NCBI GenBank assembly: GCA_016794485.1
Contig: JAEUHV010000081.1
Coordinates: forward strand, 3,133 to 67,132
Direction of reading: 5' to 3'
Length of the DNA stretch: 64,000 nt
Origin: Planctomycetota bacterium
Lineage (GTDB): Bacteria > Planctomycetota > UBA1135 > UBA2386
In this document: in pieces, positions 1-64,000 of the stretch
How positions within the stretch are numbered: position 1 is the stretch's first letter
Layout: each line of letters opens with the position of its first letter
The notes under the pieces: generated by a model
The model's database searches: none
Told to the model about the DNA's origin: nothing
What the model saw: the letters and a program-made list of their open reading frames with translations, nothing else
Made by a program: the position numbers and the translations under genes

Positions 1-2
1 AC

Positions 3-332
3 TGGGGCCCGAACCAGAACTCGTGGGGCATGCGCATCGCCCACAAGAAGAAGGTCGGCGTGTCGATGAGCGGCGGCTTCGGCGGTCGCGGCGACGACGA
101 CAACCGCATGCGCCTCGTGATGATCGACCTGACCACCGGCCAGAAGATCTGCGAGGCGACCGAAGAGTTCCGGCCACGCCGTTCGCTGGTCGCGATCTCG
201 CCCGAAGGCGACAAGGTCTACATCGGCACCGCCGGCAGCGACTTCGAGATCTTCGACGGCAACCTGAAGCGGCTGAAGACGGTCGAACTCGACGGCGAGA
301 TCGTCGGCCGCATCCACACCGTGGACGGATGA
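3..332 (+). CDS. 3' end of a repeat-containing (beta-propeller-like) protein; 5' end lies outside the window
   Basis: The frame of track ORF 30..332 stays open back to base 3. The sequence ...SLVAISPEGDKVYIGTAGSDFEIFDGN... resembles a propeller blade. Stop TGA 330-332 overlaps the next ATG (ATGA). Confidence 0.45.
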   Translation, partial: WGPNQNSWGMRIAHKKKVGVSMSGGFGGRGDDDNRMRLVMIDLTTGQKICEATEEFRPRRSLVAISPEGDKVYIGTAGSDFEIFDGNLKRLKTVELDGEIVGRIHTVDG

Positions 333-979
333 CGGCGACGCCGCGCGTCGTCGTGATCGACAGCGGCGTCGACGCGCGCCACCCGGCTCTGCGCGGACAC
401 ACCGTGCTGGCCGGGCCGGCGTTCCACACGGGTGCCGACGCCGACAACGACGACAGCGGCCGCGACGAACTCGGCCACGGCACCGCGGTGGCGGCGACAC
501 TGGTACGCTTCCTCGGCGAGCGCCCGGTCGAGATCACCTCGCTGCGCGTGTTCGGGCGCGAGCCGGTCTGCGACTTCGCATCGGTGCTGCGCGCCCTCGA
601 ACACGCCGTCACGCTGCGGCCGAACGTGGTCAACCTCAGCCTCGGTACGACGTCGCTGCGCTTCCGTGGGGCGCTGCAGGACCTCGCGCGCACGGCGAAG
701 GCTGCCGGGACGCGCGTGGTCGCGCCGGCCAGCTACGGCGGGTTGCCGTGCGACCCAGGCACGCTGGCCGAAGTCGAAGCGGTGGTCGGCGACCCGAACG
801 TGCTGCCGATGCTGCCCGAACTGCGCCCGCACGGCGGGCGCCTCGTCTGGTTCGCGTCGCCCTTGCCGCCGCCCGACGCCGACGGCGTGCGGCGCCTGCG
901 CGCGCGCGGCGACAGCCTCGCCGTCGCCGCGGTCAGCGGGGCCTTGCTGCGCTCGGCTGGCATCCACGGCGCTGCCTGA
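329..979 (+). CDS. subtilisin-like (S8) serine peptidase, short form
   Basis: ATG 329 lies inside track ORF 23..979. Subtilase-like motifs are visible: VVIDSGVD (Asp), GHGTAVA (His), NLSLG (Asn), GDSLAVAAVSG (Ser). At about 216 aa it is short for the family. Confidence 0.55.
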   Translation: MTATPRVVVIDSGVDARHPALRGHTVLAGPAFHTGADADNDDSGRDELGHGTAVAATLVRFLGERPVEITSLRVFGREPVCDFASVLRALEHAVTLRPNVVNLSLGTTSLRFRGALQDLARTAKAAGTRVVAPASYGGLPCDPGTLAEVEAVVGDPNVLPMLPELRPHGGRLVWFASPLPPPDADGVRRLRARGDSLAVAAVSGALLRSAGIHGAA

Positions 980-1128
980 TCGGGTGGACCAACCCAGGAG
1001 GTCGGAGACGTGGGGCGATGCGCCAACCGCAGACCCTGCACCGACAAATTGTGGCCCCCGTTCGGCCGGTCCATCGCATGTAGGAGCGGAGCGCTGATCC
1101 CCAACGGCCCCTGACACCACCGATCCCC

Positions 1129-2340
1129 ATGCACCGAAACTCCATCCTGCGGCAGGCCTTCGCTCCCGGCACCTCGTTCGTCCTGGCGGTTGCCGGCCTC
1201 GTCGGTCAGTCGGGCACCTTCGTCACCGCCGGAACCGGCTGCCCCACTCCCCTGCCGCCGAGTCTCGAGCTCCTGACCGTGCCGGCGATCGGGTCGACAC
1301 CCGCCGTGCTGGTCGAGTCGCTGCCGAACGACACCCTGCTGGCGATTCTCGGGGTCGGTGGCCTGCAGGGGAATCTGCCGCTGGCAGGCATCGGAGCGAC
1401 GGGGTGCACGCTGCTGGTCGATGGCTTGATCACCACGTTGACGATGTCGGTCGCGTTGCCGACCGCGAGCGTGCCGATCGCGGTGCCCAACCAGACCGGG
1501 TTGGTCGGCGTCGCCCTCGAACTGCAGGCGGTCGGGCTGTCGCTGTCGAGCAATGCGCTCGGCCTCGCGTTCTCCGACCGCGCGACCCTGACCGTCGGCT
1601 GGAACAAATCGTTGCCGGTGGTGCCCGGGCTGGTCCTGCACCTCGACGCCTCCGACATCGCCGGCACCGGGATCAACCCGGCGGACGGCACACCGGTCAC
1701 GCTCTGGCACGACCGCAGTGGCAACGGCAACCATGCGAGCCAAGGCCAGGCCACGCCGATCTTCCGCCGCAACGGGGTCAACGGTCGTCCCGCGATCGAC
1801 TTCGGACAGAGTTCGACGGACAGCCTCGTCACGGCGATCTCGAACGACTTCGGCGGCGCGGCCGCGACGGTGTTCCTGGTCGCAGCGGATCCGGTCACGG
1901 CGCTCGTGTCGATCGCGCCGCCAGGCACGGTCGACCACGAGATGCTGCTCTACGCGCGCCCCGGTCCGAACGTGCGTTCCTTCCACCACTCCTCGCCGTT
2001 CCAGTACCTGGAGCTGCCGCACCAGCAGAACGTGGTCGGGGCCTTCATCCAGGAAGCCGAGTTCGGCCAGGGCGTCAACGACGTGAGCAACGTCGTCCAG
2101 GGAGTCGCCAGCACCCAGGCTTCCGTCGTCACCGGCAGCCCGGTCGCGTTCCCGCCCAACGTGGCGCGGGCCGTGCACGTCGGCCGGCGCGGTGCTTCCA
2201 TCTACGAGAACGGCTCGGGTCGGATCGCCGAGTTGATCGTGTTCGACCGGCAGTTGACCGCCAGCGAACGCGATCTCATCGGTTCGTACCTGCAGGTGAA
2301 GTACGGCATCAGCGGGGCGTACAGCGGCATCGTGCCCTGA
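1129..2340 (+). CDS. secreted LamG/concanavalin-like domain protein
   Basis: Hydrophobic N-terminus. The C-terminal half has a Laminin_G_3-style pattern (GNGNHA, RPAIDF, IAELIVFDRQLTASERDLIGSYLQVKYGI). Confidence 0.55.
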   Translation: MHRNSILRQAFAPGTSFVLAVAGLVGQSGTFVTAGTGCPTPLPPSLELLTVPAIGSTPAVLVESLPNDTLLAILGVGGLQGNLPLAGIGATGCTLLVDGLITTLTMSVALPTASVPIAVPNQTGLVGVALELQAVGLSLSSNALGLAFSDRATLTVGWNKSLPVVPGLVLHLDASDIAGTGINPADGTPVTLWHDRSGNGNHASQGQATPIFRRNGVNGRPAIDFGQSSTDSLVTAISNDFGGAAATVFLVAADPVTALVSIAPPGTVDHEMLLYARPGPNVRSFHHSSPFQYLELPHQQNVVGAFIQEAEFGQGVNDVSNVVQGVASTQASVVTGSPVAFPPNVARAVHVGRRGASIYENGSGRIAELIVFDRQLTASERDLIGSYLQVKYGISGAYSGIVP

Positions 2341-2464
2341 CCGGACAAGGTGGCTCGACCACGGGTTGGCGCGCGAGGCGTGCAAGCACCCGCGCCCCCC
2401 GCAGCCGCGAAAATCCGGGATCGGGCGTGGGATGCGGCCGCCCCGTTCCGCTTGTGCAGGAACG

Positions 2465-3505
2465 ATGTGCCTCCGTCGATCTGCCGTTCGTTCGTCCGTC
2501 GCCTGCGGACTCGCCTTCGCGGCTCTGGCTCCCGGCGCCGCGGCCCAGTCCTCGATTCCCATCGCCAACGCCGGCTTCGAGCAACCGGCCATCGCCGCCG
2601 GCACGTTCGCGACCTTGGCCCCGCCCGCCGGCTGGAACGGCTACGGCGCCCTGAACTTCGGCGCCCGCACGGTCGGCGTGCTGCACCCGGCAACGACCAC
2701 GCTCTACACGGTGCCGCCGCCCGAAGGCAACCAGGTCGGCGTGGTGTTCCTGATGGACAACCCGCAGCAACAGCTCGTGTTCACCGACAGCGAGGCAGGC
2801 CTGCAGCAGACCCTGGCCGCGGTGCTCGAACCCAACCGCCGCTACGTGCTGTCGGTCGCGGTCGGCAACATCGGTGTCGACGCCAATGCGCCGTTCCTGT
2901 TCGCCGGCTTCCCTGGCTACCGCGTCGAACTGCAGGCCGGCGGCGTGCCACTCGCCACGGACCTCGGCACCGTGCTGCCCACGGAAGCAGGCTTCGCCAC
3001 CACCACCGTGGTCGTCGATGTCGGGGCCAACCATCCACTGCTCGGCCAGCCGCTGCGCATCCGGCTCGGCAACCGCAACGCGGCTCCCGGCATCGAAGTG
3101 AACTTCGACGACGTGCGCCTCACGGTGCAAGCGCATGCGTTGTGGTCCGACCTCGGGCAAGGCCTGCCCGGGGCTGCGGGCCTGCCGTTGCTCACCGGCA
3201 CCGGCACGTTGTCCGGAGGGGTGACCAACGCGCTCAGCACCGTGCACTTGCCGCCGTCCGGCATCGGCGTGCTCGTGCTCGGCTTCGCAGCGCAGCCACA
3301 ACCGCTGTTCGGCGGGACCCTCGTGCCGACCCCCGACCTGCTGCTGATGATGGTGGCCGACGCCACAGGCGGCGCGAGTTTCCCGTTCACGCTCGCCGCC
3401 ACGCCACCGAGCGGTAGCCAACTGGTCGCGCAACACTGGGTGTTCGACGGTGCGACGCCGGCGGGTTTGGCCGCCAGCAATGCCGTGCGCGCCCTGTTGC
3501 CGTAA
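2465..3505 (+). CDS. secreted beta-rich protein of unknown function
   Basis: Internal ATG 2465 in track ORF 2366..3505 gives a signal peptide, MCLRRSAVRSSVACGLAFAALAPGAAAQ. No catalytic motif recognised. Confidence 0.5.
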   Translation: MCLRRSAVRSSVACGLAFAALAPGAAAQSSIPIANAGFEQPAIAAGTFATLAPPAGWNGYGALNFGARTVGVLHPATTTLYTVPPPEGNQVGVVFLMDNPQQQLVFTDSEAGLQQTLAAVLEPNRRYVLSVAVGNIGVDANAPFLFAGFPGYRVELQAGGVPLATDLGTVLPTEAGFATTTVVVDVGANHPLLGQPLRIRLGNRNAAPGIEVNFDDVRLTVQAHALWSDLGQGLPGAAGLPLLTGTGTLSGGVTNALSTVHLPPSGIGVLVLGFAAQPQPLFGGTLVPTPDLLLMMVADATGGASFPFTLAATPPSGSQLVAQHWVFDGATPAGLAASNAVRALLP

Positions 3506-3583
3506 CGCTCCGCACCGGCCAGGGCGACGACGCACCTGCGGGCGCGGCCGATTTCTGGCAAGTTCTCGCATCCGCCAGCGCCG

Positions 3584-6151
3584 TTGCGGGCATCTGGCCG
3601 TGCGATGACCTCGGAACCTTCCCTTCCCATCGAACAGCTGCTCGCCGAAGCCGACTGGATCGGCCGACTGGCGCGCGTGCTGGTGCGCGATCCGGCCATG
3701 GCCGACGATGTCGTCCAGGCCACCTGGGTCGACGTGCTGCGCTCACCGCCGCGCCACGCGCTACGGCTGCGGCAGTGGCTTGCGGCGATCGTGCGTCGCA
3801 AGGCGCAGCGCGTCGCGCGCACGGCCGCTCGCCGCGAACGCCGCGAGCAGCAGGCGGTGGCGCACGCGACCGTGGAGGCGCCCTCGGCGGTCGACCTCGT
3901 CGCCCGCGTGACGACGCACCGCGAACTCGTCGATGCCGTGTTGGCGCTCGACGAGCCGTTCCGCGCGACGGTCGTGCTGCGCTACTTCGAGAACCTCGGC
4001 ATCGAGGCGATCGCCGAACGCCAGCAGACCAGGGCGAACACGGTGCGGTCGCGCCTGCAGCGCGGCCTGAAGGAGCTGCGCGAACGGCTCGACCGCGCGC
4101 ACGGTGGCCGCGAACGGTGGCTGCCGGCGGTGCTGGCACTCGGCGGGCGCGAACTCGCCCTCGAAGGCTTGGGAACGGGAGGCATGGCCGCAGGCGTAGC
4201 ACTGGCCCTCTCCATGAAGAAGCTCGCATCCGTCGTGGCCGCGCTGATCGCCGCCGTCCTGCTGACCTGCTACTGGCCGTCGCCCGATGCCGCGGCAACG
4301 GCGCCACCCGAGCCCCCCCTTGCCGGAGTGCCGAAGGCCGATGCCAAGGAACCGCCCGCCCCATCGGGCAAGGCCACCGCGGAGCCGACCCGCATCGCCG
4401 CTGCCGGCAGCATCGGCTTGCCGCCGCGCGCCGATCGCCAGGTCGTCGATCCGGCCGGCAACGCCCTGGCCGGAGTCGTGATGCGGGCCGAATCGCCGCA
4501 TGCCGTTCGTTGGCAGGGTGGTGACCGCGGCTGGATTGCCGGCGCCGACCGCACCGTGCGCATCGATGCGGGCACCGAAGAGCGCTTGCTCGCCGATGCC
4601 GCCTTCGCGGCGCAGTTCTTCGCCGACTTCGCGCATCCCGACGAGTGGCGGGCGACCGTGCTCGGCACCCCCCTGCCCTCGCGCGAGGCCGCCAGCGACG
4701 AACGCGGCGGGTTCGAACTGCCCGCGGGGCTCGACGTCGTCGACGCCGACGTGGCCGTCGGGGACCCGAGGTTCGTGCTGGTGGCCGCTGGCGCGCGCGC
4801 AGGCAAGCCGTGGATCGCCAGTCCGGCCACACGGGCCACCGGGACCGTGCGCAACGACGAGGGCAAGGTCCTGGCCGACGTGTTCGTCATGCCGCTCGGC
4901 GTCACCGGCGATGGCCAGGTCGAACTGCCGCGGCAGCTCGAAGCGCGCACCGACGACGACGGCACCTTCCTGGTGCGCAAGGCGGCGACCAGCGGCGTGC
5001 TGCGCGTCCGGCGTGAGGGCTATACGACCGCCCTCGTGCCGCTCGCGGACCGACCACGGCAGCACCTGGACGTGGTACTGCACCGCAGCAACCCGTCCGC
5101 ACGCAGCCTGCTGGGCCTGGTCGTCGACGGTGGCGGCCAGCCGATCGCCGGGGCTGCGGTCTGGTTCGGTCGCCAGCAGACGACCACCGCCGCGGATGGT
5201 CGCTTCCGCTTTCCGATCGACAACCCGGCTCGGCAGTATGCGTTGACCATCGTCGCGAAGGGCTTCGCCCTGTTGCAGCACGACGAACTCGGCGCGGCGT
5301 TGGCCGACCCGGCGCTGGCCGAGCAGGAACGGCTGTACGTGCTCGGCCGCAAGCCCCTCACGGCCCGCGGCGTGGTGCTCGGCAGCGATGGTGCACCGCT
5401 GGCCGGCGCGTTGGTCGCCCTGCTCGACCCGACGCTGCTCGACATTTCGTTCGAAGGCGTCGAAGCCCGCGTCGGCGGCTGGAGCGGTGGCGTCGCCACG
5501 GGCCCCGATGGCACGTTCACGCTCGCCGGACTCGCGGAACGGCCGTACCGGTTCGGCGCGGTGGACCCGGCGACCGGAGCGATCGCCACATCCGCGCCGC
5601 ATCGGGCGGAGGCCGGCGACCTGGTGTTGCGCCTGCCGCGGGACCTTCGCCTCGCCGTGCGCGGCACGGTGAAGCGCGACGGTCGCCCGGCCACGAACGC
5701 CACGGTCGAAGTCGGCTACTGCACGCACGTCACCAAGGGCGGCGGCACCCGATTCGACAGCGCCCCGGCCGTTGTGTGCGACGCGAGCGGCAGGTTCGTG
5801 CTGCCGAAGCTGCCGCGGAACGACGCGTGGCTGGTCGTCCGGATCGACGGATCGGTGCGCCACATGGTGCCGGTCGAGCGGCTGGCGCTCGGCCCCGAAC
5901 TCGACATCGACATCGACGGCACCCGTTGGCTGCAGTTGGTCGGCAGTGCATTCCCGGTGGACCGTTCGATCCACTTCGAACGGCAGGACGGCAGCGTCCA
6001 GGCCGCCGCCGGCACTCTCTCGGCGCAGGGCCGCGCACCCGCACTGGCCTTGCCGCACGACGCCGTCGCGGTCGTCGTCGACCACGGCGGCCCGCACCCG
6101 AAGCGCCTCCTGCTGACCGACGACCGGGCGGTGTTGCTGCGGGTGCGATGA
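3584..6151 (+). CDS. ECF sigma-70 factor fused to a TM helix and a large extracytoplasmic CarboxypepD_reg-like repeat domain
   Basis: The N-terminal ~185 aa carry sigma region 2 (DDVVQATWVDVL) and region 4 HTH (VVLRYFENLGIEAIAERQQTRANTVRSRLQRGLKELRERL). One hydrophobic helix follows (LASVVAALIAAVLLTCYW), then ~600 aa with repeated motifs such as GLVVDGGGQPIAGAAVWFG..AADGRFRF. The ORF is uninterrupted; the start could be ATG 3605. Confidence 0.6.
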   Translation: MRASGRAMTSEPSLPIEQLLAEADWIGRLARVLVRDPAMADDVVQATWVDVLRSPPRHALRLRQWLAAIVRRKAQRVARTAARRERREQQAVAHATVEAPSAVDLVARVTTHRELVDAVLALDEPFRATVVLRYFENLGIEAIAERQQTRANTVRSRLQRGLKELRERLDRAHGGRERWLPAVLALGGRELALEGLGTGGMAAGVALALSMKKLASVVAALIAAVLLTCYWPSPDAAATAPPEPPLAGVPKADAKEPPAPSGKATAEPTRIAAAGSIGLPPRADRQVVDPAGNALAGVVMRAESPHAVRWQGGDRGWIAGADRTVRIDAGTEERLLADAAFAAQFFADFAHPDEWRATVLGTPLPSREAASDERGGFELPAGLDVVDADVAVGDPRFVLVAAGARAGKPWIASPATRATGTVRNDEGKVLADVFVMPLGVTGDGQVELPRQLEARTDDDGTFLVRKAATSGVLRVRREGYTTALVPLADRPRQHLDVVLHRSNPSARSLLGLVVDGGGQPIAGAAVWFGRQQTTTAADGRFRFPIDNPARQYALTIVAKGFALLQHDELGAALADPALAEQERLYVLGRKPLTARGVVLGSDGAPLAGALVALLDPTLLDISFEGVEARVGGWSGGVATGPDGTFTLAGLAERPYRFGAVDPATGAIATSAPHRAEAGDLVLRLPRDLRLAVRGTVKRDGRPATNATVEVGYCTHVTKGGGTRFDSAPAVVCDASGRFVLPKLPRNDAWLVVRIDGSVRHMVPVERLALGPELDIDIDGTRWLQLVGSAFPVDRSIHFERQDGSVQAAAGTLSAQGRAPALALPHDAVAVVVDHGGPHPKRLLLTDDRAVLLRVR

Positions 6152-6167
6152 TCGCCGGTCCGCTGCG

Positions 6168-7508
6168 TCACGACACCGGAACGAGCCAGCCGATGCGCAC
6201 GAGTTCGCGGATCGCGGCGTGCACGGCCCGCGGCGGCAGGACGAACAGGCGCGGCTCGCGTCCGGCAACACGCACGGCGTCGTCGAGTCGGATCGGCTGC
6301 CCGCACACGCGCAGCAACGGTGCGATCGGCACGTAGCCGATGTGGCTGCGTTCGTCGCCGCTCACCGTGTCGCGGATGCCGTCGACCATCGCGAACCGGT
6401 CGCCCTCGCGCACGAGGATGCGTTCGGCCACGAGCGTCGGAGCGGCGCGGAACGCCAGCTCGGGAGCAGGCGGCGCGGAGGTGCGCAGGTCGACGCGGCG
6501 GGCGGCCCAGAACGGCGCCGCGACGAACCGATCCTCGCGCGCATACCATGCGAGCGCGGCGGTGCGGTGCGCCGCGGCGAGTCCGGCCTCCCAACGACGG
6601 TGCACGGCCATGAGCCGTTCGCTCCAGGCTGGCTCGGCGAGCATCGTGCGTACCACCGCGGCAGCGTGTTCGGCTGCAGCGAGCGCCTTCTCGACCCCTT
6701 GGCTCGACAACGGATCCGCGGTCGCCGCCGCGTCGCCGATCGCCAATCCACCGGAGTTCGCGACCGCAACGGTCGGCGTGGCGTCGGTCGCGAAGCAGAG
6801 CCGGGCCGCGCGCAAGCGGCCGGCAGGCCCGACCGCCGCGGCGAACGCGTGCGCCAACGCGGCCCGGCGGGCCATTGGGTCGAGCCGCGCTTCGAGAAAC
6901 CAGGCACACGCCGCCGTTCCGTCCCGTGGCACGTGCGTCCACGACCAACCCGCGGCCACCGCTTCGACCACCGCGGTTCCACGATCGCCGGGATCGGGTT
7001 CGCCGACGAAGGTGTACGCGATCGTGCCTGGGCCCAACGCGCGCCGCGGACCGCCGCGCCCGGTCGCGTGCACGACGACTCGCGGCTCGAGCGGCTCGGC
7101 GATGCAGCCGCGCACCAAGAGCAGCCCCGAGGCATCGCGGGTGACCCGCGCGCCTTCGTACACGACCGCACCACGTTCGGCCGCACTGCGGCGCAACGCC
7201 GCGTCGAACGGTCCCCGTCGCAGCAGCAGCCCACCGGCCTCGGCCGCACGCCATTCGAGGGCACCGCTGCCCCACACCGCTCCGTGCCGCAGCGGGTCGG
7301 GTTCGGCCGCGGCCGCGACCACGTCGTCGAGCCCGCACCGCACGAGCAGGCCCCGCGCGGCCGGCAACACCGTCTCGAACGGCCCACTGGGACGCGCCTG
7401 GCCGCGTTCCACGAGCACCGTGCGCACGCCGCCCTTGGCCAACAAGAACGCGAGCCCGGCGCCCGCCGGGCCGCCGCCGACGACGAGCACGTCGCACGAG
7501 ATGGCCAC
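6168..7508 (-). CDS. FAD-dependent oxidoreductase (halogenase / geranylgeranyl-reductase-like)
   Basis: N-terminal dinucleotide-binding motif DVLVVGGGPAGAGLAFLLAKGG..VLVER. Length is typical of the family. Confidence 0.6.
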   Translation of the reverse strand: MAISCDVLVVGGGPAGAGLAFLLAKGGVRTVLVERGQARPSGPFETVLPAARGLLVRCGLDDVVAAAAEPDPLRHGAVWGSGALEWRAAEAGGLLLRRGPFDAALRRSAAERGAVVYEGARVTRDASGLLLVRGCIAEPLEPRVVVHATGRGGPRRALGPGTIAYTFVGEPDPGDRGTAVVEAVAAGWSWTHVPRDGTAACAWFLEARLDPMARRAALAHAFAAAVGPAGRLRAARLCFATDATPTVAVANSGGLAIGDAAATADPLSSQGVEKALAAAEHAAAVVRTMLAEPAWSERLMAVHRRWEAGLAAAHRTAALAWYAREDRFVAAPFWAARRVDLRTSAPPAPELAFRAAPTLVAERILVREGDRFAMVDGIRDTVSGDERSHIGYVPIAPLLRVCGQPIRLDDAVRVAGREPRLFVLPPRAVHAAIRELVRIGWLVPVS

Positions 7509-7541
7509 CGCGACAGGCTACGCCGCGGCAGCCGGGGCGCG

Positions 7542-9650
7542 CTACTTCGCCTTCTGCTTGCCGGCGGGCGCGGCCGCGGCGGCCGTGGCGGACATGCGCT
7601 GCATCTGTTCCGTCAACGCCACCTGCAGGCTGGTGAAGCCGGCGTAGTGCACGGTGCGGGCCGGCACACCCGCCTGGCGCGCGAGTTCGTGCGCCGGCTC
7701 GGTCGTCTCGTGGCGGTTCCAGTGCAGCAGCAGCAGCAGGTCGAGGCCGCTGCGCAGGCGGTCGGCGATCGTGCCGACGGTGCGCTGCGGCGAGGTGTAG
7801 TTCGTCATCAGCCATTCGGCCTGCAGGCCCCATTCGGCGGCCAGCTTCTCCAGCCGCGGATGGTGCCGCCGCTGTTGTTCGTTGCCACCGACGACGAGCA
7901 CGCGCGGCGCGTGGCCGAGCGCCTTCGCCAACGTCTTCGCCGCCTGCAGGCCATGGTCGGCGGTGGCAGGCGCCTCCTGGTGCACTTCGAGCAGCTTCTC
8001 GATCGCCGCGAGATCGTCCTTGGCGAGGTCGGGGTAGACGCAGCCGACTTCGAGCAGCAAGCCGTGCGCCTGCTGCAGCGCCTCGACGTCCTTGCGCGCC
8101 CGCAGCGAACGCGCGATCGCGACCTGCAGCGAGGCGCGGTCGTAGTCGCGACCTTCCATCTGGTCGTAGGCGCCGACCAGTTCGACCTTGATCTCGAGAT
8201 GGTCGAGAGCCTGGCCGACGAACTCCTCCTGCTTCAGCAGCTTCTCCAACACGTCGAACTTGCCCCGCTGCAGCAGGAGTTCGCGGATCTCGGCGAAGCA
8301 GGCGCGCGCCTGGTCGCGTTCGCCGAGCATGTTGTGCGCGGTCAGCACGACGCGCAGGGCCTCGATGCGCTGGTCGAGGTCGACCGCGACTTCGAGCACA
8401 CGGCGCGCTGCCTGCAAGGCCGGGGCCGCCTCGCCGAGCCCCAGGTACTCGAGCGCCACGAACAGGATCTGGTCGGGCGTCGACCCGCGGCCGACGTCGA
8501 CCGCGTCGAGGAAGCGCAGCGACAGCTTCTTGTCGTGCTTCTTCAACGCCTCGTGCACCGAGTAGAAGCTCTCGAGGTCGGGGCGAACGGTGGCCAGCGC
8601 CTGTTCCATCAACCGCAGCGCGCGTGTGGTCTCCGCAGCTTCACCGGCGGTCAGCAGGGCCGCGGCCTGGAAGAAGCGGGCGCGATCGCGCAGGGGAACG
8701 TCGCGGCCTTCGAGCCGGCGCAGGCCCGCGATCGCGCGTTCGAAGCCGCGCGCCGCAGCCGGCATGTCGCCGATCTCGTAGGCCAGCAGGCTGCGCAGGT
8801 AGACCGCCTCGGGGGCGGCGTGTTCGGGTTCCTCGGCGACGAGGCGCAGGCGCTGCAGGGCCGCATCGCGTTCGGCGCGATCCTTCTGCGGCTCGACGGC
8901 GAGCGCATCGTGCTGGCGCAGTTCGCCGAGCGCGGCACACAACGCCGCCTGGCTCGCGAGCATGGCGTGCTCGCCGGCGAGCGCTTCGGCGCGTTCGGCC
9001 GCAGCGGTCGCTTCCTTCCATTCGCTGGCGGCCAGGAGCCGTTCGGCCAGTGCGCGGTGGTAGCGCGACCGCACGTCGGCCGGCAGCCGCTCGAACCCGG
9101 CCATGCCGAGCACCTTGGCCAGGATCGACGCAGTGCTCTCCTGGTCGTCGGTGTCGACACGCAATTCGAGCCGCGACAACAGGTCGGTGACGGCCGCATC
9201 GACGATCGTCTCCAGTTCGCCGTTGCTCGGATCGGCCGCCAGATACTGGATCGCGCGCACGGCGAGCTTCAGGTCGCCCGACCAGAACAGCGAACGCACC
9301 ACCAGGGGCAGGGCCTGGCCAGCGACCATCGGGTCGGCGAGCAGGTCGAGCAGCTGCTGGGGATCGCCGATCGTCGCGGCGATCTTCTCGCGTTCGCCCT
9401 TGCGGTCGTGGGCGCGCACCGAGCCGAACAACGCCCAACGCCGCGCGGTGGGTTCGACGCCCGCGGCCGGCAGGTCGATGCCGAGCAGGGTGCGGCCATA
9501 GCCGAGCAGGAACGCGGCGCCCGGGCGCTGCGGGGCGCACAGCCAGTAGTCGGCGATCTGTTGCCGGACCACTTCGGGCTTCTGTTCGCCCTTCTCGGCG
9601 GCGTGAACCTGTTGCAATAGCAGTCGATCGAGCGCGCTGTCCCAGCCCAT
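7542..9650 (-). CDS. helical-repeat (TPR-like) protein with DUF2325-like C-terminus
   Basis: 702-aa Ala/Leu-rich helical repeats. The C-terminal ~110 aa (PRVLVVGGNEQ..DLLLLLHWNRHE..VHYAGFTS) resemble DUF2325. Confidence 0.5.
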   Translation of the reverse strand: MGWDSALDRLLLQQVHAAEKGEQKPEVVRQQIADYWLCAPQRPGAAFLLGYGRTLLGIDLPAAGVEPTARRWALFGSVRAHDRKGEREKIAATIGDPQQLLDLLADPMVAGQALPLVVRSLFWSGDLKLAVRAIQYLAADPSNGELETIVDAAVTDLLSRLELRVDTDDQESTASILAKVLGMAGFERLPADVRSRYHRALAERLLAASEWKEATAAAERAEALAGEHAMLASQAALCAALGELRQHDALAVEPQKDRAERDAALQRLRLVAEEPEHAAPEAVYLRSLLAYEIGDMPAAARGFERAIAGLRRLEGRDVPLRDRARFFQAAALLTAGEAAETTRALRLMEQALATVRPDLESFYSVHEALKKHDKKLSLRFLDAVDVGRGSTPDQILFVALEYLGLGEAAPALQAARRVLEVAVDLDQRIEALRVVLTAHNMLGERDQARACFAEIRELLLQRGKFDVLEKLLKQEEFVGQALDHLEIKVELVGAYDQMEGRDYDRASLQVAIARSLRARKDVEALQQAHGLLLEVGCVYPDLAKDDLAAIEKLLEVHQEAPATADHGLQAAKTLAKALGHAPRVLVVGGNEQQRRHHPRLEKLAAEWGLQAEWLMTNYTSPQRTVGTIADRLRSGLDLLLLLHWNRHETTEPAHELARQAGVPARTVHYAGFTSLQVALTEQMQRMSATAAAAAPAGKQKAK

Positions 9651-9736
9651 CCGGTGCCTCCGTGCCGGCTATCGACGGCGCACCGCGACCGACTCGCCCC
9701 GGTCGGCGAAGGCGCACTGCGACCGGACCTGGCCGA

Positions 9737-11509
9737 TCACTCCATCAGCGCGCGCGCATCGGCCGGCAGCACGACCACCAACCCGGCGAGGCTCCTGCCC
9801 TTCGCCGCGCCGGTCGCCGCTGGCGCCAGGGCGCCGAGCACCAGGTCGCCAGGCCGCAGCTGCGCACAGGCCGCGGGCGCCGCGGCGATCCAGTGGTCGG
9901 AGCCGTCGTCGTCGCGGGCCCCGAAGCCGTCCTTGCCGACTTCGTCGACTTCGAGGATGCCCGGCCGCAAGCGCCCGGTCGCCTGGCTGCTGAGTCCGAT
10001 CCCCGCCGCTTGCAGCCGCTCGAGCTGGTCGAGCAGGGGCCCCTGGCAACCGCCAGGCACGTCGCCGAGCGACAGTTCCTGCTCCCGGGTGGCCCATTCG
10101 TAGAAGGCGCGCACCTCGGCAAACGCCGCCCGCACGGCGTTCGCCCGCTGCGGCGGGGAACTGCCGAGGTAGACGTGCAGCAACAGGCGCATCAGGTCGG
10201 TGGTCGTCACCTGCTCGAGGTCGCGGTGCGGCAGCGGCGCGTTCTGCTGCAATTCGGCGAACAGCCGCAACGGGGCGGCGGCCGGGTCGGCGCTGCGCTG
10301 CCGCTCCCAGAGGTACTCCTCGACCAGGGGACCGAGGTCGCCGTCGCCGGCGTCGTCCTCGCCGCGCGCTGGCGGCAGCGGGTCGGTGTCCGCATCGTCC
10401 TCGTCGTCGTCGAACGCCCTCGTGTCGTCGGCAGGCTCGTCGTCGTCGGCGTTCGCAGCCGCGGGACGCAGCAAGGCGGCGTCGTCCTCGTCCTCGGGAT
10501 CGGGCTCGATGCCGGCCATGCGCTCGAGCTGCGCGAAGATCTCGCCGACGTCGCGCTTCTGCGACAGGCCTTCGTCGAGCGTGCGCACCAGCCGCTCGCC
10601 GAGCGTCTCGCCGGGCAACGCCGTGCCGGGATCGACCTCGGCGGCCGGCGGCTCGCCGACGTGGTGCGCGTTCCAGATCTCGAGCATGAGGCTCCGCACC
10701 CGGTCCAGGTCGACCACCGTGTCGAATGCGAGCTGGTCGAGCCACGGTCCGAGCAGTGGCCCTGGCCGCGCTGCGTTCGCCAATTGCTGGCTCACGTCGG
10801 CAGCGGACAGATCGCTGTTGGCCGCCGCGAGCACGCGCTCGAGGTCGGCTTCGAGATGCTCCAGCGGCACCGCCGGCGACGCGACGGCGGCGGGCACCAC
10901 GGCTGCCACGGCCTGCAGGCCCGTCTGCGGCGCCGCCCGGTGCCGATGCAGCAGGAGGTGCTCGAGCTCGACCTGGAACAGGCGACGTTCGAGCTGCAGG
11001 CGCTTCAGGTCACGCTGGAACGCCTGCGCGAGTTCGACTCCCGGACGAAAGATCGCCAACGCCGTGGACGGCAGCCAACGCCCACCACCCACTTCGTAGA
11101 TCCGCCCGACGAGCATGTCGCCGGCCTGCAGCGTGCCCGGGGGCACCACCAGTTCGAGGTCGCTGCCGTCCTGCAGGTCGCGGGCGACGACGGCGCCGCC
11201 GACGTTGGGTTGCACGACGAACACCCCCACCAGCGTTTCCGGCAGGGTCTCCGCGAGCACATCGAACGGCGGCAGATCGCGCGGCACGCCCGCGAGCACG
11301 TCGCTTTCCCGCTCGAGCAGGAACCACTCGTGGAAGCGCCGTTCGGCCGCGTCGGCGGCGCCCGGAACGACGGCGGTCGAGCCGTCGGCTCCGGCCGGGA
11401 AGAACTCACGGCGGGCTCGCAGCAGTTCGGCCCGCAGGCGCGGCTCCTGTTGCAGGATCTGCGCCAGCTCGGCGACGACGCGTTCGGGCTCGGCCTCTTG
11501 CTCGGTCAT
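9737..11509 (-). CDS. acidic hypothetical protein
   Basis: Track ORF 9737..11599. I prefer internal ATG 11509 (MTEQEAEPERV) because it leaves about 90 bp for divergent promoters with cvpA. Contains a long Asp/Glu-rich linker. Confidence 0.45.
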   Translation of the reverse strand: MTEQEAEPERVVAELAQILQQEPRLRAELLRARREFFPAGADGSTAVVPGAADAAERRFHEWFLLERESDVLAGVPRDLPPFDVLAETLPETLVGVFVVQPNVGGAVVARDLQDGSDLELVVPPGTLQAGDMLVGRIYEVGGGRWLPSTALAIFRPGVELAQAFQRDLKRLQLERRLFQVELEHLLLHRHRAAPQTGLQAVAAVVPAAVASPAVPLEHLEADLERVLAAANSDLSAADVSQQLANAARPGPLLGPWLDQLAFDTVVDLDRVRSLMLEIWNAHHVGEPPAAEVDPGTALPGETLGERLVRTLDEGLSQKRDVGEIFAQLERMAGIEPDPEDEDDAALLRPAAANADDDEPADDTRAFDDDEDDADTDPLPPARGEDDAGDGDLGPLVEEYLWERQRSADPAAAPLRLFAELQQNAPLPHRDLEQVTTTDLMRLLLHVYLGSSPPQRANAVRAAFAEVRAFYEWATREQELSLGDVPGGCQGPLLDQLERLQAAGIGLSSQATGRLRPGILEVDEVGKDGFGARDDDGSDHWIAAAPAACAQLRPGDLVLGALAPAATGAAKGRSLAGLVVVLPADARALME

Positions 11510-11601
11510 GCAATCGGCAAGGGTCGCGCCAAGTCCAGCCGAAAGCAACCGCCGCGGACCGAGGGCTCGCGCCGCAGCCGCGCGCTGGGCATGATGCACG
11601 G

Positions 11602-12336
11602 GTGAACCTGCTGCCGCAGGACGCCATCGGTCAGGCGTCGACGAACCAGGGAGCCCTCCAACTCGTCCAGGACTTGGGCTACGTGGACTACACCGCGCTG
11701 GGCGTGCTGGCGGTGTTCTGCGTGATCGGCCTGTTCAAGGGCCTCATCTGGCAGGTCAGCCGCATCGCGATCCTGGTCGCCGCCTATGTCGTGGCCGGGC
11801 GCTTCGGCAACGAACTCGCGACGCTGCTGGCCGGCACCCCGGCCGGCGGCACGGTCGACGGCGGCACCACCGCGTCGGAGACGACGATCTATCTCGCCTA
11901 CACCCTGCTGTTCGTCGCCGTGCTCGTGGCCCTGAGCCTGCTGGCGATCCTGGTGCAGAAGCTCGCCCGGAAGGCAGGGCTCGGATTCTTCGACCGCCTC
12001 GGTGGCGGTGTCGTCGGCATCGCCACCGGTGCCTGCGTGGTCCTGTTCGCGATGTTCGTGGTGCACATGTTCTTCCGCAACAGCCCGTTGGCCAACGCGG
12101 CCGAGGCGTCGCAGTCGATGCACTGGTCGCGCCGTGCCATCGACGCACTCGGCGACAAGGTGCCCGACGACCTGCGCGTGGTGTTCAAGTTGCAACCGTT
12201 GCACCCGCCCACCCCGGGCGCAGTGCAACCGAACCCGGCCACGAACCCGGAGGCTCCGAATGGCCCCGGTGTGGCTCCCGTGACCGGCCCGCGGCCGCCG
12301 GTCGAGATCCCGGGTCCCGGCGGCGAACGCAAGTAG
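11602..12336 (+). CDS. cvpA: CvpA-family membrane protein
   Basis: GTG 11602 in the frame of track ORF 10726..12336. Several TM helices and CvpA-like patterns (GLFKGLIWQVSRIAILVAAYVVA; FFDRLGGGVVGIATGACVVLF). Confidence 0.55.
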   Translation: MNLLPQDAIGQASTNQGALQLVQDLGYVDYTALGVLAVFCVIGLFKGLIWQVSRIAILVAAYVVAGRFGNELATLLAGTPAGGTVDGGTTASETTIYLAYTLLFVAVLVALSLLAILVQKLARKAGLGFFDRLGGGVVGIATGACVVLFAMFVVHMFFRNSPLANAAEASQSMHWSRRAIDALGDKVPDDLRVVFKLQPLHPPTPGAVQPNPATNPEAPNGPGVAPVTGPRPPVEIPGPGGERK

Positions 12337-12413
12337 GTCGCGCCACGCCGGGCCCCGACGCGCTCGATCTTGGCTCTTGCCAGCCGCGCGTTCCTGCCCG
12401 ATCCTGTTCACCC

Positions 12414-14072
<1,659 letters not shown>

Positions 14073-14075
14073 GCC

Positions 14076-15257
14076 CTAGCCGCCGGCGGCTGCCGGCGGC
14101 ACCACCGGCAGCTCGACCCAGAACGTGCTGCCGCGGCCGAGTTCGCTCTCGACCCCGACTTCGCCGCCGAGGCCCTTCACGGTGTTCTTGACGATCGACA
14201 GGCCGAGCCCCGTGCCGCCGAGTTCGCGCGAGCGGGCGCGGTCGACCCGGTAGAACCGTTCGAACACGCGGTCGCAGTCCTCGGGCGACAGGCCGATGCC
14301 GGTGTCGCGCACCTCCAGGCGCAGCCGTTCGCCGCGCGCCGCGAGCACGACGTCGACGCGGCCGCCGCTCGGCGTGTACTTGATCGCGTTGTCGACCAGG
14401 TTGCCGACGACCTGCCGCAACGCCTCACGTTCGCCGGCGACCAGGAGGGCCGGCTCGGGCAGTTCGGGGTGCAGCTGCACCGCGCGCTTCTCCGCCAACG
14501 GCAGGAGGTCGCGCACGGTGTCCTGGACGACCGTCTGCACGTGGACCGGTTCGGCCTCGCCGACCGTGCGTCCTTCGTCGTCGAGCCGCGACAAGGTGAG
14601 CAGGTCGGCGACCAGGGTCGCCAGCCGCGCCGTCTGCACGGCGATGCGGTCGAGGAACCGCAGCCGCGTCGCAACCGGCATGTCCGGATCGTCCTGCAGC
14701 GTCTCGACGAATCCCTGGATCGCCGCGAGCGGCGTCTTCAATTCGTGCGACACGTTGGCGACGAAGTCACGCCGCAGCGACTCGAGCCGCCGCAACCGGC
14801 TCTGGTCGTCGATTCCGACCACGGCCCCGAGCCCCTTCATGCCGAGCACCCGCACCAGCAGCACGCGGCCGCCGCCCGCGTCGGCGTCGAGTTCGAAGGT
14901 CTCCAACCGGCCCGAGGCGAGCGTCGCCAGCAGCGCCCGCTGCAGGCCCGGCCACGACAACACGTCGACGAGCGAACGGCCGGCAAGGTGCTCCGACAGG
15001 TGCGCCAACTGCGACGCCACCGCGTTCGCGGCGACGATCCGGCCGTCGGCATCGAGCACCATCAGGCCATCGCTGGCGCCTTCCAGGGCTGCCACCAACC
15101 GGCTCCTGTCGGTCTCGGCGCGCTGCAGCACGTGCCTGAGTTCGGCGAGCCCGGCCCCGGCAGCGAGCGCTTCCCGGCGCGCGCGGGTCCAGGCCAGCAA
15201 GGCGGCGGCGAGGGCCACCGCCAGCACCACGGCGAGAACGGTCATGGCGCGACCCAT
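14076..15257 (-). CDS. phoR: PhoR-like sensor histidine kinase (TM, PAS, HisKA, HATPase_c)
   Basis: H-box FVANVSHELKTPLAAIQGF; N box NLVDNAIKYTP; G boxes DTGIGL and GGTGLGLSIV. Lies immediately downstream of the PhoB-like regulator. Confidence 0.65.
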   Translation of the reverse strand: MGRAMTVLAVVLAVALAAALLAWTRARREALAAGAGLAELRHVLQRAETDRSRLVAALEGASDGLMVLDADGRIVAANAVASQLAHLSEHLAGRSLVDVLSWPGLQRALLATLASGRLETFELDADAGGGRVLLVRVLGMKGLGAVVGIDDQSRLRRLESLRRDFVANVSHELKTPLAAIQGFVETLQDDPDMPVATRLRFLDRIAVQTARLATLVADLLTLSRLDDEGRTVGEAEPVHVQTVVQDTVRDLLPLAEKRAVQLHPELPEPALLVAGEREALRQVVGNLVDNAIKYTPSGGRVDVVLAARGERLRLEVRDTGIGLSPEDCDRVFERFYRVDRARSRELGGTGLGLSIVKNTVKGLGGEVGVESELGRGSTFWVELPVVPPAAAGG

Positions 15258-15281
15258 GGCCGGTGCAGGACCGGCTTCCGT

Positions 15282-15983
15282 TCACTTGGCGGCGGCATCG
15301 GCGAAACGATACCCGACGCCGCGCACGGTCTCGATGCAGGCCCCGTGGTCGCCAAGCTTCTGCCGCAGCGCCCGCACGTGCACATCGATGTTGCGGTCGG
15401 TGACGATGGCGTCTTCGCCGATCACGCGGCTCAGCAGGTGGGCCCGCGGGAACACACGCCCGGGGTGCGACGCCAGGAAGTGCAGCAGCCGCATCTCGGT
15501 CGGTGTCAGGGTCACCGGCAGCTCGGCGATCTTGGCCTCGTGCCGGCCGAGGTCGATCGCCAGCTGGCCACGAACGACGCGTTCGCCACCGCCACTCTGG
15601 TCCTTCAGCGGGCCACGCCGCAGCACGACCTTGACGCGTGCGACCAGTTCGCGCGGACTGAACGGCTTGGCGATGTAGTCGTCGGCGCCGATGCCGAGGC
15701 CGAGCACGATGTCGCTCTCCTCGCCCTTGGCGGTGACCATGATGATCGGGATCGCGCGCGTGACCGGATCGGACTTCACCTGCCGGCACACCTCGACGCC
15801 GTCCATGCCGGGCAGCATCAGGTCGAGGATCACCAGGTCGGGGTTGTCGGTGCGGATGCGACTGAGTCCCTGCTCGCCGTTGCGGCAGGCGATCACCTTG
15901 TTGCCTTCGCGCTCGAGGTTGTAGGTGATGACCTCGAGGATGTCGGGCTCGTCTTCTACGACCAGGATCTTGGGCTTGGCCAC
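15282..15983 (-). CDS. phoB: PhoB-like OmpR-family response regulator
   Basis: Receiver domain (ILVVEDE..DLVILDLMLPGMDG..ADDYIAKPFSPRELVARVKVVLRR) plus a winged-helix C-terminus (TVRGVGYRF). Confidence 0.7.
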   Translation of the reverse strand: MAKPKILVVEDEPDILEVITYNLEREGNKVIACRNGEQGLSRIRTDNPDLVILDLMLPGMDGVEVCRQVKSDPVTRAIPIIMVTAKGEESDIVLGLGIGADDYIAKPFSPRELVARVKVVLRRGPLKDQSGGGERVVRGQLAIDLGRHEAKIAELPVTLTPTEMRLLHFLASHPGRVFPRAHLLSRVIGEDAIVTDRNIDVHVRALRQKLGDHGACIETVRGVGYRFADAAAK

Positions 15984-16060
15984 GGTAGGGTGCGGTTGGG
16001 TCGGCTTCGGGAACCGCGAGACAAGCTACCGTGAATCGAGAAGATTCCGTGAAGGCGGGC

Positions 16061-16681
16061 TCAAGCTTGCATGGCATCCGACACGGTCGGCACGGCTACC
16101 TCGAGCGTGGTGCCGTGCCCGAGCACCCGGACACCGTGCCGCTCCGCCGCCACGATGTGCCGCACGGTCGCGGCGGCCGCGTCGATGGCAAGGGGAAATG
16201 GCAGGCTGCCGCTGGGCGTCCGGAACGTGACCGCCACGTGGGCGTGGGTCCCATCGGTGGCGACCACCACGTGGATGTGGCCCGTGACCCCGTGCGGCAC
16301 CACCGTGAGCACCGCCTGCACCGCGCCGACCAGGGCAGGCACGAACGCCCCCAATTCGACCTTTCCACCGGCTCCGCCCGGGCACCGGTGGTCGAGGGTG
16401 TGGCCGGCTTCGCGCACCGGCACCCGCATCAATTCGAGCAGTTGCCCGGTCGCGTCGGCCGCAGGCAGCCAGCTGCTGCCGGGTTCGCCGAGCAGGTGGC
16501 GGAACAGCTGCAGGCAGGCCGCCCCCCGCGCGCACGCCGCGGTGATCGCGGTTCGCCCGCGCTCCAGCGAGTCACCGTCGAGCACGACCGCGTGGCCCTG
16601 GATCGTGAACAGCAGATTGCCGAACTGGTGCACGAGGCCAGACGACAGGAACGCGACGGGATCGGGCAGAGCGGAGTTCAC
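16061..16681 (-). CDS. ChpT-like histidine phosphotransferase / degenerate kinase core
   Basis: This is the 3' part of the long track ORF 16061..19372. The first plausible start is GTG 16681. H-box-like LVHQFGNLLFTIQG is followed by a CA-like region lacking obvious N/G1/G2 ATP-binding boxes. The start is uncertain. Confidence 0.4.
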   Translation of the reverse strand: MNSALPDPVAFLSSGLVHQFGNLLFTIQGHAVVLDGDSLERGRTAITAACARGAACLQLFRHLLGEPGSSWLPAADATGQLLELMRVPVREAGHTLDHRCPGGAGGKVELGAFVPALVGAVQAVLTVVPHGVTGHIHVVVATDGTHAHVAVTFRTPSGSLPFPLAIDAAAATVRHIVAAERHGVRVLGHGTTLEVAVPTVSDAMQA

Positions 16682-16749
16682 GACGGGACGCCCATGCTGC
16701 CCGAAGGCGGCGCCGCGGCCAAGCCACCAACCCGCGAGATCCGCGGCGG

Positions 16750-17847
16750 CTAGCCCGGCGGCCGCACGTCGGCTTCGCCGAGCACCGCGACGATCGGGTC
16801 GGCCAGGCTGCCCTGGCGCAGGACCTGCAGCGCAACCTGGGTACCCGGAGGGGTGCGCACGATGCACTCGTGCAACGACTGCGCGTCGCGCACCGGTACG
16901 CCGTTGACCCCGAGCACGATGTCGCCGCTCAGCAATCCGGCGCGCTGCGCCGGCTGGCCGTCGAGAACCTGGGTCACCACGGCGCCGTCGAGGCCGTTGC
17001 CGCTGTCGTCGACGCCGCGCACGCTCGCGAACTGGATGCCGAGGAAGCCGCGGCGCACGCGGCCGTCGGCGCACGACTGCATTTGCGACAACGCCCACTT
17101 CACCGAGTGGCCGGGTACGGCGAACGAGATGCCTTGCGCCTCGACCGGTGCCTGCGTGGTCACCCCCACCACGCGGCCGCGCTGGTCGACCACCGGGCAG
17201 CCCGAGTTGCCGGGATTCACCGGCGCGCTGATCTGCAGGAAGTCGTTGGTGAACGCACAGTCGCTGTGCATCAGGTGTCGGCCGACGAAGCTCACGATGC
17301 CCGCGGTCACGGTCTGCGCGAGGCCGAGCGGATTGCCGACCGTGACGATCCAGTCGCCGGCCTGCAGGTCGTTGCCGTCGGCGAGCGGCAGCGCCACCAG
17401 ATCGTCGGGCGCATCGACCAGCCGCAACAACGCCAGGTCGGTCGCGCGGTCCTCGCCGACGATCTCCGCGACGAACGGGCCATGGCCGGGCACGATCACC
17501 TCGACGTCGTCGGCGTCGACCACGACGTGGCGACTCGTCAGCACGAGTCCCTTCGCCTGCACGACGAAGCCCGAGCCGGAACGTTCGCGCGGCCGCGGTT
17601 GGGTCGTCTTGGCCAACCGCAGTGCTTGCACGGTCACCACGCCTGGACCGATCGCGCGCACCACGGGCGCGAACGACGGCAGGCCCTCGCTCTCGCTCCG
17701 GCCCGAAGCCAGAGCCGGCGCCGGGGGTGGATCCTGCCACGGCTGCTCGCGTGCCGCGCGCGGCCAGGCGAGACCGAGCCCGAGGCCGACGACGAGGCAG
17801 CTGGCACCACCCAGCAACGAAACCCGCAACGAGTTCCGGTCGACCAT
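16750..17847 (-). CDS. HtrA/DegP-family serine protease with PDZ domain
   Basis: Trypsin-like triad contexts HVVVDADD, DLALLRL, GNSGCPVV, followed by a PDZ (GFLGIQF...GDIVLGVNG). ATG 17847 gives a TM/signal start, MVDRNSLRVSLLGGASCLVVGLGL. Confidence 0.8.
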   Translation of the reverse strand: MVDRNSLRVSLLGGASCLVVGLGLGLAWPRAAREQPWQDPPPAPALASGRSESEGLPSFAPVVRAIGPGVVTVQALRLAKTTQPRPRERSGSGFVVQAKGLVLTSRHVVVDADDVEVIVPGHGPFVAEIVGEDRATDLALLRLVDAPDDLVALPLADGNDLQAGDWIVTVGNPLGLAQTVTAGIVSFVGRHLMHSDCAFTNDFLQISAPVNPGNSGCPVVDQRGRVVGVTTQAPVEAQGISFAVPGHSVKWALSQMQSCADGRVRRGFLGIQFASVRGVDDSGNGLDGAVVTQVLDGQPAQRAGLLSGDIVLGVNGVPVRDAQSLHECIVRTPPGTQVALQVLRQGSLADPIVAVLGEADVRPPG

Positions 17848-17977
17848 GGCGCGGCAGCGTAGCCGGGCGCGGCGGTGCGGCCAGTCCCCCCCTCGCCAAG
17901 GCAGTTGCCATCGGCCAGGAAGGTTGCCTTGCCCCACGATCGCATGCGTCGCGCGCCTCCAGTAGCGTCCGGCCCCG

Positions 17978-19474
17978 ATGGCAACCGCCTACGACGCGCT
18001 GCACGCCCACCTGCGTGCGACTTCCCTGCTCGGTTCGACTGCGGCCCTGCTGGCCTGGGACCAGGAAACCCAGATGCCGCACGGGGCCGGCGACCGCCGC
18101 GCCGAACAGCTGGCACAGCTCGCCGAACTCCAGCACCAACGCATGGTCGACGCCCGCGTGGCCGACTGGCTGGCCGCGTGCGAAAGCGACCCCCGCGTGC
18201 AACAGGACGCCGATCGCCACGCGAACGTGCGCGAATGGCGGCGCGACCACACCCGCGCCACGCGGCTGCCCGGCCGCCTGGTCGCCGAGTTGGCGGAGGT
18301 CGAGAGCAAGGCGCAGCAGGCGTGGGCCTCGGCGCGGGCCAAGGACTCGTTCCACCAGTTCCGTCCCTGGCTCGAACGCATGGTGGCGTTGCAGCAGCAG
18401 AAGGCCGACTGCCTCAAGACCAGCGGCCAGGCGCGCTGGGACGCGCTGGCGGACCTCTACGAGCCGGGCATGAACGCCGCCGACCTGCGGGCCCTGTTCG
18501 CGCCGCTGCGCACGGCCCTGGTGGCGCTGCGCGACAAGCTGCGCGGTGGCGCGCGGCCCGACGACCGCTTCGCGCGCCAGCCGATCGACGAAAGCAAGCA
18601 GGAGGCGTTCGTGCGCGCGGTGCTGGCCGCGATGGGCTTCGACCCCGCGCGCGGCCGGCTCGACCGCAGCGCGCATCCGTTCTGCACGCGTGTCGGCGCC
18701 GACGTTCGCCTCACCACGCGCTTCCGGCCCGACGCGGTGCTCGACGCGCTCGGTTCGACGATGCACGAGGGCGGCCACGGCCTGTACGAACAAGGGCTCG
18801 AGGACACCCACTTCGGCACGCCGCTCGGCGAGGCGGTCTCGCTCGGCATCCACGAGAGCCAGAGCCGGTTGTGGGAGAACCACGTCGGCCGCTCGGCGGC
18901 GTTCTGGCGCTGGTGCCTGCCGGTGGCGCAGAAGCAGCTCGGCACGTTCGCCGACGCCACCGCCGACGACTTGTTCCGCGCAGTGAACGTCGTGAAGCCG
19001 AGCCTGATCCGTGTCGAGGCCGACGAGGCGACCTACGACCTGCACGTGATGGTGCGCTTCGAACTCGAACAACAGCTCATCGACGGCCAGCTCGGCGTCG
19101 CCAACCTGCCCGGCGAGTGGAACCGCCTCTACCGCGACTACCTCGGCATCGCAGTACCCGACGACAAACACGGCTGCCTGCAGGACGTGCACTGGTCGTG
19201 CGGCCTGTTCGGCTACTTCCCGACCTACACGCTCGGCAACCTGTACGCGGCGCAGTTCACCGCGGCGGCGGACAAGGCGCTGGGCGGCCTGGCTGCGCTG
19301 GTCGAACGCGGCCAGTTCGCGACCTTGCGCGAATGGCTGCGGCGGCAGATCCACCGCCACGGCCGCCGGCACTCCCCGGCCGAGCTGTGTCGGCTGGTCA
19401 CCGGTGCGCCGCTGTCACCCGCACCGTTCCTGCAGCACCTCGAACAGAAACTCGCGGCCGTGTACCGGCTGTGA
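17978..19474 (+). CDS. M32 (Taq-type) metallocarboxypeptidase
   Basis: HEXXH motif as MHEGGHGLYEQG. Other family-typical blocks: HPF, IRVEADEATYDLH, DVHWS.G.FGYFPTY. Confidence 0.85.
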   Translation: MATAYDALHAHLRATSLLGSTAALLAWDQETQMPHGAGDRRAEQLAQLAELQHQRMVDARVADWLAACESDPRVQQDADRHANVREWRRDHTRATRLPGRLVAELAEVESKAQQAWASARAKDSFHQFRPWLERMVALQQQKADCLKTSGQARWDALADLYEPGMNAADLRALFAPLRTALVALRDKLRGGARPDDRFARQPIDESKQEAFVRAVLAAMGFDPARGRLDRSAHPFCTRVGADVRLTTRFRPDAVLDALGSTMHEGGHGLYEQGLEDTHFGTPLGEAVSLGIHESQSRLWENHVGRSAAFWRWCLPVAQKQLGTFADATADDLFRAVNVVKPSLIRVEADEATYDLHVMVRFELEQQLIDGQLGVANLPGEWNRLYRDYLGIAVPDDKHGCLQDVHWSCGLFGYFPTYTLGNLYAAQFTAAADKALGGLAALVERGQFATLREWLRRQIHRHGRRHSPAELCRLVTGAPLSPAPFLQHLEQKLAAVYRL

Positions 19475-19485
19475 CGGAGGCCGCG

Positions 19486-22470
19486 ATGCGCGCACTCGTC
19501 CTGGTTCTCCTGCTCGGCAGCGTGGTCGCCCAGCAACGGGTGCCGCTCGACGGCACCTGGCAGGTCCGGCCCGAAGCGGACGCGAACGGTTGGCGCGACG
19601 TGGCCGTGCCGGCGGCGTTCGAGACGGCTCTCGGCATCGAGTTCGACGGCGTCGCGATCTACCGCCGCACGTTGCCGGCCGGCAAGCCGACCGCACACAC
19701 GCGGCTCGAGTTCGCCGCGGTCGCGACGCACGCGACGGTCACGGTGAACGGCACGAAGCTCGGCGAACACCTCGGCGGCTGGACGCCGTTCCGCGTCGAC
19801 GTGTCGGCGGCGATGAAGCACGACGGCAGCGACGTGCTCGAAGTGCGCGTCGACGAGAAGGTCGGCCACAACACGCAGGGCTTCCTGCCGATCGTGCAGC
19901 CGCACTTCGGCGGCATCTGGCAAGGTGTGACGTTGTGCCGCGACGACGGTCCGGTGTTCGATCGGCTGGCGGTGTTCGCATGGGGCGAAGCCGAGGGTTC
20001 GGTGCGCTGCGAAGTGCCGGTGCTCGGCGGGGATGGCCGGTCGCTGCAGGTCGCCATCCAGATCGACGACGAACAACGGCTCGCCGCCACCTGGCCCGTT
20101 GCCTCCGGCTCGGCCCAGGGCACGGCCAAGGTGCAGTCCCCGTCACCCTGGTCGCCGACGACGCCGAACCGGCACCATGCATCGTTCCGGCTGCTCGACG
20201 GCGCGCGCGAGCTCGATCGCCTCGACACCAGGTTCGCATTCCGACAACTCGTCGCCGACGGCACGCGCGTGCTGTGGAACGACTCACCGCTGCAGGTGCG
20301 CGGCCTCTTGCACTGGGGCTACTCGCCGCCGCACCTCGCCCCGCCGACGGACCCGGGTTACTGGCGCGAGCAGCTCACGCGCGCGCGGCAGCGCGGCTTC
20401 AACACGGTGAAGTGCTGCCTCTGGGTGCCGCCGAAGTGCGTCTACGACCTCGCCGACGAACTCGGGATCCTGCTCTGGCAGGAGTACCCGACCTGGCACC
20501 CGCAGATGGACCAGGCGCACAAGCAGGAACTGCTCGCCGAGTATGCCGAGTTCTTCCGGCACGACCGCAGCCATCCATCGGTCGCGTTCCGCAGCATCAC
20601 CTGCGAAACCGGGCACGGCGCCGACCTCGACGTCGTTCGAGCGCTCTACGACGCGTGCAAGGCGGCGGTGCCGGACACGCTGGTCGTCGACGACAGCTCG
20701 TGGATCGGCTGGCAGCGCGTGACCGATTTCTGGGACGAGCATCCGTACGGCAACAACTCGTGGTTCCCCGGCCGGCTCGACGAGTTCGCCCGCCACATCG
20801 CCGAGAAGGGCGAGAAGCCGCTGCTGCTCGGCGAGTGCATCGCCGCCGACACCTGGGTCGATTCGACCGCGTGGCGTGCGGCACACGGCGACACGGCCCC
20901 TTGGTGGCGGCCCGATTGCTGGACCGCGCAGCAACCGGCGGAAGCGTGGCTCGTGCAACGGTTCGGCGCCGACACGCTGGCGTCGCTGCGGCCCGAGTCG
21001 CTGGCGTTTGCCATGCGGAACCGCAAGTTCCAGATCGAACGGCTGCGGCTGCAGCTTCCGGCCGCGGGCTACGTCGTGTCGGTGGCGCGCGACTTCGCGA
21101 AAGCGCGCATGGGCCTCGACGACGACGTCGGCCAGCCGAAGTGGACGCCCGCGGAGTGGGCCTGGCACGGCGACACGATGCTGTGCCTCGATGCGACTTG
21201 GGACCAGCGCAGCGTGCCCGGCGGCGGCAGGCTGCCGCGCGTTCGCGTCGCCCACTCCGGTGTCGGCGACCTGGACGGCGAGGTCGAACTGTGGCTCGAC
21301 GACGCGACGACCGCGGTGCGACAACGGGTGCACGTGGCGGCCGGCGCCGTGTCCGAGCCGCTCCCGGACACACCGGCCACGCCGACCAGCGGCCAACTCC
21401 AACGGGTGCGCCTGCACGCGAAGCTCACCGGCACCCACACCGCGAGCAATGCGTGGGACCTCTGGCTCGTGCCGCAGTGGAGCTACCGCGGCGGCGGGCC
21501 GCAGGTGGTCGATCGGCTGACGCCCGAACTGCTCGACCGCATCGAAGCCGGCGAACGCGTCCTGCTGTGCGCCGGCGATCGGCCGGGTTCGCCCCGCACG
21601 GAAGCCCTGTGGTCCCTGCGCGGGGCGCCGTTCGCGCCGCCGCACCCGGTCCACGCGAGCGTGCCCGCCGCGATGCTGCTCGACCTGTGCAGCTTCGACC
21701 TCGAGACCGGCCGCGTGTTGCCACTCGCCGCGTGGCACGACGAACTCGACCCGTTCCTCGCGTTCTGGGAGACGCACGACATCCCCGAGGTCCGGTTCCA
21801 TGCGCTGGCCGCGGAGACGCGGCTCGGCAAGGGCCGCCTGATGGTGACGACGTTGCGGCTCGAGGGCCGGCTGCACAGCCTCGGTTTCCATGTGCAGCAC
21901 CTGCTGCAGCAGCACGTCGCTTCGGGACCCGAGCCACGCCGCGCGCTGTCGGCCGCGACGATCGCCGCCCTGCGCGCCAAGCTCACCGAAGCGAAGGTCG
22001 AACTGCCGACCTGGCGCTTCCGCACCGACCCCGACGACCAGGGCCGCGCCGGCCAGTGGTTCGCTCCGGACCACGACGCCACCGCAGCCCCGTGGCGCGA
22101 CCTGCGCGCCGGCTCGCACTGGGAGAACCAGGGCGAGGACCTGAAGCACTACACCGGCACGGCTTGGTACCGCGTCACGGTCGAGGTGCCGCCGACGTTC
22201 GCCGGCAAGGACGCGCGGCTCGTGCTCGAAGGCGTCGACGACAGTTATGAACTGTGGCTCGACGGCAAGCCGATCGCCAAGGCCGGCGATCCGGCCAAGC
22301 AGCACACGATCTGGCTCGAACGCCAGGTCGTCGAACTCGGCCAGTCCCTGGCTCCCGGGCGACACACCGTGGCCCTGCGTGTCGTCGACCACGCCGGTGC
22401 CGGCGGCCTCTGGCGGCCCGCCTTCGTCACCACCGGCCCCGCCGGAACCGGTGATCCCCTGCTGCACTGA
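19486..22470 (+). CDS. secreted glycoside hydrolase family 2-like protein
   Basis: ATG 19486 in track ORF 17875..22470 gives the signal peptide MRALVLVLLLGSVVAQQ. GH2 sugar-binding pattern (FDGVAIYRRT..LEFAAVATHATVTVNGTKLGEHLGGWTPFRVDVS), a TIM-barrel segment (FNTVKCCLWVPPKCVYDLADELGILLWQEYP), and a second jelly-roll near the C-terminus. Confidence 0.7.
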   Translation: MRALVLVLLLGSVVAQQRVPLDGTWQVRPEADANGWRDVAVPAAFETALGIEFDGVAIYRRTLPAGKPTAHTRLEFAAVATHATVTVNGTKLGEHLGGWTPFRVDVSAAMKHDGSDVLEVRVDEKVGHNTQGFLPIVQPHFGGIWQGVTLCRDDGPVFDRLAVFAWGEAEGSVRCEVPVLGGDGRSLQVAIQIDDEQRLAATWPVASGSAQGTAKVQSPSPWSPTTPNRHHASFRLLDGARELDRLDTRFAFRQLVADGTRVLWNDSPLQVRGLLHWGYSPPHLAPPTDPGYWREQLTRARQRGFNTVKCCLWVPPKCVYDLADELGILLWQEYPTWHPQMDQAHKQELLAEYAEFFRHDRSHPSVAFRSITCETGHGADLDVVRALYDACKAAVPDTLVVDDSSWIGWQRVTDFWDEHPYGNNSWFPGRLDEFARHIAEKGEKPLLLGECIAADTWVDSTAWRAAHGDTAPWWRPDCWTAQQPAEAWLVQRFGADTLASLRPESLAFAMRNRKFQIERLRLQLPAAGYVVSVARDFAKARMGLDDDVGQPKWTPAEWAWHGDTMLCLDATWDQRSVPGGGRLPRVRVAHSGVGDLDGEVELWLDDATTAVRQRVHVAAGAVSEPLPDTPATPTSGQLQRVRLHAKLTGTHTASNAWDLWLVPQWSYRGGGPQVVDRLTPELLDRIEAGERVLLCAGDRPGSPRTEALWSLRGAPFAPPHPVHASVPAAMLLDLCSFDLETGRVLPLAAWHDELDPFLAFWETHDIPEVRFHALAAETRLGKGRLMVTTLRLEGRLHSLGFHVQHLLQQHVASGPEPRRALSAATIAALRAKLTEAKVELPTWRFRTDPDDQGRAGQWFAPDHDATAAPWRDLRAGSHWENQGEDLKHYTGTAWYRVTVEVPPTFAGKDARLVLEGVDDSYELWLDGKPIAKAGDPAKQHTIWLERQVVELGQSLAPGRHTVALRVVDHAGAGGLWRPAFVTTGPAGTGDPLLH

Positions 22471-22539
22471 CCTTGTGCGCAGCATCGGCATGGCCCATGC
22501 GCGCGCCCGCCGCCGTTCCCCGCTATCCTCGCCCACCGC

Positions 22540-23103
22540 ATGAAAGTCACCAGCATCCAGCCGACGCCGAACCCCAACGCCTTCAAGTTCCTGGTCGATC
22601 GCCCGCTCGTGCAGGGCCACACGCTCGCGTATGCCAAGCCCGAGCAGGCCAGGAACGACGTGCTGGCGCAGGGCATGTTCGCGATCCCGGGCGTGGAGAC
22701 CCTGTTCTTCTGCGAGAACTTCGTGACCGTCAGCATGACGGCGCAGGCCGACTGGCGCGCCGTGTGCGAACAGATGACCCGCCTGCTGGAGAGCCACATC
22801 GTGGCCGACGAAGCCGCGGCCGCACCCGCCGCGGAGGACGACGACCCGTTGGCGCGGCTGCCGCAGGGTGGCGACCCCGAGATGCTGGCGAAGATCAACA
22901 CGCTGCTCGACGACCGGGTGCGCCCGGCGCTGGCCGGCGACGGCGGCGGCCTGCAGGTGATGGGCCTCGAGGGCAAGACGCTGTTCATCCGATACCAGGG
23001 CGCATGCGGCAGTTGCCCCAGCTCGACCAGCGGCACGCTGATGGCGATCCAGCGGTTGCTGCAGAGCGAAGTCGACGAAGAACTCGTCGTCACGATGTCG
23101 TGA
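22540..23103 (+). CDS. Nfu/NifU-like Fe-S cluster scaffold protein
   Basis: Nfu_N-like N-terminus (PNPNAFKF) and a NifU C-terminal domain with ALAGDGGGLQV..GACGSCPSSTSGTL. Confidence 0.8.
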   Translation: MKVTSIQPTPNPNAFKFLVDRPLVQGHTLAYAKPEQARNDVLAQGMFAIPGVETLFFCENFVTVSMTAQADWRAVCEQMTRLLESHIVADEAAAAPAAEDDDPLARLPQGGDPEMLAKINTLLDDRVRPALAGDGGGLQVMGLEGKTLFIRYQGACGSCPSSTSGTLMAIQRLLQSEVDEELVVTMS

Positions 23104-23113
23104 GCGAGGGCCC

Positions 23114-23470
23114 GTGACCAAGGTGCGGTGTTCGTACTGCGGTCACGAAGGCGCTGCGGTGCCGGTGCACGGCCACGGCCAGTGCGAACGCTGCGGCACC
23201 AACATCGAGCCGTGCTGCAGCGGCGCCAACGCATTCGACGAAGCCGCAGCGACCGCCGCGATCGACGCGGTGCCGGATCCGCAGCTGTTCGCGCGGCTGT
23301 TCGCGCAACTCGGCGGCCCAGCGGCGACGGTCACGACCGACGCCCTGCTGTTCGCGTTGGTGCAGCGCCTGGGCACCGACCTCGACGACGCCCGGCTCGT
23401 GCTCGAAGCCGGAGAACGGCTCGGCCTCGTCACCAGGGAAGCACCGGGCCGGCATCGCCTGCACGACTGA
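23114..23470 (+). CDS. zinc-ribbon hypothetical protein
   Basis: N-terminal CxxC..CxxC (CSYCGHEG...CERCG). Last chromosomal ORF before the tRNA promoter. Confidence 0.45.
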   Translation: MTKVRCSYCGHEGAAVPVHGHGQCERCGTNIEPCCSGANAFDEAAATAAIDAVPDPQLFARLFAQLGGPAATVTTDALLFALVQRLGTDLDDARLVLEAGERLGLVTREAPGRHRLHD

Positions 23471-23487
23471 ACGCGGCGGCTGCGCGC

Positions 23488-23516
23488 TTGCCTCGACCGC
23501 ATCCGGCTCCTACGCT
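23488..23516 (+). promoter_or_regulatory. putative native promoter of tRNA-Leu, now orphaned at attL
   Basis: TTGCCT (23488-23493), 17 nt, TACGCT (23511-23516). The -10 element ends 17 nt before the tRNA 5' fragment. Confidence 0.35.
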
Positions 23517-23533
23517 CCCCGCCCCCATTCCGT

Positions 23534-23580
23534 GCCGGAGTGGCGGAATCGGCAGACGCACAGGTTTCAAAACCCTGTGC
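23534..23580 (+). repeat. attL core: non-functional 5' half of tRNA-Leu(CAA)
   Basis: 23534-23572 is identical (39/39) to 63850-63888, and 45/47 through 23580. It has no variable arm, T arm or 3' acceptor strand. Confidence 0.9.
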
Positions 23581-23716
23581 AGGCCGACCGCGACCGTCGC
23601 GGCACGCGCACGTTGCGCGTCGCCGATCCGCGTAGCGCTCGATCCGATCGCACCTTGCGATCGTTGAACGGCGCGCCGAACCACCCGCCTCGCCGACCGG
23701 TCGGCGGGCGTTCGAA

Positions 23717-23744
23717 GTGGCACCTTGTGGCCATTCGTGTGGCC
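23717..23744 (+). repeat. putative integrase arm-type sites (left arm)
   Basis: GTGGCA (23717), GTGGCC (23727), GTGGCC (23739). The same GTGGSC triplet recurs at the right arm, 63773-63798. Confidence 0.4.
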
Positions 23745-23763
23745 ACCGCCGAGGGGGTGCACC

Positions 23764-24633
23764 GTGCATAGCATCCATGACCTTCGCACGTGGGCCGTGC
23801 AGAACCACGGCGGGACCGAGGGATGGGCCAACCTGCTCGAGCAGATCGACCTGCTGGCAGCCCGGGGTGTGGCGACGGTGCATCCGGTGGACGTGGCGCA
23901 CGAGCGCGGTCGGCTCGTTGAGGCGCGCCAGGCGTTCGACTCGGCGATGCAGCTGGTCGAGGCCGCGTCAGGCCGTGCGGCGCTCGCGTGCGAAGAACGC
24001 GACGAAGCCAGGCGCGCTGCCGAACGCCGCGACCTCGACCGCCAGGCGGACCTCGAGGCGGTGCACCAGGCGCTGGACGCCGCCGGCGCGAGCCGCGACT
24101 TGCCCGGCACGCCGGCCGGCCAGAAGCCCGCGGTGGTCGACCGGATTGCCGAGCTGGGTGCCAGGCATCGCCGGTTCGCCGCCGCTGTGACGGACACCAG
24201 GAAGATGCTCGAGGAGGAGCGACAGCAGCACCACACCTGGCTGGGTCGGAAGGTGCGCGCGACCGACGAGGCGCACGCCCTGCTGGACTCGGCCGGGGTG
24301 CCGCGCACGTCGCAGGACCCGGACCCCGCCGGCCTCGGCGTTGTCGATCGGATCGGGTTGCTGGCCAAGCGACTCCGGGCCGCCGAAGCCGCGCTGCCGG
24401 GCGGATGGGAGTCGATCCCGTCCGGCATGGTCGGGTGGGCCCTGCGAGGGGCTGGCAACACGCTGTCCGGCTGCAGCTCGTCGGCCGAGCAGCTGATGAG
24501 GGACCTGCAGATGGCTGGCAACGCCATGATCAGGCGGCACATGAAAGTCGCCGCCGCGGCGACCGGTGGCGCGGTGGCGGATGGTGGCGGATCGAACGAC
24601 GAGCAGCGCCAGGCGCAAGGCGGTGCCTCGTGA
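23764..24633 (+). CDS. hypothetical coiled-coil protein (first prophage gene)
   Basis: GTG 23764 is preceded by GAGGGGG. Ala/Arg/Glu-rich helical sequence. Ends ...RQAQGGAS, with a GTGA overlap to the next gene. Confidence 0.5.
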   Translation: MHSIHDLRTWAVQNHGGTEGWANLLEQIDLLAARGVATVHPVDVAHERGRLVEARQAFDSAMQLVEAASGRAALACEERDEARRAAERRDLDRQADLEAVHQALDAAGASRDLPGTPAGQKPAVVDRIAELGARHRRFAAAVTDTRKMLEEERQQHHTWLGRKVRATDEAHALLDSAGVPRTSQDPDPAGLGVVDRIGLLAKRLRAAEAALPGGWESIPSGMVGWALRGAGNTLSGCSSSAEQLMRDLQMAGNAMIRRHMKVAAAATGGAVADGGGSNDEQRQAQGGAS

Positions 24634-25256
24634 ACCTGCTCGTTCTGCAGAAGCTCCTCCAGTCCCTGAAAGTCGGCGGCGTTGTCGTAAGAGAAGGAAC
24701 GAAGGTCGTCACTGCCGCGGTCGATGCGCAGCTGGAGGCGCTACTCTTGACCCCGAAGGGTCGTGAGTTGCGCGATGCAGCGGTCCGCTGGCCGAGGGGC
24801 GAGGCCGCGACCGGAACCGAGATCTGGGACCACTTGATGGCGTGCGACCTCGATCAACGGATCGAGTTGATGCGTGGGTCGGTCGGCGTCTTCGTCGTCG
24901 AAGCGAGCTTCCTGCGAAAGGCACGGAAGAGTGCTCTGGAAGGGCGGATGATCGAACTCGCCCTAGTCGCAACGACGCCGCCGCACACCATCTTTGGCGG
25001 CAAGGACAGGCGGCTGGCGGATCTGCTGAAGTTCATCCTCGAGAACGGGGTGGACCTGGGCAAGTCGATCAACGAGCTGCCAGGCTATCTGCGTGCCCTA
25101 TTCGACGAGGCCGAGGCCTACAAGGCTCGGTCGATTGCCGCTGAGAAGAGCGCGCAGGATGCGAACAGAAGCACGCTGGATCTGCTCGCCAAGGCGATCG
25201 CGCTTCGAGACGCGATCGAACTGTTGACGCGCCAGGCGCAAGGCGGTGTCTCGTGA
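24630..25256 (+). CDS. hypothetical protein
   Basis: GTG 24630 in the frame of track ORF 23988..25256. Visibly less GC-rich than its neighbours. Ends ...RQAQGGVS with a GTGA overlap. Confidence 0.5.
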   Translation: MNLLVLQKLLQSLKVGGVVVREGTKVVTAAVDAQLEALLLTPKGRELRDAAVRWPRGEAATGTEIWDHLMACDLDQRIELMRGSVGVFVVEASFLRKARKSALEGRMIELALVATTPPHTIFGGKDRRLADLLKFILENGVDLGKSINELPGYLRALFDEAEAYKARSIAAEKSAQDANRSTLDLLAKAIALRDAIELLTRQAQGGVS

Positions 25257-26836
25257 CGCTCGCCTCGATCCCGCTCGCGACGATCCGCGAGAGCGCGACC
25301 AACCCGCGCAAGTCGTTCGACCCGGCGCAGCTCGCCGAACTGACCGCCAGCGTGCGGCAGTTCGGTGTGCTGCAGCCGATCCTGGTGCGCCCGGTGGCCG
25401 ACCTGCCCGGCGGCCTCACTGGCTACGAGCTGATCGCGGGCGCGCGCCGGCTCCGCGCCGCGGCGGCCGCCGGCCTCGACACGATCCCGGCGATCGTGCG
25501 CGACCTCGACGACCGCGCGACGCTCGAGGTCCAGGTGATCGAGAACCTGCAGCGGCAGGACCTGGGCATCCTCGAGGAAGCCCGCGGGTTCGACCTGCTG
25601 CACCGCGAGCACGGCTACGACGTCGCCGAGCTGGCGGCCAAGGTCGGCAAGTCGACCAGCTACGTCTACGGCCGCATGCAGCTGGTGCGCCTGCCGCAGG
25701 AAGCGCAGCAGCTGATCGATGCCGGCCGCCTGACCGCCGCGCACGCCCTGCTGCTCGCCCGGATCCCGTCGCCCGAGGTCGCGGCGGCCGCGGCCCAGGA
25801 GCTGGCCGGCGACAGCAACGGCCCGCTGCCGATCCACGAGGCGCGGCACGTCGTGCAGAGCTACTACATGCTGCGGCTCGACGCGGCCCCGTTCGACACG
25901 ACGGACGGCACCCTCGTGCCGGCCGCCGGCCCGTGCAGCTCGTGCCCGAAGCGGACCGGCAACCAGAAGGGCCTGTTCGAGGACATCGAGGGTGCGGACC
26001 TGTGCACCGACAGCGGGTGCTTCGGGGCCAAGCGAGCCGCTGGGTTCGAGCGCGCGCGCGAGGACGCCGAACGTGCCGGAATCGAGGTCCTGCCGAAGGC
26101 GAAGACGCAGGCGATCGACTCGGTCCGGCTCGAGGAGGTCTGCTACGACGACCCGAAGCGGCGGACCTACCGCCAGCTGCTCGGCGGCCGCAAGGGCATC
26201 GCCGGCGTCGAGGGCCGGGTCCTGGGCCAGACGCACGACGGTGCGGCCGAGTGGCGGTTCCCGCGGAAGAAGCTGAAGGCCGCGCTGAAGGCGGCCGGGC
26301 ACGACTTCCGCAAGCCCGCGAAGCCGGCGGCGAGCAAGGCGGACGTCGCGGCGCGCAGCGAGCGCGAGATCCTGCGCGCGGTCAACGACGAGATGCACGC
26401 CGCGACCGTGCGCGCGATCCTCGGGGACGAGATGCTGGACGTCCTCCAGCTGCTGCCGCACTGGATCGACCTTGCCGGCTCGAACCTGTTCGGGCACGAG
26501 CGCGACGAGCTGGCCAAGCGCTGGGGCGCGGCCGCCACCGCGGCGGGGATCGACTGGAAGTGTCGCCAGCGCAGCGTGCCGCAGCTGTGCGCGATCCTGA
26601 CCGACCTGCTGCTGGACGACCCGCAGACGTTCGCCGTGCCGGCCGAGCTGGCCGCGCTGGTGGGCGTCGACCGGGGCAAGGTCGAGCGCGAGGTGCGCCA
26701 GCAGGCCGACCTCGACGCCGCCGGCGCGAAGCTGAACCCGAAGAAGGCCGGGCCGAAGCCGCCCAAGCCGACGAGCAAGAGGCCGAAGGCGAAGAAGGGC
26801 AAGGAAGCCGCCGCCGGCGGGGAGCGTGACGCATGA
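25253..26836 (+). CDS. ParB/Srx-fold N-terminal domain protein (ParB-like nuclease/partition-type), long form
   Basis: Classic ParB N-domain blocks: NPRK, VRQFGVLQPILVRPV, YELIAGARRLRAA, VIENLQRQDL. A Cys cluster (CSSCPKRTGNQ...CTDSGCF) and a Lys-rich C-terminal tail follow. Confidence 0.8.
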   Translation: MTLASIPLATIRESATNPRKSFDPAQLAELTASVRQFGVLQPILVRPVADLPGGLTGYELIAGARRLRAAAAAGLDTIPAIVRDLDDRATLEVQVIENLQRQDLGILEEARGFDLLHREHGYDVAELAAKVGKSTSYVYGRMQLVRLPQEAQQLIDAGRLTAAHALLLARIPSPEVAAAAAQELAGDSNGPLPIHEARHVVQSYYMLRLDAAPFDTTDGTLVPAAGPCSSCPKRTGNQKGLFEDIEGADLCTDSGCFGAKRAAGFERAREDAERAGIEVLPKAKTQAIDSVRLEEVCYDDPKRRTYRQLLGGRKGIAGVEGRVLGQTHDGAAEWRFPRKKLKAALKAAGHDFRKPAKPAASKADVAARSEREILRAVNDEMHAATVRAILGDEMLDVLQLLPHWIDLAGSNLFGHERDELAKRWGAAATAAGIDWKCRQRSVPQLCAILTDLLLDDPQTFAVPAELAALVGVDRGKVEREVRQQADLDAAGAKLNPKKAGPKPPKPTSKRPKAKKGKEAAAGGERDA

Positions 26837-27378
26837 GCGGCATGCGCATGGCGAAGGCGTCGCGCCAGGACCTCGACGCCGCGTGGAGCATCAACCGCGC
26901 GTTCGACTCGCTCGGCTACGGGTTCGAGCCGATGGAGGTCGACGATGCCGAGAAGGACGCCGCCGCCGCCGACGTGCCGATCCTGGCCACCGCGCAGCGC
27001 CTGGTCGAGCAGGCCTTCGACATCAACGACCACGATGCCTGCCGGCGGGTGATCGACCACCTGCAGGCGTGCGCCAAGCGTGGCTCGCTGATGCGGGTCA
27101 TCATGGGGATGGAGGTGCTGCTCGACGCACGGAACGAGATCGTCGATCCCAGCCTCGACTACCTCGAGCTGCACCCGAAGCTTGCCGCGGCCACGTCCGA
27201 GGCAGCTCAACAGCGCGCGCGCGCCGAAGCTGCCGAGGCGAAGATCGCCGCCCTGCGCACGGCTTTGCTGTCCGACCTCGACGCGGCCACGTCCGAGGCG
27301 GCGCAGCAGCGCACGCGCGCCGAAGTAGCCGAGGCCGAGCTGTCCGAACTGCGCAAGGCGCAAGGCGGTGCACCTTGA
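26833..27378 (+). CDS. hypothetical protein with internally duplicated coiled-coil segment
   Basis: AATSEAAQQRARAEAAEA and AATSEAAQQRTRAEVAEA are encoded by the direct repeat 27187-27239 / 27283-27335. Ends ...KAQGGAP with a TTGA overlap. Confidence 0.5.
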   Translation: MSGMRMAKASRQDLDAAWSINRAFDSLGYGFEPMEVDDAEKDAAAADVPILATAQRLVEQAFDINDHDACRRVIDHLQACAKRGSLMRVIMGMEVLLDARNEIVDPSLDYLELHPKLAAATSEAAQQRARAEAAEAKIAALRTALLSDLDAATSEAAQQRTRAEVAEAELSELRKAQGGAP

Positions 27379-27689
27379 AGCTCGACGACCTGCGGCCGTG
27401 CGATGCCTGCGGCGGCCCCGTGAACCCGGTGTTCTTCCGGCTGCGCGTCGACCAGATGGTCGTCAACCAGGCCGCCGTGCGCGAGCGCGTCGGCCTGGCG
27501 CAGTTCTTCGGCGGCAACGACCGGCTCGCGTCGGTGTTCGATGCACGCGGCGACACGGCCGTCGCCGAGGCGTCGCAGCAGACGCTGAACCTGTGCTGCT
27601 CGTGCTTCTGCGGCGCGCACGACGTCGCGGCCGCCTGGGAGAAGGTGTGCAAGCGGAACGAGCCCGAGGCTACGGGGGCGACCTCATGA
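27375..27689 (+). CDS. Cys-rich small protein
   Basis: TTG 27375 (TTGA overlap). CDAC near the N-terminus and CCSCFC near the C-terminus. Confidence 0.4.
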   Translation: MKLDDLRPCDACGGPVNPVFFRLRVDQMVVNQAAVRERVGLAQFFGGNDRLASVFDARGDTAVAEASQQTLNLCCSCFCGAHDVAAAWEKVCKRNEPEATGATS

Positions 27690-28327
27690 CGACCACGCAA
27701 CAGAACGGCATGGCGTGGCCGCTGCACTGGCCCGCCGGCAGGCCGCGGACGCCGCGGCACCAGCGCAAGCGCAACCCGCTGTGGAAGGGCGCAACCGTGT
27801 CGACCGCGTGCGCCGAGATCGAGCGCGAGGTCGAGCTCATGGGCGGCGTCGAGCTGGTGATCTCGACCAACCTGGCGCTGCGCATCGACGGGTTACCGCG
27901 CGGCGGCCAACCCGAGCCGGAGGACGCCGGCGCGTGCGCCTATTTCGAGCGCAATGGCCGCCGGATTGCGCTCGCGTGCGACCGATGGGCCAGCGTTCGC
28001 GAGAACCTGCGCGCGATCGGGATGCACCTGGCCGCGATCCGCGGGCAGGAACGCTGGGGCGTCGGCGACCTCGACGCAGCGTTCGCCGGCTACCAGGCGC
28101 TGCCCGCGCCTGACGTCGACCGGGCCTGGTGGGACGTGCTGGGGCTCGACCGCACGACCGCGGCGCATCTGCGCCACCGGCCCTTCGACGAACGGCGCGA
28201 GGTGCTGGTCGCCCGCTTCAGAGCCCGCGCGAAAAACGTCCACCCGGACAGCGGCGGAACACAGGAGGCGTTCGTCGAGCTGCAGAAGGCCTACGAGACC
28301 GCTCGCCTTGAGCTGGGGGTCGATTGA
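27686..28327 (+). CDS. phage J-domain (DnaJ-like HPD) protein
   Basis: The C-terminal ~65 aa is WWDVLGL...ARFRARAKNVHPDSGG..EAFVELQKAYETA, with the HPD tripeptide. The N-terminal domain is of unknown function. Confidence 0.7.
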   Translation: MTTTQQNGMAWPLHWPAGRPRTPRHQRKRNPLWKGATVSTACAEIEREVELMGGVELVISTNLALRIDGLPRGGQPEPEDAGACAYFERNGRRIALACDRWASVRENLRAIGMHLAAIRGQERWGVGDLDAAFAGYQALPAPDVDRAWWDVLGLDRTTAAHLRHRPFDERREVLVARFRARAKNVHPDSGGTQEAFVELQKAYETARLELGVD

Positions 28328-28692
28328 ACTGCCACGCCCCCATCGACGACGACGGCCCGGCATTCGACAACGGGTGCCAGGACCTCGACTGCGCCGGCAC
28401 GGGCTGGCAGATCATGCCGAACGGCCGCGTGGTGCGGTGCTGGCTGTGCGCGCAGGCCAACCGGCCTGCCGACCCAGCGTTCCGCCCGGACGACCCGTTC
28501 CTGCCGGTGCGGATCCCGCCCGAACGCCTGCGCGAGTTCGTGCTGCCCCCCACCAAACACGAAAGCGAGCAGCACGCCGAACGGCGGCGGGGCGGTCCCG
28601 GGACCGTCGTCGGCGTGCTGCTCGTGATCCTCGCGCTCGTCGGCCCACCCATCATCTGGATCGTGTGGCAGCTGGCCAGGAGGGCACCTTGA
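28324..28692 (+). CDS. zinc-ribbon protein with C-terminal TM anchor
   Basis: TTG 28324 (TTGA overlap). Cys pairs GCQDLDC..RCWLC. C-terminal hydrophobic helix VVGVLLVILALVGPPIIWIVW. Confidence 0.45.
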   Translation: MNCHAPIDDDGPAFDNGCQDLDCAGTGWQIMPNGRVVRCWLCAQANRPADPAFRPDDPFLPVRIPPERLREFVLPPTKHESEQHAERRRGGPGTVVGVLLVILALVGPPIIWIVWQLARRAP

Positions 28693-29108
28693 CCTGGTTC
28701 AAGTCGGACGTGCGGCTGCAGTGTTCGCCGCGCCTGCGCGCCGTGGGCTCGTCGCACGGCCTGCCGGCGCAGCAGCGCGCGACCCTGCTGTGGCACGCGG
28801 TCCTGGCCGTGAACGCCGAGCACGACTGCGACGGCAAGCTCGCGTCGATCTACGCCGACGCGGGCTACCTCGCGACCTTCGCTCCCTCCCTGAACGCGAT
28901 CGAGTTCCGCGCGGGCCTCGAGCACCTGGCCGTGGTCGGCCTGATCGTGCTCGAGGGCGACGGCTCGATCACGTTGCCCGGGTGGGACGAGACCTGGCGG
29001 TGCGTGAAGACCTCGACCGCGCGCGTGCGGCTGCACCGCCAGCTGAAGGCCGAGCGCGAAGGCAAACCGCCGGCCGGGCCTCGTGGCCGCGGCGAGGGGG
29101 TCGCTTGA
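28689..29108 (+). CDS. hypothetical protein (possible winged-helix replisome-organizer-like)
   Basis: TTG 28689 in the frame of track ORF 27954..29108. Weak resemblance to phage replisome-organizer N-domains (LLWHAVLAVNAEHDCDGKL...GLEHLAVVGLIVLEGDGSITLPGW). Confidence 0.35.
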   Translation: MTWFKSDVRLQCSPRLRAVGSSHGLPAQQRATLLWHAVLAVNAEHDCDGKLASIYADAGYLATFAPSLNAIEFRAGLEHLAVVGLIVLEGDGSITLPGWDETWRCVKTSTARVRLHRQLKAEREGKPPAGPRGRGEGVA

Positions 29109-29674
29109 CCCACGTCTTCGCGGTCGAGGCGATGGCCGAGTGCGACCAGCGCGGGCACCAGTGGGCCTGGGTACCGAGCTGGCACGACGTCGGATTCTGG
29201 GAGTGCGCGCGGTGCGGCGCGTCTGGCCCAGCCGGCGGCCGTGCCGAGCTGCACGAGCCCCCAGCGAGTCGCGCCAGCTGCCTGCAGGTCGCCGTGCCGG
29301 CCGTGGTGGTTCCACCCGTAACACAGCCCGTCACACGTGTGACGGCTGGCGCGCAACGCGGCAAGTCGACCAAGCCACAGCCGAACCGCGACGTCGACAT
29401 CCTGGCCATGCTGGCCACCGGCAAGTCGGTCGCGGCCGTCGCGGCCCGGTTCGGCCTGACCCCCGCGCGCGTCTACCAGATTCGGTCGCTCGACCGGATG
29501 AAACGCACGGGTGCAACGTTTCAACGAAACGTTCCGCCGAAGCGTTCTGAGGAGAGGAGAGGTGAGGTAACCCCCCTTACCCCCCTCCCTGGGCAGGAGG
29601 GGGGATCGGCTCGCGCCGAGCAGAACCAGAAGCAGAGCCGGCAGCAGAGCCCAGGAGGCCGCCGTGGTCAGTGA
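29105..29674 (+). CDS. zinc-ribbon plus HTH DNA-binding protein
   Basis: TTG 29105 in the frame of track ORF 28721..29674. CDQRGH...CARCG, then a LuxR/sigma-region-4-like HTH (DILAMLATGKSVAAVAARFGLTPARVYQIRS). Confidence 0.45.
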   Translation: MTHVFAVEAMAECDQRGHQWAWVPSWHDVGFWECARCGASGPAGGRAELHEPPASRASCLQVAVPAVVVPPVTQPVTRVTAGAQRGKSTKPQPNRDVDILAMLATGKSVAAVAARFGLTPARVYQIRSLDRMKRTGATFQRNVPPKRSEERRGEVTPLTPLPGQEGGSARAEQNQKQSRQQSPGGRRGQ

Positions 29675-30290
29675 ACGCGACCTCCGGCGCCTGGGCATCG
29701 GGGCGCGGAATCCGGCCGCCAGGCGCATGCTGGCCCTGCTGCTGCACGACGTCGACCACGACGCGGTCGAGTGGATCGTCACGCAGGCGGCCCGCCAGGA
29801 CGGCGTCGAGCTGGCACCCAGCACCGCCACGACCTGGCTGCAGGATGGCAGCTGGCGCGACCTCTGGACCGCCGAGCTGCGCCGGCGCGCGGCCGCCTCG
29901 ACCGAGGCCATGCCGCGCGATCGCCTCGAGGGCCTGGTGGCGTGCCGCGTGATCGCGGACCGGTGCTCGCTCGACCAAGTCGCGGCCGAGTTCCAGCTGG
30001 CGCGCGACGAAGTGCGACGCCTGGTCGTGCGCGGCGCGGTCGCGCGCGGCCTGACCGACCAGCAGGTCGACGAGCTGTTCGGCGTCGCGGCACCGTCGTC
30101 GCGCCGTAGTGCCGAGGCCTTCGCCGAGGCCCGCACGCGCTACGCCGCCGCTACGGCGGCCAAGCCCGCGACTGCCGCGCCAGCGGCCCGCCCGACGCGC
30201 GACGACCTCGCGCGCATCTACGCGCAGGCCGGCCGCAAGGCGCCCGCGCACGTCGTCGAGATCCTGACGCGCGAACGGACCACCCCATGA
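29664..30290 (+). CDS. hypothetical protein
   Basis: Track ORF with a GTG start that overlaps the upstream stop. No motif recognised. Confidence 0.4.
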   Translation: MVSERDLRRLGIGARNPAARRMLALLLHDVDHDAVEWIVTQAARQDGVELAPSTATTWLQDGSWRDLWTAELRRRAAASTEAMPRDRLEGLVACRVIADRCSLDQVAAEFQLARDEVRRLVVRGAVARGLTDQQVDELFGVAAPSSRRSAEAFAEARTRYAAATAAKPATAAPAARPTRDDLARIYAQAGRKAPAHVVEILTRERTTP

Positions 30291-31639
30291 AGAAGCCGAA
30301 GAAGCCCCCCACCACCGCGCGCGTTTGGCACGGCGCGCCGCAGCTCGAGCAGGCGCTGGTCGCCGTGTCCGAGCTGAAGCTGGATCCGGCGAACCCTCGC
30401 CGGCACGGAGACCGCAACCTCGAGGCGATCCGGGCCAGCCTGTTCCAGTTCGGCCAGCTGCGGCCGATCGTCGTGCAGCGCTCGACCATGCAGGTCGTGG
30501 CCGGCAACGGCACCATGCGGGCCGCGCAGATGCTCGGCTGGACGCACGTCGCGGCCACGGTCACCGCGATGAGCGACGCCGAGGCCCGGGCGTTCTCGGT
30601 TGCCGACAACCGCACGGCCGAGCTGGCCGAGTGGGATCCTGACCAGCTCGCGGCCGCGCTGTCGGACCCGTCGCTCGACGATCTGCTCGGCGCCACCGGT
30701 TTCACGCAGGCCGAGATCGACAAGCTGCTGGGCGACGACGCTTCGGGGCTGCCGCCGCAGCGGCCCGAAAATATTCGCGAGAATATTCCGCGGTCGACGC
30801 CGGACGACGACGAGCAGGACGAGGACGAGGGCACCACCGAACCGGCCAACGGTGAGGCCGACGACCCGATCCCGGAGCTGCCGAAGGAACCGAAGACGAA
30901 GGCCGGCGACGTGTGGGTCTGCGGCGACCACGAAGTGCTCTGCGCGGACTCGTTTGGCGACGTCGCGGCCGCGTTCATCGGCCGTGCGCGCTTCGACGCC
31001 GTCGTCACGGATCCGCCGTACGCGATCTTCGGAAGCTCGACCGGGGTCGCCAGCGACATCGCCGACGACAAGATGGTGCGCCCGTTCTTCGCGCAGCTGG
31101 GCCGCCTGATGGCGGCCGCGTTGAAGCTGTTTGGGCACGCCTACGTGTGCACGGATTGGCGCAGCTGGGCCGCGCTGTGGGAGTCGTTGAAGGGCACCAA
31201 CATCCGCGTTCGCAACATGCTGGTGTGGAACAAGCGCGGATCCGGCCTGGGCAGCAACTACGCGAACACCCACGAGCTGATCGCGTTCGCGGCGCACCTG
31301 CCCGAGCAGAAGGCGATGACCTCGCGGCAGCAAGCCGGCGTGCGCCCGGTGCACAAGGGCAACGTGCTCGAGTTCAACCGACCGACGGGAGACGACCGTC
31401 CACACAATGCGAGCAAGCCGGTCGGCCTGATCCAGCAGCTGATCGAGAACAGCACCGACAAGGGCGGGCTGGTGCTCGAGCCGTTCGGCGGCGGCGGTTC
31501 GACGCTGGTCGCCTGTGAGAAGGCCGGCCGCCGCTGCCGGCTGATCGAGATCGAGCCGAAGTGGTGCGACGTCATTGTGGCGCGCTGGGAGCAGCTGACC
31601 GGACGGAAGGCCGAACGGCGCGAGGGCCAACGATGCTGA
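30287..31639 (+). CDS. ParB-like N-domain fused to an N6-adenine/N4-cytosine DNA methyltransferase
   Basis: ParB block (LKLDPANPRRH..FGQLRPIVV..VVAGNGTMRAA), then the methyltransferase motifs DAVVTDPPY (motif IV) and LEPFGGGGSTLVACEKAGRRCRLIEIEP (motif I). Confidence 0.85.
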   Translation: MKKPKKPPTTARVWHGAPQLEQALVAVSELKLDPANPRRHGDRNLEAIRASLFQFGQLRPIVVQRSTMQVVAGNGTMRAAQMLGWTHVAATVTAMSDAEARAFSVADNRTAELAEWDPDQLAAALSDPSLDDLLGATGFTQAEIDKLLGDDASGLPPQRPENIRENIPRSTPDDDEQDEDEGTTEPANGEADDPIPELPKEPKTKAGDVWVCGDHEVLCADSFGDVAAAFIGRARFDAVVTDPPYAIFGSSTGVASDIADDKMVRPFFAQLGRLMAAALKLFGHAYVCTDWRSWAALWESLKGTNIRVRNMLVWNKRGSGLGSNYANTHELIAFAAHLPEQKAMTSRQQAGVRPVHKGNVLEFNRPTGDDRPHNASKPVGLIQQLIENSTDKGGLVLEPFGGGGSTLVACEKAGRRCRLIEIEPKWCDVIVARWEQLTGRKAERREGQRC

Positions 31640-31851
31640 ACAAAGACGTCGACCGGGACCTTCGAGCCCGTGCCGTGGAGCTGACCAACGCTCTGCAGAA
31701 CGTTGCGCGCGGCGATAGCCGGAAGCTGCCCCCATGGCTTGCCACGCGAACGCTGGAGTCGGTGCGTGCTGAGCTGGAGCAGATACGGCACGTGTTCGAG
31801 CTGGTCGAATCTCTCCGCCCCCCGGCGCCGCTGTTCGTGGAGAAGTGCTGA
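31633..31851 (+). CDS. small hypothetical protein
   Basis: ATG 31633 in track ORF 31561..31851; overlaps the methyltransferase stop. Confidence 0.35.
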   Translation: MLNKDVDRDLRARAVELTNALQNVARGDSRKLPPWLATRTLESVRAELEQIRHVFELVESLRPPAPLFVEKC

Positions 31852-32324
31852 TGAACGAGCCTGCGACGATCGGCCTGCGCAGCTGCACGAATCGGGTGCG
31901 CGAGTGCACCTGCGGCGCGTCCGTCAAGTGGGCCACCACGACCGCGAGCCGCCCGATCTGCCTCGAGGCCGGCGCGAACATCACCAAGGAAGCGGACGGC
32001 CTGCGTGTGCGTCGAGAGGACGTGCACTGGTCGCGCTGTCCTGACGCCGAGAAGCACCGCAAGCCACGCCAGGCCGCCGGCGGCGTGCTGGACGCTGTCG
32101 AGCAGATCGGCAAGCTGCGCAACCAGGTTCGTGATCTCCGCGTCGCGCTGCAGGGTGAGCAGGCCGAATCGACCCGCCTGCGCAAGGTGCTGACCGTGCT
32201 GGCCGCGTCGGTGAAGGCCGGCGCGACCCGGGTCGACATCGTGCAGCGCATCGAGGCCGAGCTGGCGCCAGGCCCGCGCAGCGAGCACGTCTATCCCGAG
32301 GGGAGCCGCTACGCCGGCGATTGA
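31851..32324 (+). CDS. hypothetical Cys-containing / coiled-coil protein
   Basis: Track ORF 31845..32324. ATG 31851 shares one base with the upstream TGA. N-terminal Cys/His cluster and C-terminal coiled coil. Confidence 0.4.
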   Translation: MNEPATIGLRSCTNRVRECTCGASVKWATTTASRPICLEAGANITKEADGLRVRREDVHWSRCPDAEKHRKPRQAAGGVLDAVEQIGKLRNQVRDLRVALQGEQAESTRLRKVLTVLAASVKAGATRVDIVQRIEAELAPGPRSEHVYPEGSRYAGD

Positions 32325-32563
32325 CCATGCGCACCGTCACGGAACACGAGCGAGTCGCGCGCCGCTGCGCCGCCCTTCCCCTCGTCGAGCAGGCACGGAT
32401 CGCGCACAAGCTGCTCCTTGCTGGATCGGAAACGGACGAGGCGATCGCCACCGCTCTGCTGCGATCGGCGCAGCGGCACCTGGTGTCGCTTGAGGAGCTG
32501 CGGCACGCGATCCCGAGCGAACGCCACGCTCTGGGCGAACTCGAACGCAGGATCACCGAATGA
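32321..32563 (+). CDS. small hypothetical protein
   Basis: Track ORF. TTG 32321 (TTGA overlap) or ATG 32327. Confidence 0.35.
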   Translation: MTMRTVTEHERVARRCAALPLVEQARIAHKLLLAGSETDEAIATALLRSAQRHLVSLEELRHAIPSERHALGELERRITE

Positions 32564-32614
32564 ACACGACTAAGTGCGCGCGCCCTTCCCAGGGTGTCGG
32601 GCGTCGCACCGAGG

Positions 32615-32659
32615 GGCGCCGGGCCGGTTTGCATGGTCCGGCACGGCGCCCCGTTTTCT
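32615..32659 (+). terminator. intrinsic-terminator-like hairpin between early genes and the nuclease/secreted-protein genes
   Basis: The arms GGCGCCGGGCCGG (32615-32627) and CCGGCACGGCGCC (32638-32650) pair 12/13 with a 10-nt loop. They are followed by CCGTTTTCT, and T runs are rare in this DNA. Confidence 0.45.
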
Positions 32660-32669
32660 CCGGAGGCCA

Positions 32670-33005
32670 ATGGGCGCGCGCGTGAAGTGGACCCCCACCA
32701 CCCGAACGATCGGGTTCCTCGAGGCCCGCGGCTGGATCGTCGACATCGCCGAGCGGCAGCAGGGACCGATCACGCGCGACCTGTTCGGCTGCATCGACCT
32801 GGTCGCGGTGCACCCGGACAAGCGCGCGGTGCTGTTCGTGCAGGTCACATCGCGTTCCAACATCGCGAGCCGCATCGCGAAGACCTTGGCCCAGCCGACG
32901 ACGCGCAAATTGATCCAGGCCGGCGTGCTGATCGAGGTCTGGGGCTGGGGCGACGAGGCCGAACCGCGAATCGAGAGACTCAACACCTGGGATATCCAGG
33001 CGTGA
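32670..33005 (+). CDS. PD-(D/E)XK-like nuclease-fold protein (possible junction resolvase)
   Basis: ATG 32670 follows GGAGG (32662-32666). Pattern IAERQQG...DLFGCIDLVAV...VLFVQVTS resembles Hjc/VRR-NUC-type cores, but the usual Lys position is Thr. Confidence 0.35.
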   Translation: MGARVKWTPTTRTIGFLEARGWIVDIAERQQGPITRDLFGCIDLVAVHPDKRAVLFVQVTSRSNIASRIAKTLAQPTTRKLIQAGVLIEVWGWGDEAEPRIERLNTWDIQA

Positions 33006-33031
33006 CTTCTGTAACTGAACGAGGAAGGACA

Positions 33032-34894
33032 ATGAGGACGATGGTCTGGGCGTTGCTGTTGTGGTGCGCGTTCGCGCGCGCTGCTGTTGGTCAGGTCGTG
33101 AGGATCGAGAACCTGGCACCCACGCCGTTCGCCGGCTGGAAGCGTGTCACGGTCGACGTCGCGCCACCGCACCAGGTCGGCCGCGTCGGCGACACGCTGT
33201 TCGTCGTCGGGCGCGCCGTGGGCGTCGACACGCGCGTCGTCGACGTGCTGGTGTCGCTGCCGCCTGGCGGCAAGGTGACCGTCGACCTGGCCGCGGCCGG
33301 GCCGGCGGCGTGGACGCTCGGCGGCCTGCCGTCGTCGCCGGCGGCGTGGTTCGGCGGATGGGCGTCGATCGCCGGCACGCCGCTGCAGATCGTGTCGCTC
33401 GCCGCCGACGGCGCCGGGTGGCTCGTGCACCTTCGCGCACGCCCAGCCGTTGCGCCGATGCTCGTGTGCGACCTCTGGCTGGTGTGGTATCCGGACGCGC
33501 CAGGCTGGGCCCGCGGCGAGGTGATGGTCACCGCCAGCAACCCGACGATGCCGGCGATGGCCGCGACGATCCCCGCCGGCTTCATCCTGTCGTTCGGCTC
33601 GGCGATCGTCGCGGTGCCGGGCGGCAATGGACCGCTCCTGGCGCCTGGCACGGTGCTCGCCGACGGCCAGGCGCGCGCGCTGCCGGTCGTGTTCGTGTGG
33701 CCGTCGAAGCTGCAGAGCGTTGCCGACTTCGGGTCGGTCGTCGCCGACGCACAGATCGGCGTCGCCGGCGTGGGCGTTTCGCGGCTGTTGGCGAACGGCA
33801 ACCCGACGTATCCGGCGTCGTTCGTGCCGCGCACGTGGGCCTCGGCGATGCTGCCCGGGGCTGTGCAGCGGCTGCACACGTTCGAACCCGCGGTGTGCGG
33901 GCCCGCGTCGGCAAGCCCGCAGGCCGGTGACCAGGAGGACAGCGTGTTCACGCGCGGCGAGGCGCTGCTGCCTGGTGGCGTCGGCGCCGAGATCGTCGCC
34001 TACCTGTCGGCCCTGAAGCTCGCCGCCAGGCCGTGCCACCATCGCGAGGCCGATGGTTCGCAGCTCGACCCAGCGCGACACCCGCAGCTCGTGATCTGGG
34101 GCGGGCGTCCGCACTGGCACACCGGAGTCTCGCCGGATCGGCTCGGCAAGCCGGTCGACCTGACGGTCGCGGATGCGCAGGGCTGGTGGGGCCCTGACGT
34201 CGAGCACGCGATGTTCGCGACGCTGACCGCTGGTGCGCGCCTCACCGGCTCGCCGGCGCTGCAGCAGCTGCTGCGCCAGCAGGCCCTGCAGTATCCGCTG
34301 CAGTGGACCACGCGGCCGGGCTGGTCAACGTCCGAGCCGTTCGCGGCGCGCGCGGTCGGATGGGAAGGCATCCTGGCCGTGCACGTGTGGCGTGACCTCG
34401 AGGACCGAGCCGTGGCCGGCGCGGTGCGCGCGCACTACACCCAGCGCGTCGCGATGGTGCTGGTGCCCAAGCTCGGCGCGACCGCGTTCGACATCTGGGA
34501 CGTGCGCGTCGACGACCCGCGCCTGGGCGCTGGGCGTCGCTGGATCCCGTGGCAGCAGGCCCTCGGCTCCTATGGCCTCGACCTTGCGGGCGAGCAGTTC
34601 GGCCTGCAGGCAGCGAGGGACGTGGCTATCCGTGCAGCGCGGCGAGTGCTCGACGATGCGTGGCGCCAGGTCGGTGGTCGATGGGTGTGCTGCCCTTCGG
34701 GGCTCGTCGCCGAGCTAGGCGGCACGGGTGGCACGTTCGACGAGGGGTTCGCGCACTACGGCATGCCCCTCGCTGCTGCTGTCGTGTTGAGGCACGAGCC
34801 CACCCACGCGAAGGCACGCGCGATCCTGGCCCAGGTGCGAACCAGCGCGACGGCCCCCACGCACACGCGATGGCTCGCGCCTGGTGTGCAGTGA
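33032..34894 (+). CDS. signal-peptide-bearing 620-aa protein of unknown function
   Basis: ATG 33032 follows GAGGAAGGA. N-terminus MRTMVWALLLWCAFARAAVGQ. Beta-rich N-terminal half and helical, Trp-rich C-terminal half. No motif recognised. Confidence 0.6.
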   Translation: MRTMVWALLLWCAFARAAVGQVVRIENLAPTPFAGWKRVTVDVAPPHQVGRVGDTLFVVGRAVGVDTRVVDVLVSLPPGGKVTVDLAAAGPAAWTLGGLPSSPAAWFGGWASIAGTPLQIVSLAADGAGWLVHLRARPAVAPMLVCDLWLVWYPDAPGWARGEVMVTASNPTMPAMAATIPAGFILSFGSAIVAVPGGNGPLLAPGTVLADGQARALPVVFVWPSKLQSVADFGSVVADAQIGVAGVGVSRLLANGNPTYPASFVPRTWASAMLPGAVQRLHTFEPAVCGPASASPQAGDQEDSVFTRGEALLPGGVGAEIVAYLSALKLAARPCHHREADGSQLDPARHPQLVIWGGRPHWHTGVSPDRLGKPVDLTVADAQGWWGPDVEHAMFATLTAGARLTGSPALQQLLRQQALQYPLQWTTRPGWSTSEPFAARAVGWEGILAVHVWRDLEDRAVAGAVRAHYTQRVAMVLVPKLGATAFDIWDVRVDDPRLGAGRRWIPWQQALGSYGLDLAGEQFGLQAARDVAIRAARRVLDDAWRQVGGRWVCCPSGLVAELGGTGGTFDEGFAHYGMPLAAAVVLRHEPTHAKARAILAQVRTSATAPTHTRWLAPGVQ

Positions 34895-35184
34895 CGCGCC
34901 TCGCCGAGACATACGCCGAAGCCGCACGGCGCGCGTGCCATCGCGGCACGGAGGAAAGCCCGTGTGCCACCTTGGCACCCCGGCACGGGTCCCTCCGGGG
35001 GTCGGGCGATTCCCACGAGGGTCGCGAGTCGAGGCCTGTCTGCGTTTTCGGCCCCCCAATTGGTCGTGTCGCCGCCGCCGCACGGCCGCCGCGCCGCGAT
35101 CGCCCCGTGCGGCGTGTTCTGGGGCCAGTGACCCGCCGCTAGCCGGCATGGCCGTTTCCGACCGTCAGGAACCCGATCGACGAC
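34895..35184 (+). promoter_or_regulatory. candidate cos / terminase-recognition region
   Basis: 290-bp non-coding gap immediately upstream of the Nu1-like TerS. The motif CSGCACGG occurs at 34924, 34946, 34983 and 35080, and inverted at 35105. Small palindromes GTGCCAcctTGGCAC and CCAATTGG are also present. Confidence 0.3.
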
Positions 35185-35712
35185 GTGCTCGACCACGACA
35201 AGCTCGCCGCCGCTGCCGGATGCTCGCGCCGAACCCTCGAGCGGTGGCGACGCCGTGGCGCACCGATGCCGGCCGCCGACGAGTCGATCGAGGGCTGGGT
35301 CGCGCGCCTGCGCACCTGGAACGCCTCGCTGCCGAAGAAGAACGGCCGCCGCGTGTTCGCTGCACCTGGTGCCGAGACCGACAAGCCCAAGGGTGTCGAC
35401 TGGGAGGAAGAAGGCCGTCGCGCGCTGGCACTGACCCGCATCCACGACCTGCAGGTCAAGCGGGGCAAGTTCATGCCGCGCGACCAGGTCGTCGACGAAT
35501 GGGCACGCCGTGCGTTCGCGGCCTCGCGTCGGTTCCTCGCGTTGCCGCGTCAGATCGCCGGCGCGGTCACGGCCGCGCCCGAGGTCCGGGCGCAGATCGA
35601 ATCGGAAGGCCTGCGCCTGGTGCGGGAAGCGCTGCTCGAGTTCGTCGCGACCAGCGAGAGCACCCCCACGCCGCCAGCGCTGCAGAACCTCGACGGTGAG
35701 CTGTCGTCATGA
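35185..35712 (+). CDS. terminase small subunit (Nu1-like, N-terminal wHTH)
   Basis: GTG start. LAAAAGCSRRTLERWRRRGAPMP resembles the Nu1 HTH. Lies directly upstream of and overlaps TerL. Confidence 0.65.
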   Translation: MLDHDKLAAAAGCSRRTLERWRRRGAPMPAADESIEGWVARLRTWNASLPKKNGRRVFAAPGAETDKPKGVDWEEEGRRALALTRIHDLQVKRGKFMPRDQVVDEWARRAFAASRRFLALPRQIAGAVTAAPEVRAQIESEGLRLVREALLEFVATSESTPTPPALQNLDGELSS

Positions 35713-37613
35713 CGATGACCATCGATCCGAAGTGGACCACGCCGCCGCGCATCGACCGCGCCGAGGCCGATGCCTGGCGTCCACCCGAGCACCTGTCGCC
35801 AACCGAGTGGGCCGATCGGTTCCGGTTCCTCGACCCTCTGGTGAACGCGGCCGGCGGCCGCTACTCGAGCGACTTCACCCCCTACGCCCGCGAGTGGCTC
35901 GACAACGCGGCGATCGGCTGGGTGCGCCAGACCACGATCGTCGCGGGCACGCAGATCGGCAAGACCGAGACCATCAACAACGCGATCGGGTTCGCGATCG
36001 CGCAGGACCCTGGGCCGGCGATGCTGGTCGTGCCGCGCGCAGTCGACATCCAGACCACGCAGGAACGCCGCCTGGTGCCGATGATCGACGCGACGCCGGT
36101 GCTGCGCGAGCAGCGCACGGACCACGCGCACGACGAGAAGCGTCGCGAGATGCTGTTCCGGCGCAGCATCCTCTACCTGCGCAGCTCGCAATCACCGGCC
36201 GACCTGGCCAGCGTGCCGGTGCGCTACCTGTTCTGCGACGAGGTCGACAAGTATCCGGGGTGGTCAGGCCGCGAGGCCGCGCCGCTCGACCTGGCGCGCG
36301 AACGGCAGCGCACGTTCTGGAACGCCACGACCTACGTCGTGTCGACCCCCACCACCCGCGACGGCACGGTCTACCGCGAGTTCCTCGACGGCGATCGCCG
36401 GCGGTATTGGCTGCCCTGTCCATTCTGTAACTGGTGGCAGCTGCTCGAATGGAAACAGATCAGGATTCCGCCGACCGTTCGCACGGCAAAGGAGATGCGG
36501 CGCGAGCGGTCAGCCACCTATCACTGCAGCCGGTGCAACGTCGCGATCCCGGACACGGCCAAGCGAGACATGCTGCGGCGCGGGGTCTGGATTCCCGAGG
36601 GCCACACGGCCGAGGCGTGGCTCGGCGGCGAGCGCGATCGCGATCGAGCCGACCACCGGAGTTACCACATCTGGGCGGCCTACTCGCCGTGGCTGACCTG
36701 GTGGGAGATCGCGGCCAAGTTCCTGAAGGCGAAGGCCGACCCGGCGAGTTCGCTGATGAACTGGGTCAACAGCTGGCTCGCCGAGGTCTGGGAAGACAAG
36801 GTCGAGGCGCCGACCGACGACAACGTCGCGGCCGCGATCGTGCCCGGCCTGACGATGGGCGGCGGCGAGCAGGTGCCGCCCCACGTGCTGGTCGCCACCG
36901 CCGGCATCGACGTGCAGAAGGACCGCGCCTACTACGTCGTGCGCGGCTGGGGCTACGACGAGGAAAGCTGGCTGCTGGCGGCCGGCCAGGTCGCGACGCT
37001 CGAGGAGCTGGGCGACGTGCTGTTCCGCAACGTGTGGGCGAGCCGCGGCAGCGTCGGCGTGCGGTGTGCCCTGATGGACTCGCGGTATCGCCGCGACGAG
37101 GTCGTCGACCTGGCCCGCCGGTGGCCGCAGCTGCGCCTCGGCGTCGGCGTCGACCGACAAGGGCCGATCGACTTCACGACCGCGCGCCTCGAGAAGCACC
37201 CGCGCACCGGCCAGCCGTTGCCGAACTCGCTGCTGATCTGGTCGCTGAGCGTGGGCCGGTTCAAGGACTACGTCGCGCACCGGATGCGCAAGCCCGAGAC
37301 CTGGCACCTGCCTGAGGACCTGCCCGACGGCTACCGCGCGCAGGTCACGAGCGAGCACAAGATCCGGGTGCGCACCGGTGCGCGCGACGTCGAGCGATGG
37401 GTCGTCAAGCCAGGCAGCGCGGCGAACCACTACTGGGACGCCGAGGTCTACGCCGCAGCTGCGGCCAAGATGATCCGGGTCGAGCTGCTGAAACGCCGCG
37501 GCGACGAACCGCCTGGTGCTCCACCACCGCCAAGCAAGCGCCCGCGGCCGCCAGGTCCGCCGCGGCGTGATCGCGAACGCGAACCCTCGAGGTTCCCGAG
37601 GCTGTCGCGATGA
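35709..37613 (+). CDS. terminase large subunit, lambda GpA family
   Basis: 634 aa. GpA-like N-terminus (LSPTEWADRFRFL..GRYSSDFTPYAREWLD), Walker-like GTQIGKTE, and a C-terminal nuclease region. Confidence 0.9.
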   Translation: MTMTIDPKWTTPPRIDRAEADAWRPPEHLSPTEWADRFRFLDPLVNAAGGRYSSDFTPYAREWLDNAAIGWVRQTTIVAGTQIGKTETINNAIGFAIAQDPGPAMLVVPRAVDIQTTQERRLVPMIDATPVLREQRTDHAHDEKRREMLFRRSILYLRSSQSPADLASVPVRYLFCDEVDKYPGWSGREAAPLDLARERQRTFWNATTYVVSTPTTRDGTVYREFLDGDRRRYWLPCPFCNWWQLLEWKQIRIPPTVRTAKEMRRERSATYHCSRCNVAIPDTAKRDMLRRGVWIPEGHTAEAWLGGERDRDRADHRSYHIWAAYSPWLTWWEIAAKFLKAKADPASSLMNWVNSWLAEVWEDKVEAPTDDNVAAAIVPGLTMGGGEQVPPHVLVATAGIDVQKDRAYYVVRGWGYDEESWLLAAGQVATLEELGDVLFRNVWASRGSVGVRCALMDSRYRRDEVVDLARRWPQLRLGVGVDRQGPIDFTTARLEKHPRTGQPLPNSLLIWSLSVGRFKDYVAHRMRKPETWHLPEDLPDGYRAQVTSEHKIRVRTGARDVERWVVKPGSAANHYWDAEVYAAAAAKMIRVELLKRRGDEPPGAPPPPSKRPRPPGPPRRDREREPSRFPRLSR

Positions 37614-37828
37614 CCAGGCACGACGAGCTGCAGGACGCCGACCACCTGCCCCTGGTCCCGTTCTGCCCGTTCCGCTGCCCGGCTTGCTCGGCAGCGAAGC
37701 CATTCACCTACGGCCAGAAGGGCCGGTTGCGCTACCACCGCTGCCAGGAGTGCGGCACGCGCTACCGGTCGCTCGAGCTGCGCCGCGAGCAGCTCGCCGA
37801 CTTCGACGCGAAGCCCGACGGTCTGTAG
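37610..37828 (+). CDS. small zinc-ribbon protein
   Basis: CPFRCPAC ... CQECG (two CxxC pairs). ATGA overlap with TerL. Confidence 0.5.
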   Translation: MTRHDELQDADHLPLVPFCPFRCPACSAAKPFTYGQKGRLRYHRCQECGTRYRSLELRREQLADFDAKPDGL

Positions 37829-37882
37829 TGCAGACCGCGCTTCTGCGCGCGTGCGAGCGGTTGAGGTAGCAAGGCGGGCTCG

Positions 37883-40800
37883 ATGGGCAACACGCACTAC
37901 TACCACATCGTGGGCGATGGGCACGTGCGCGGCACCGGTGGCGGAAACCAGCCGCAGCTGCTCGAGCCGATCGCGGGCATGACGCTGACGCTGGTCGGCG
38001 TCGCGACGCCGCCGGTGCTCAACACGATCGTGACCGGCGCGACGTCGGGCGCGCAAGCCCGCGTCACGAGCCTGCAGGATGGCGGCGGCGGCGTGTTCAT
38101 CCTGCAGCTGCTGACGCTGAACGCGCTCGCCTACACGAATGGCGAAACGGCCAACTTCGACAGCGGCGGCAGCGGTGTGATGCTCGGCATTGCGAGCATG
38201 CAGATGGCGCCCGGCCTGCTGCAGTTCGTGCCCGAGTCGAAGGACGCGATGCTGCAGACGACGTCGCCGACCGGCCTCGGCGACACCCCGTGGTGGGATC
38301 GCTGGTGCAAGACGGCGAGCGAGGTCACGGTCGCGGCAGGATGGACCGGCACGTTCACGGCAGGCCAGCGCGTCACGACCAGCGGCGGCGGTGCGTTCAC
38401 GGTGGTGCTCGTTACGGCCGGCGGCGGCGGCACGCTGTCGCTGAAGGTGGCACGCAAGACCGGCACGATCGCGGCCGCCCAGACGATCACCGGGCCCACC
38501 GGCAGCGGCACGATCAGCGTCTACCAGGGAGACCTCGCGGCGGGCAACTGGATCCAGCACAACCACATGCCGAACATCGGGGGGCTCGGCACCTACTTCG
38601 AGCGCATCCCGCACGGTTCGGGCGTCATTCGTTCCGACGGCACCGCCGACGCGACGATCGGCGTCGAGAAGTGGATCCTCGAGCAGGCGATCACGAAGCA
38701 CACCGCGTCGATCGACGCGACGGATCGCGGCGTGCGCGTGGTCCCGTTCTCGACGTTCGACGACACCCCGACGAAGGCAACGATCGGCGGGGTCGTGATC
38801 CAGACGGTCGAGTGCTCGGGCACGTTCCCCGTGACCTGGACGATCGGCGAGACCGTGACCGGCCCCGGGGGCTGGTCCGCCACCGTGCATTCGTTCAACG
38901 CGACCGCGAAGTTCCTGCACGTCGTCGAGCCGAACGGGGCGACGCTGGGTGCCGGCACGGTCACGGGCGCGACCAGCGGTGCGACCGCCACGGCGATCGC
39001 GTGCCACGGCTGGCAGAAGGGGTCGAGCTACTGGAACAACTGGAAGGCGAACAAGGACACGAGCCTGGCCGCCACCAACGGGCTGTTCTCGTCGGCGGCC
39101 GCGAAGCACGAGGGCGCGTTCCTGATGCTGTGGGAAGGCGAGCTGGGATCGCTCGGCCCGTCCGTGCTGGCGACCATACCGACGATCGAGCGCGTGGTCG
39201 AGGAGTGGCTGCGGTTCCTCGCGGACTTCCGCACCGAGCTGGGCAACTCGACGATGCCCATCACGCTGTTCTACGGCGACGTGCGGCAGCACGGCAGCGA
39301 TCTGCCTGGCGGTGCCTACCTGCTGCGTAGCTGGCTGCTGAGTGTGTCGGTGAAGGCGACGAAGGTCACGCTGACCACGGCCGACGGGCTCGAGGGCCAA
39401 AAGCTCGGCGGCCTGCCGAACCCGACCTCGTTCCTCTACTGGCGCCCGCTCGACTATGTCGAGATCGGTCGCCGTGCCTGGCGGTCGCTCGAGTTCGCGA
39501 TGAGCGAACCGGCCAGCGGCAACTTCGAACCGCTGCCCCTGATCTTGCTCGCCGGTCAATCGCACGCCGTCGGCAACGTGCCGTTCGCCTTCGCGTCGAT
39601 GGACAACGACCCGGACCTCTACAGTTCGGTGTCGTTCCCGGGCGTGTCGACGATCGATCCGAAAGTCTGGATGTGGCACGCAAGTGCGCACGTCTGGCAG
39701 AACTACGACGCGGGCCTCAACGGGAACACGTTCTTCGCACCATTCGCCGGCCTGTTCGGCAGCGAGTGCAGCCTGCTGCTGCGGCAGAAGTATCGGTTCG
39801 GCCTCGACGGCGCGCCCGGCGAGGTCGGGATGATCAAGCTGGCGGTCGGCGGCAGCAGCGTGTCGTCGACCAGCGTGGGCGCGCCGGCGTGCTGGGACCC
39901 GAACGGCAGCGCCCGGTCGACCACGACGGCCAGCATGACCGTGACCGCGCAGGCCGCGTCGCTGCCGGCGGTGCCTGCGCGCGGCCGATTCACCGCGACG
40001 GCCGGCACGTTCTCGTCCTACCAGAACCTCGCGGCCGTGACCGTCACCGGCAGCGCTGCCGGCCAGCTCGGCGCCGGCGGCAACAACACGGCGCCCGACA
40101 CGATCGCGAACGTGCACGCGGTCGCGCCAGACGGGACGTGGGTCGAGCTGATCGGCCCGTTCGTCAACGAGGGCCCGCGGTCCTTCACCCTCACGCTGGG
40201 CCCGATCCCGCTGGTCGATCGAGTCGAGGCCGAGATCCGGCTGGCCCTCGAGAAGTGCGTGACGCAGCTGCGCCGCATCCCGAAGCCGGTGCTCAAGGTC
40301 TGGTGGCAGGCCGAAGGCGACCTGCTGAACATCGCACCCTACAAGGAAGCGCTGCTGCGCACGCTGCGGTGGCTGGAGGACATCTTCGGCCAGCGGCACA
40401 AGGGAGAGACGCCGGTCGCCACGGTCATCATGGAGCTGACCGGCCGCACGCCGTGGCAGGTGTCGGACACGGCGATCGCGCAGCTGCAGCAGATCCAGGC
40501 CGAGGTCGCGGCCGAGCTGGGCAACGCGGTCGTGGTGTCGACCAGCTCGCTGCCGCAGGAATCAGCCGGGATCTTCCCGCGCACTACGCGGCAACACAAC
40601 GGGATCCACCACACGCCGCGTGGCTACATCCAGGCCGGCTATCTCGCCGACGCTGGTGCGAACGGCCTGATCGGGATCCCGGACTACCCAGCCACGAGCC
40701 CCCTCGCCGGCGTCGACCAATTTGTCGACGGTGCCGCAGATGCCGGCGGGGGTTCCACTGACAGCGGCACCGACGCAACGACCGACGCGACCGACGCGCC

Positions 40801-41050
40801 GGCAACGACCGACGAGGCCGAGACGCCAACGGCCGCGGTCGACGGCATGACCGGGCAGAGCGCGACCACGATCATGCAGCAGATCGAGGAAGCGCTGTCC
40901 GCCGGCGGCATCGACATCGCTGGCTACACGATCAACGGACGCACGGTGCAGAACCGCAGCCTGTCCGAGCTGATCGAGCTGCATCGCTACGTGACCGCGC
41001 AACAGCAGCGCGACCGAGGCATCCGCCGCACCCGCGTTCGCTTCACCTGA
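37883..41050 (+). CDS. large virion-module protein: beta-rich repeats, SASA/SGNH-type carbohydrate O-acetylesterase-like domain(s), C-terminal gpW-like head-tail joining domain
   Basis: SASA-like blocks in order: LILLAGQSHAVGN, MIKLAVGGSSV, VWWQAEGDLLN, NGIHHTPRGYIQAGYLADA. An upstream degenerate copy is present (AFLMLWEGELG ...). An acidic Thr/Asp linker follows. The last 67 aa are gpW-like, and the ORF occupies the W slot between TerL and portal. Confidence 0.6.
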   Translation: MGNTHYYHIVGDGHVRGTGGGNQPQLLEPIAGMTLTLVGVATPPVLNTIVTGATSGAQARVTSLQDGGGGVFILQLLTLNALAYTNGETANFDSGGSGVMLGIASMQMAPGLLQFVPESKDAMLQTTSPTGLGDTPWWDRWCKTASEVTVAAGWTGTFTAGQRVTTSGGGAFTVVLVTAGGGGTLSLKVARKTGTIAAAQTITGPTGSGTISVYQGDLAAGNWIQHNHMPNIGGLGTYFERIPHGSGVIRSDGTADATIGVEKWILEQAITKHTASIDATDRGVRVVPFSTFDDTPTKATIGGVVIQTVECSGTFPVTWTIGETVTGPGGWSATVHSFNATAKFLHVVEPNGATLGAGTVTGATSGATATAIACHGWQKGSSYWNNWKANKDTSLAATNGLFSSAAAKHEGAFLMLWEGELGSLGPSVLATIPTIERVVEEWLRFLADFRTELGNSTMPITLFYGDVRQHGSDLPGGAYLLRSWLLSVSVKATKVTLTTADGLEGQKLGGLPNPTSFLYWRPLDYVEIGRRAWRSLEFAMSEPASGNFEPLPLILLAGQSHAVGNVPFAFASMDNDPDLYSSVSFPGVSTIDPKVWMWHASAHVWQNYDAGLNGNTFFAPFAGLFGSECSLLLRQKYRFGLDGAPGEVGMIKLAVGGSSVSSTSVGAPACWDPNGSARSTTTASMTVTAQAASLPAVPARGRFTATAGTFSSYQNLAAVTVTGSAAGQLGAGGNNTAPDTIANVHAVAPDGTWVELIGPFVNEGPRSFTLTLGPIPLVDRVEAEIRLALEKCVTQLRRIPKPVLKVWWQAEGDLLNIAPYKEALLRTLRWLEDIFGQRHKGETPVATVIMELTGRTPWQVSDTAIAQLQQIQAEVAAELGNAVVVSTSSLPQESAGIFPRTTRQHNGIHHTPRGYIQAGYLADAGANGLIGIPDYPATSPLAGVDQFVDGAADAGGGSTDSGTDATTDATDAPATTDEAETPTAAVDGMTGQSATTIMQQIEEALSAGGIDIAGYTINGRTVQNRSLSELIELHRYVTAQQQRDRGIRRTRVRFT
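40847..41050 (+). CDS. possible nested gpW-like head-tail joining protein (in-frame internal start)
   Basis: In-frame ATG 40847 gives a 67-aa product, MTGQSATTIMQQIEEALSAGGIDIAGYTINGRTVQNRSLSELIELHRYVTAQQQRDRGIRRTRVRFT. Lambda gpW is 68 aa with a similar pattern, DGRRVEF..SVSDLKKYIAELE..RRRG. Confidence 0.4.
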   Translation: MTGQSATTIMQQIEEALSAGGIDIAGYTINGRTVQNRSLSELIELHRYVTAQQQRDRGIRRTRVRFT

Positions 41051-42723
41051 TGAGCACCATTCCGCACAACCGGGCGCCGCTGGTGCGCATCCTCGACGCG
41101 AACGGTCGCCCGTTCCCGAGCACGCGCGCGTTGTCGTCCCGATCGGGCAACGGCTTCGCCGGCGCGAAGTCGCGATCGGTCGCGCTTCGCCACGACGCGG
41201 CCCGCATGGATCGGGTGCGGACGCGCGCGCGCAGCGGATCGGCCGACGGCGACCTGGCGCCGGACCTGCAGGTGCTGCGCGAGAAGTCGCGCGCCCTGGT
41301 TCGCGACGACGCGCACGGCGCGGCCGCCGTGCGAGTGCTGGTCGAGAACGTGGTCGGCGACGGCATCCGGCCGCAGGCCGCGGTGCACCCTGAGAACACC
41401 GGCCTGACGCAGAAGCAATGCGACGAGTGGAACCGTGCCGCCGAGCGGATCTGGTGCGAGTGGGCCGCCGCGCACGCCGACGCGAACGACATCGGTTCGT
41501 TCGACGACCTGACGCGCCAGGTCTACCGTTCACGCGTCGTCGACGGCGAGGCCCTCGTGCACCGCATCGAGGTCGACGGCGACGACCGCCGGCTGCGCAC
41601 GGCCTGGGAGATGATCGACGTCGACCGCCTGCAGGACCCCACCAGGCTGCAGGCGCTGGCGGTTCGGATGGGCGTCGAGATCGGCACGCGCGGCCAGCCG
41701 GTGGCCTACTGGATCACGCCCCACCACCCGGACGACCTGCGGTTCCTCAACGGCCAGATCGTCGGGGCGAACTGGCCCGAGCGCATCGAGCGCGTGCGGC
41801 TCGGAATCTGGAACGTGCTGCACGTGTTCCGCCGCGATCGCGCGGGGCAAAGCCGCGGCCTGCCCGCGCTGACCGCCGCGATGCCGCTGTTCGAGCACCT
41901 GCACCACTACCTCGACAGCGAGATCATCGCGGCGCGTGCGAACAGCAACGTCGCGATGTTCGTGCGCCGGCCGATCGACGATCGCGATCCGGACCTCGCG
42001 CCGGTCGACGACATCGGTCCGAACGGCGACGGCGAGATCGTCTACCACGAGACCCTCGAGCCGGGCACCATCGAGTATCTGAACGAGGGCGAGGAGATCC
42101 AGCCGTTCACGCCGAACCGGCCGGGCTCGACGTTCGACCCGTTCGTGACCCGCATCCTGCGCGCGATCTGCGCCGCGATGGGGCTGCCTTACGAGCTGGT
42201 CGTGAAGGACTTCGGCCAGATGACCTACAGCAGCTCGCGCGCCGTGCTGCTCGAGGCCCGCCGCGGGTTCACCAGCGAGCAGAACTCGCTGATCGGCAGC
42301 TGGCTGCAGCCAGCGTGGGAAACCGTCATGCGCGAGGCGATCGTGCGCGGGCTGCTGCCAGTCTATCCCGCGATGGTGCAGAACCTGCGCGCGTTCCTGG
42401 CCGCGCGGTGGATCCGCCCCGCCTGGGGCTGGGTCGATCCGGTGAAGGAGATCGAGTCGGCACGGCTCGCGGTCGAGGCCAACCTGTCGACGCCGGACAT
42501 CGAAGCCTCGCGCGCCGGCCTCGACGCGACCGACATCCTCGAGCAACGCGCCCGCTTCTACGTGCGCGCCCGCGAGATCGAAGCCCGCAACGGGCTCGAG
42601 CCAGGAACCCTCACGCGCGAGCGCTCCGAGCGCATCGAGGCCGTGCAACCCAAGGCCGGCAAGGGTGAGGAACAGAAGCCACCCGCCGGCAAGAAGACGG
42701 ACGACGAGGACGACGACCAATGA
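41050..42723 (+). CDS. portal protein, lambda gpB family
   Basis: 557 aa directly after the W-like region. Lambda-family portal pattern and an acidic C-terminal tail. Confidence 0.85.
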   Translation: MSTIPHNRAPLVRILDANGRPFPSTRALSSRSGNGFAGAKSRSVALRHDAARMDRVRTRARSGSADGDLAPDLQVLREKSRALVRDDAHGAAAVRVLVENVVGDGIRPQAAVHPENTGLTQKQCDEWNRAAERIWCEWAAAHADANDIGSFDDLTRQVYRSRVVDGEALVHRIEVDGDDRRLRTAWEMIDVDRLQDPTRLQALAVRMGVEIGTRGQPVAYWITPHHPDDLRFLNGQIVGANWPERIERVRLGIWNVLHVFRRDRAGQSRGLPALTAAMPLFEHLHHYLDSEIIAARANSNVAMFVRRPIDDRDPDLAPVDDIGPNGDGEIVYHETLEPGTIEYLNEGEEIQPFTPNRPGSTFDPFVTRILRAICAAMGLPYELVVKDFGQMTYSSSRAVLLEARRGFTSEQNSLIGSWLQPAWETVMREAIVRGLLPVYPAMVQNLRAFLAARWIRPAWGWVDPVKEIESARLAVEANLSTPDIEASRAGLDATDILEQRARFYVRAREIEARNGLEPGTLTRERSERIEAVQPKAGKGEEQKPPAGKKTDDEDDDQ

Positions 42724-44780
42724 CGACGACGAAGAAGGTCCCGCTGGAAGCCTGCACGTTCCTCCTGACCGAGGCCGGCCAGGATGCCGAGGTCCTGCTG
42801 GCGGCCGCCACCGCCGAGAGCGGCGGCGAGTCGCGGTTCGAGATCGCGGCCCTGTCGGGCAAGGTGATCGAGAACCACTGGTGGTGGGGCAACCTGGCCA
42901 TCGAGCTGTCGGGCATCAAGGGCAAGGGCAAGGTGCCGGTGCTGGTCGACCACAACGTCGGCCTGCGGATCGGCGTGTCGGACGACCGCGAGATCGACGC
43001 GAAGCGCGGCCTGGTCATGCGCGGCAAGTTCCTGAAGTCGAGCCCGCTCGCGGCCCAGGTGCGCGACGAATCGAAGGACGGGTTCCCCTGGGAGGCCTCG
43101 GTGCGCGTCGTGCCGCTGAAGGTCGAACAGATCCCGGAGGGCGTCGAGGCCGAGGTCAACGGGCAGAAGGTCCGGGGGCCGGGGCACATCTTCCGTCGGT
43201 CGCAGCTGCGGGAAGTCTCCTTCACCGCACTGGGTGCCGACCACAACACTTCCGCCGCGGCGCTGTCGGAGGCGTCGCCCGAACTCGCGGTGGAGTTCTC
43301 CACACTGGCGACGAACGAGGACACGATGACGAAGAAGATCGAAGGGGCACAGGTGCCGGAGCCGCAGGCGCCGAACGAAGTGCAGTTGGCCGAGCAGCAC
43401 AAGCAGGCCGGCATCAAGGCCGAGCGCGACCGCGTGGCCGCGATCCGGTCCGCCGGCACGCCCGAGCAGGCCGCGCTGGTCGACGAGCTGATCGTCGGGG
43501 GTGCCGAAATCTCGGCGGCCCAGGCGCGCTTGTCGGAAGACCTCCGGACGCGGTTCCGCGTCATGATGAACCAGTTCGCGAACCGCGAGGGCTCGCTGAG
43601 CGGCGGCAACCGCGGCGAGCAGGTCGACACCAAGCTGGCGCAGATCAACGCGCTCGAGGAAGGCCGCGACAAGTGGGCCGCGCAGTGGGACCACGATGCG
43701 AGCCTGCGCGCGCAGTTCCTGCGCAAGGACGACTTCCTGGCGTTGCGCGACGTCGAGCTGGCGGGCTGGAACCCCTCGCGGATCCGCCGGCGCGACGACA
43801 AGGGCCAGCCGTTGGCCGTGCGTCCGTGGGACGAGGTCGCGCTGGCCGCGTCGTCGCCCTCGAGCCCGGTCACGATCGCGGGAGTGCGCGCCGGCTACGC
43901 CGCCTCGCTGCAGGCCATGCTGGGCCTGTCGTGGGCGCGCCAGATCGCCAGCGCGTTCCCGACCAGCTCGCCGTCCGAGACCTACCCGTGGCTGCGCGCA
44001 GTGCCGAACCCGCGGAAGTGGGAAGGCGAACGGACCACGCAGGAGCTGCGGTCGGACGTCGTGACGATCGTCAACGACGACTACGAGAACTCGATCGAGT
44101 TCAAGGTGCCGGACCTGCGACGCGACAAGACGGGCCAGATCATGGCCCGGGCTGCCGACCTCGCGACCCGCGTCGCGTTTTTCCCCGAGCACCTGATCAC
44201 CGCGCTGCTGACCGCGAATGGCAACGCCTACGACAACGTCGCGTTCTTCGCGACGACGCACGCCGTCGGTTCGAGCGGCACGATCAACAACAACATCCTG
44301 GCCGCCGACGGCCTGGCTGGCGGCACGGCGCCGTCGACCGCCCAGATGAGCACCAACCTGCTGCTGATCCTGGGCAAGATGCTGGCGTTCCTCGACGACC
44401 AGGCGCAGCCGGTCAACGAGGCCGCTCGCCAGCTGATGGTCATGGTGCCGGCGAACCTCTACGGCGCGACGGTTGCGGCGATCAACGCGATGTTCACCAG
44501 CGCGTCGGCGACGAACCCGCTCGGCGAGCTGGCTCGCTACGGCTTCTCGTTCACGCCGGTGCTGAACGCGCGCCTGACCACGCAGAACCAGTTCTACGTG
44601 TTCCGCGCCGACGCGGGCATCCGGTCCCTGCTGCTGCAGGAGGAAGGCGTCAACCCGGTCGAGCTGGGCCCGGACAGCGAGCACGCGAAGAAGACGAACC
44701 GCGTGCTGTTCGGCCACGGCTGGGCCGGCGGCGTCGGCTACGGCCGGTTCGAGATGGCGATCCGGGGCACGACCTCGTGA
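42720..44780 (+). CDS. prohead protease (HK97/S78-like) - scaffold-like linker - Mu gpT-like major capsid protein, single ORF
   Basis: N-terminus VPVLVDHNVGLRIG..GLVMRGKF..EASVRV..EVSFTALGADHNT (S78 pattern). Middle coiled coil (AERDRVAAIRSAG..). C-terminal ~330 aa is gpT-like (WEGERTTQELRSDVVTIVNDDYENSIEFKVPDLRRDKTG...). Confidence 0.75.
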   Translation: MTTTKKVPLEACTFLLTEAGQDAEVLLAAATAESGGESRFEIAALSGKVIENHWWWGNLAIELSGIKGKGKVPVLVDHNVGLRIGVSDDREIDAKRGLVMRGKFLKSSPLAAQVRDESKDGFPWEASVRVVPLKVEQIPEGVEAEVNGQKVRGPGHIFRRSQLREVSFTALGADHNTSAAALSEASPELAVEFSTLATNEDTMTKKIEGAQVPEPQAPNEVQLAEQHKQAGIKAERDRVAAIRSAGTPEQAALVDELIVGGAEISAAQARLSEDLRTRFRVMMNQFANREGSLSGGNRGEQVDTKLAQINALEEGRDKWAAQWDHDASLRAQFLRKDDFLALRDVELAGWNPSRIRRRDDKGQPLAVRPWDEVALAASSPSSPVTIAGVRAGYAASLQAMLGLSWARQIASAFPTSSPSETYPWLRAVPNPRKWEGERTTQELRSDVVTIVNDDYENSIEFKVPDLRRDKTGQIMARAADLATRVAFFPEHLITALLTANGNAYDNVAFFATTHAVGSSGTINNNILAADGLAGGTAPSTAQMSTNLLLILGKMLAFLDDQAQPVNEAARQLMVMVPANLYGATVAAINAMFTSASATNPLGELARYGFSFTPVLNARLTTQNQFYVFRADAGIRSLLLQEEGVNPVELGPDSEHAKKTNRVLFGHGWAGGVGYGRFEMAIRGTTS

Positions 44781-44810
44781 TCGAGCGCGGCCGCGCTGCG
44801 GCCGCCACAA

Positions 44811-44843
44811 CGCGACGCCGGCACCTGCCGCGCCGGCGTCGCG
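44811..44843 (+). terminator. stable hairpin after the capsid gene (attenuator/terminator-like, no U tract)
   Basis: CGCGACGCCGGC (44811-44822) and GCCGGCGTCGCG (44832-44843) form a perfect 12-bp stem with a 9-nt loop. A C9 run follows at 44867-44875. Confidence 0.3.
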
Positions 44844-44898
44844 CCTGACCGCGGCAGAGCAAACCACCCCCCCCCACAAGCTTCGAGGACACAGAACG

Positions 44899-45321
44899 AT
44901 GACGAATCTCACCGAATCCACGCCACGCACCTTCCGCGGTGCGCGGGACATCGTGGTCATGGCGGCCGCCGGCGTGCTTCACGCCGGCGCGATGGTCGAG
45001 GAAGACGGCTCGGGCACGCTGCAGAACCTGACCGGCGCCGGCACGACCTTCGTCGGCTGCGCGCTGCAGTCCGCGTCTGCAGCCGCCGATCGGATCGAAG
45101 TCGCCGACCGCGCGACCGTCCGCCTCACCGTCGCCAAGGCCACCAACTGGGCCGCGACCGACGTCGGCGCGACCGTCTACGCCAGCGACGGCAACGCCTT
45201 CACGCTGGTGTCGACCTCGAACCAGACGATCGGCAAGGTCGTCGAGATCGAGAGCGGCATCGGCAGCACGTCGGCCGTCGTCTGGGTCTACATCGAAGGC
45301 CAGGGCAAGCGCTCGCTGTGA
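44899..45321 (+). CDS. head decoration/cement-like protein (DUF2190-like)
   Basis: 140-aa Gly/Ala/Val-rich beta protein directly after the capsid gene. The pattern resembles DUF2190 capsid cement proteins. Confidence 0.45.
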   Translation: MTNLTESTPRTFRGARDIVVMAAAGVLHAGAMVEEDGSGTLQNLTGAGTTFVGCALQSASAAADRIEVADRATVRLTVAKATNWAATDVGATVYASDGNAFTLVSTSNQTIGKVVEIESGIGSTSAVVWVYIEGQGKRSL

Positions 45322-45590
45322 TGCGCGCACGCCTGTTCACCGTGGACGGCACGCTTGGCTTCGTCGACCTGGTCGACGGAGTCGAGGTCGCGTCCGTCGC
45401 GCAGGCGATCCGTCAGCATCGCCTGTTCATCACGCCCGAGCAGAGCACGCCGTTGCCCGCCTCGGTGCGCGACGGCGTCACGCTCGAGGGCACCGGCCCC
45501 ACTACGACCGAGGTCGAGCAGCGAGGCGCCGACCGGATCCCGCCGGCCGCGAACCTTCTCGGTGGCCGCCGGCGAGGGGGCCGCGCGTGA
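45318..45590 (+). CDS. hypothetical head/neck protein
   Basis: Track ORF with ATGA overlap. Assigned by position in the head-tail joining block. Confidence 0.4.
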   Translation: MMRARLFTVDGTLGFVDLVDGVEVASVAQAIRQHRLFITPEQSTPLPASVRDGVTLEGTGPTTTEVEQRGADRIPPAANLLGGRRRGGRA

Positions 45591-45931
45591 CGCTACGCGC
45601 CCGCATGGCCCGAGACGCGCGCACCATCCTTGTGCGCGCGGACCACCACGGCGAGCTGGTTACCTACCGGTTTCGTGCCGGCGGGACGCGCCAGTTCCTC
45701 GCGGTGGTCAACCGGCTCGAGAAGACCGGCGCCGCGCCGGGCATCGAGCAAATCTCGGTCTTGCGGGCTCACGTGTTCGTGCCGCGGCACGCGACGAACG
45801 GCATCACGCAGGTGACGACCGGCGATCGGATCGACCTCGCGATGCGCATCGGCGACGAGGTCACGACGGCACGAGTCGAGGACGTGCTGTCGCAGGACGA
45901 GGGCGGGTTCCTGCTCGAGGTGCACGCATGA
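45587..45931 (+). CDS. head-tail adaptor-like protein
   Basis: 114 aa. Size, position and beta-rich pattern are typical of head-tail adaptors. Confidence 0.45.
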   Translation: MTLRARMARDARTILVRADHHGELVTYRFRAGGTRQFLAVVNRLEKTGAAPGIEQISVLRAHVFVPRHATNGITQVTTGDRIDLAMRIGDEVTTARVEDVLSQDEGGFLLEVHA

Positions 45932-46695
45932 ACCCTGCCCCCGTCTCCACCACCGGATCGATCCAGTTCTCGATCGACCATCGGCCGATCACGGCCGTGA
46001 TCGAGGGCATGCCGAAAGCGGCCTACTTCTGGCTGCGCGACTTCTTCGGCCGCGCGTTCGTCACGCACCGGGTCAAGTGGCTCGCCGGCAAGTCGACGTC
46101 GTTCGGCCGCGGCGGCCGCGGCATCCGGGTGACCCGCATCAACGAGGGCGGCACCGGCGCGCTCGACCCGCGGGAAGTGCGCTACTCGGTCACGCCCGAC
46201 GATCGCCGGATGCCGACGACGCCAGCGGCGGTGCGCGGCCTGCAGCAGCTCGGCGCGGCCGTCGAGACCGGCAACGTCGTGCTCCCCGTGCACGAGTTCG
46301 GCACCGACATCCGGTCGGGCAAGCCGATGTTCGTGCCGACCTTCAAGGGCAACCAGCACACGCCGCGCGACATCCGGAAGTGGCGCGCGAAGAACCCCAG
46401 CAAGCGGCTGCTGTTCCTGCCGAGCAAGCGCGGCGGCGACGGCAAGACGCCCGAGCTGGTCTACGAAGCGATCACCAAGCGGCGGCCTGGCCGCGTGCGC
46501 GCCGACGGCACGAGCCGACCGGGGCAGGTCAAGCTGAAGCTCCGATGGGTGATGCGGCGCGAGGTCGAGATGCACCCGACCCTGCGGCTCTACGACAGCT
46601 GGGACGACCTGCGCGCCGAGCGCGACGCACAGTTCCGGACGGCGTCGGATCGCATGCTGCAGGACCTGGTGCGCCAGGACGCGAGGGACCTCTGA
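45928..46695 (+). CDS. hypothetical neck/virion protein
   Basis: ATG 45928 in the frame of track ORF 45355..46695 (ATGA overlap). Basic 255-aa protein. Confidence 0.45.
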   Translation: MNPAPVSTTGSIQFSIDHRPITAVIEGMPKAAYFWLRDFFGRAFVTHRVKWLAGKSTSFGRGGRGIRVTRINEGGTGALDPREVRYSVTPDDRRMPTTPAAVRGLQQLGAAVETGNVVLPVHEFGTDIRSGKPMFVPTFKGNQHTPRDIRKWRAKNPSKRLLFLPSKRGGDGKTPELVYEAITKRRPGRVRADGTSRPGQVKLKLRWVMRREVEMHPTLRLYDSWDDLRAERDAQFRTASDRMLQDLVRQDARDL

Positions 46696-47141
46696 TGGCC
46701 ACCATTCGCGACAACATCCTGAACGCGCTGGTCGCCAGGCTGGCCACGATCCCGGGATGGACCGCGCAGCTGCGCGGCCTGACGAACGGCGCACCCAACG
46801 CGACCGTGCTGGCCGTCGTGTGCTTCCTGACCGAGGACAAGAGCCTTGCGACGAACGACCAGTATCAGGCGTCGATGCAGGTGCTGGTCTGGATCCGCGG
46901 CAACCCGGAGAACGCCGACGCGACGCTCGACGGCGGCAACGCATTCCGCTACCTCGACCGGCTCGTCGCGCTGGCCGAACAGCAGGTGCACGACCCGGAC
47001 GAATGGGGCATCGAGCCCGCGTTCACCGAAGTGCAGATCAACGGGCACGACGTGCTCGACCCGGCGAACGATCACCAGGTGCAGGCCGAGCTGCGGCTGA
47101 CGTTCACCTACCGCCACCACTACCAGGATCCGGGGGCCTGA
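46695..47141 (+). CDS. tail terminator/completion-like protein
   Basis: ATG 46695 shares one base with the upstream TGA. 148 aa. Size and position are typical of gpU/DUF3168-like proteins. Confidence 0.4.
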   Translation: MATIRDNILNALVARLATIPGWTAQLRGLTNGAPNATVLAVVCFLTEDKSLATNDQYQASMQVLVWIRGNPENADATLDGGNAFRYLDRLVALAEQQVHDPDEWGIEPAFTEVQINGHDVLDPANDHQVQAELRLTFTYRHHYQDPGA

Positions 47142-47146
47142 CGCGC

Positions 47147-47488
47147 ATGGTCACGGTCCAGTCCGGAGTGCTGCCGCCCCCCAACCTGGTGCAGGAAGGC
47201 GACCGGTCCGCTCTGCACGTCAGCACGGTGGGGCAGCTGCCCCGGCACCTGCAGCCCGACCCGGACACGCTGCCGCGGCTGTTCACCATGAGCTGGCTGG
47301 TCGTGCCGGCGGCGACCGCCGACGCGATCCTGCGCCACTACGACGAGCACCCGTGCGACGTGTTCGTCGTGACCCTGCGCGGCGGCCAGCAGGTCCGCCT
47401 GCAGATCCGATCCCGTCCCGTCGTGCAATGGGCGACCGTGTTCGCCACGGTCACGGCCGAAGCGGAAGAAGTGCTCGCCTACGAGTAG
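47147..47488 (+). CDS. hypothetical tail-module protein
   Basis: ATG 47147 in the frame of track ORF 46757..47488. Confidence 0.4.
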   Translation: MVTVQSGVLPPPNLVQEGDRSALHVSTVGQLPRHLQPDPDTLPRLFTMSWLVVPAATADAILRHYDEHPCDVFVVTLRGGQQVRLQIRSRPVVQWATVFATVTAEAEEVLAYE

Positions 47489-47499
47489 AGGAACCAACG

Positions 47500-48939
47500 A
47501 TGCCAATCACGAGAAAGCAACAGATCCTGGCCAAGGTCGAAGTGGCCGAAGGCACCAGCTCGGCGCCTGGCGCGGGAGATGCGGTGCAGGTGTTCGAACC
47601 GACGATCAGCCCGAGCGTCGACGTGCAGAAGCGCGTCCCGTCGGGCCCGTCGCTGTCGCGCGACTTCGATCCGATCGGCCGCCAGACGCGCACGGTCGCG
47701 TTCAAGAGCGACTTCCGTGGCAGCGGCAGCACGGGCACGGCCCCGGACTTCGAACGGTTCCTGAAGGCGACCGGGTTCACCGCGTCCGTGCTCAAGCAGG
47801 TCACGCTGGGCGCCGTGACCGGCATCGGGTTCCAGGTCGGCGAGATCGTGTCGCAGTCTTCGGGCACGATCCGCGGCGTCGTGGTCGGGATCCTGACCGC
47901 CGGCAACGCGCCGGCCGGCCTGCGCACGCAGACCTCGGGCCACAAGCTGTTGGTCGCCGTGATCGTCGGCACGTTCACCGCGGCCGCCACGACGGGCGAG
48001 TCGAGCGCGAGCACCAGCACCGCGTCGGCCGTTGCGGACTACGCGAGCCAGTTCTGCTACCAGCCGACGTCGAAGAAGCTGGTGCGGTTGCAGACGGCCG
48101 CCTGGTCGGCCGGAACGATCGCAGTCGGTAACACGCTGCGGATCGAGAACGTGACCACCGGCGTGCTGCTCGGCGCCGTGCAGGTCGACACCCTGACGTC
48201 GCAGACCGACTTCGAAGTGTCGGTGCTGTGGCTGCAGAACGGCGGATGGGACGCGACCGCGGCGACCAATCGCCTGCGCGCGCCGAACGGCACCGACACC
48301 ACCACGTTGAGCGCTGCGCCGGTGATGACCAAGACGCCCAGCCTCACGCTGCGCCACAACCTCGACGGGCGCCTGCGCGAGACGGTCGGTGCACGCGGCG
48401 ACTTCACGCTCGAGGGTGACGCGGGCGGGCCGATGCAGTTCTCGTGGTCGTTCACCGGCGACACCGTGCCGCCTGTCGATGCGGCACCGGTCGCCACGAC
48501 GGGCCTGTCGACCGTGCGGCCGCCGCGCCTGCTCGGCGCCTACTGCGGCTTCGGCCTCGGCACCGAGATGCACCAGCTGCCGCTGAAGCGGGTCAGCCTG
48601 TCGCTCGCCGGCCAGGTCAACCCGAACCTCGACGCGAACCGTTCCGGCGGCGCGACCGGCAGCAACGTGACCGACCGCGAGCCGGCCCTTGCGGTCACGG
48701 TGGACGCGGTGAACGGCGGGTTCGACTGGGAGGCCGCTCTGTCCGCCGGCACGGTCGTGCGCGCCGCGTTCATCCTGGGCACGGCCCAGGGCAACATCGT
48801 CGCGATCGTCGCACCGCTGTGCCAGGTGCACGCCGCCTCGCCCGGTGACGGCGACGGCGTCGCGACGATGGAGGTCGTGCTGGCCGCGAAGCGCATCCTC
48901 GAATCCGGCGACGACGAGATCTACGTCGCGCAGTTCTGA
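47500..48939 (+). CDS. major tail (tube) protein, enlarged
   Basis: ATG 47500. 479 aa (480 codons with stop) in the gpV position immediately before the G/GT chaperone pair. Ser/Thr/Gly-rich beta protein with central insertions. Confidence 0.6.
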   Translation: MPITRKQQILAKVEVAEGTSSAPGAGDAVQVFEPTISPSVDVQKRVPSGPSLSRDFDPIGRQTRTVAFKSDFRGSGSTGTAPDFERFLKATGFTASVLKQVTLGAVTGIGFQVGEIVSQSSGTIRGVVVGILTAGNAPAGLRTQTSGHKLLVAVIVGTFTAAATTGESSASTSTASAVADYASQFCYQPTSKKLVRLQTAAWSAGTIAVGNTLRIENVTTGVLLGAVQVDTLTSQTDFEVSVLWLQNGGWDATAATNRLRAPNGTDTTTLSAAPVMTKTPSLTLRHNLDGRLRETVGARGDFTLEGDAGGPMQFSWSFTGDTVPPVDAAPVATTGLSTVRPPRLLGAYCGFGLGTEMHQLPLKRVSLSLAGQVNPNLDANRSGGATGSNVTDREPALAVTVDAVNGGFDWEAALSAGTVVRAAFILGTAQGNIVAIVAPLCQVHAASPGDGDGVATMEVVLAAKRILESGDDEIYVAQF

Positions 48940-48955
48940 CCCCACCACCGCACCC

Positions 48956-49348
48956 ATGGTCATTGCACGCAGCACCCGCGAGACGTTCCGGTTCCAGCTC
49001 GAGGCCGAGCGCAACCTGCCCGAGGGCGAGCGGACCACGTTCCTGCTCGCCCACCTTCCGACACGCATCATGATCGAGCTGCTCGACCTCGCCTCGCGCG
49101 GGGAGTCCGGCAAGTGGATCATGGTCGCGCTGAAGGTCGGCCTGGTCGGGTGGGAGAACTTCAACGACGCCGACGGCCGGCCCGAGCCGTTCGTCTTCGA
49201 CCGTCGCCCGTGCAAGCTGCACGGAATCGACATCGAGAAGCCGGTCAGCGACGACTCGCTGAACGCGCTGCCGGCGGCGGTCGCCGCCCAGATCGCGAAG
49301 GCCGTGATCGAGGGGAACCAGATCACGGCCACCGACGCAAAAAACTGA
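48956..49348 (+). CDS. tail assembly chaperone (gpG-like)
   Basis: ATG 48956 in track ORF 48845..49348. Ends ...TATDAKN-stop, with the slippery heptamer just before the stop. Confidence 0.7.
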   Translation: MVIARSTRETFRFQLEAERNLPEGERTTFLLAHLPTRIMIELLDLASRGESGKWIMVALKVGLVGWENFNDADGRPEPFVFDRRPCKLHGIDIEKPVSDDSLNALPAAVAAQIAKAVIEGNQITATDAKN

Positions 49349-49767
49349 TCGTCGCCGCCGGGGTCTTCTGCGCCCCGCGCGGCCGACGGAACGAGCAGAA
49401 CTGCAACCAATGCCACGACCCCGAACTGCGCACCAAGTGGGGCTGCGACGCGCCGGCGAGCGAGCCGGTCGTGTGGGTCGACCCGTGTCCAGTGTGCCAC
49501 GGCGATGCCGACGATTGCCCGGAGTGCGCGGGCGAGGGGAGGGTGCCGATCTACCGGTGCCCCAACGTTCTCGCGACTGCGCGCGAGCTGGACATGCTGC
49601 GCGCCACCACGCTGGTCGAGATCGGAGTGCTGCCGGATCCCGGCGGCTGGCAGGACCAGGCCCACACGTTCGTGCAGGCGTTCCCGATCGCGCGCGCCGA
49701 GCTGGCGCGGCATCGGGAAGCCGAGATGGAAGACGCACGCCGCAAGGCGGCCCACAAGCGAGGGTGA
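48956..49767 (+). CDS. gpGT-like frameshift fusion chaperone (joins 48956..49345 and 49345..49767 by -1 PRF)
   Basis: The -1 frame is open from the slip site to 49767, just before the tape measure start. The extension has Cys motifs CNQC, CPVCHGD and CPECAGEG. Confidence 0.6.
49339..49345 (+). promoter_or_regulatory. -1 programmed ribosomal frameshift site A_AAA_AAC
   Basis: Zero-frame codons are gcA AAA AAC TGA. A -1 slip reads AAA AAA CTG ATC... and continues the open frame of track ORF 49114..49767 to 49767. Confidence 0.7.
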
Positions 49768-49770
49768 TCC

Positions 49771-51738
49771 GTGGCAACCAGTGAGAAGCGCACGCTCGAG
49801 ATCCGGGCCAAGCTCGTCGACCTGCTGACCGGGCCGCTGGGCGGCATGGACGGCGCGCTCGCGAAGTGGGTCAAGCGCGCCTACGGCTGGTTCCGCAACG
49901 TCGCGGGCGTCGTGCTGAACGTCAAGACGGCGGTGGCCGGGCTCGCCGCCTCGATCCTGTCGCTGTCGACGATCAAGGGGTTCGGCGAGCAGGCCGACGC
50001 GCTGTCGAAGCTGTCTACCGCGACCGGCGACACGATCGCGAACCTGTCGGAGGTCCAGGCCGCGTTCGACCTGGCGGGCGTGAAGGCCTCGGAGTTCGCG
50101 GACCTGACGAAGGCCCTGCTGGGCCAGGCGCGCAAGGCGCAGACCGACTCGACCGACAAGCTCGAGCAGTCCTTCGCCGCGTTGGGCATCACACTGAAGG
50201 ACCTGCAGAGCCTGGGCCCGACGCAGCTGTTCGAGAAGATGGCGGCGGGCCTCGAGAAGTTCGGGACCGAGCAAGAGAAGGCCGTCGCGCTCGGCAAGGT
50301 GCTGCCGAAGCAATTCCTCGAGCTGCTGCCGATCCTCGGTGGCGGGCTCGCGAACTTCCAGGCCGCAATCCTCGAGGCCCGTAAGGCCGGCGCGACGGTC
50401 ACCGAGCAGCAGGCGAAGGTCAGCGAACGCCTGAATGACTCGCTGTCGAAGGTCGGCATCGCGATCGGCGGGGTGTCGCGTGCCCTGATCGAGGAGTTCG
50501 GGCCGGACGCGATTGCGCTGTTCGAGCGGCTCGCCCGGTCGATCACCGAGAACCGGCAGGGCATCGTCGACGTCGCCGCGGCGATCGGCAGCGGCATGGT
50601 GGCCGCGGTCAACCTGGCGATCGAGGCCGTGATCGGGCTCGTGGGTGCGATCGAGAGCATTCCGGGCGTCAACCTGCTCGACACGGCCGAACTCGACGAG
50701 CAGATCCGCAAGCTCGACGAGTCGCGCGTCGCGGTGCGCAAGCGCATCGTGCGCGAGGGCGGGACCAACCGAAGCCCCGAACACCTGGCGGCGGTAAAGG
50801 AGATCCAGGACGAGATCAACCGCCTGACCGAGATCCGCAACCGCGGGCTCGCCGGCCAGCTGCGCGACTTCAAGGTGACCCTGTCGCAGGAGCTGCAGGC
50901 CGCCGCTGATTCGGTTCGCTCGGCGAGCAACGGCAGCGGCTACGGAACCGGGCGCGTCATCGAAGGCGGCCCCGCCACGGTGCTGCAGCCACCGAAGGGC
51001 AAGGCGATCGACGAGAGCGACGCTGCCGCGGTCGACGACTACCTCGCAGCGTGGGGCAAGATCGCGGACAAGTCGAAGGACCTGGCCGACAACGTCGACA
51101 AGGTGAAGCCCAAGCTCGCGTTCGAGGGCGGCTTCTTCGACGGGTTCAACGACGGCGCGAAGGACGCGATCGAGAGCCTGACCAGCTTCCAGCAGCTCGG
51201 CCGCGATGCTTCGAACGTGCTGGCCAGCGGCCTCGACGGCGTCGCGGGTGCGATCGTCGAAACGTCGATGGCCGTCGACGGCAGCTCGCAAGCGTGGAAG
51301 CGGCTGGGCCTGTCGGTGGTCGCCGAGCTGGGGCGCATCATCACGAAGCTGCTGATCGTGAAGGCCTTGCAGGCCGCCCTGGGCTACTCCGGTTCGGTCG
51401 CGCTCGAGGACGGCGGCGTCGTCGAAGGCAACATGGGCAAGCCGGTGCAGTCCCGTGCGTTCGCGCGCGGCGGCGTCACCAGCGGGCCCACGCTCGCGCT
51501 GTTCGGCGAAGGCCGCAACCGCGAGGCGTTCGTCCCCTTGCCTGACAACCGGTCGATCCCGGTCACGCTGAACGGCGCCGGCGGCGGCACGAACTTCTCG
51601 TTCACGATCAACGCGGTCGACGGCCGCGACGTGCAGCGCATGCTGCTCGAGCAGCGCGAGACGATCATGGCCGTGTTCGCGCACGACCTGAAGCACAAGA
51701 CCGAGGTGCGCCAGATGGTGCACAAGGCGGCCAGGTGA
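49771..51738 (+). CDS. tape measure protein
   Basis: GTG start. 655-aa helical Ala/Leu-rich protein with hydrophobic segments, in the position after G/GT. Confidence 0.85.
   Translation: MATSEKRTLEIRAKLVDLLTGPLGGMDGALAKWVKRAYGWFRNVAGVVLNVKTAVAGLAASILSLSTIKGFGEQADALSKLSTATGDTIANLSEVQAAFDLAGVKASEFADLTKALLGQARKAQTDSTDKLEQSFAALGITLKDLQSLGPTQLFEKMAAGLEKFGTEQEKAVALGKVLPKQFLELLPILGGGLANFQAAILEARKAGATVTEQQAKVSERLNDSLSKVGIAIGGVSRALIEEFGPDAIALFERLARSITENRQGIVDVAAAIGSGMVAAVNLAIEAVIGLVGAIESIPGVNLLDTAELDEQIRKLDESRVAVRKRIVREGGTNRSPEHLAAVKEIQDEINRLTEIRNRGLAGQLRDFKVTLSQELQAAADSVRSASNGSGYGTGRVIEGGPATVLQPPKGKAIDESDAAAVDDYLAAWGKIADKSKDLADNVDKVKPKLAFEGGFFDGFNDGAKDAIESLTSFQQLGRDASNVLASGLDGVAGAIVETSMAVDGSSQAWKRLGLSVVAELGRIITKLLIVKALQAALGYSGSVALEDGGVVEGNMGKPVQSRAFARGGVTSGPTLALFGEGRNREAFVPLPDNRSIPVTLNGAGGGTNFSFTINAVDGRDVQRMLLEQRETIMAVFAHDLKHKTEVRQMVHKAAR
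51598..51693 (+). repeat. direct repeat copy A (3' end of tape measure gene)
   Basis: 51598-51659 is identical (62/62) to 62515-62576. Similarity with a few mismatches continues to 51693 / 62610. Confidence 0.95.
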
Positions 51739-53501
51739 CCGAGATCCGCTACGGAGACCTCGAGCTGAGCCCGCCGTCGCTGCGCGTGACGACGATCGGC
51801 ACGTTGCCCGGCCCGCCTGCAGGCGACGGCTGGACGATGGTCGCCAAGATGCGGCAGGCCACGATGCCGGCCGGCGCGGGCACGTTCGCGTTCGTCGTCA
51901 GCGGCCAGATCGGCGACATGAACCTGGTCGGCAGCGGCTGGCAGCGCGGCGTGCTGCAGCTGTGCCTGGGCACCGAGGGCGGCACGAAGCACACCGAGTT
52001 CCGCATCGCGCACAGCGTGCTCGAGTTCCTCAACTGGAAACAGGGGATCCCGTTCCAGTTCCTGGTGCTGGTGCACCCGAGCTACCCCGACGCGCTGTTC
52101 GGCACGTCGTTCAACCCGTCGACCACGCGCCTGGCGGTCTACGCCCGCACGCTGCTCAACGGCGACGCGCAGACCTACGCCAGCGAGTTCACGATCGCGA
52201 ACCTGACCTGGCAGTGGTGGGACCTGACGCGGATCCCGGCCGGGCACTGGGCTGCCGACGAGGTCGGCACGCAGTTCATCGTGCCGACGACGTCGCCGGT
52301 GGCGTTCCAGCGCGTAGCGCCGGCCGCGTGGGGGTCGTTCGACGAGTCGTGGCTGCATTACGCGAACGTGTGGTATCAGGCCCGTGGCGCCGGCCAGCAG
52401 GCCCCACGCTTCATGTTCGGGATCACACCCGACGGATCGTTCGGCGCGTTCTCCGCGAAGGTCGGCACGGGCGGCCGCTGGGGCCAGAACCGCTACACGC
52501 TCAACAACCTGGGCGAGCCGGCGCACCTGCAGCAGGGGTGCTTCTGGACGCACACCAACGCCAGCGCCGGCACCCGCCCGGGCTACACGGTGCAGGAGCC
52601 CGTCGGCACGATCCAGTCCCTGGTCTACCGCTACCGCACCTTCGGCGTGCGGATCGACACGTTGCCCGACGTGATCATCGACGGTCGCCCGCCGGTCGCC
52701 GCCGGCGTCGCCGAGACGGGTGCATGGCACGAGCAGTTCGTCACGACCGAGCGGCCAGAACCGTCGCCCGGCATCCTGACCGACCCGATCGTCATGGTGC
52801 ACCAGGTGCCATCGTTCGGCCCGGCGCAGGCCGCCTACTGCACGCGCGTGACCGAGGCCGGCAACGGGCGCACGTTCCGGATCGGCGCCAGCGAGTGCTT
52901 CCCGCTGTCGGATCCGCAACGCGGAGAGGCCGTGTCCGCGATGGCGTTCGGCCGCCGCCAGTTCCAGACCACGTCGCCGGCGATGCAGTTCCGCTCGCAC
53001 CTGGTCGGCGAGGCCGCGTCGCCGCCGACGCTGCAGCAGGCGCGCGACTTCTCGTTCGTCATGTTCCACCCGGTGCGCGATCCCGAGAACCTGACCACGC
53101 CGCCCGGCTCGCTGCCGTCGCCGATCGTCGTCACGCCCGGCAAGCAATCGCTCGACGCGGCCAGCCTGTCGCCGCCACCCACCGCCCCGAATGCGAACCC
53201 GCAGGAGCGAGGCGTCGGCCGCGATCGCCAGCAGATCCAGGGGGCGACCGGTTACGCCCGCCGGTGGCCGCTCGGATCCAAGGTCGTGCGCGCGTTCTCG
53301 CTCGGGTGGGGCCCGCTGTCACTGACCAGCGCGACCGCGGTGCGCGACTTCCTGCGCGCGAACCCAGCCTGGCGCTACACGCCGCCGCGCGGTGCCGCGA
53401 TCGCGGTGCTGTGCTCGAGCCCGCCCGAGCTGATCCCGATCGATCCAATGACCGCGTCGGTCGCGGTCGACGTCGTCGTCCTGGCCTTCACCGGAGCCTG
53501 A
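51735..53501 (+). CDS. minor tail protein in gpM position with large N-terminal extension
   Basis: The C-terminal ~110 aa (..YARRWPLGSKVVRAFSLGWGPLSLTSATAVRDFLRAN..VAVDVVVLAF) resemble gpM-type minor tail proteins. About 470 extra N-terminal residues. Confidence 0.5.
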   Translation: MTEIRYGDLELSPPSLRVTTIGTLPGPPAGDGWTMVAKMRQATMPAGAGTFAFVVSGQIGDMNLVGSGWQRGVLQLCLGTEGGTKHTEFRIAHSVLEFLNWKQGIPFQFLVLVHPSYPDALFGTSFNPSTTRLAVYARTLLNGDAQTYASEFTIANLTWQWWDLTRIPAGHWAADEVGTQFIVPTTSPVAFQRVAPAAWGSFDESWLHYANVWYQARGAGQQAPRFMFGITPDGSFGAFSAKVGTGGRWGQNRYTLNNLGEPAHLQQGCFWTHTNASAGTRPGYTVQEPVGTIQSLVYRYRTFGVRIDTLPDVIIDGRPPVAAGVAETGAWHEQFVTTERPEPSPGILTDPIVMVHQVPSFGPAQAAYCTRVTEAGNGRTFRIGASECFPLSDPQRGEAVSAMAFGRRQFQTTSPAMQFRSHLVGEAASPPTLQQARDFSFVMFHPVRDPENLTTPPGSLPSPIVVTPGKQSLDAASLSPPPTAPNANPQERGVGRDRQQIQGATGYARRWPLGSKVVRAFSLGWGPLSLTSATAVRDFLRANPAWRYTPPRGAAIAVLCSSPPELIPIDPMTASVAVDVVVLAFTGA

Positions 53502-53505
53502 CTAG

Positions 53506-54195
53506 ATGGCCAAGACGCTCCCGCCCACCTTCCTGTCCGAGATCGAACGCCCGCAAGGCGTCAACGAGCCGCTCTGGCTCGTCGAGATGGAGCTGGACCA
53601 GGGCGACGTCGGCCGCCCGCCAGTTCTGCTGCGCGTGTGCGACGGCGTGCAGGAGATCACGTGGCCGGTCGGCGCCCCCACCACCACGACCTGGACCCCG
53701 TTCGCGTTCGAGTTCTCGCCGATCGAGCAGACGAAGGAAGGCGACCTGTCGACCGTCGAGCTGACCGTCGACAACAGCGCGCGCACCCTGATGCGGTTTC
53801 TGCACGACGCGCACGGCCTCGAGGGCAACCGGGCCACGCTCTACCTCGTCTACCGGCACGGCCTCGTGATCGCCTACCCGAACCACGAGTTCGAGAAGTT
53901 CGACATGGAAGTGCTCGCCGTCGGCGCGAGCGACGAGGCCGTCACGTTCCGGCTCGGCCTGCCCAACTGGTTCGAGGTCATGTCGCCGGTCGACCGCTAC
54001 GTGCCGAAGCGTTGCCGGCACGACTTCGGCAGCGGCGACTGCGGCTACGTCGTCAACGCCTTCGGCGCGTTCTCGCGTTGTCCGAAGACGATCGAGGCGT
54101 GCAACGCGCGAGCGCTCGACATGGCCGCGCGCGGCCTTCCGTCGGTCCTGCCGGGCAACTTCGGCGGCCACCCAGGAATCAGCGACACCCGATGA
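53506..54195 (+). CDS. minor tail protein L-like (C-terminal Cys cluster)
   Basis: 229 aa. C-terminal CRHDFGSGDCGY...CPKTIEAC resembles the gpL / DUF2163-type Cys cluster. In the position after the M-like gene. Confidence 0.6.
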   Translation: MAKTLPPTFLSEIERPQGVNEPLWLVEMELDQGDVGRPPVLLRVCDGVQEITWPVGAPTTTTWTPFAFEFSPIEQTKEGDLSTVELTVDNSARTLMRFLHDAHGLEGNRATLYLVYRHGLVIAYPNHEFEKFDMEVLAVGASDEAVTFRLGLPNWFEVMSPVDRYVPKRCRHDFGSGDCGYVVNAFGAFSRCPKTIEACNARALDMAARGLPSVLPGNFGGHPGISDTR

Positions 54196-54578
54196 TCACG
54201 CTCGAGCAGATCCTGCGCACGCGATACGCGATCGACGGCGACGAGGTCGGCGTCGCGCTGTCGTGCCTCGGCGCCGTGCGCGCGGTCGCGCGCCTGCGAG
54301 GCCTGCCGCCGCCCGACGGGTGGCTGTCCATTCGCGCGGCGTGGGAACGCGGCGAGGTCGAGACGGCCAGCGGGTTCCCGGCCGGCTGGGTGCGTCAGCC
54401 GGCCGGCGCGCAGCTGCTCGACGGCGACGTGCTGGTCTTCCAGCGAGCCGGCCGCCAGGGGTGCGGCATCGTGCACGAGGGCTGGGTCGTCACTGCCGAC
54501 ACGGCGCCAGGCGTCTACCGGTTGCCGCTGTCGCGCTGGTCGATCGCGCCTGCCGAGGTGTGGAGGTTCGTCGCATGA
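54192..54578 (+). CDS. gpK-like tail protein (NlpC/P60-related)
   Basis: ATG 54192 in the frame of track ORF 53637..54578. Pattern GDVLVFQRAGRQGCGIVHEGWVVT resembles the NlpC/P60-like region of gpK or GTA g14. Assigned by position. Confidence 0.5.
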   Translation: MITLEQILRTRYAIDGDEVGVALSCLGAVRAVARLRGLPPPDGWLSIRAAWERGEVETASGFPAGWVRQPAGAQLLDGDVLVFQRAGRQGCGIVHEGWVVTADTAPGVYRLPLSRWSIAPAEVWRFVA

Positions 54579-57500
54579 TCCGCGTGCTCGTGCGTCAGGG
54601 CGTGCTGGGCCAGCAGGTCGATGCGTTCGACGTGCCGGCCGCGGCGTGCACCAGCGCCAGGTCGTTGCTGCAGCAGTTCGCGTCCTTGCTGCCGCGCAGT
54701 GTGCCGATCACGGTCGCGGTGAACGGCGCACGGTTGCGCGACGAGCAGCTCGACGACCCGATCCCGGACGGCCAGCAGGTCGTGCTGCTGCCGACCACGG
54801 GCGACGTCGTGACCATCATCGTGACGGTGCTGATCCAGGTCGCGGTCGCGGCCGCGGTCAACTACGTCGCGCAGCAGCTGGCGCCCCGCCCGAAGCCCCA
54901 GGGCGTCGCGCAGGAACGCGGCGACGAGAGCAGCTCGACCTACGCCTGGGACGGCCTGACCACGAACTACGGGCCCGGCCTGCCGATCCCGTGGGTGTAT
55001 GGCCGGCACGCTGTCGGCGGCCAGGTGATCTGGTCGGACGTGATCGCGTCGCGCGCCAACGGTGCAGCCGCGCTCGACGATCGCCTGCGCATGGTCCTGT
55101 CGCTGTGCGATGGGCCCATCTACCGGTTCGGCGACATCCTGGCCGGGAGCATCGACGGCCTCGGCGGCCTGGTCGGCCAGCCAGCTGGGCCCGCGATCCC
55201 GTCCGACCTGCGGATCAACGACACCCTGATCCCGCCCGCCGACCCGAACCCAGGTGTGCGGGTTTGGCTTCGGCCAGGCACGAAGGACCAGCCGCCGTTG
55301 CCCGCGCCGTTCACCGGCGTGGCCACGACCGAGACCCTCAACGTTCCCCTGACGGGCGTCATCGGCCTGGCCTACGTGCACACGATCGCGGACGCATCGG
55401 ACCTCGCGATGATCCGGGCGGTCGTCGCGTTTCCGAGCGGCCTCTACGCCGTGGGCCCCAACGGCCAGCCGGTCGCACACAGCGCGACGTTCACGGTCGG
55501 CTGGCGCCTGCCTGGTCAGACCGGGCCCGGCACGTCGCTGCCGACGAACGTCCCGAACGCGGGCGCGGGCGGGCCGTTCCTCGGCTACCACGCGGTCACG
55601 TGGTCGGCGGACGCGAGCGCGAACACGCCGGGCGGCATCACCAATTTCCCGACCGGCCTGTCGGGCCCGATCGAGCTGCTGTTCTTCTTCTCGTCTGTCT
55701 CGGGCACGTCGATCGTGAACGCGGCCGTGCTGCGCGAGCTGACCACGGTCAAGTCGCACACGCTGCGCTACCCTGGCGAGGTCCTGCTGGCGATCGAAGT
55801 CGCTGCCGGATCGCGCTTCAGCGGCGGCCGGCCGCAGGTCTACCACCGGATCGACGGCGCGCTGGTGCGCGTGTGGGATGCGACGAACGGGTGGTCGCCG
55901 CGGTGCTGGGAAGTGCCGGCCGCGCCGCACAACTTCAACACGCACCCGCCTGGGCGGAACCCCGCCTGGTGTCTGCTGGACTTCCTGCTGAACCGCTGGG
56001 GGCTCGGGCGCTACCTAACCGAGGACAAGATCGACCTGCCGGCGTTCCGGCGCTGGGCGGCGTTCTGCGACTCGGACCCGAACCCGGGCGACCCGTGGGG
56101 CGAGCCGTCGCATTGCGTCGACGTCGTCGGCGACCAGCCGCGCACGGCGTGGGAGTGGGTGCTGCTGTTCTGCTCGACCGGTCGCGCCACGCCGGTGATG
56201 CGGAACGGCAAGATCAGCGTGGTCTACCAATACCGCGACGCGCACGGCGACGCCGGCATCACGGTGCCGGCGAAGGAATCGCTGCAGCTGCTGACCAGCG
56301 GCAACTGCGAGGCCCTCGAGGCACGCCTGGTGCCGAAGCGCTCGCGCGCCACCATCCTCGAGTTCCAGTTCCTGAACGAGGAGACGGGTTACGCGCAGGA
56401 CGTCTACCCGGTCGAAGACGACGAGAGCACGTTCAACGACCCGACCGCGCTGCGCCGCGAGCAGACGCGCGTCGAGACGATCCAGGCGTTCGGCGTCACG
56501 CGCGAGTCGCAGCTGTTCCGCGAGGGCCGCTGGCGCCACCGCATCGCGCGCCTGGTCGACTGGGAGATCACGGGCCGCACCGGACCGTGGGCCCTCGCGG
56601 CCGAGGTCGGCGACCTGGTCGACGTCGAGCACGAGCTGCTGCGCCCGTTCGCGACCGACGTGCCGCTGACCCAGCAGGTGACCACCGGCGGCACCGCCAC
56701 GACCACGATCGAGGTCGACCACCACCTGACCGGCAGCGGCCTGCAGTTCGTCGGCCGCGGGACGGACGGCAAGCCGAAGCGTTCGAACATCACGAGCTAC
56801 GTCAACGCGCTCGTCGGCGGCAAGAAGCGCTCGACCCTGACGCTGGCCACGGCCGTGACCGTCGCGACCGGCGCGACGTGCGTCGTGGGCAAGATCGACA
56901 AGCTGACCGAGACCTACGAGCTGGTGTCGATCACGCAGGGCAAAGACCTGGTGCGCGAGTTCCGCGCGATCCAGTGGACCCCGACGGCCTACGACCCGAT
57001 CACGCGCGACGAGTTCCAGGGCATCCTCGAGCCAGGCGACATCGCGGAAGGCACCGGCGAAGACCTGCTCGACAACGGTGGATCCGACACGCTGCCGCCC
57101 GAGGTCTACGGCATCCGGGTGTCGGCGCAGGTCGACGGCTCGCACCTGGTCACGTGGGCGCGCCCGGCCAGCAAGGCCGGCACGTGGGCTCGCGTCTACG
57201 TGCGGCCGGCAGACCTGGTCGGTGCGTGGGTCCTGGTCGCGGGCACCGAGCTGTCCGAAGTCGCGGTGCGCGGGCTCGCGGTCGGGACCAGCTACGTCGT
57301 GTCGGTCGCGCTCGAGAACCGCGGCGGCGACCCGGTGCCGCCTGACCTGGGCGACCAGATCACCGTGCTGCCCGAGGAGTTCCCGCCGTTCGCCCCGCCC
57401 GCGGTGACGAACGCGCGCGCGGTGCTGCTCGGCGACGGCGTGCAGCTCGAGTGGAACCAGATCGAGCAGCGAGACCTGGACACGTTCGAGGTTCGGTGCG

Positions 57501-58234
57501 GCAGCAACTGGCCGGCGGCCGCCGTGCTGGTGCGCGAGAAGGCCCCTCGCGTGGTGCTGGCCGACCCGCCGGCCGGGCCCGTGTTCCTGATCGCGGCGCG
57601 ATCGCGGTCGGGCCTGTATGGCGGAATCGCGCAGGTCACGAACCCGAACTGGACGCCGCGCAACACGGTGTCGGTGCTCGACGAGAACGACCTGGCGCCG
57701 TCGCCGGCCGGCTCGCACAGCGGCACCGCGTGGAACAGCACGGCCGGCGTGATCGAGCTGGCGGCCGGTCAGCTGACCGGCACCTACGAAGGCCTCGCGC
57801 AGGACATCGGCTACCAGGCGCCGTTCTTCTGGCAGGTGCGCGTCGATCGCGAGGAGTTCGAGGACCTGACCGTCGCCGACCTGGCGTTCGCGTGCGGGTC
57901 CGGCGAAGGACGGTGGCGCCGCACGACCGGCCGGCCCGCCAGCGCGGCCGCGCCTGGGCTCGGCTGGCACATGCGGTGCCAGGACCTGACGGGCACCCTG
58001 GTCGTCGATCTGCCGCGGGACCTTCTGGCGCGCGGCTTCCGTGGCGTGACGGGCACGCACACGCGCGTGCTGGTCGAGTCGCGCTTCTACGTCAGCGGCG
58101 TCTGGACGGCCTACGCGGCCCACGTCGACCGCGTCGTGGTCGCGAGCCGCATGCAGGTCCGCCTGACGCTCGGCCGCCGATCCCTGACCTACCGCGCGCG
58201 CGTGCCCATGTTGACCTACCGCGCGTTCCTCTGA
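54575..58234 (+). CDS. tail tip / host-specificity protein: gpI-like N-terminus fused to gpJ-like body
   Basis: ATG 54575 in track ORF 54263..58234. The N-terminal ~110 aa is ubiquitin-like plus a hydrophobic stretch (VVTIIVTVLIQVAVAAAVNYV), as in gpI. gpJ-like sequence follows (YAWDGLTTNYGPGLPIPWVYGRHAVGG...). Confidence 0.8.
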   Translation: MIRVLVRQGVLGQQVDAFDVPAAACTSARSLLQQFASLLPRSVPITVAVNGARLRDEQLDDPIPDGQQVVLLPTTGDVVTIIVTVLIQVAVAAAVNYVAQQLAPRPKPQGVAQERGDESSSTYAWDGLTTNYGPGLPIPWVYGRHAVGGQVIWSDVIASRANGAAALDDRLRMVLSLCDGPIYRFGDILAGSIDGLGGLVGQPAGPAIPSDLRINDTLIPPADPNPGVRVWLRPGTKDQPPLPAPFTGVATTETLNVPLTGVIGLAYVHTIADASDLAMIRAVVAFPSGLYAVGPNGQPVAHSATFTVGWRLPGQTGPGTSLPTNVPNAGAGGPFLGYHAVTWSADASANTPGGITNFPTGLSGPIELLFFFSSVSGTSIVNAAVLRELTTVKSHTLRYPGEVLLAIEVAAGSRFSGGRPQVYHRIDGALVRVWDATNGWSPRCWEVPAAPHNFNTHPPGRNPAWCLLDFLLNRWGLGRYLTEDKIDLPAFRRWAAFCDSDPNPGDPWGEPSHCVDVVGDQPRTAWEWVLLFCSTGRATPVMRNGKISVVYQYRDAHGDAGITVPAKESLQLLTSGNCEALEARLVPKRSRATILEFQFLNEETGYAQDVYPVEDDESTFNDPTALRREQTRVETIQAFGVTRESQLFREGRWRHRIARLVDWEITGRTGPWALAAEVGDLVDVEHELLRPFATDVPLTQQVTTGGTATTTIEVDHHLTGSGLQFVGRGTDGKPKRSNITSYVNALVGGKKRSTLTLATAVTVATGATCVVGKIDKLTETYELVSITQGKDLVREFRAIQWTPTAYDPITRDEFQGILEPGDIAEGTGEDLLDNGGSDTLPPEVYGIRVSAQVDGSHLVTWARPASKAGTWARVYVRPADLVGAWVLVAGTELSEVAVRGLAVGTSYVVSVALENRGGDPVPPDLGDQITVLPEEFPPFAPPAVTNARAVLLGDGVQLEWNQIEQRDLDTFEVRCGSNWPAAAVLVREKAPRVVLADPPAGPVFLIAARSRSGLYGGIAQVTNPNWTPRNTVSVLDENDLAPSPAGSHSGTAWNSTAGVIELAAGQLTGTYEGLAQDIGYQAPFFWQVRVDREEFEDLTVADLAFACGSGEGRWRRTTGRPASAAAPGLGWHMRCQDLTGTLVVDLPRDLLARGFRGVTGTHTRVLVESRFYVSGVWTAYAAHVDRVVVASRMQVRLTLGRRSLTYRARVPMLTYRAFL

Positions 58235-58244
58235 CCCCCCCCCC
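58235..58244 (+). repeat. C10 homopolymer between the J-like gene and the first fiber gene
   Basis: cccccccccc at 58235-58244, 8 nt before ATG 58253. Confidence 0.9.
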
Positions 58245-58252
58245 ACCCGACC

Positions 58253-58882
58253 ATGAGCCAGACCTTCACCCTTCCGGGCAACCTCGACGACGCGAACCAG
58301 GCGATCACCACGTTGACGCCGGCGTGCCTCGAGTCGCTGCGCAGTTCCTTCGCCGGCACCACGGCGCCGACGACGCCCGCGCCGGTCGCCGGCCAGCTGT
58401 GGGCCGACACGACCACGGGCTACCTGAAGGTGCGCAACGCGGCGAACAGCGCATGGGTGCCGTTCGCCAGGCTGTCGACCTCGACGCTGCTGCAGCTCGC
58501 GATCACCGCGCAGGCCAGCGTCAGCGCGACGCTGACCCAGAAGTTCAACGGCGCGACGCCGGCAGGAACCGTGAAGCGGCTGCTGCTGTTGTGCGAGACC
58601 GCCAGCACGAGCAGCAGCGGGAACGAGTGGCAGGTCCAGCTGAAGCGGTATCCGAACAGCGCGCCGGGCTCGCCGGTGAATCTGATCTCGGCGACGGTCG
58701 GCACGTTCACGGCCCTGGGCGGCGTCGGCGGCGCGACCGAGTTCGTCGCGCACAAGGTGCTCGTGTTCACGCCGAACCAGAACCTGACGTGCGCCGACCT
58801 GGACGTGCTCGAGCTGGTGCTTACGAAGGCCGGCACGGCCACGGCGCTGACGAACTTCCGCGCGTTCGTGGAGATCGAGTAG
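58253..58882 (+). CDS. tail fiber protein 1
   Basis: N-terminal motif GQLWADTTTGYLKVRNAANSAWVP is common in phage fiber N-termini. In the position after J. Confidence 0.6.
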   Translation: MSQTFTLPGNLDDANQAITTLTPACLESLRSSFAGTTAPTTPAPVAGQLWADTTTGYLKVRNAANSAWVPFARLSTSTLLQLAITAQASVSATLTQKFNGATPAGTVKRLLLLCETASTSSSGNEWQVQLKRYPNSAPGSPVNLISATVGTFTALGGVGGATEFVAHKVLVFTPNQNLTCADLDVLELVLTKAGTATALTNFRAFVEIE

Positions 58883-58886
58883 CACC

Positions 58887-59738
58887 ATGGCCGTCGACGC
58901 ATTCGGGCTGCCCATCACGACGGGCAAGACCTACATCGCGGTCGGCACCGCGCGCGTGGTCGACGGCGACACGGTCGTGCTGGTCGCGGGCAACAAGGGC
59001 GAGAACGTGCTGCGCGTCAACGCGGCCGACGTCTTGAACTTCGCCGACCTGGTGCTCGTGCTGGCGGCGATCTACCAGCCGCTGCACGCGCGCCTGACCG
59101 CGATCTCGGGCCTGTCGCCGAGTGCCGACCAGGTGCCCTACTACACCGGCGCGACCACGATGGCCCTGGCGTCGCTGTCGAGCTGGGTGCGCGCGAACCT
59201 GCTGAGTGTGGCCGATGCCGCGGCCGCGCGCACCGCGCTCGGCGTAGACCCGGACACGTCGAAGTGGAAGCAAAGCGTGCGCGTCGCGACGACGACCAAC
59301 GGGACCCTGGCGACCGCGTTCGCGAACGGGCAGACGGTCGACGGGGTGACGCTCGCGACCGGCGACCGCATCCTGTTGAAGGCCCAGTCCGCCGCCGCCG
59401 ACAACGGCATCTACACGGTGAACGCCAGCGGCGCCCCGACGCGCGCGACCGACGGCAACACCGGCACGAAGCTGGTGAGCGCGCACGTGCCCGTCGAGCA
59501 GGGCAGCGCGAACGCCGACACGGTGTGGGTGTGCACCACGAACAGCATCACGCTCGGCACCACGGCGCAGACATGGTCCAGCATGGTGACCACGATCAAG
59601 GCAGCGCCGCTGGTGCATTCCCACGTCGGCACCGACGTGACCCTCGACGACAGCGCGTGGGGCGGATCGCTCGCCGGCAGCGGCATCCGCGACGTGCAGG
59701 CCCTCGCCGACTACATCGACGCGAACTTCACCCCATGA
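58887..59738 (+). CDS. tail fiber protein 2
   Basis: Fiber-typical motifs: LTAISGLSPSADQVPYYTG, AARTALGV, VDGVTLATGDRILLKAQSAAADNGIYTV..GAPTRATD. Confidence 0.65.
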   Translation: MAVDAFGLPITTGKTYIAVGTARVVDGDTVVLVAGNKGENVLRVNAADVLNFADLVLVLAAIYQPLHARLTAISGLSPSADQVPYYTGATTMALASLSSWVRANLLSVADAAAARTALGVDPDTSKWKQSVRVATTTNGTLATAFANGQTVDGVTLATGDRILLKAQSAAADNGIYTVNASGAPTRATDGNTGTKLVSAHVPVEQGSANADTVWVCTTNSITLGTTAQTWSSMVTTIKAAPLVHSHVGTDVTLDDSAWGGSLAGSGIRDVQALADYIDANFTP

Positions 59739-60172
59739 CCCCCACCACCACGGTGATTGCCCTTTCTGTTTGCAGCGCGCTCGGCTTGACCGCCAGTGCG
59801 TTCATCCCACAAAGCCCAGCCGACGCTATCCCGTGGAAGGACCTGGCGGGCGGCGGCAGCGCGCTCCTGATGCTGGTCGCGCTGGTCGTCGTTCTGCGGT
59901 TCACGCAGCAAGAGCGCGCGGCGTCGTCGGTCGAGCGCAAGGACCAGGCGACGGCCCGCGCCGAAGAACTGAAGGCCGCCGAGGCCGCACGCGCCGAGGA
60001 ACGAAAGCAGCGCGCCGAGGAATCGCAGGCCCAGCGCGAGCACGTCGAGAAGATCACGGCCGAGTTCTCGACGACCCAGCAGCGGCTGTTTGCCGACCTG
60101 CGCGAGGACACACAACTGGCGCGCCGCGAGCTGCAGGACCTCGTGCGCGAACGACGCACCACCCCACCATGA
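59735..60172 (+). CDS. membrane protein with two TM segments and charged coiled-coil tail (holin- or i-spanin-like)
   Basis: ATG 59735 in track ORF 59264..60172. Hydrophobic segments VIALSVCSALGLTASAFI and SALLMLVALVVVLRF, then a Glu/Arg/Ala-rich tail. Confidence 0.5.
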   Translation: MTPTTTVIALSVCSALGLTASAFIPQSPADAIPWKDLAGGGSALLMLVALVVVLRFTQQERAASSVERKDQATARAEELKAAEAARAEERKQRAEESQAQREHVEKITAEFSTTQQRLFADLREDTQLARRELQDLVRERRTTPP

Positions 60173-60552
60173 AAACGACGCTCCCCATTCTGTTTCTGTT
60201 GGTCGCCTCGCTGCTCGTGTCCTGTGCCGGCACGGCCGCGCGCCAGTCCGCACTGCTGCCCGCGATCGCGAGCAGCTGGTCGGCGGTGCGCGTGCAGGTG
60301 ACGCGCGAGCTGGCCGCCGCCCCGGACCCCGCCGGCACCGCGGCGGTGTTCGACGCCGACGCGGCTCTGGCCAAGGGCGACCCGGTCGCGATCGCTGCCG
60401 TGCCGTGGTCGCTGCTCGAGGGCCTCGCGCTGGCCGACGTTCAACGTCGCGAGGCCGCGGCCGAGATCGGCCCAGGCGTGGCGAAGATCCTGCGCGGTCG
60501 CCTGGCCGATCTGGCCGAGTCGCGATCGCTCTACCTGCGGAGGACCCAATGA
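60169..60552 (+). CDS. lipoprotein (o-spanin-like or Llp/Cor-like)
   Basis: ATG 60169. Lipobox MKTTLPILFLLVASLLVSC. The 127-aa body looks helical. Confidence 0.55.
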   Translation: MKTTLPILFLLVASLLVSCAGTAARQSALLPAIASSWSAVRVQVTRELAAAPDPAGTAAVFDADAALAKGDPVAIAAVPWSLLEGLALADVQRREAAAEIGPGVAKILRGRLADLAESRSLYLRRTQ

Positions 60553-60830
60553 AGGACCCGAAGTTCCGTCAACAGTTCGCCGAGGCGCTGCGCGCCACCG
60601 GCATCGACGTGCAAGCCAGCGCGCCGGAGATCGCCGCGTTCGCCGACCAGCTGGCAATCGACCTGGCGGCCGCGGCCGGCGAGGCCGGGATCGGCGAGGC
60701 AATCGAAGCCAGCGCGGATCGGCTCGTGCAGTTCGCGGCAAGGCGCACCGTGCGGGTCGCGGATGCCGGCGACCAGCGCGCGGTCGCGCTCGCACGCGGC
60801 GTGCTGATCGGCCTGGCGTCCGGGGCGTAG
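60549..60830 (+). CDS. small acidic hypothetical protein
   Basis: ATG 60549 in track ORF 60090..60830 (ATGA overlap). Confidence 0.4.
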   Translation: MKDPKFRQQFAEALRATGIDVQASAPEIAAFADQLAIDLAAAAGEAGIGEAIEASADRLVQFAARRTVRVADAGDQRAVALARGVLIGLASGA

Positions 60831-61157
60831 GTGCCGCCCCGCCGCGACACCCGCCGGCACATCGGCCCGTGGCTGGTCGCGGAGGTCGCGACCAGGTTCG
60901 ACGTCGCCCCGGCGAGCGCGAAGGCGATCGCGTCGTTCGTGCTCGAGTGCGTCGTGCAGGACGCCCGGAACCTGGCCGAAGCGCTCGTGCGCGTCGACCC
61001 GGACCTCGGCATCGCGGTGCGCACGGTGATCGCGCGGCTGGACTACGGCGCCGGACGGCTCGGTGGTTCGGCCGGCGCCTCGACGGGCCTGGCGTCGGTC
61101 AGCATGACCCCACCCAGCAAGCCGGCCACGCCGAGCAAGAGGGCCGCCAGGTCGTAG
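60831..61157 (+). CDS. hypothetical protein (doubtful 3' portion)
   Basis: Track ORF. Its last ~115 nt overlap the minus-strand membrane-protein gene and encode low-complexity sequence. Confidence 0.25.
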   Translation: MPPRRDTRRHIGPWLVAEVATRFDVAPASAKAIASFVLECVVQDARNLAEALVRVDPDLGIAVRTVIARLDYGAGRLGGSAGASTGLASVSMTPPSKPATPSKRAARS

Positions 61158-61306
61158 GCCAGAACGCGCGCGGTCATCTGCTCCATGCCGTTCGCCAGGG
61201 TGCGCCCCTGCAGGAGCCACGTGGCGTCGTTGTAGAGGGTGAACCCCGCGACGCCGCACAGCGGCAGCGCGAACAGGATCAGAACCAGCCCGGCGAAGAC
61301 CCTCAT
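61043..61306 (-). CDS. two-TM membrane protein downstream of the repressor
   Basis: ATG 61306 (MRVFAGLVLILFALPLCGVAGF...) in track ORF 61043..61363. Second hydrophobic helix LAALLLGVAGLLGGVML. Confidence 0.5.
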   Translation of the reverse strand: MRVFAGLVLILFALPLCGVAGFTLYNDATWLLQGRTLANGMEQMTARVLAYDLAALLLGVAGLLGGVMLTDARPVEAPAEPPSRPAP

Positions 61307-61319
61307 GCGGCCCGGGATG

Positions 61320-61706
61320 CTACTCGGGGCAGCTGCCCGACCTGTCACGCGCGCGCGCGGCACGGCGCGGGTGGTGGGCGGCCGGCGGGGTCAGAGCGCG
61401 ACGAAGACCAGCGGTCGCCCGGGCGCGTAAGGCATCGATGGCGCAGACCTGCCCCAGCACGAACTGCAGCAGATCGTTTGCGTCGGCCGAGCTGAGGCCC
61501 TCGCGAGCCGGCTCGCCGACCAGGTCCGGCAGGGTGGTTTCGTAGAGGCGGGCGAGCTGCAAGGCGGACAAGACCCCGATCTCGGCGGTCCCTTGTTCCC
61601 ACCGCTGCAGGGTGCTGTCAGCCACCCCGATCGCCGCCGCCGCCGCCTTCCGGATCAGGCCGCGACCTTCTCGGATCGATCGCAGGCGATCGCCGATTCG
61701 ATCCAT
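61320..61706 (-). CDS. XRE/cI-type HTH repressor
   Basis: ATG 61706 (MDRIGDRLRSIREGRGLIRKAAAAAIGVADSTLQRWEQG..). Typical HTH_3 domain. No S24 peptidase domain recognised. Confidence 0.75.
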   Translation of the reverse strand: MDRIGDRLRSIREGRGLIRKAAAAAIGVADSTLQRWEQGTAEIGVLSALQLARLYETTLPDLVGEPAREGLSSADANDLLQFVLGQVCAIDALRARATAGLRRALTPPAAHHPRRAARARDRSGSCPE

Positions 61707-61814
61707 GTCGAGGTCCGAGGGTGCGGCGTGGCGGTTCACGGCAAAGGGCAAGGACCAGAAATCTAACGCCGCAACCGGCGGCAATGTCCGGCATTGGGTC
61801 GAATCGACGCCGAA

Positions 61815-61850
61815 AGAGCGTTTCCGCCTTGTGCAAGTCGGAAACGCTCT
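61815..61850. promoter_or_regulatory. perfect 12-bp inverted repeat in the repressor / Xis divergent region (operator candidate)
   Basis: AGAGCGTTTCCG (61815-61826), 12-nt spacer, CGGAAACGCTCT (61839-61850). Lies in the least GC-rich part of the window, 16 nt before ATG 61866. Confidence 0.45.
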
Positions 61851-61865
61851 GTAACCATCGAACCC

Positions 61866-62018
61866 ATGGAAAACGACGAAACGACCGATGGCACCGGCCG
61901 CATCGGCACGCTGTTCGGCGGGGCCTGCACGGCGATCGGGATCCTGCTGGCCGTGCTGACTGGCACCGGCCTGATCGAGCCGCTGGCCGCCGCGGTGGCC
62001 GCCTGGGTGGCCAAGTGA
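61866..62018 (+). CDS. 50-aa hydrophobic peptide
   Basis: ATG 61866 in track ORF 61794..62018. One predicted TM helix (LFGGACTAIGILLAVLTGTGLI). GTGA overlap with the next gene. Confidence 0.35.
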   Translation: MENDETTDGTGRIGTLFGGACTAIGILLAVLTGTGLIEPLAAAVAAWVAK

Positions 62019-62320
62019 CCACCAGCGCCACCCTGGCGGCCGTGGGGACCGACGACGAGCTGGTCGAGCTGCGGGCCGTCGCGGCCACGCTGAAGACCAC
62101 GTGCGACAAGCTGCGCCGGCTGTCGTTGCGCGGCGAGTTCCCGCCCCTGCTGCGCGTCACGCGGAAGCACCTGCTGGTCCGGCGCGCCGAGTTCGAGGCC
62201 TGGCAGGCCGGCCGCTGGACCACCGCCGAGGCGACCCGCACGGCGATCGTCGTCGCGGCCGCGCGCGGCGAGGTCAAGAACCGGCGGCGCAAGGTTCGCC
62301 CGGGGGCCTCTGGCGCATGA
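62015..62320 (+). CDS. excisionase-like HTH DNA-binding protein
   Basis: GTG 62015 in the frame of track ORF 61721..62320. ELRAVAATLKTTCDKLRRLSLRGEFPPLLRVTRKHLLVRRAEFEAWQAG resembles Xis/MerR-type HTH proteins. Confidence 0.5.
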   Translation: MTTSATLAAVGTDDELVELRAVAATLKTTCDKLRRLSLRGEFPPLLRVTRKHLLVRRAEFEAWQAGRWTTAEATRTAIVVAAARGEVKNRRRKVRPGASGA

Positions 62321-62649
62321 AACCGAAGGCCCACATCGTGGCGCACGACGGGCGCGGCCCGCGGCCGTTCGGCTTCGAGTGCCTGCACTGCGGATCGGTG
62401 CATGCTCTGCAGGTGCCCATCAGTCTGGCGATGTGGGGCGAGGCGGCGAAGGCCTTCCACGTCCTGCACCGGGACTGCAAGGAACGCCGCGCCGGGGCCC
62501 GCCGGCAGGCGGACTCGTTCACGATCAACGCGGTCGACGGCCGCGACGTGCAGCGCATGCTGCTCGAGCAGCGCGAAACGACCAGGGCCGTGTTCGCGCA
62601 CGGGCAGAAGCTGCGGCGCCAGGACTTGAGGAAGGGAGACGAGGGCTAG
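62317..62649 (+). CDS. small Cys/His protein whose C-terminus duplicates the tape measure C-terminus
   Basis: ATG 62317 (ATGA overlap). N-terminus CLHCG...HRDC. C-terminus SFTINAVDGRDVQRMLLEQRETTRAVFAH matches tape measure residues SFTINAVDGRDVQRMLLEQRETIMAVFAH. Confidence 0.5.
   Translation: MKPKAHIVAHDGRGPRPFGFECLHCGSVHALQVPISLAMWGEAAKAFHVLHRDCKERRAGARRQADSFTINAVDGRDVQRMLLEQRETTRAVFAHGQKLRRQDLRKGDEG
62515..62610 (+). repeat. direct repeat copy B
   Basis: Matches 51598-51693 at an offset of 10,917 bp: 62 identical nt, then scattered mismatches. Confidence 0.95.
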
Positions 62650-63755
62650 CCGTGATCCGCCGCCGCCTGACCACCCTCGACGTAGCGAAGCCGACCCGAG
62701 GCCGCGTGCAGGTCCGCCGCGACCAGGTGGACGTAGCGCTGGGTGGTGGCGTAGCTGCTGTGGCGCAGCATCGCCTGCACGGTGCCGGCCGGCACGCCGG
62801 CCCGGATCAGGTTCGTGGCCAGGCTGTGGCGCAAGGCGTGCGGGTGGAATCGGCGATCGCCGAAGCGCTTCGCCCAGCGGCGGAACACGCGATCGATCGC
62901 CTGCACGCGCCGCTTCTCGGACTCGCCGGCGACGATGAAGCCGCCGCGCGCGCGCTCGACCAGGCGCTGCGCGACGGCCAGGATCGGCGCGGTGATCGGC
63001 GCGGGCACGTCGTCCGTCTTGCCGCGCACCAGAAACACGCTGCGGCCCAGGTCGAAGTCGGCCGCGTGCAGCCGCGCCAGCTCGGCCCGGCGCAGGCCGG
63101 AGTAGGCCAGGAAGATGACCAGGTCGAAGTCGTCGGGCGCGACCGTGCGCAGGTGCTCGAGGCGCGCGGCCAGCTCGGCCTCGCCGAGCACGTCGGGCGA
63201 GGCCTGGCGTGGTTCGGGCCAGCTGGCGAGCGGCACCGGATTCTCGCCGCGGAACCACTGCCGCTGCGGCATCGAGCACCAGCGCACCAGGCGGTTGAGC
63301 CAGCGGCGGTAGTGCTGGATCGTGCGCGCCGCGAAGCCGCCGCGCTGCGCGAGAGCGACGAGCTGCTGCAGCACGCCGGGCGTCAGGCGAGCCAGCGGCA
63401 GGTCGCCGTCGATGATCCGGAACACGGCCTTCGCCTGGGCCTTGTAGAACTGGACCGTGCCGTCGCGCCGCAGGCCGACCAGCTCGCAATGCATCGCCTC
63501 GGCGGCCTCGCGCAGCGTCTTCGTCACGAACGGCGTCGCGGCGTCGCCGGCGCGCAGCTCGATCGCGTCGCGGTGCGCGGCCAGCGGCTCGTCGCGCCAG
63601 GGGCCGTAGCAACGGCGCCGGCCGATCATGGCCCAGGCGCGGTAGGCGGTGACGCGCCGCTGGTCGGTCGGCAGCTCGCGATCGCGGGGATCGTGCCGCA
63701 CCTGCACGAACGGAGGAAGACGCCTGCCGCGTCCCGTGCCGCGTCTGTTCGCCAT
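62646..63755 (-). CDS. int: tyrosine integrase
   Basis: ATG 63755 (MANRRGTGRGRRLPPF...). Catalytic contexts ..RRAELARL.., HALRHSLAT, LRHSSYATTQRYVH. Adjacent to the tRNA. Confidence 0.9.
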   Translation of the reverse strand: MANRRGTGRGRRLPPFVQVRHDPRDRELPTDQRRVTAYRAWAMIGRRRCYGPWRDEPLAAHRDAIELRAGDAATPFVTKTLREAAEAMHCELVGLRRDGTVQFYKAQAKAVFRIIDGDLPLARLTPGVLQQLVALAQRGGFAARTIQHYRRWLNRLVRWCSMPQRQWFRGENPVPLASWPEPRQASPDVLGEAELAARLEHLRTVAPDDFDLVIFLAYSGLRRAELARLHAADFDLGRSVFLVRGKTDDVPAPITAPILAVAQRLVERARGGFIVAGESEKRRVQAIDRVFRRWAKRFGDRRFHPHALRHSLATNLIRAGVPAGTVQAMLRHSSYATTQRYVHLVAADLHAASGRLRYVEGGQAAADHG

Positions 63756-63772
63756 GTTTCGCACCCTACCAT

Positions 63773-63798
63773 GTGGCCGAACTTGTGGCCACGTGGGC
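63773..63798 (+). repeat. putative integrase arm-type sites (right arm)
   Basis: GTGGCC (63773), GTGGCC (63785), GTGGGC (63793). Same orientation as the left-arm copies. Confidence 0.4.
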
Positions 63799-63806
63799 AA
63801 CAACTG

Positions 63807-63836
63807 TTGACACCATGCACGACGTAACCCTAGGCT
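63807..63836 (+). promoter_or_regulatory. putative phage-borne promoter for the reconstituted tRNA-Leu
   Basis: TTGACA (63807-63812), 18 nt, TAGGCT (63831-63836). The tRNA 5' end is at 63850. Confidence 0.35.
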
Positions 63837-63849
63837 GCACCAAGCCCTC

Positions 63850-63936
63850 GCCGGAGTGGCGGAATCGGCAGACGCACAGGTTTCAAAAACCTGCGCCCTC
63901 ACGGGCGTGCGGGTTCAAGTCCCGCCTCCGGCACCA
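63850..63936 (+). tRNA. tRNA-Leu (anticodon CAA), class II with long variable arm, CCA encoded
   Basis: Manual fold. Acceptor GCCGGAG/CTCCGGC. D arm GTGGCGGAATCGGCAGACGC. Anticodon stem CAGGT/ACCTG with loop TTCAAAA. Variable arm CGCCCTCACGGGCGTG. T arm GCGGG-TTCAAGT-CCCGC. Discriminator A plus CCA. Confidence 0.9.
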
Positions 63937-64000
63937 ACTTGCGGCAGCACGAGTTACGACGAAAACTCGCTGCGCGCCGCGACCCTTGCGACACCGCCAC

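Follow-up and report, generated by a model that had tools for sequence, protein, structure and literature searches.

Gene order and reading frame

The window, by which we mean the whole 64,000-nt stretch of Planctomycetota DNA that was analysed, includes a 40-kb prophage of a Planctomycetes genome. Within this prophage, a 1055-aa ORF begins at an ATG and occupies positions 37883..41050 (+), and its product is identical to JNK15_03085, a protein from a metagenome-assembled genome (MAG) that is labelled hypothetical at NCBI. We annotate the whole gene as an esterase-adaptor fusion. All features described here lie on the same (+) strand.

The gene is preceded by a large terminase of the GpA type (35709..37613; Pfam PF05876 and PF20454) and by a conserved 72-aa protein with a four-Cys zinc ribbon, which is encoded between the terminase and the fusion gene (37610..37828). 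Downstream lie a lambda-family portal gene (41050..42723; Pfam PF05136), whose ATG has one base in common with the TGA of the 1055-aa ORF, and a gene that joins a head maturation protease to a major capsid protein resembling Mu gpT (42720..44780). The original prediction had assigned the ORF to the slot that gpW occupies in lambda, and its location between GpA terminase and portal bears this out, but the intervening zinc-ribbon ORF had been left out of that account. We rejected this 72-aa ORF as a candidate for the 'real W', because its conserved four-Cys zinc-ribbon product has no connector similarity and is not gpW-like.

Third-position GC is between 0.80 and 0.98 in each 50-codon block of the ORF, including those covering the linker and the tail. 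The uninterrupted signal indicates that the 1055 codons form one continuous coding frame, and the ORF is real, coding throughout and conserved.

The N-terminal body

AlphaFold modelling of the whole protein gave a mean pLDDT of 84.9, with a confident prediction for the body (aa 1-940). Three small beta-barrels can be recognized in the body, together with an SGNH-like domain that is degenerate and an esterase domain that resembles NanS and SASA enzymes. The chain opens with a conserved strand, T-H-Y-Y-x-[IV]-[IV]-G-D-x-H-V-R-G (37883..37942), that resembles SGNH block I; the residue at the nucleophile position is Gly or Ala in most members of the family and Ser in 3/39. The barrels are predicted at aa 28-108 (37964..38206), aa 140-220 (38300..38542; AlphaFold and hhalign) and aa 300-380 (38780-39022), the third being inserted in the degenerate domain. 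Each carries two copies of a repeated beta motif, starting at aa 47 and 87, 161 and 198, and 322 and 357, respectively, and every copy falls on a beta-hairpin in the AlphaFold model; the motif had been recognized previously, but with five copies rather than six. The barrels at aa 140-220 and 300-380 have detectable homology (hhalign 75%, E 2.5e-5).

The remainder of the body consists of two related domains, D1 (aa 225-545; 38555..39517) and D2 (aa 546-940; 39518..40702), that align over 273 columns (hhalign 84%, E 7.8e-6). D1 is a degenerate duplicate of the SASA-like domain in which the Ser and the His have been lost, and D2 is the SASA/NanS-like SGNH esterase domain, interrupted by a beta-rich insertion at aa 676-776 (39908-40210). 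The earlier reading of one degenerate and one apparently intact series of SASA blocks is thus upheld. Conserved motifs of D2 are G558-Q559-S560, W-x-Q-[GA]-E-x-D813 and N906-G-x-H909-x-T. The putative nucleophile, Ser560 (codon 39560..39562), is Ser in 38/39 sequences and the putative general base, His909 (codon 40607..40609), is His in 37/39, while G558 and Q559 are kept in 34/39 and 35/39. The position three residues before the His is occupied by Asn, not Asp.

Neither Pfam nor PHROG gave a match for the whole protein or for any of three sub-segments, a whole-family profile found nothing meaningful among PDB sequences, and PF03629 had no match in the window protein, even as sub-segments at E values of up to 10. 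The SASA assignment, which had been proposed for the window protein itself, holds in substance, but it gains no direct support from that profile and is carried indirectly by the homologues and by structural similarity. PF03629 matches 12/39 homologues, and four that were rescanned (P0005, P0023, P0024 and P0025) score above the Pfam gathering score, with a best value of 2.5e-9. Foldseek comparison of the AlphaFold model with the PDB retrieved 9h4u (8.5e-6), 2apj (TM 0.77, E 3.7e-5) and NanS 3pt5 (4.6e-5), with further matches to 1zmb, CE20, Ape1 and the Pan3 tailspike. These matches, in a region of the model with pLDDT mostly between 80 and 97, point to an SGNH type II alpha/beta fold.

NanS possesses a Ser19/His301 pair with no catalytic Asp, and Gln18 contributes to its oxyanion hole (PMC9063846). 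The sialate O-acetylesterases NanS and NanS-p (SASA, PF03629) share with D2 the SGNH type II fold, the Gly-Gln-Ser and His residues and the absence of a catalytic Asp, although this resemblance does not imply that sialic acid is the substrate in the window protein. Sequence conservation and the model together make D2 a probable sugar O-acetylesterase domain. D1 would be a catalytically dead SGNH-like domain with a possible glycan-binding or scaffold role.

The C-terminal portal adaptor and its linker

A small portal-capping protein normally joins the phage head to the tail. The last 67 residues of the 1055-aa protein (40847..41050) are predicted to comprise a helix, a beta-hairpin, a second helix and a basic C-terminal hook, and constitute a portal-adaptor (Ad1) module homologous to residues 107-178 of the adaptor of siphophage R4C. 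A profile built from 24 such C-terminal modules had a single significant match among PDB sequences, 8gtd_M (E 2.2e-6, residues 107-167), which is the 'Head-to-tail joining protein' of R4C, present as 12 chains on the portal (PDB 8GTD). Alignment of the module with the R4C protein by hhalign (95.8%, E 7.7e-9) spans the tube domain, the adaptor loop and the C-terminal hook, and 8gtd_M was also the top Foldseek match of the module model in the PDB (28% identity, E 0.07). Between 8 and 13 of the 24 modules match PHROG connector families (phrog_118, best 1e-9; phrog_2545, 1e-6; phrog_5774, 6e-7), to the last of which the R4C adaptor is itself assigned (6e-37); for the isolated tail of the window protein the match to these families is weak (E 0.0016). 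The helix-hairpin-helix-hook order was predicted in two AlphaFold runs, both with low confidence in this region (pLDDT 45-74 within the whole protein, 62 for the module alone). A protein-homologue search with the 24-module alignment gave no scored match. On the strength of homology to the R4C protein and to the PHROG connector families, the last ~65 aa are identified as a portal adaptor.

The tail had originally been described as gpW-like. Its role as a head-tail connector stands on the R4C and PHROG homology, but the link to gpW is only remote, with PF02831 unmatched in the window tail, the 24 modules and 5 free-standing homologues, and hhalign comparison of the module profile with lambda gpW not significant (1.3%). 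The two proteins do occupy the same slot, as lambda gpW (PF02831, phrog_75; PDB 8K38, 8XOW) is also encoded immediately upstream of, and overlapping, the portal gene. They are of similar size (68 aa for gpW, 67 aa for the module) and resemble each other in predicted topology, in which a helix, a hairpin and a second helix lead into a basic tail; both match phrog_2545 weakly, and gpW appears at ranks 16 and 18 of the Foldseek comparison with E about 3.5. Unlike the window protein, gpW has no N-terminal passenger.

Body and adaptor are joined by a linker of ~50 aa (aa 945-995; 40715..40867) that is acidic, rich in Thr, Asp, Ala and Gly, and predicted to be disordered (pLDDT <50), in agreement with the original description of an acidic Thr/Asp linker. 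Its length and sequence vary across homologues.

A close described counterpart is R4C gp004 (Dinoroseobacter siphophage, or roseophage, vB_DshS-R4C, 8GTD chain M), to whose portal-binding part the C-terminal ~65 aa of the window protein are homologous. R4C has the gene order TerL, small gene, adaptor, portal, protease-MCP, which is also that of the window, such that each adaptor gene lies directly upstream of a homologous lambda-family portal gene followed by a protease-MCP fusion. The R4C adaptor forms a dodecamer on the portal and bears an N-terminal Ig-like domain on a long flexible loop outside the capsid shell, for which its authors proposed a stabilising role (PMC10276861). The window protein likewise has an accessory N-terminal part, on a segment predicted to be flexible, but where R4C has one Ig-like domain of ~100 aa that touches the capsid, the passenger in the window is ~940 aa long, with three beta-barrels and two SGNH-like domains, and no similarity was seen between the N-terminal parts of the two proteins.

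Family distribution and anchor types

A word-index search identified 38 full-length homologues with 29-48% identity and an exhaustive search gave 213 profile matches, numbers that exclude a chance arrangement; the family amounts to about 100 representative clusters at 50% identity. While the window protein ends in what is here called a type-A module, 13/38 full-length homologues end in an alternative C-terminal anchor, a ~170-aa DnaT_2 (PF20557) / phrog_477 'head-tail adaptor Ad1' module (type B) that is absent from the window protein and has no similarity to its module type. A type-B module profile found nothing among PDB sequences. The genes for type-B fusions follow those for the capsid and precede the tail terminator and tube genes, a position that is the adaptor slot proper to that type of phage. 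In a census of 175 sequences, counting exact matches to each class only, the architectures were N-D1-D2-A (35), N-D1-D2-B (16), D2-A (19) and D2-B (11), and the adaptor was C-terminal in every fusion. The family also includes six body-only proteins that have no adaptor.

Among related phages, the terminase-adaptor-portal order is common to R4C and to the relatives L003, L006 and L008-L011. The portal and terminase of L008-L011 are 69-70% identical to those of the window (69% for the portal), and the same slot in these phages holds a free 69-aa protein that is 61% identical to the last 67 aa of the window protein (E 3e-26). A separate W-like gene, for which a check of related prophages had originally been suggested, therefore exists in a close relative, where it replaces the long gene and does not accompany it; as this relative does without the body, the body is dispensable for assembly. 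In the relative without the fusion, a 738-aa protein encoded downstream of the capsid genes was considered as a displaced copy of the body and rejected. When 50,697 phage records were searched by tblastn, neither the whole protein nor either of two C-terminal modules found a match.

Interpretation of the fusion protein

We regard it as moderately likely that the 1055-aa protein is the portal adaptor of this prophage (Ad1, a functional counterpart of gpW and R4C gp004), in which a small C-terminal adaptor carries about 990 extra N-terminal residues as a large passenger that puts an accessory glycan esterase on display at the neck. Once the DNA has been packaged, twelve copies would attach to the portal clip by means of their C-terminal ~65-aa helix-hairpin-helix-hook module, and the resulting adaptor ring would offer a docking surface for the stopper and tail. 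Each N-terminus would exit the ring outward through the ~50-residue disordered acidic linker, tethering a body of ~100 kDa outside the capsid, so that the neck of the virus is probably encircled by twelve tethered enzymes. The enzymes would most likely strip O-acetyl groups from host surface or matrix polysaccharide, and deacetylation may help the particle to cross or leave the host glycan layer, or may destroy receptors on debris. The presence of full-length protein in virions, its enzyme activity, its substrate and the benefit to the phage are what we infer from these comparisons, and the 'receptor-modifying' role previously proposed for the esterase is likewise conjectural. Twelve 100-kDa bodies at one vertex are sterically demanding, and a role in adsorption is not obvious since an enzyme at the neck would lie about a tail length from the receptor-binding tip.

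Of the two readings in the original prediction, we favour the connector with an esterase on display at the neck, since the fusion is conserved and recurs with two unrelated types of adaptor, each time at the C-terminus, and since the R4C adaptor has its N-terminal domain on a flexible loop outside the capsid; the other, a nested gene, is not backed by conservation. A start at the ATG at 40847 or nearby would yield a free 67-aa adaptor that fills the twelve portal sites wholly or for the most part, leaving the long product as a minor virion component in a mixed ring, or as a non-structural esterase that is secreted or released at lysis. The in-frame ATG is present as predicted (Met989; 40847..40849) and lies within 3 codons of the aligned position of the GTG start of the free-standing homologue, so that the short product would correspond almost exactly to a 69-aa protein that works alone in a relative. 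No Shine-Dalgarno-like sequence precedes this ATG, but its absence says little, because the start of the free-standing homologue has no obvious one either. The ATG is not conserved, however, as only 3/25 type-A fusions have any Met among the 27 residues that precede helix 1, and neither third-position GC nor conservation reveals a separate gene start. Type-B fusions have the same architecture with another adaptor, and selection has kept the frame open across a variable linker in more than 100 representative clusters, which would be needless if the short product alone mattered. We thus consider a nested gene unlikely.

It is decidedly unlikely that the protein is instead a precursor, made and perhaps also assembled at full length but cut in the linker so that the virion retains the adaptor module and the esterase is freed as a soluble enzyme at lysis, the fusion then being a device for delivery or timing and not for display. 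The long disordered linker would be an accessible target and the phage encodes a head maturation protease, but in phages of the lambda type adaptors are added after head maturation, outside the shell and far from the prohead protease. A precedent is provided by phi24B gp84, a NanS-related esterase whose N-terminal domain binds the capsid and which occurs in virions in a processed form, the esterase domain apparently being cleaved from its anchor (bioRxiv 10.64898/2026.04.10.717836). Like the window protein, gp84 joins a phage esterase to a small virion-anchoring domain, although its anchor is an N-terminal DUF1737 on capsid hexons and that of the window protein a C-terminal portal adaptor. No conserved motif indicative of a cleavage site is present in the linkers of the window family, and the R4C adaptor keeps its N-terminal domain attached.

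A collar that has no catalytic function, with the body acting as a glycan-binding or capsid-bracing ornament (an enlarged R4C attachment domain) and the SASA-like fold as a lectin or scaffold, appears very unlikely. The stabilising role proposed for the R4C domain and the clear loss of nucleophile and His from D1 are in keeping with such a collar, as is the Asn at the His-3 position of D2. Yet the Gly-Gln-Ser and His residues of D2 are retained in 34-38 of 39 sequences at overall identities of 29-48%, they match the Asp-less active site of NanS, a proven enzyme, and a 50-residue disordered tether fits reach better than bracing. An artefact of assembly or sequencing, by which an esterase gene and a separate W-like gene were run together, is conceivable in a metagenome-assembled genome when the adaptor is encoded by a small gene of its own in a relative. 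It is effectively refuted by conservation, since dozens of assemblies, made independently from different samples and with different pipelines, contain the same in-frame fusion at 29-48% identity and with two adaptor types, and by the uninterrupted codon-position GC signal.

Implications for phage neck structures

Portal adaptors are viewed as small and purely architectural proteins, and enzymes acting on host glycans are expected on tail fibres or spikes. We give about an even chance to the proposal that the fusion represents an undescribed class of neck appendage, in which the adaptor anchors a twelve-fold crown of flexibly tethered, active glycan O-acetylesterases; the arrangement would have arisen, or been exchanged, repeatedly through the joining of SGNH/SASA bodies to two adaptor families unrelated in sequence, and would be gained or lost between close phages. 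No described esterase-adaptor fusion was found in the literature searched, of which coverage was incomplete. If the proposal is correct, the neck would be an evolvable display platform for esterase bodies of ~100 kDa on two unrelated anchors, the head-tail junction would be a third enzyme-mounting site beside the tail tip and the capsid surface, and searches for receptor-destroying or matrix-modifying activities could be extended to it. The fusion would also be a natural design for mounting cargo on virions at a fixed 12-fold stoichiometry.

For proteins labelled 'hypothetical' or 'DnaT-like ssDNA-binding protein', the analysis supplies a first functional annotation, and it suggests that O-acetylated surface glycans are relevant to phage infection of Planctomycetes, a group for which, to our knowledge, almost no phages have been characterised.

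Virion proteins with an SGNH/SASA-like fold also appeared among the Foldseek matches, namely the tailspike of cyanopodophage Pan3 (9vyh), a 'predicted tail fiber protein' of Vi06 and RcapNL_00025. These proteins share the fold with the window protein but belong to the tail-tip module and are fixed to the baseplate or the tail, whereas the window protein would be attached at the head-tail junction.

Organization of the fusion ORF and neighbouring genes

The esterase-adaptor fusion ORF (37883..41050, + strand; ATG start, 1055 aa) fills the gpW slot, as the original prediction had it, with a GpA-type large terminase gene (35709..37613, +) upstream and a lambda-family portal gene (41050..42723, +) downstream, the ATG of the latter having one base in common with the TGA of the fusion ORF. 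Third-position GC stays at 0.80-0.98 in all 50-codon blocks, linker and tail included, and the ORF is therefore read as a single frame along its whole length. A hypothetical protein on record from a Planctomycetes MAG is identical to the window protein. The reading of the fusion ORF as an artefact is ruled out by conservation.

Between the terminase and fusion genes lies a conserved ORF (37610..37828, +), absent from the original prediction, for a 72-aa zinc-ribbon protein whose four cysteines form two CxxC pairs. In this phage group the zinc-ribbon gene always has the large terminase gene on one side and the adaptor gene on the other, with counterparts of 71-80 aa (39-67% identity) in the relatives' loci L003, L006 and L008, whereas roseophage vB_DshS-R4C (R4C) has a different, 150-aa gene at this position. 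The portal gene is followed by a 686-aa ORF (42720..44780, +) whose product combines a head maturation protease (phrog_3244) and a Mu gpT-like major capsid protein; the two are likewise joined in R4C, but are separate genes in L006 and L008 (384 or 356 aa, and 310 or 312 aa). Genes for cement-like, tape-measure-like and gpJ-like tail proteins farther downstream point to a siphovirus-type tail.

The C-terminal module

Taken alone, the last 67 aa of the window protein give weak matches to PHROG connector families (E 0.0016). Across 24 modules of this type, matches were to phrog_118 (13 modules, best E 1e-9), phrog_2545 (12 modules, 1e-6) and phrog_5774 (8 modules, 6e-7). The module profile has one significant match in the PDB, to residues 107-167 of 8gtd_M, 'Head-to-tail joining protein' (E 2.2e-6), of which the R4C portal bears 12 chains. 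Aligned by hhalign, the module profile and the R4C adaptor, the founding type of phrog_5774 (6e-37), match over residues 112-178 (95.8%, E 7.7e-9). R4C and the window also have a common gene order and homologous portals (25% identity, E 7e-12). Two independent AlphaFold runs model the module, at low confidence, as helix, hairpin, helix, and the top PDB match of this low-confidence model in Foldseek is again 8gtd_M (E 0.07), with lambda gpW chains at ranks 16 and 18, both non-significant.

The resemblance to gpW that was originally proposed for this tail thus stands as to size and portal-adaptor function, but not as to family: PF02831 (gpW) has no match in the window protein, the modules or the free-standing homologues, and hhalign of the module against lambda gpW is not significant (1.3%), although both match phrog_2545 weakly. 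We therefore class the module as an R4C-type, gpW-sized portal adaptor, with lambda gpW as its counterpart in function and position, rather than as a demonstrated member of the gpW Pfam family.

Free-standing adaptors in close relatives

Homologues of the module also exist as free-standing proteins of 65-76 aa. One of these, P0176 (69 aa), has its gene in loci L008-L010 between those for an 80-aa zinc-ribbon protein and the portal, with the terminase gene ahead of the former; it is the product of the separate W-sized gene whose presence in relatives the original prediction had proposed to check; its relative P0177 (59 aa) fills the corresponding slot in L011. Over the last 67 aa of the window protein, P0176 shows 61% identity (E 3e-26). 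The portal and terminase of the phages with these short adaptors are 69-70% identical to those of the window, while the fusion-bearing relatives L003 (portal and terminase 52% and 49%) and L006 (43% and 47%) are more distant. Read from sequence, the window gene is a W-sized gene extended at the N-terminus by about 988 residues. Since presence of the body differs between close relatives, gene content identifies it as accessory and not essential for assembly.

In the alignment, the ATG at 40847 falls no more than three codons from the GTG start of the free-standing homologue, and may for that reason be a relic of a start codon, or one still in use. Nested initiation is nonetheless an unlikely reading, as a Met near the junction is found in only 3 of 25 fusions.

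Loci with a bare 69-aa or 59-aa adaptor (L008, at 12261-14477, and also L010 and L011) encode a 727-738-aa protein immediately downstream of genes for the capsid, the cement protein and a 76-aa protein. Similarity between this protein and the esterase body was not found, nor was a counterpart of that size at the matching place in the window.

Family and architectures

A word-index search returned 38 homologues of the window protein (781-1270 aa, 29-48% identity), and a profile run exhaustively against 1.84 billion cluster representatives gave 213 matches, 64 of them below 1e-30. Database names for these proteins are 'hypothetical' or 'DnaT-like ssDNA-binding'. The recurrent layout is a conserved body (aa 1-940 in the window protein), a low-complexity linker and one of two C-terminal modules, either type A (~65 aa; 25 sequences, the window protein included) or type B (~170 aa; 13 sequences). 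Type B modules match Pfam DnaT_2 (best 2e-27) and phrog_477, 'head-tail adaptor Ad1' (4e-36), and comparison of the two types found no similarity between them. Genes for type-B fusions (L002, L005) follow the genes for the Mu-F-like protein, scaffold and capsid and precede those for the tail terminator and tube, a position that is this head type's own adaptor slot.

In a domain census of 175 sequences, counted as exact-match classes, the N-terminal part (N) and two SGNH-like domains (D1, D2) precede module A in 35 sequences and module B in 16; other classes are D2-A (19), D2-D2-A (6), D2-B (11), module A either behind an unrecognised body or by itself (20), D2 alone (21) and N-D1-D2 without an adaptor (6). 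The adaptor is C-terminal in every case. One protein of 168 aa consists of a single motif-bearing beta-barrel, linker and module, so that passengers form a graded series of sizes. Another relative, P0047 (1879 aa), has ~790 extra residues ahead of the same body-linker-adaptor architecture. Among the six adaptor-less N-D1-D2 proteins, P0056-P0059 (1042-1050 aa) stop just past the esterase domain, with neither linker nor adaptor; two of them retain 'GDSH' at the N-terminal block, and their first SGNH-like domain may therefore still be active.

The predicted esterase body

AlphaFold, from a 39-sequence alignment, models the window protein with a mean pLDDT of 84.9 and a confident body, and predicts disorder at aa 945-995, in agreement with the linker originally proposed between body and adaptor. 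The repeated beta motif also exists, in six copies rather than the five first counted (starting at aa 47, 87, 161, 198, 322 and 357); in the model each is a beta-hairpin, and every small barrel contains two of them. Homology is seen between barrels 2 and 3 (hhalign 75%, E 2.5e-5), and also between D1 (aa 225-545) and D2 (aa 546-940; 84%, E 7.8e-6, 273 columns), each of which has a beta-rich insertion at an equivalent place.

Foldseek matches the body model to SASA/SGNH esterases (9h4u, 8.5e-6; 2apj, TM 0.77; NanS, 1zmb, CE20, Ape1 and a cyanopodophage tailspike); the query was the whole model, and the matches are placed on D2 from the positions of homologues' Pfam SASA matches and from motifs. 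Viral structures matched include a tail-module protein of RcapNL, and cyanophage fibre and 'neck' proteins. At the sequence level, PF03629 (SASA) is matched by 12 of 39 homologues (where scores are reported, four exceed the gathering threshold), but not by the window protein itself.

The predicted pairing of a degenerate with an intact esterase block was borne out by the D1-D2 homology and by the active-site residues. Of 39 sequences, 34-38 retain G558-Q559-S560 and H909 of D2, and position His-3 is occupied by Asn. NanS, a proven enzyme of this family, uses Ser19 and His301 without an Asp, with Gln18 in the oxyanion hole (PMC9063846), and D2 likewise has Ser, His and Gln, and Asn in place of the Asp. 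In D1, Leu, Phe or Trp stands at the position of D2's His, and the N-terminal GDS-like block has Gly or Ala, with Ser in only 3 of 39 sequences; D1 is most likely catalytically dead.

Proposed function

An adaptor with an accessory N-terminal domain is already known from R4C, where an Ig-like attachment domain (residues 1-106) precedes the tube domain, adaptor loop and C-terminal hook, and lies outside the capsid shell on a long flexible loop (PMC10276861). Virion-anchored SASA esterases are likewise known, in phi24B gp84 and in tailspikes. No description of a portal adaptor carrying an esterase, or a large enzyme of any kind, as its fusion partner was found in the literature, as incompletely covered here. 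The N-terminus of the R4C homologue faces outward, and by analogy that of the window protein would do so. Twelve full-length copies would bind the portal, the ~50-residue flexible linker of each would tether one esterase body at the neck, and the putative enzyme would strip O-acetyl groups from a glycan of the host's envelope or matrix. This could help the particle to cross a thick glycan layer, free it from debris or destroy receptors; all three benefits are plausible, and none of them is preferred.

Proteolytic release of the esterase from the adaptor would have a parallel in phi24B gp84, a capsid-anchored NanS-like esterase that undergoes processing, but we consider it unlikely. A body acting as a non-catalytic collar is somewhat less likely again, as conservation of the active site weakens that reading.

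Prophage limits

The prophage is 40.3 kb long and bounded by two exact copies of a 39-bp direct repeat, at 23534-23572 and at 63850-63888; the right-hand one is contained in a tRNA-Leu(CAA) gene (63850-63936) adjoined by a tyrosine integrase gene (62646-63902, - strand). The repeat corresponds to the 5′ part of the tRNA-Leu, not the usual 3′ end. Housekeeping genes lie to the left of 23.5 kb (ThiC, PAS histidine kinase, M32 carboxypeptidase and NifU), and the early region encodes two ParB-N-domain proteins (25253-26836 and 30287-31639, +), of which one is a fusion with an N6/N4 DNA methylase.

Follow-up and report, generated by a model that had tools for sequence, protein, structure and literature searches.

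A tape measure gene segment fused in frame to a zinc-ribbon-type gene in a Planctomycetes prophage, probably as a recombination scar

The window analysed here, a stretch of 64,000 nucleotides at 70.9% GC from the metagenome-assembled genome (MAG) of an uncultured Planctomycetes host, contains a prophage in which a small gene beside the integrase, ORF110 (62317..62649, + strand), encodes a chimeric protein of 110 aa. Its N-terminal domain is zinc-ribbon-like, and most of the remainder is a near-identical, in-frame copy of a segment from the C-terminus of the phage's own tape measure protein (TMP). In our view ORF110 is likely to be a mosaic joint, or scar, specific to its lineage, which arose by recombination, illegitimate or ectopic, within a hot, variable slot of a temperate Planctomycetes siphovirus. 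Such a scar had been one of the readings offered in an earlier note on this DNA, and it agrees with four features of the locus: the chimera is a singleton, the TMP piece sits where members of the N-terminal family typically end, the gene occupies a variable slot, and the copy is partial and degraded. On present evidence this is ordinary mosaicism that raises no new question, and it provides a clean, datable example of a phage gene gaining a new C-terminus through an in-frame patch from a structural gene.

The repeated segment and its source

A repeat search found a single outstanding direct repeat in the window, formed by 51597-51694 and 62514-62611 (both on the + strand), with 92 of 98 nt identical (94%) and a start-to-start spacing of 10,917 nt. 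The first copy lies in the TMP gene (49771..51738, + strand), where it encodes residues 610-641 of 655; the second encodes residues 67-98 of ORF110 in the same codon phase. Aligned in register, the two share 63 identical bases (51597-51659 = 62514-62576), followed by 35 nt with six mismatches. One 59-mer taken from the exact part was counted exactly two times in the window and was missing from all 100 shuffled versions, far beyond what chance would give. The near-identical copy in the same reading frame, as described in the earlier note, is thus confirmed. Outside the 98 nt no nucleotide similarity was detected on either side by what is a weak test (p ~0.5 and ~0.7). Formally, 63 bp of direct identity could mediate a 10.9-kb deletion between the copies.

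Going from the TMP copy to the ORF110 copy, the differences are GAG>GAA, which is synonymous, then I>T, M>R, D>G (by 2 nt) and L>Q, so that five of the six nucleotide changes are non-synonymous. All six lie at one end of the repeat tract (combinatorial P ~0.003). Simple drift is insufficient to explain 63 perfect bases next to a diverged remainder, and an extra assumption is needed: the contrast suggests that the event was recent and drew on a donor allele with small differences, or that gene conversion acted afterwards, and it could instead reflect selection that keeps the start of the TMP helix.

In having a repeat length of ~100 nt, differences that cluster and one member at a structural gene's 3' end, the pair resembles the template and variable repeats of a diversity-generating retroelement (DGR), or a silent cassette from which the TMP C-terminus is varied by gene conversion. 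The six differing sites in the TMP copy, however, are G, T, T, A, C and T and are adenine-specific in neither direction, and scans of selected prophage ORFs against Pfam and PHROG gave no reverse transcriptase, in agreement with the earlier note on both points. The resident TMP moreover keeps the I and M of its nearest relative and is therefore not a hypervariable partner. The DGR reading is largely refuted, and neither it nor the cassette retains more than a trace of credibility.

An assembly artefact also has to be considered, since the sequence derives from a MAG and the left joint, between the N-terminal domain and the repeat, is present in one assembly only; a chimeric path through the shared k-mer could produce such a joint. 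We judge this very improbable. Both flanks of the copy stand in correct synteny (the Xis-like gene to the left, integrase and att to the right), the copy has six private differences, and an independent assembly of a public run yielded Logan contig SRR10555717_65001, which equals window 62552-63888 at 100% identity and joins the integrase to the diverged, ORF110-specific part of the copy. On one side this contig runs 25 nt into the exact repeat and stops, on the other it stops at the end of the att repeat, as expected of a k-mer graph at true repeats. The idea of an RNA element or antisense RNA at 62500-62660 was dropped: both strands of this interval fold worse than shuffled sequences (z ~+1), and Rfam, which matched tRNA only, has no family there.

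The TMP itself is recognised by PHROG tape-measure families (E down to 1e-16) and by weak lambda-type matches to PF09718 and TIGR01541. More than 300 IMG/VR contigs conserve its C-terminal 145 residues as far as the stop codon, which indicates that the TMP copy is native and that the transfer went from TMP to ORF110. A TMP-family HMM, built from relatives with the window left out, matches ORF110 at residues 64-101 only, corresponding to profile positions 94-131 of 142. The full module spans ~140 aa and is characterised by GEG..EAFVPLPD, an invariant Arg and a terminal V-x-R-A-A; ORF110 does not contain it, as its copy is without the invariant Arg647, the terminal motif and everything upstream of profile position 94. 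A MAFFT alignment that placed the ORF110 tail at the very end of the TMP by way of an 'RQ' motif was unsupported by the HMM and was dropped, and a tblastn alignment to one relative (L001) that ran past the stop codon was a chance match. When a 55-column profile of the TMP C-terminus was run against a set of 5.8 billion proteins it returned nothing at E<=1e-3, being too short to reach significance there.

Within the copied part, I632T and L640Q turn polar two positions that are hydrophobic in 22 of 22 and 21 of 22 relatives, respectively. M633R, on the other hand, shifts the copy toward the family consensus, with R in 11 of the 22. The resident TMP shares its I and M with the nearest relative (L008), so that either the ORF110 copy changed or it came from another allele.

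ORF110 and its operon

The prophage extends over ~23.5-63.9 kb (40.3 kb), its bounds set by an exact 39-nt direct repeat that forms the attL core (23534..23572, + strand) and the attR core (63850..63888, + strand). The attR core is the 5' 39 nt of a tRNA-Leu(CAA) gene (63850-63936). Between the two lie genes for ParB, a ParB-methyltransferase, large terminase, portal, protease-capsid, TMP and tail proteins; the tail module resembles that of lambda, its gpL-, gpI- and gpJ-like matches lying at 53506-58234.

Near the right end a cI-like HTH_3 repressor (61320..61706, - strand; PF01381 and PHROG repressor families) is separated by a divergent 160-bp intergenic region (61707-61865) from three genes on the + strand. 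A perfect 12-nt inverted repeat in this region, AGAGCGTTTCCG / CGGAAACGCTCT (61816..61850), is a candidate operator; a scan for promoters and terminators gave nothing useful. The first operon gene (61866..62018, + strand) encodes a 50-aa protein with one hydrophobic segment and overlaps the next by GTGA. The second, a Xis-like HTH_17 gene of 101 aa (62015..62320, + strand; PF12728, phrog_66), has a stop that overlaps the start of ORF110 (ATGA). ORF110 is the third and last gene and translationally coupled, and its stop codon overlaps (CTAG) that of the convergent tyrosine integrase (62646..63755, - strand; PF00589 at 4e-24).

Since these overlapping genes lie on the strand opposite the repressor, ORF110 is outside the repressor and integrase transcripts. 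The gene arrangement speaks against the expression from the lysogeny region that had been proposed for it; we would expect ORF110 to be expressed with the early/excision operon. Repression in lysogens would be expected of this operon, and ORF110 is probably silent there.

The ORF110 product is identical (100%) to NCBI protein JNK15_03215, and its reading frame has a GC3 of 0.87-0.97. Residues 1-55 (62317..62481, + strand) form a CxxC...HxxC zinc-ribbon-like domain, residues 56-66 a linker, and residues 67-98, perhaps to 101, the TMP-derived segment. Contrary to the earlier description, the protein does not end with the shared peptide: 12-15 further residues follow, without demonstrable TMP origin, and the last 9-12 residues lie outside the TMP-derived segment in the division given above. 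In the prediction by AF2, a beta-beta-beta-alpha domain (pLDDT >90) is followed by a linker, disordered over residues 62-72, and then by a single long helix from 75 to 107, with the tail at pLDDT ~80. At a GC content of 71%, this DNA has all three + frames open over the greater part of the fragment, and the open frame of the tail is therefore no evidence of selection. Signal peptide, lipobox and membrane segment are absent (the maximum 19-residue Kyte-Doolittle hydropathy is 1.07 and the N-terminus is not hydrophobic). The protein has no match in Pfam, PHROG, NCBIfam or PADLOC and no likeness to known exclusion or defence proteins.

The N-terminal domain gave no Pfam, PDB-sequence or Foldseek match. 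It belongs to a family of small phage proteins: a profile search over 1.84 billion cluster representatives found 627 at E<=1e-3, and ORF110 matches the family profile with E=6e-30. In the family alignment C22 and C25 are invariant and H51 and C54 nearly so, with a conservation of at least 90%. The best matches have a median length of 68 aa and, past HxxC, a median of 11 residues. In ORF110 56 residues follow HxxC, a tail length reached by only 10 of 146 family members, and the TMP-derived part begins 12 residues past HxxC, approximately where typical members end. The protein accordingly exceeds the stand-alone size of the family, ~55-80 aa, in which little follows HxxC. Its closest homologues, four metagenomic proteins of 60-98 aa and 47-54% identity, match residues 1-55 only (HIVAHDG..PFGFECLHCG...HRDC) and have unrelated tails. 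Homologue genes sit in phage early operons near RdgC, HerA-like, ParB or methylase genes; ORF110 too is found in an overlapping early operon, and its integrase-adjacent position is atypical. The zinc-binding domain is probably the functional part of ORF110. The family as a whole, small zinc-ribbon phage proteins in 627 clusters, is widespread and uncharacterised and has no curated model.

The slot between the Xis-like gene and the integrase

The earlier note had asked whether related prophages keep the chimeric ORF. It is absent from them, and the corresponding slot of syntenic relatives is either empty or filled with unrelated cargo. Neither the 5.8-billion-protein collection nor IMG/VR nor JGI metagenomes yielded a protein or locus that combines both halves; a scan with ORF110 returned nothing from IMG/VR and only relatives of the N-terminal domain from JGI metagenomes. 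Compared by blastn, 61300-63800 matched none of the GenBank phages, and an integrase scan of a genome-contig collection without the source MAG gave only matches of at most 30% identity.

Syntenic relatives were found through the integrase, on contigs of up to ~41 kb whose integrases are 62-72% identical to that of the window. They share the order tail, cI, small TM ORF, HTH_17, convergent int, ParB. The Xis-like gene is 53-64% identical and the cI-like repressor 44-60% identical to their counterparts in these phages, and counterparts of the 50-aa gene, with 41-57 aa, occupy the same position in three of the contigs (L096, L098 and L099). Next to int all carry the 39-nt tRNA-Leu core with 0-2 mismatches and without a full tRNA, which identifies it as attP and the phages as unintegrated. 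Together they make up a group of Planctomycetes-type phages that are syntenic and use the 5' half of tRNA-Leu for integration.

We defined the slot as the interval between the stop of the HTH_17 (Xis-like) gene and the stop of int, and compared it in five lineages that share the attP core. It measures 2 nt in L099-101 and is reduced to overlapping stops in L105. One unrelated 69-aa ORF fills it in L106/107, whereas L096/098 have 747-753 nt with an unrelated 74-aa ORF and a 161-aa protein with a signal-peptide-like N-terminus. In the window the slot has 325 nt and is ORF110. No gene of the zinc-ribbon family and no TMP-like fragment lies within 10 kb of int in these syntenic relatives. Because its content differs among syntenic lineages, the slot is a variable cargo site and ORF110 as a whole is cargo; the TMP patch is located at the distal joint of this cargo. 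The genes carried in the slot are candidate lysogenic-conversion genes.

Origin and possible function of the tape-measure-derived tail

According to the mosaicism model of Hendrix and Hatfull, illegitimate recombination creates novel junctions in phage genomes, and temperate phages have slots for morons or other cargo. The ORF110 locus is similar to such mosaic joints and cargo slots in having a variable slot at a fixed position, an unrelated gene within it and a short ectopic patch at the joint, all of it lineage-specific. It differs in that the patch comes from the phage's own TMP gene and extends a protein in frame, and in that it leaves a perfect direct repeat of 63 bp at a distance of 10.9 kb from its source.

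The chimera may thus have formed as follows, although the order of events and the mechanism are reconstructed from the arrangement as it now stands. A small zinc-ribbon-type early gene, of the ~60-70 aa kind found in the early replication operons of other phages, would have landed in the slot between the Xis-like gene and int. At the 3' joint of this cargo, a piece of ~100 nt, drawn from the 3' region of the TMP gene of the phage itself or of a very close sibling, would have been copied in. The patch would have been in frame by chance, with the native stop replaced or displaced, so that translation may now continue across the TMP-derived segment to the stop that overlaps the integrase stop. 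The tail would then most likely be a neutral or slowly decaying passenger. Several observations count against this account, namely the clustering of the differences, the change of M633R toward the consensus, the fusion in frame and the long helix predicted for the tail. Nor does any close relative carry a zinc-ribbon gene in this slot, from which the sequence before the insertion and the mechanism of the joint could be reconstructed.

Alternatively, the tail could be a functional mimic of the TMP helix which pairs with TMP C-termini or with tip and hub proteins, and by doing so acts as a poison when related superinfecting phages assemble their tails or eject their DNA, or modulates assembly of the phage's own tail. 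A mimic or decoy of this kind had been the other proposal of the earlier note. It accords with the 22 consecutive residues, in frame, that equal TMP 610-631 and with the predicted helicity of the tail. In the tail-tip lumen of lambda, a coiled coil of three helices is built from gpH residues 818-842 (of 853) and supported by gpI (PMC10721106). The copied segment comes from the same relative place in its TMP (the last ~5%), is predicted to be helical and belongs to a phage with a lambda-like tail module. The likeness is positional only, however: comparison of the last 50 TMP residues with gpH showed no sequence homology, and ORF110 carries only part of the module.

TMP-directed exclusion does have a precedent in Ltp of the Streptococcus phage TP-J34, which is reported to target the TMP (PMC3952083, citing Bebeacua 2013). 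As with ORF110, the gene of Ltp is small and adjoins the integrase of a temperate siphovirus, and there is a conceptual link to the TMP. But Ltp is a surface-tethered lipoprotein with a signal peptide that acts outside the membrane and is transcribed while the phage resides as a prophage, from the int/repressor strand (PMC3952083), whereas ORF110 is on the opposite strand, in the repressor-divergent operon that is probably silent in lysogens, and has neither an export signal nor a membrane anchor. The two proteins show no homology.

In addition to these differences, the mimic has against it that no second chimera turned up in any of the collections searched, that relatives have the slot empty or otherwise filled, that the copy has lost the invariant Arg and the conserved C-terminal end while two conserved hydrophobic positions have become polar, and that no defence family is matched. 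The proposal of a mimic or decoy therefore gained no positive support from our searches, and we regard it as unlikely. More specifically, selection may have kept the 22-residue start of the helix, with ORF110 acting as a dominant-negative 'poison subunit' or as cargo injected from the tail lumen; this we hold to be quite improbable.

A related possibility is that the TMP helix serves as a virion-targeting tag which brings the zinc-ribbon protein into the tail bundle, to be injected with the DNA. The architecture would suit such a role, an early-type domain leading by way of a disordered linker to a TMP helix, as would the occurrence of the family in early operons. The singleton status and the decay of the copy argue against it as they do against the mimic, and an early rather than late operon would provide the wrong timing for virion assembly. 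We know of no precedent for a virion-targeting tag of this kind and give it very little credence. Taken together, a functional role of the tail as TMP-helix mimic or tag ranges from unlikely to quite improbable.

If the tail were functional, capture of a structural helix would represent a route to interference proteins, and the poison-subunit or cargo reading, if true, would amount to a new way to make an anti-phage or virion-targeted protein. The by-products of the analysis are perhaps more useful: the zinc-ribbon family, the syntenic tRNA-Leu phages and the variable cargo slot.

Cargo between the Xis-like gene and the integrase

The slot in which ORF110 lies, the space between the stop of the Xis-like HTH_17 gene and the convergent stop of the tyrosine integrase gene, holds other cargo in relatives (L096:11033-11744, L098:11120-11837 and L106:5978-6187). 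One such item is a 69-74-aa ORF on the strand of the Xis-like gene. Contigs L096 and L098 additionally encode, on the integrase strand, a protein of 161-163 aa whose N-terminus resembles a signal peptide; this makes a more plausible candidate for a lysogenic-conversion gene.

The piece of ORF110 derived from the tape measure protein also resembles part of the integrase genes of the same two contigs: window positions 62526-62563 are identical at 32 of 38 nt to L096:10834-10871 and L098:10921-10958. The matched stretch encodes the integrase 'TVQRMLRH' box, the peptide in common being VQRML. The integrase of the window has QAML at this position and is encoded on the strand opposite to the tape-measure-derived piece. 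The match is probably due to chance, and it has no obvious role at the ORF110 joint. Weak matches (E 0.02-0.8) of the C-terminal tape measure profile (window 51541-51660, residues about 590-630) to framework 3 of antibody light chains align IPxRFSGSGSGTDFTLTISS..EDVA of the antibodies with IPVTLxGGGGGTxVNINITAMDSKDVA of the tape measure; we rejected homology here, the strand-turn-strand pattern being convergent.

Attachment site and related integrases

Phages usually integrate into the 3' part of a tRNA gene, but the att core of this prophage (window 23534-23572 and 63850-63888) corresponds to the 5' 39 nt of tRNA-Leu(CAA), reaching the anticodon loop. Since this core adjoins the integrase gene with 0-2 mismatches and without the full tRNA in nine related contigs (L096-L101, L105-L107), it marks the attP of a phage lineage there.

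The closest relative of the window integrase (73-76% identical) is encoded on L102, a 5.4-kb contig from which the tRNA-Leu core is absent. Here (L102:490-4787) a tape measure gene, complete and encoding 682 aa, precedes the integrase gene on the same strand at a distance of 1.2 kb. The interval holds an ORF of 191 aa and an HTH_17 gene of the same direction, and no other tail genes surround the tape measure gene. L102 may represent the remains of a prophage, an element of another kind or an assembly error.

Repressor region and further phage genes

The classical site of a prophage-expressed exclusion or moron gene is immediately downstream of the repressor on the same strand. Directly downstream of the cI-like repressor gene of the window, and on its strand, a gene (61043-61363, reverse strand) encodes a 106-aa protein without any family match that has strongly hydrophobic segments (maximum hydropathy 2.46). 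The 160-bp region of lower GC content separating the divergent repressor gene from the ORF110 operon contains a perfect 12-nt inverted repeat, AGAGCGTTTCCG / CGGAAACGCTCT (61816-61850), a candidate operator.

Elsewhere in the window, a head maturation protease and a major head protein are matched by the N-terminal and C-terminal halves, respectively, of a single 686-aa ORF (42720-44780), which may represent a fused protease-capsid gene. The early operons of several related phages contain Pfam matches to the Acb2/Tad1 hairpin, resembling anti-CBASS/Thoeris sponges (L004:3168-3389, L005:6117-6563, L096:1342-1605 and L098:1105-1440).

Follow-up and report, generated by a model that had tools for sequence, protein, structure and literature searches.

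A lambda-like prophage on the 5' side of a planctomycetal tRNA-Leu(CAA) gene, with evidence for integration of reversed polarity at the anticodon loop

The window analysed here, a stretch of planctomycetal DNA of 64,000 nucleotides (64 kb), contains a single tRNA gene called by ARAGORN, a tRNA-Leu(CAA) of 87 nt with encoded CCA on the + strand at 63850-63936. Its first 39 nt (63850-63888) comprise the 5' strand of the acceptor stem, the D arm, the 5' strand of the anticodon stem and the whole 7-nt anticodon loop, and they recur exactly at 23534-23572, giving a start-to-start spacing of 40,316 nt. The identity of this left copy to the tRNA starts precisely at tRNA +1. Both the intact tRNA at the integrase end and the repetition of its first 39 nt had been described in the initial annotation and were reproduced here; an exact repeat of 39 nt within 64 kb cannot be of chance origin. 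The same annotation stated that the left copy lacks everything past the anticodon loop. It does lack the variable arm, the T arm and the 3' acceptor strand, and ARAGORN called no tRNA at 23534-23580, but a degenerate 3' strand of the anticodon stem persists: past the loop the left copy reads CCCTGTGC and the tRNA reads ACCTGCGC, an imperfect match that brings the total to 47 nt with 2 mismatches. The features of the locus are as follows.

22540-23103, + strand: Nfu/NifU-like gene (Pfam Nfu_N and NifU)
23114-23470, + strand: 118-aa ORF, located directly upstream of tRNA-Leu(CAA) in relatives
23488-23516, + strand: promoter-like signal native to the host tRNA (TTGCCT-17-TACGCT), located 17 nt ahead of the left copy and aligning with L007 and L009
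23534-23580, + strand: attL core, with tRNA nt 1-39 exact and then a phage-derived, imperfect 3' anticodon-stem strand
23566-23572, + strand: anticodon loop TTCAAAA at attL, the putative overlap region
23573-63849: prophage body, ~40.3 kb (Pfam and PHROGs)
23726-23732 and 23738-23744, + strand: two TGTGGCC direct repeats, P' arm (read from the sequence)
25253-26836: ParB (Pfam/PHROGs)
30287-31639: ParB-methyltransferase (Pfam/PHROGs)
35709-37613: gpA-type large terminase (Pfam/PHROGs)
41050-42723: portal (Pfam/PHROGs)
42720-44780: protease-capsid fusion (Pfam/PHROGs)
49771-51738: tape measure (Pfam/PHROGs)
54263-58234: tail protein (Pfam/PHROGs)
62646-63755, - strand: tyrosine integrase, 369 aa (PF00589, E=3.5e-24; phrog_1, E=2.5e-40)
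63772-63778 and 63784-63790, + strand: two TGTGGCC direct repeats, P arm, between the integrase start and the phage promoter-like signal (read from the sequence)
63807-63836, + strand: promoter-like signal of the phage (TTGACA-18-TAGGCT), with 13 nt between it and tRNA +1
63850-63936, + strand: reconstituted tRNA-Leu(CAA) at attR, with nt 1-39 the repeated core and nt 40-87 host-derived
63882-63888, + strand: anticodon loop at attR, the putative crossover site

Between the two copies lies a lambda-like prophage of ~40.3 kb, whose genes, called on the basis of GC3 and annotated with Pfam and PHROGs, are mostly on the + strand, and whose size fits that of related viral contigs (38.9-45.7 kb). 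The integrase is divergent from the tRNA, its start codon lying 94 nt from tRNA +1. With a PF00589 score of 85.9 bits (cut-off 27.1) it belongs to the tyrosine recombinase/phage integrase family, and the segments GLRRAE, HPHALRHS, LRHSSY and RYVHLVA, invariant in a three-way integrase alignment, contain the catalytic R, H-x-x-R, H/W and Y (putative roles, assigned by eye). With regard to an N-terminal arm-binding domain of the lambda type, Pfam gave no match for residues 1-130 and a sub-threshold SAM-like match for residues 136-203. A tblastn search of the integrase against 50,697 phage records found no match above 30% identity, so that no characterised phage supplies a reference attP. Look-ups of the exact Nfu and integrase proteins yielded short Logan contigs of SRR10555717 and nothing else, and did not extend the right flank.

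Some features of the prophage interior are recorded here in their own right. A 1055-aa ORF with a strong coding signal (37883-41050, + strand, GC3 0.92) lies between the large terminase gene, which is followed by a small 72-aa ORF, and the portal gene; at E<=0.001 neither Pfam nor PHROGs gave a match for it, and its size and position are unusual for a lambda-like head module. An isolated direct repeat of 98 nt, 94% identical, has one copy in the 3' end of the tape-measure gene (51597-51694) and the other just past the integrase stop (62514-62611), within a ~1.3-kb stretch without a convincing gene call; it may be a relic of illegitimate recombination. Finally, the motif GCGC(C/A)AGGCGCAAGGCGGTG(C/T)(C/A)(T/C)C(G/T)TGA occurs at three gene junctions of the left arm (24600-24648, 25223-25271 and 27345-27393), where it is probably a shared signal of ribosome binding and stop/start overlap, or else a small repeated gene end.

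The genes to the left of 23534 are housekeeping genes, encoding an M32 carboxypeptidase, the Nfu protein and the 118-aa ORF. To obtain empty sites, GTDB species representatives were scanned with the 3' 49 nt of the tRNA, which yielded ten Planctomycetota/Phycisphaerales MAG loci; nine of the ten carry an 87-nt tRNA identical to that of the window. At seven of these nine, the Planctomycetota MAG loci L007-L013, Nfu, the 118-aa ORF and an intact tRNA-Leu(CAA) adjoin one another and share a strand, the tRNA following 60-90 nt past the 118-aa ORF, and no integrase was found in the loci examined. In the closest relative, L007, whose flank genes are 83-86% identical to those of the window at the amino-acid level, the sequence upstream of the tRNA (cttgcct...tacgct...cccccattcc) aligns with 23480-23533 and not with 63756-63849. 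The upstream sequence of L009 likewise aligns with the left flank and not with the integrase side, so the left flank is the native upstream context of the tRNA. The comparison with unoccupied sites that had been proposed for this locus thus agrees with the original reading that the prophage lies upstream of the tRNA gene, and among these relatives we found no empty site in which the integrase side is contiguous with the chromosome. The right flank amounts to 64 nt in the window and does not align convincingly with relatives; the right boundary of the prophage therefore rests on the tRNA 3' half being missing from every attP described below. At two further loci, L005 and L006, the tRNA-Leu(CAA) is inverted relative to Nfu and the 118-aa ORF, with its 3' end facing the 3' end of the ORF, which suggests local inversion at an integration hotspot.

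The phage form of the site was recovered from related viruses. Six further phage lineages carry tRNA nt 1-39/47 only and no full tRNA (eight when the window's phage and one inverted arrangement are counted). The exact 39-mer is present in two IMG/VR contigs, L003 and L004, neither of which has a tRNA that we could find. L003 aligns collinearly with the window, its integrase with 62705-63645 (73% nucleotide identity), its core with the core and its ParB with 25260-26184 (68%), so that the sequences forming the right and left ends of the prophage are joined there across the core; the att site is interior to this 38.9-kb contig. Searches by integrase alignment and for integrase homologues added L015 (with L018 and L041-43), L031, L032/L033 and L045/L046, while a metagenome scan returned duplicates and distant integrases only. 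The integrases of L015, L031, L032 and L045 are 65-75% identical to that of the window; in all four, tRNA nt 1-44 or 1-47 are located ~90 nt upstream of the divergent integrase, the far side of the fragment consists of phage genes (ParB in L031 and L032), and no tRNA was called. In the attP contigs the 5' tRNA fragment is placed between the divergent integrase and ParB or other phage genes, and in every attP, as in the prophage (94 nt), the core is outside and upstream of an intact integrase gene.

A four-way alignment places the sites in register. Upstream, attL follows attB and attR follows attP; downstream of the loop, attL follows attP and attR follows attB. The question raised by the initial annotation, namely which half of the tRNA the phage carries, is answered by the independent phage contigs L003, L004, L015, L031, L032 and L045, whose attP contains the 5' part only. 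These data bear directly on two other readings of the locus. The left copy at 23534 could be what remains of an earlier or a different element, or of a tRNA in decay, the true prophage ends being elsewhere; tRNA fragments from past integrations are common, and 3'-half relics of this same tRNA occur in related MAGs (L014). We consider this very improbable, since the DNA to the right of 23572 and to the left of 63850 is contiguous across the same core in independent phage contigs, the sequence upstream of the left copy is conserved native tRNA context, and the 40.3-kb spacing equals the size of related phage contigs. Classical integration on the 3' side, in which the element would extend to the right of the tRNA beyond the window and the integrase side would be chromosomal, is the usual arrangement for tRNA-targeting integrases. 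Here its probability is close to nil: the repeated part is the 5' half, the phage structural genes and the integrase are left of the tRNA, the Nfu flank runs straight into the tRNA at empty sites, and the tRNA 3' half is missing from every attP.

A formal alternative is that the reads came from free phage together with an empty attB instead of an integrated prophage. The integrated state depends on the assembly of a MAG across a repeat of 39-47 nt, and a Logan contig (k=31) from the same sample breaks off precisely at 63888. Such a mixture would leave the content of attP unchanged.

The end point of the shared sequence suggests where recombination takes place. The cores of the 5' type end at tRNA nt 39, 44 or 47. 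Three loci contain only nt 33-87 of the same tRNA-Leu(CAA), as listed here.

L014, 1529-1583 (reverse-complemented orientation): nt 33-87 fragment
L034, 5896-5950: nt 33-87 fragment
L035, 5283-5337: nt 33-87 fragment

This fragment has repeats of the ATCTGGGGT type, unlike TGTGGCC, on either side, and in L035 it adjoins a different integrase of 416 aa; it is a classical element of 3' polarity, which approaches the same anticodon loop from the opposite side. What the two polarities share is this loop, nt 33-39. Its stem flanks it as an inverted repeat, and the phages keep (A/C)CCTG opposite CAGGT. Since the loop is common to cores of the 5' and 3' types, the crossover probably falls within the 7-nt loop TTCAAAA, in agreement with the published anticodon-loop sublocation, in which the identity block is, as here, bounded at the loop with symmetry of the flanking stem. 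The retained 3' stem strand, which is dispensable at attR, would fit the role of a second core-type half-site.

L034 and L035 also encode an integrase 72% identical to that of the window, 2.3 kb upstream of the 3' tRNA half and beside a HEPN_AbiU2 gene; no 5'-half site of its own was found for it. A switch of polarity within the integrase clade was considered for these two loci and rejected: the 3' fragment has different arm repeats (ATCTGGGGT) and adjoins the different, 416-aa integrase, and it therefore belongs to another, classical element.

Direct repeats of TGTGGCC flank the core on both sides. Pairs at positions equivalent to those of the window are present in both arms of L003 and L015 and in the P arm of L031, L032 and L045, while the P arm of L004 has the second repeat alone intact. 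In the window the P-arm pair ends 16 nt upstream of the -35 hexamer described below. Judged from sequence and position, the repeats are candidate arm-type integrase binding sites, and their presence on both sides of the core is the organization of a lambda-type attP, with the sites putative.

Integration upstream of a tRNA gene raises the question of its transcription. The integrase is divergent and only 94 nt (63756-63849) precede +1, so transcription of the tRNA must begin in phage DNA, as the initial annotation had proposed; this geometry is joined by a conserved promoter-like motif that resembles the native ones. Upstream of the tRNA in nine relatives we found TTG(A/C)NN-17/18-TA(C/G)GCT (one TAACGT) at 10-17 nt from +1. 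In the window a spacer of 18 nt lies between the hexamers TTGACA (63807-63812) and TAGGCT (63831-63836). Of the six attP loci compared, five have TAGGCT or, in L045, TAGGAT 11-13 nt ahead of the 5' half, preceded at 16-18 nt by a -35-like hexamer. The modules (hexamer, spacer, hexamer, distance to the 5' half) are the following.

Window phage: TTGACA-18-TAGGCT-13
L031 and L032: TTGCAA-17-TAGGCT-11
L015: TTGACC-16-TAGGCT-11
L004: GTGCAA-17-TAGGCT-11
L045: TTGCAC-17-TAGGAT-11

Neither TAGGCT nor a -35 pair was recognisable in the attP of L003. On both strands of the window, TTGNNN-N16-18-TASGCT matches at 23488 and 63807 only, each time directly before a copy of the 5' half, against an expected 0.23 matches (mean of first-order Markov simulations); the motif was partly defined from these two sites, and the count is thus supportive but not independent. 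The signal at 63807-63836 had been called a good sigma-70-like promoter. Its hexamers and 18-nt spacer are where they had been placed and are conserved in phages, but a generic sigma-70 scan with the E. coli consensus, which may not be that of the host, called no promoter there, TAGGCT matching TATAAT at only three of six positions. The same scan with the E. coli consensus also left the native promoter at the left copy uncalled and, because generic scans were silent at both copies, the clade-specific motif comparison was used instead. The phage motif mimics the native tRNA promoters in these alignments, and its presumed promoter activity is well motivated.

The tRNA might nevertheless be served in some other way, by a start further upstream or overlapping the integrase promoter, or it might be poorly expressed, with another tRNA-Leu gene or wobble decoding making up for it. 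The silence of the E. coli-type scan at 63807-63836 and the L003 attP without the motif both speak for such a reading. We nonetheless think it unlikely: the integrase, which is the closest gene upstream, has the opposite orientation, with no + strand gene for ~2.7 kb upstream in the GC3-based calls; the hexamers, their spacing and their distance to +1 are conserved across phages whose surrounding intergenic DNA has diverged; and the motif copies native tRNA promoters.

We consider it highly probable that a temperate lambda-like phage has integrated with reversed polarity into the anticodon loop of the host tRNA-Leu(CAA), the rebuilt gene being a phage/host chimera. In the mechanism that we propose, the tyrosine integrase would recombine attP with attB at the anticodon loop of the host gene. 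The attP would carry, in place of the tRNA 3' part, nt 1-39 and the degenerate 3' anticodon-stem strand, preceded by a host-tRNA-like promoter element and flanked on both sides by TGTGGCC arm-type sites. One product, attL, would consist of the host promoter, the 5' half and phage DNA, and would be a dead tRNA stub; the other, attR, would run from the integrase through the P arm, the phage promoter and the 5' half into the host 3' half, and would be a sequence-perfect tRNA. Transcription of the chimeric tRNA would then start within the phage DNA, 94 nt long, that separates the integrase from +1.

At the other end, the host promoter-like signal at 23488 is now directed into the prophage, and would be predicted to read through into its left arm. 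A terminator scan past attL found no T-tract terminator, so the host tRNA promoter may read through into the ORF at 23725-24633 and ParB. The phage DNA past attL (23573-23720) contains several GC-rich palindromes, such as CGCCGACCGGTCGGCG near 23690-23710.

The tRNA segment carried by the phages is itself conserved. Conservation of nucleotides 1-27 amounts to 93-100% among phages with integrases of 43-75% identity and with diverged intergenic DNA nearby. Recombination is expected to need the loop and its flanking stem only. From its +1-precise identity and the conserved nt 1-27, the phage copy looks to be under selection for tRNA function. In L015 and L045 the first pair of the D stem shows a compensatory change (G10-C26 to A10-T26), a double substitution that points to probable selection for a foldable tRNA 5' half matching some host variant. 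A broader proposal, which we put forward as speculation with a small chance of being correct, is that promoter and 5' half form a host-derived cassette that defines the clade, with a reciprocal swap of promoters by which the phage would control a single-copy tRNA (Leu(CAA) here; Sec and Ser in other members) and, when integrated, capture the host promoter for its left-arm genes (ORF 23725-24633, ParB onward).

Nearly all tRNA-targeting integrases leave the promoter and the 5' half of their target gene untouched, and both island-finding logic and textbook models assume this. Integration on the 5' side is rare but already documented. Sites made of the 5' half have been described as typical of archaeal pTN3-like integrases only and as seldom met in bacteria (PMC8371274). 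In pTN3 (Cossu et al. 2017, PMC5495485) attP and attB share 41 bp of the 5' half of a tRNA-Leu, the minimal segment being nt 2-44, and the rebuilt tRNA-Leu is separated from its original promoter (PMC5495485). The window's phage shares with pTN3 the use of the tRNA-Leu 5' half by attP and attB, the rebuilding of a full tRNA, the loss of the original promoter and expression predicted from element DNA. In the pTN3-like (SSV-type) integrases of Thermococcales, however, attP is inside the integrase ORF, so that integration splits the gene, and the integrase promoter is said to drive expression of the tRNA. An attP inside the integrase ORF was found neither in the window prophage nor in any attP; unlike archaeal pTN3, the window's phage has an intergenic attP, an intact and divergent integrase, lambda-style arm repeats and what appears to be a dedicated tRNA-like promoter element.

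The locus also resembles the anticodon-loop class of sublocation (Williams 2002, as summarised in PMC8371274, preprint 10.1101/2020.11.02.365908), which that summary describes as an identity block from the loop to the tRNA's 3' end, with the native promoter kept. The probable crossover in the loop, the stem as flanking inverted repeat, the integrase beside attP and the perfect rebuilding of the tRNA are common to both. In contrast to the standard class as summarised there, the block in the window reaches from the loop back to the 5' end, and the gene has its promoter replaced. None of the attP loci carries the 3' portion of the tRNA: every attP has nt 1-39/47 only, and the native promoter is left behind at attL.

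Bacterial elements on the 5' side are on record as well. Among 88 tRNA-linked phage-related sequences of Sinorhizobium meliloti, nine (~10%) are reported, in the passages on these elements, to be at the tRNA 5' side (PMC11476347), and passages of a preprint (10.1101/2020.11.02.365908) place Klebsiella clade I.d integrases and the arg2A-VII islands upstream of arg2. Those passages report the D loop, as opposed to the anticodon loop, as the sublocation of some Klebsiella integrases that fall outside group I.a (leu5A-IX, arg2A-VII; 10.1101/2020.11.02.365908). As far as these passages describe them, the elements resemble the window's prophage in being bacterial, upstream of a tRNA gene and in a minority configuration (PMC11476347; 10.1101/2020.11.02.365908), and those of S. 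meliloti also in a repeat that matches the tRNA gene's 5' end and in preserved tRNA integrity, according to the corresponding passages (PMC11476347). They differ in belonging to other phyla, and the passages on them describe no conserved element-borne promoter. The filters of Islander permit 5' fragments upstream of the tRNA gene (PMC4383910). We regard the window as a bacterial, lambda-type version of this configuration.

A different departure from the 3'-half rule is the tRNA-dependent lysogeny of actinobacteriophages (Guerrero-Bustamante & Hatfull 2024, PMC10865867), in which the core measures only ~10 bp, integration destroys the host tRNA, and the loss is complemented by an entire phage tRNA gene located elsewhere in the genome. 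There too the tRNA supply of the lysogen depends on phage DNA (PMC10865867). In the window, unlike in those lysogens, the host tRNA is rebuilt at attR, with all 87 nt identical to those of nine related MAGs, and the prophage encodes no other tRNA; no other tRNA was found in the window or the attP loci.

The present locus provides a clearly documented bacterial case of mirror-image tRNA integration, in which attB, attP, attL and attR were each recovered, and indicates that integration can approach an anticodon loop from both of its sides. It further provides a phage that carries a copy of a host-like tRNA promoter, whose activity is presumed from resemblance. Callers of prophage and island boundaries should accordingly search for 5' fragments upstream of tRNA genes.

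The arrangement extends to more distant integrases. L036 (integrase 50% identical) has a complete tRNA-Ser(UGA) at 2364-2451, behind TGTGGCC repeats and 50 nt upstream of the divergent integrase; this tRNA is between two integrases (2501-3709 and 1194-2219), of which the one on the 3' side is unrelated (29% identity) and in the classical position. No att site was found adjoining the integrase in L034, L035 or L040. In L037 and L038 (integrases 44% identical) the promoter-like signals TTGACC-17-TAGCGT and TTGACG-17-TAGAGT precede a 5' tRNA-like fragment, GGGAGTGCAT(A/C)AGAGCTGGTGTTCT(T/G)CCTGGTCTTCAAA, ~100-140 nt upstream of the integrase start at 2501 (- strand), with arm repeats GTAGCC/GTAGCAC. 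The fragment resembles the 5' half of tRNA-Sec(UCA), to which the Rfam model RF01852 gives a weak match (23 bits, E=1.3). L039 (integrase 41% identical) has a promoter-like motif and the Leu 5' half in inverted arrangement, with the integrase on the other arm. As far as these sequences indicate, the arrangement recurs across a clade of Planctomycetota phage integrases, at least at tRNA-Leu(CAA), probably at tRNA-Ser(UGA) and possibly at tRNA-Sec, and the clade is a source of integrases and att sites for a phylum in which genetic tools are scarce.
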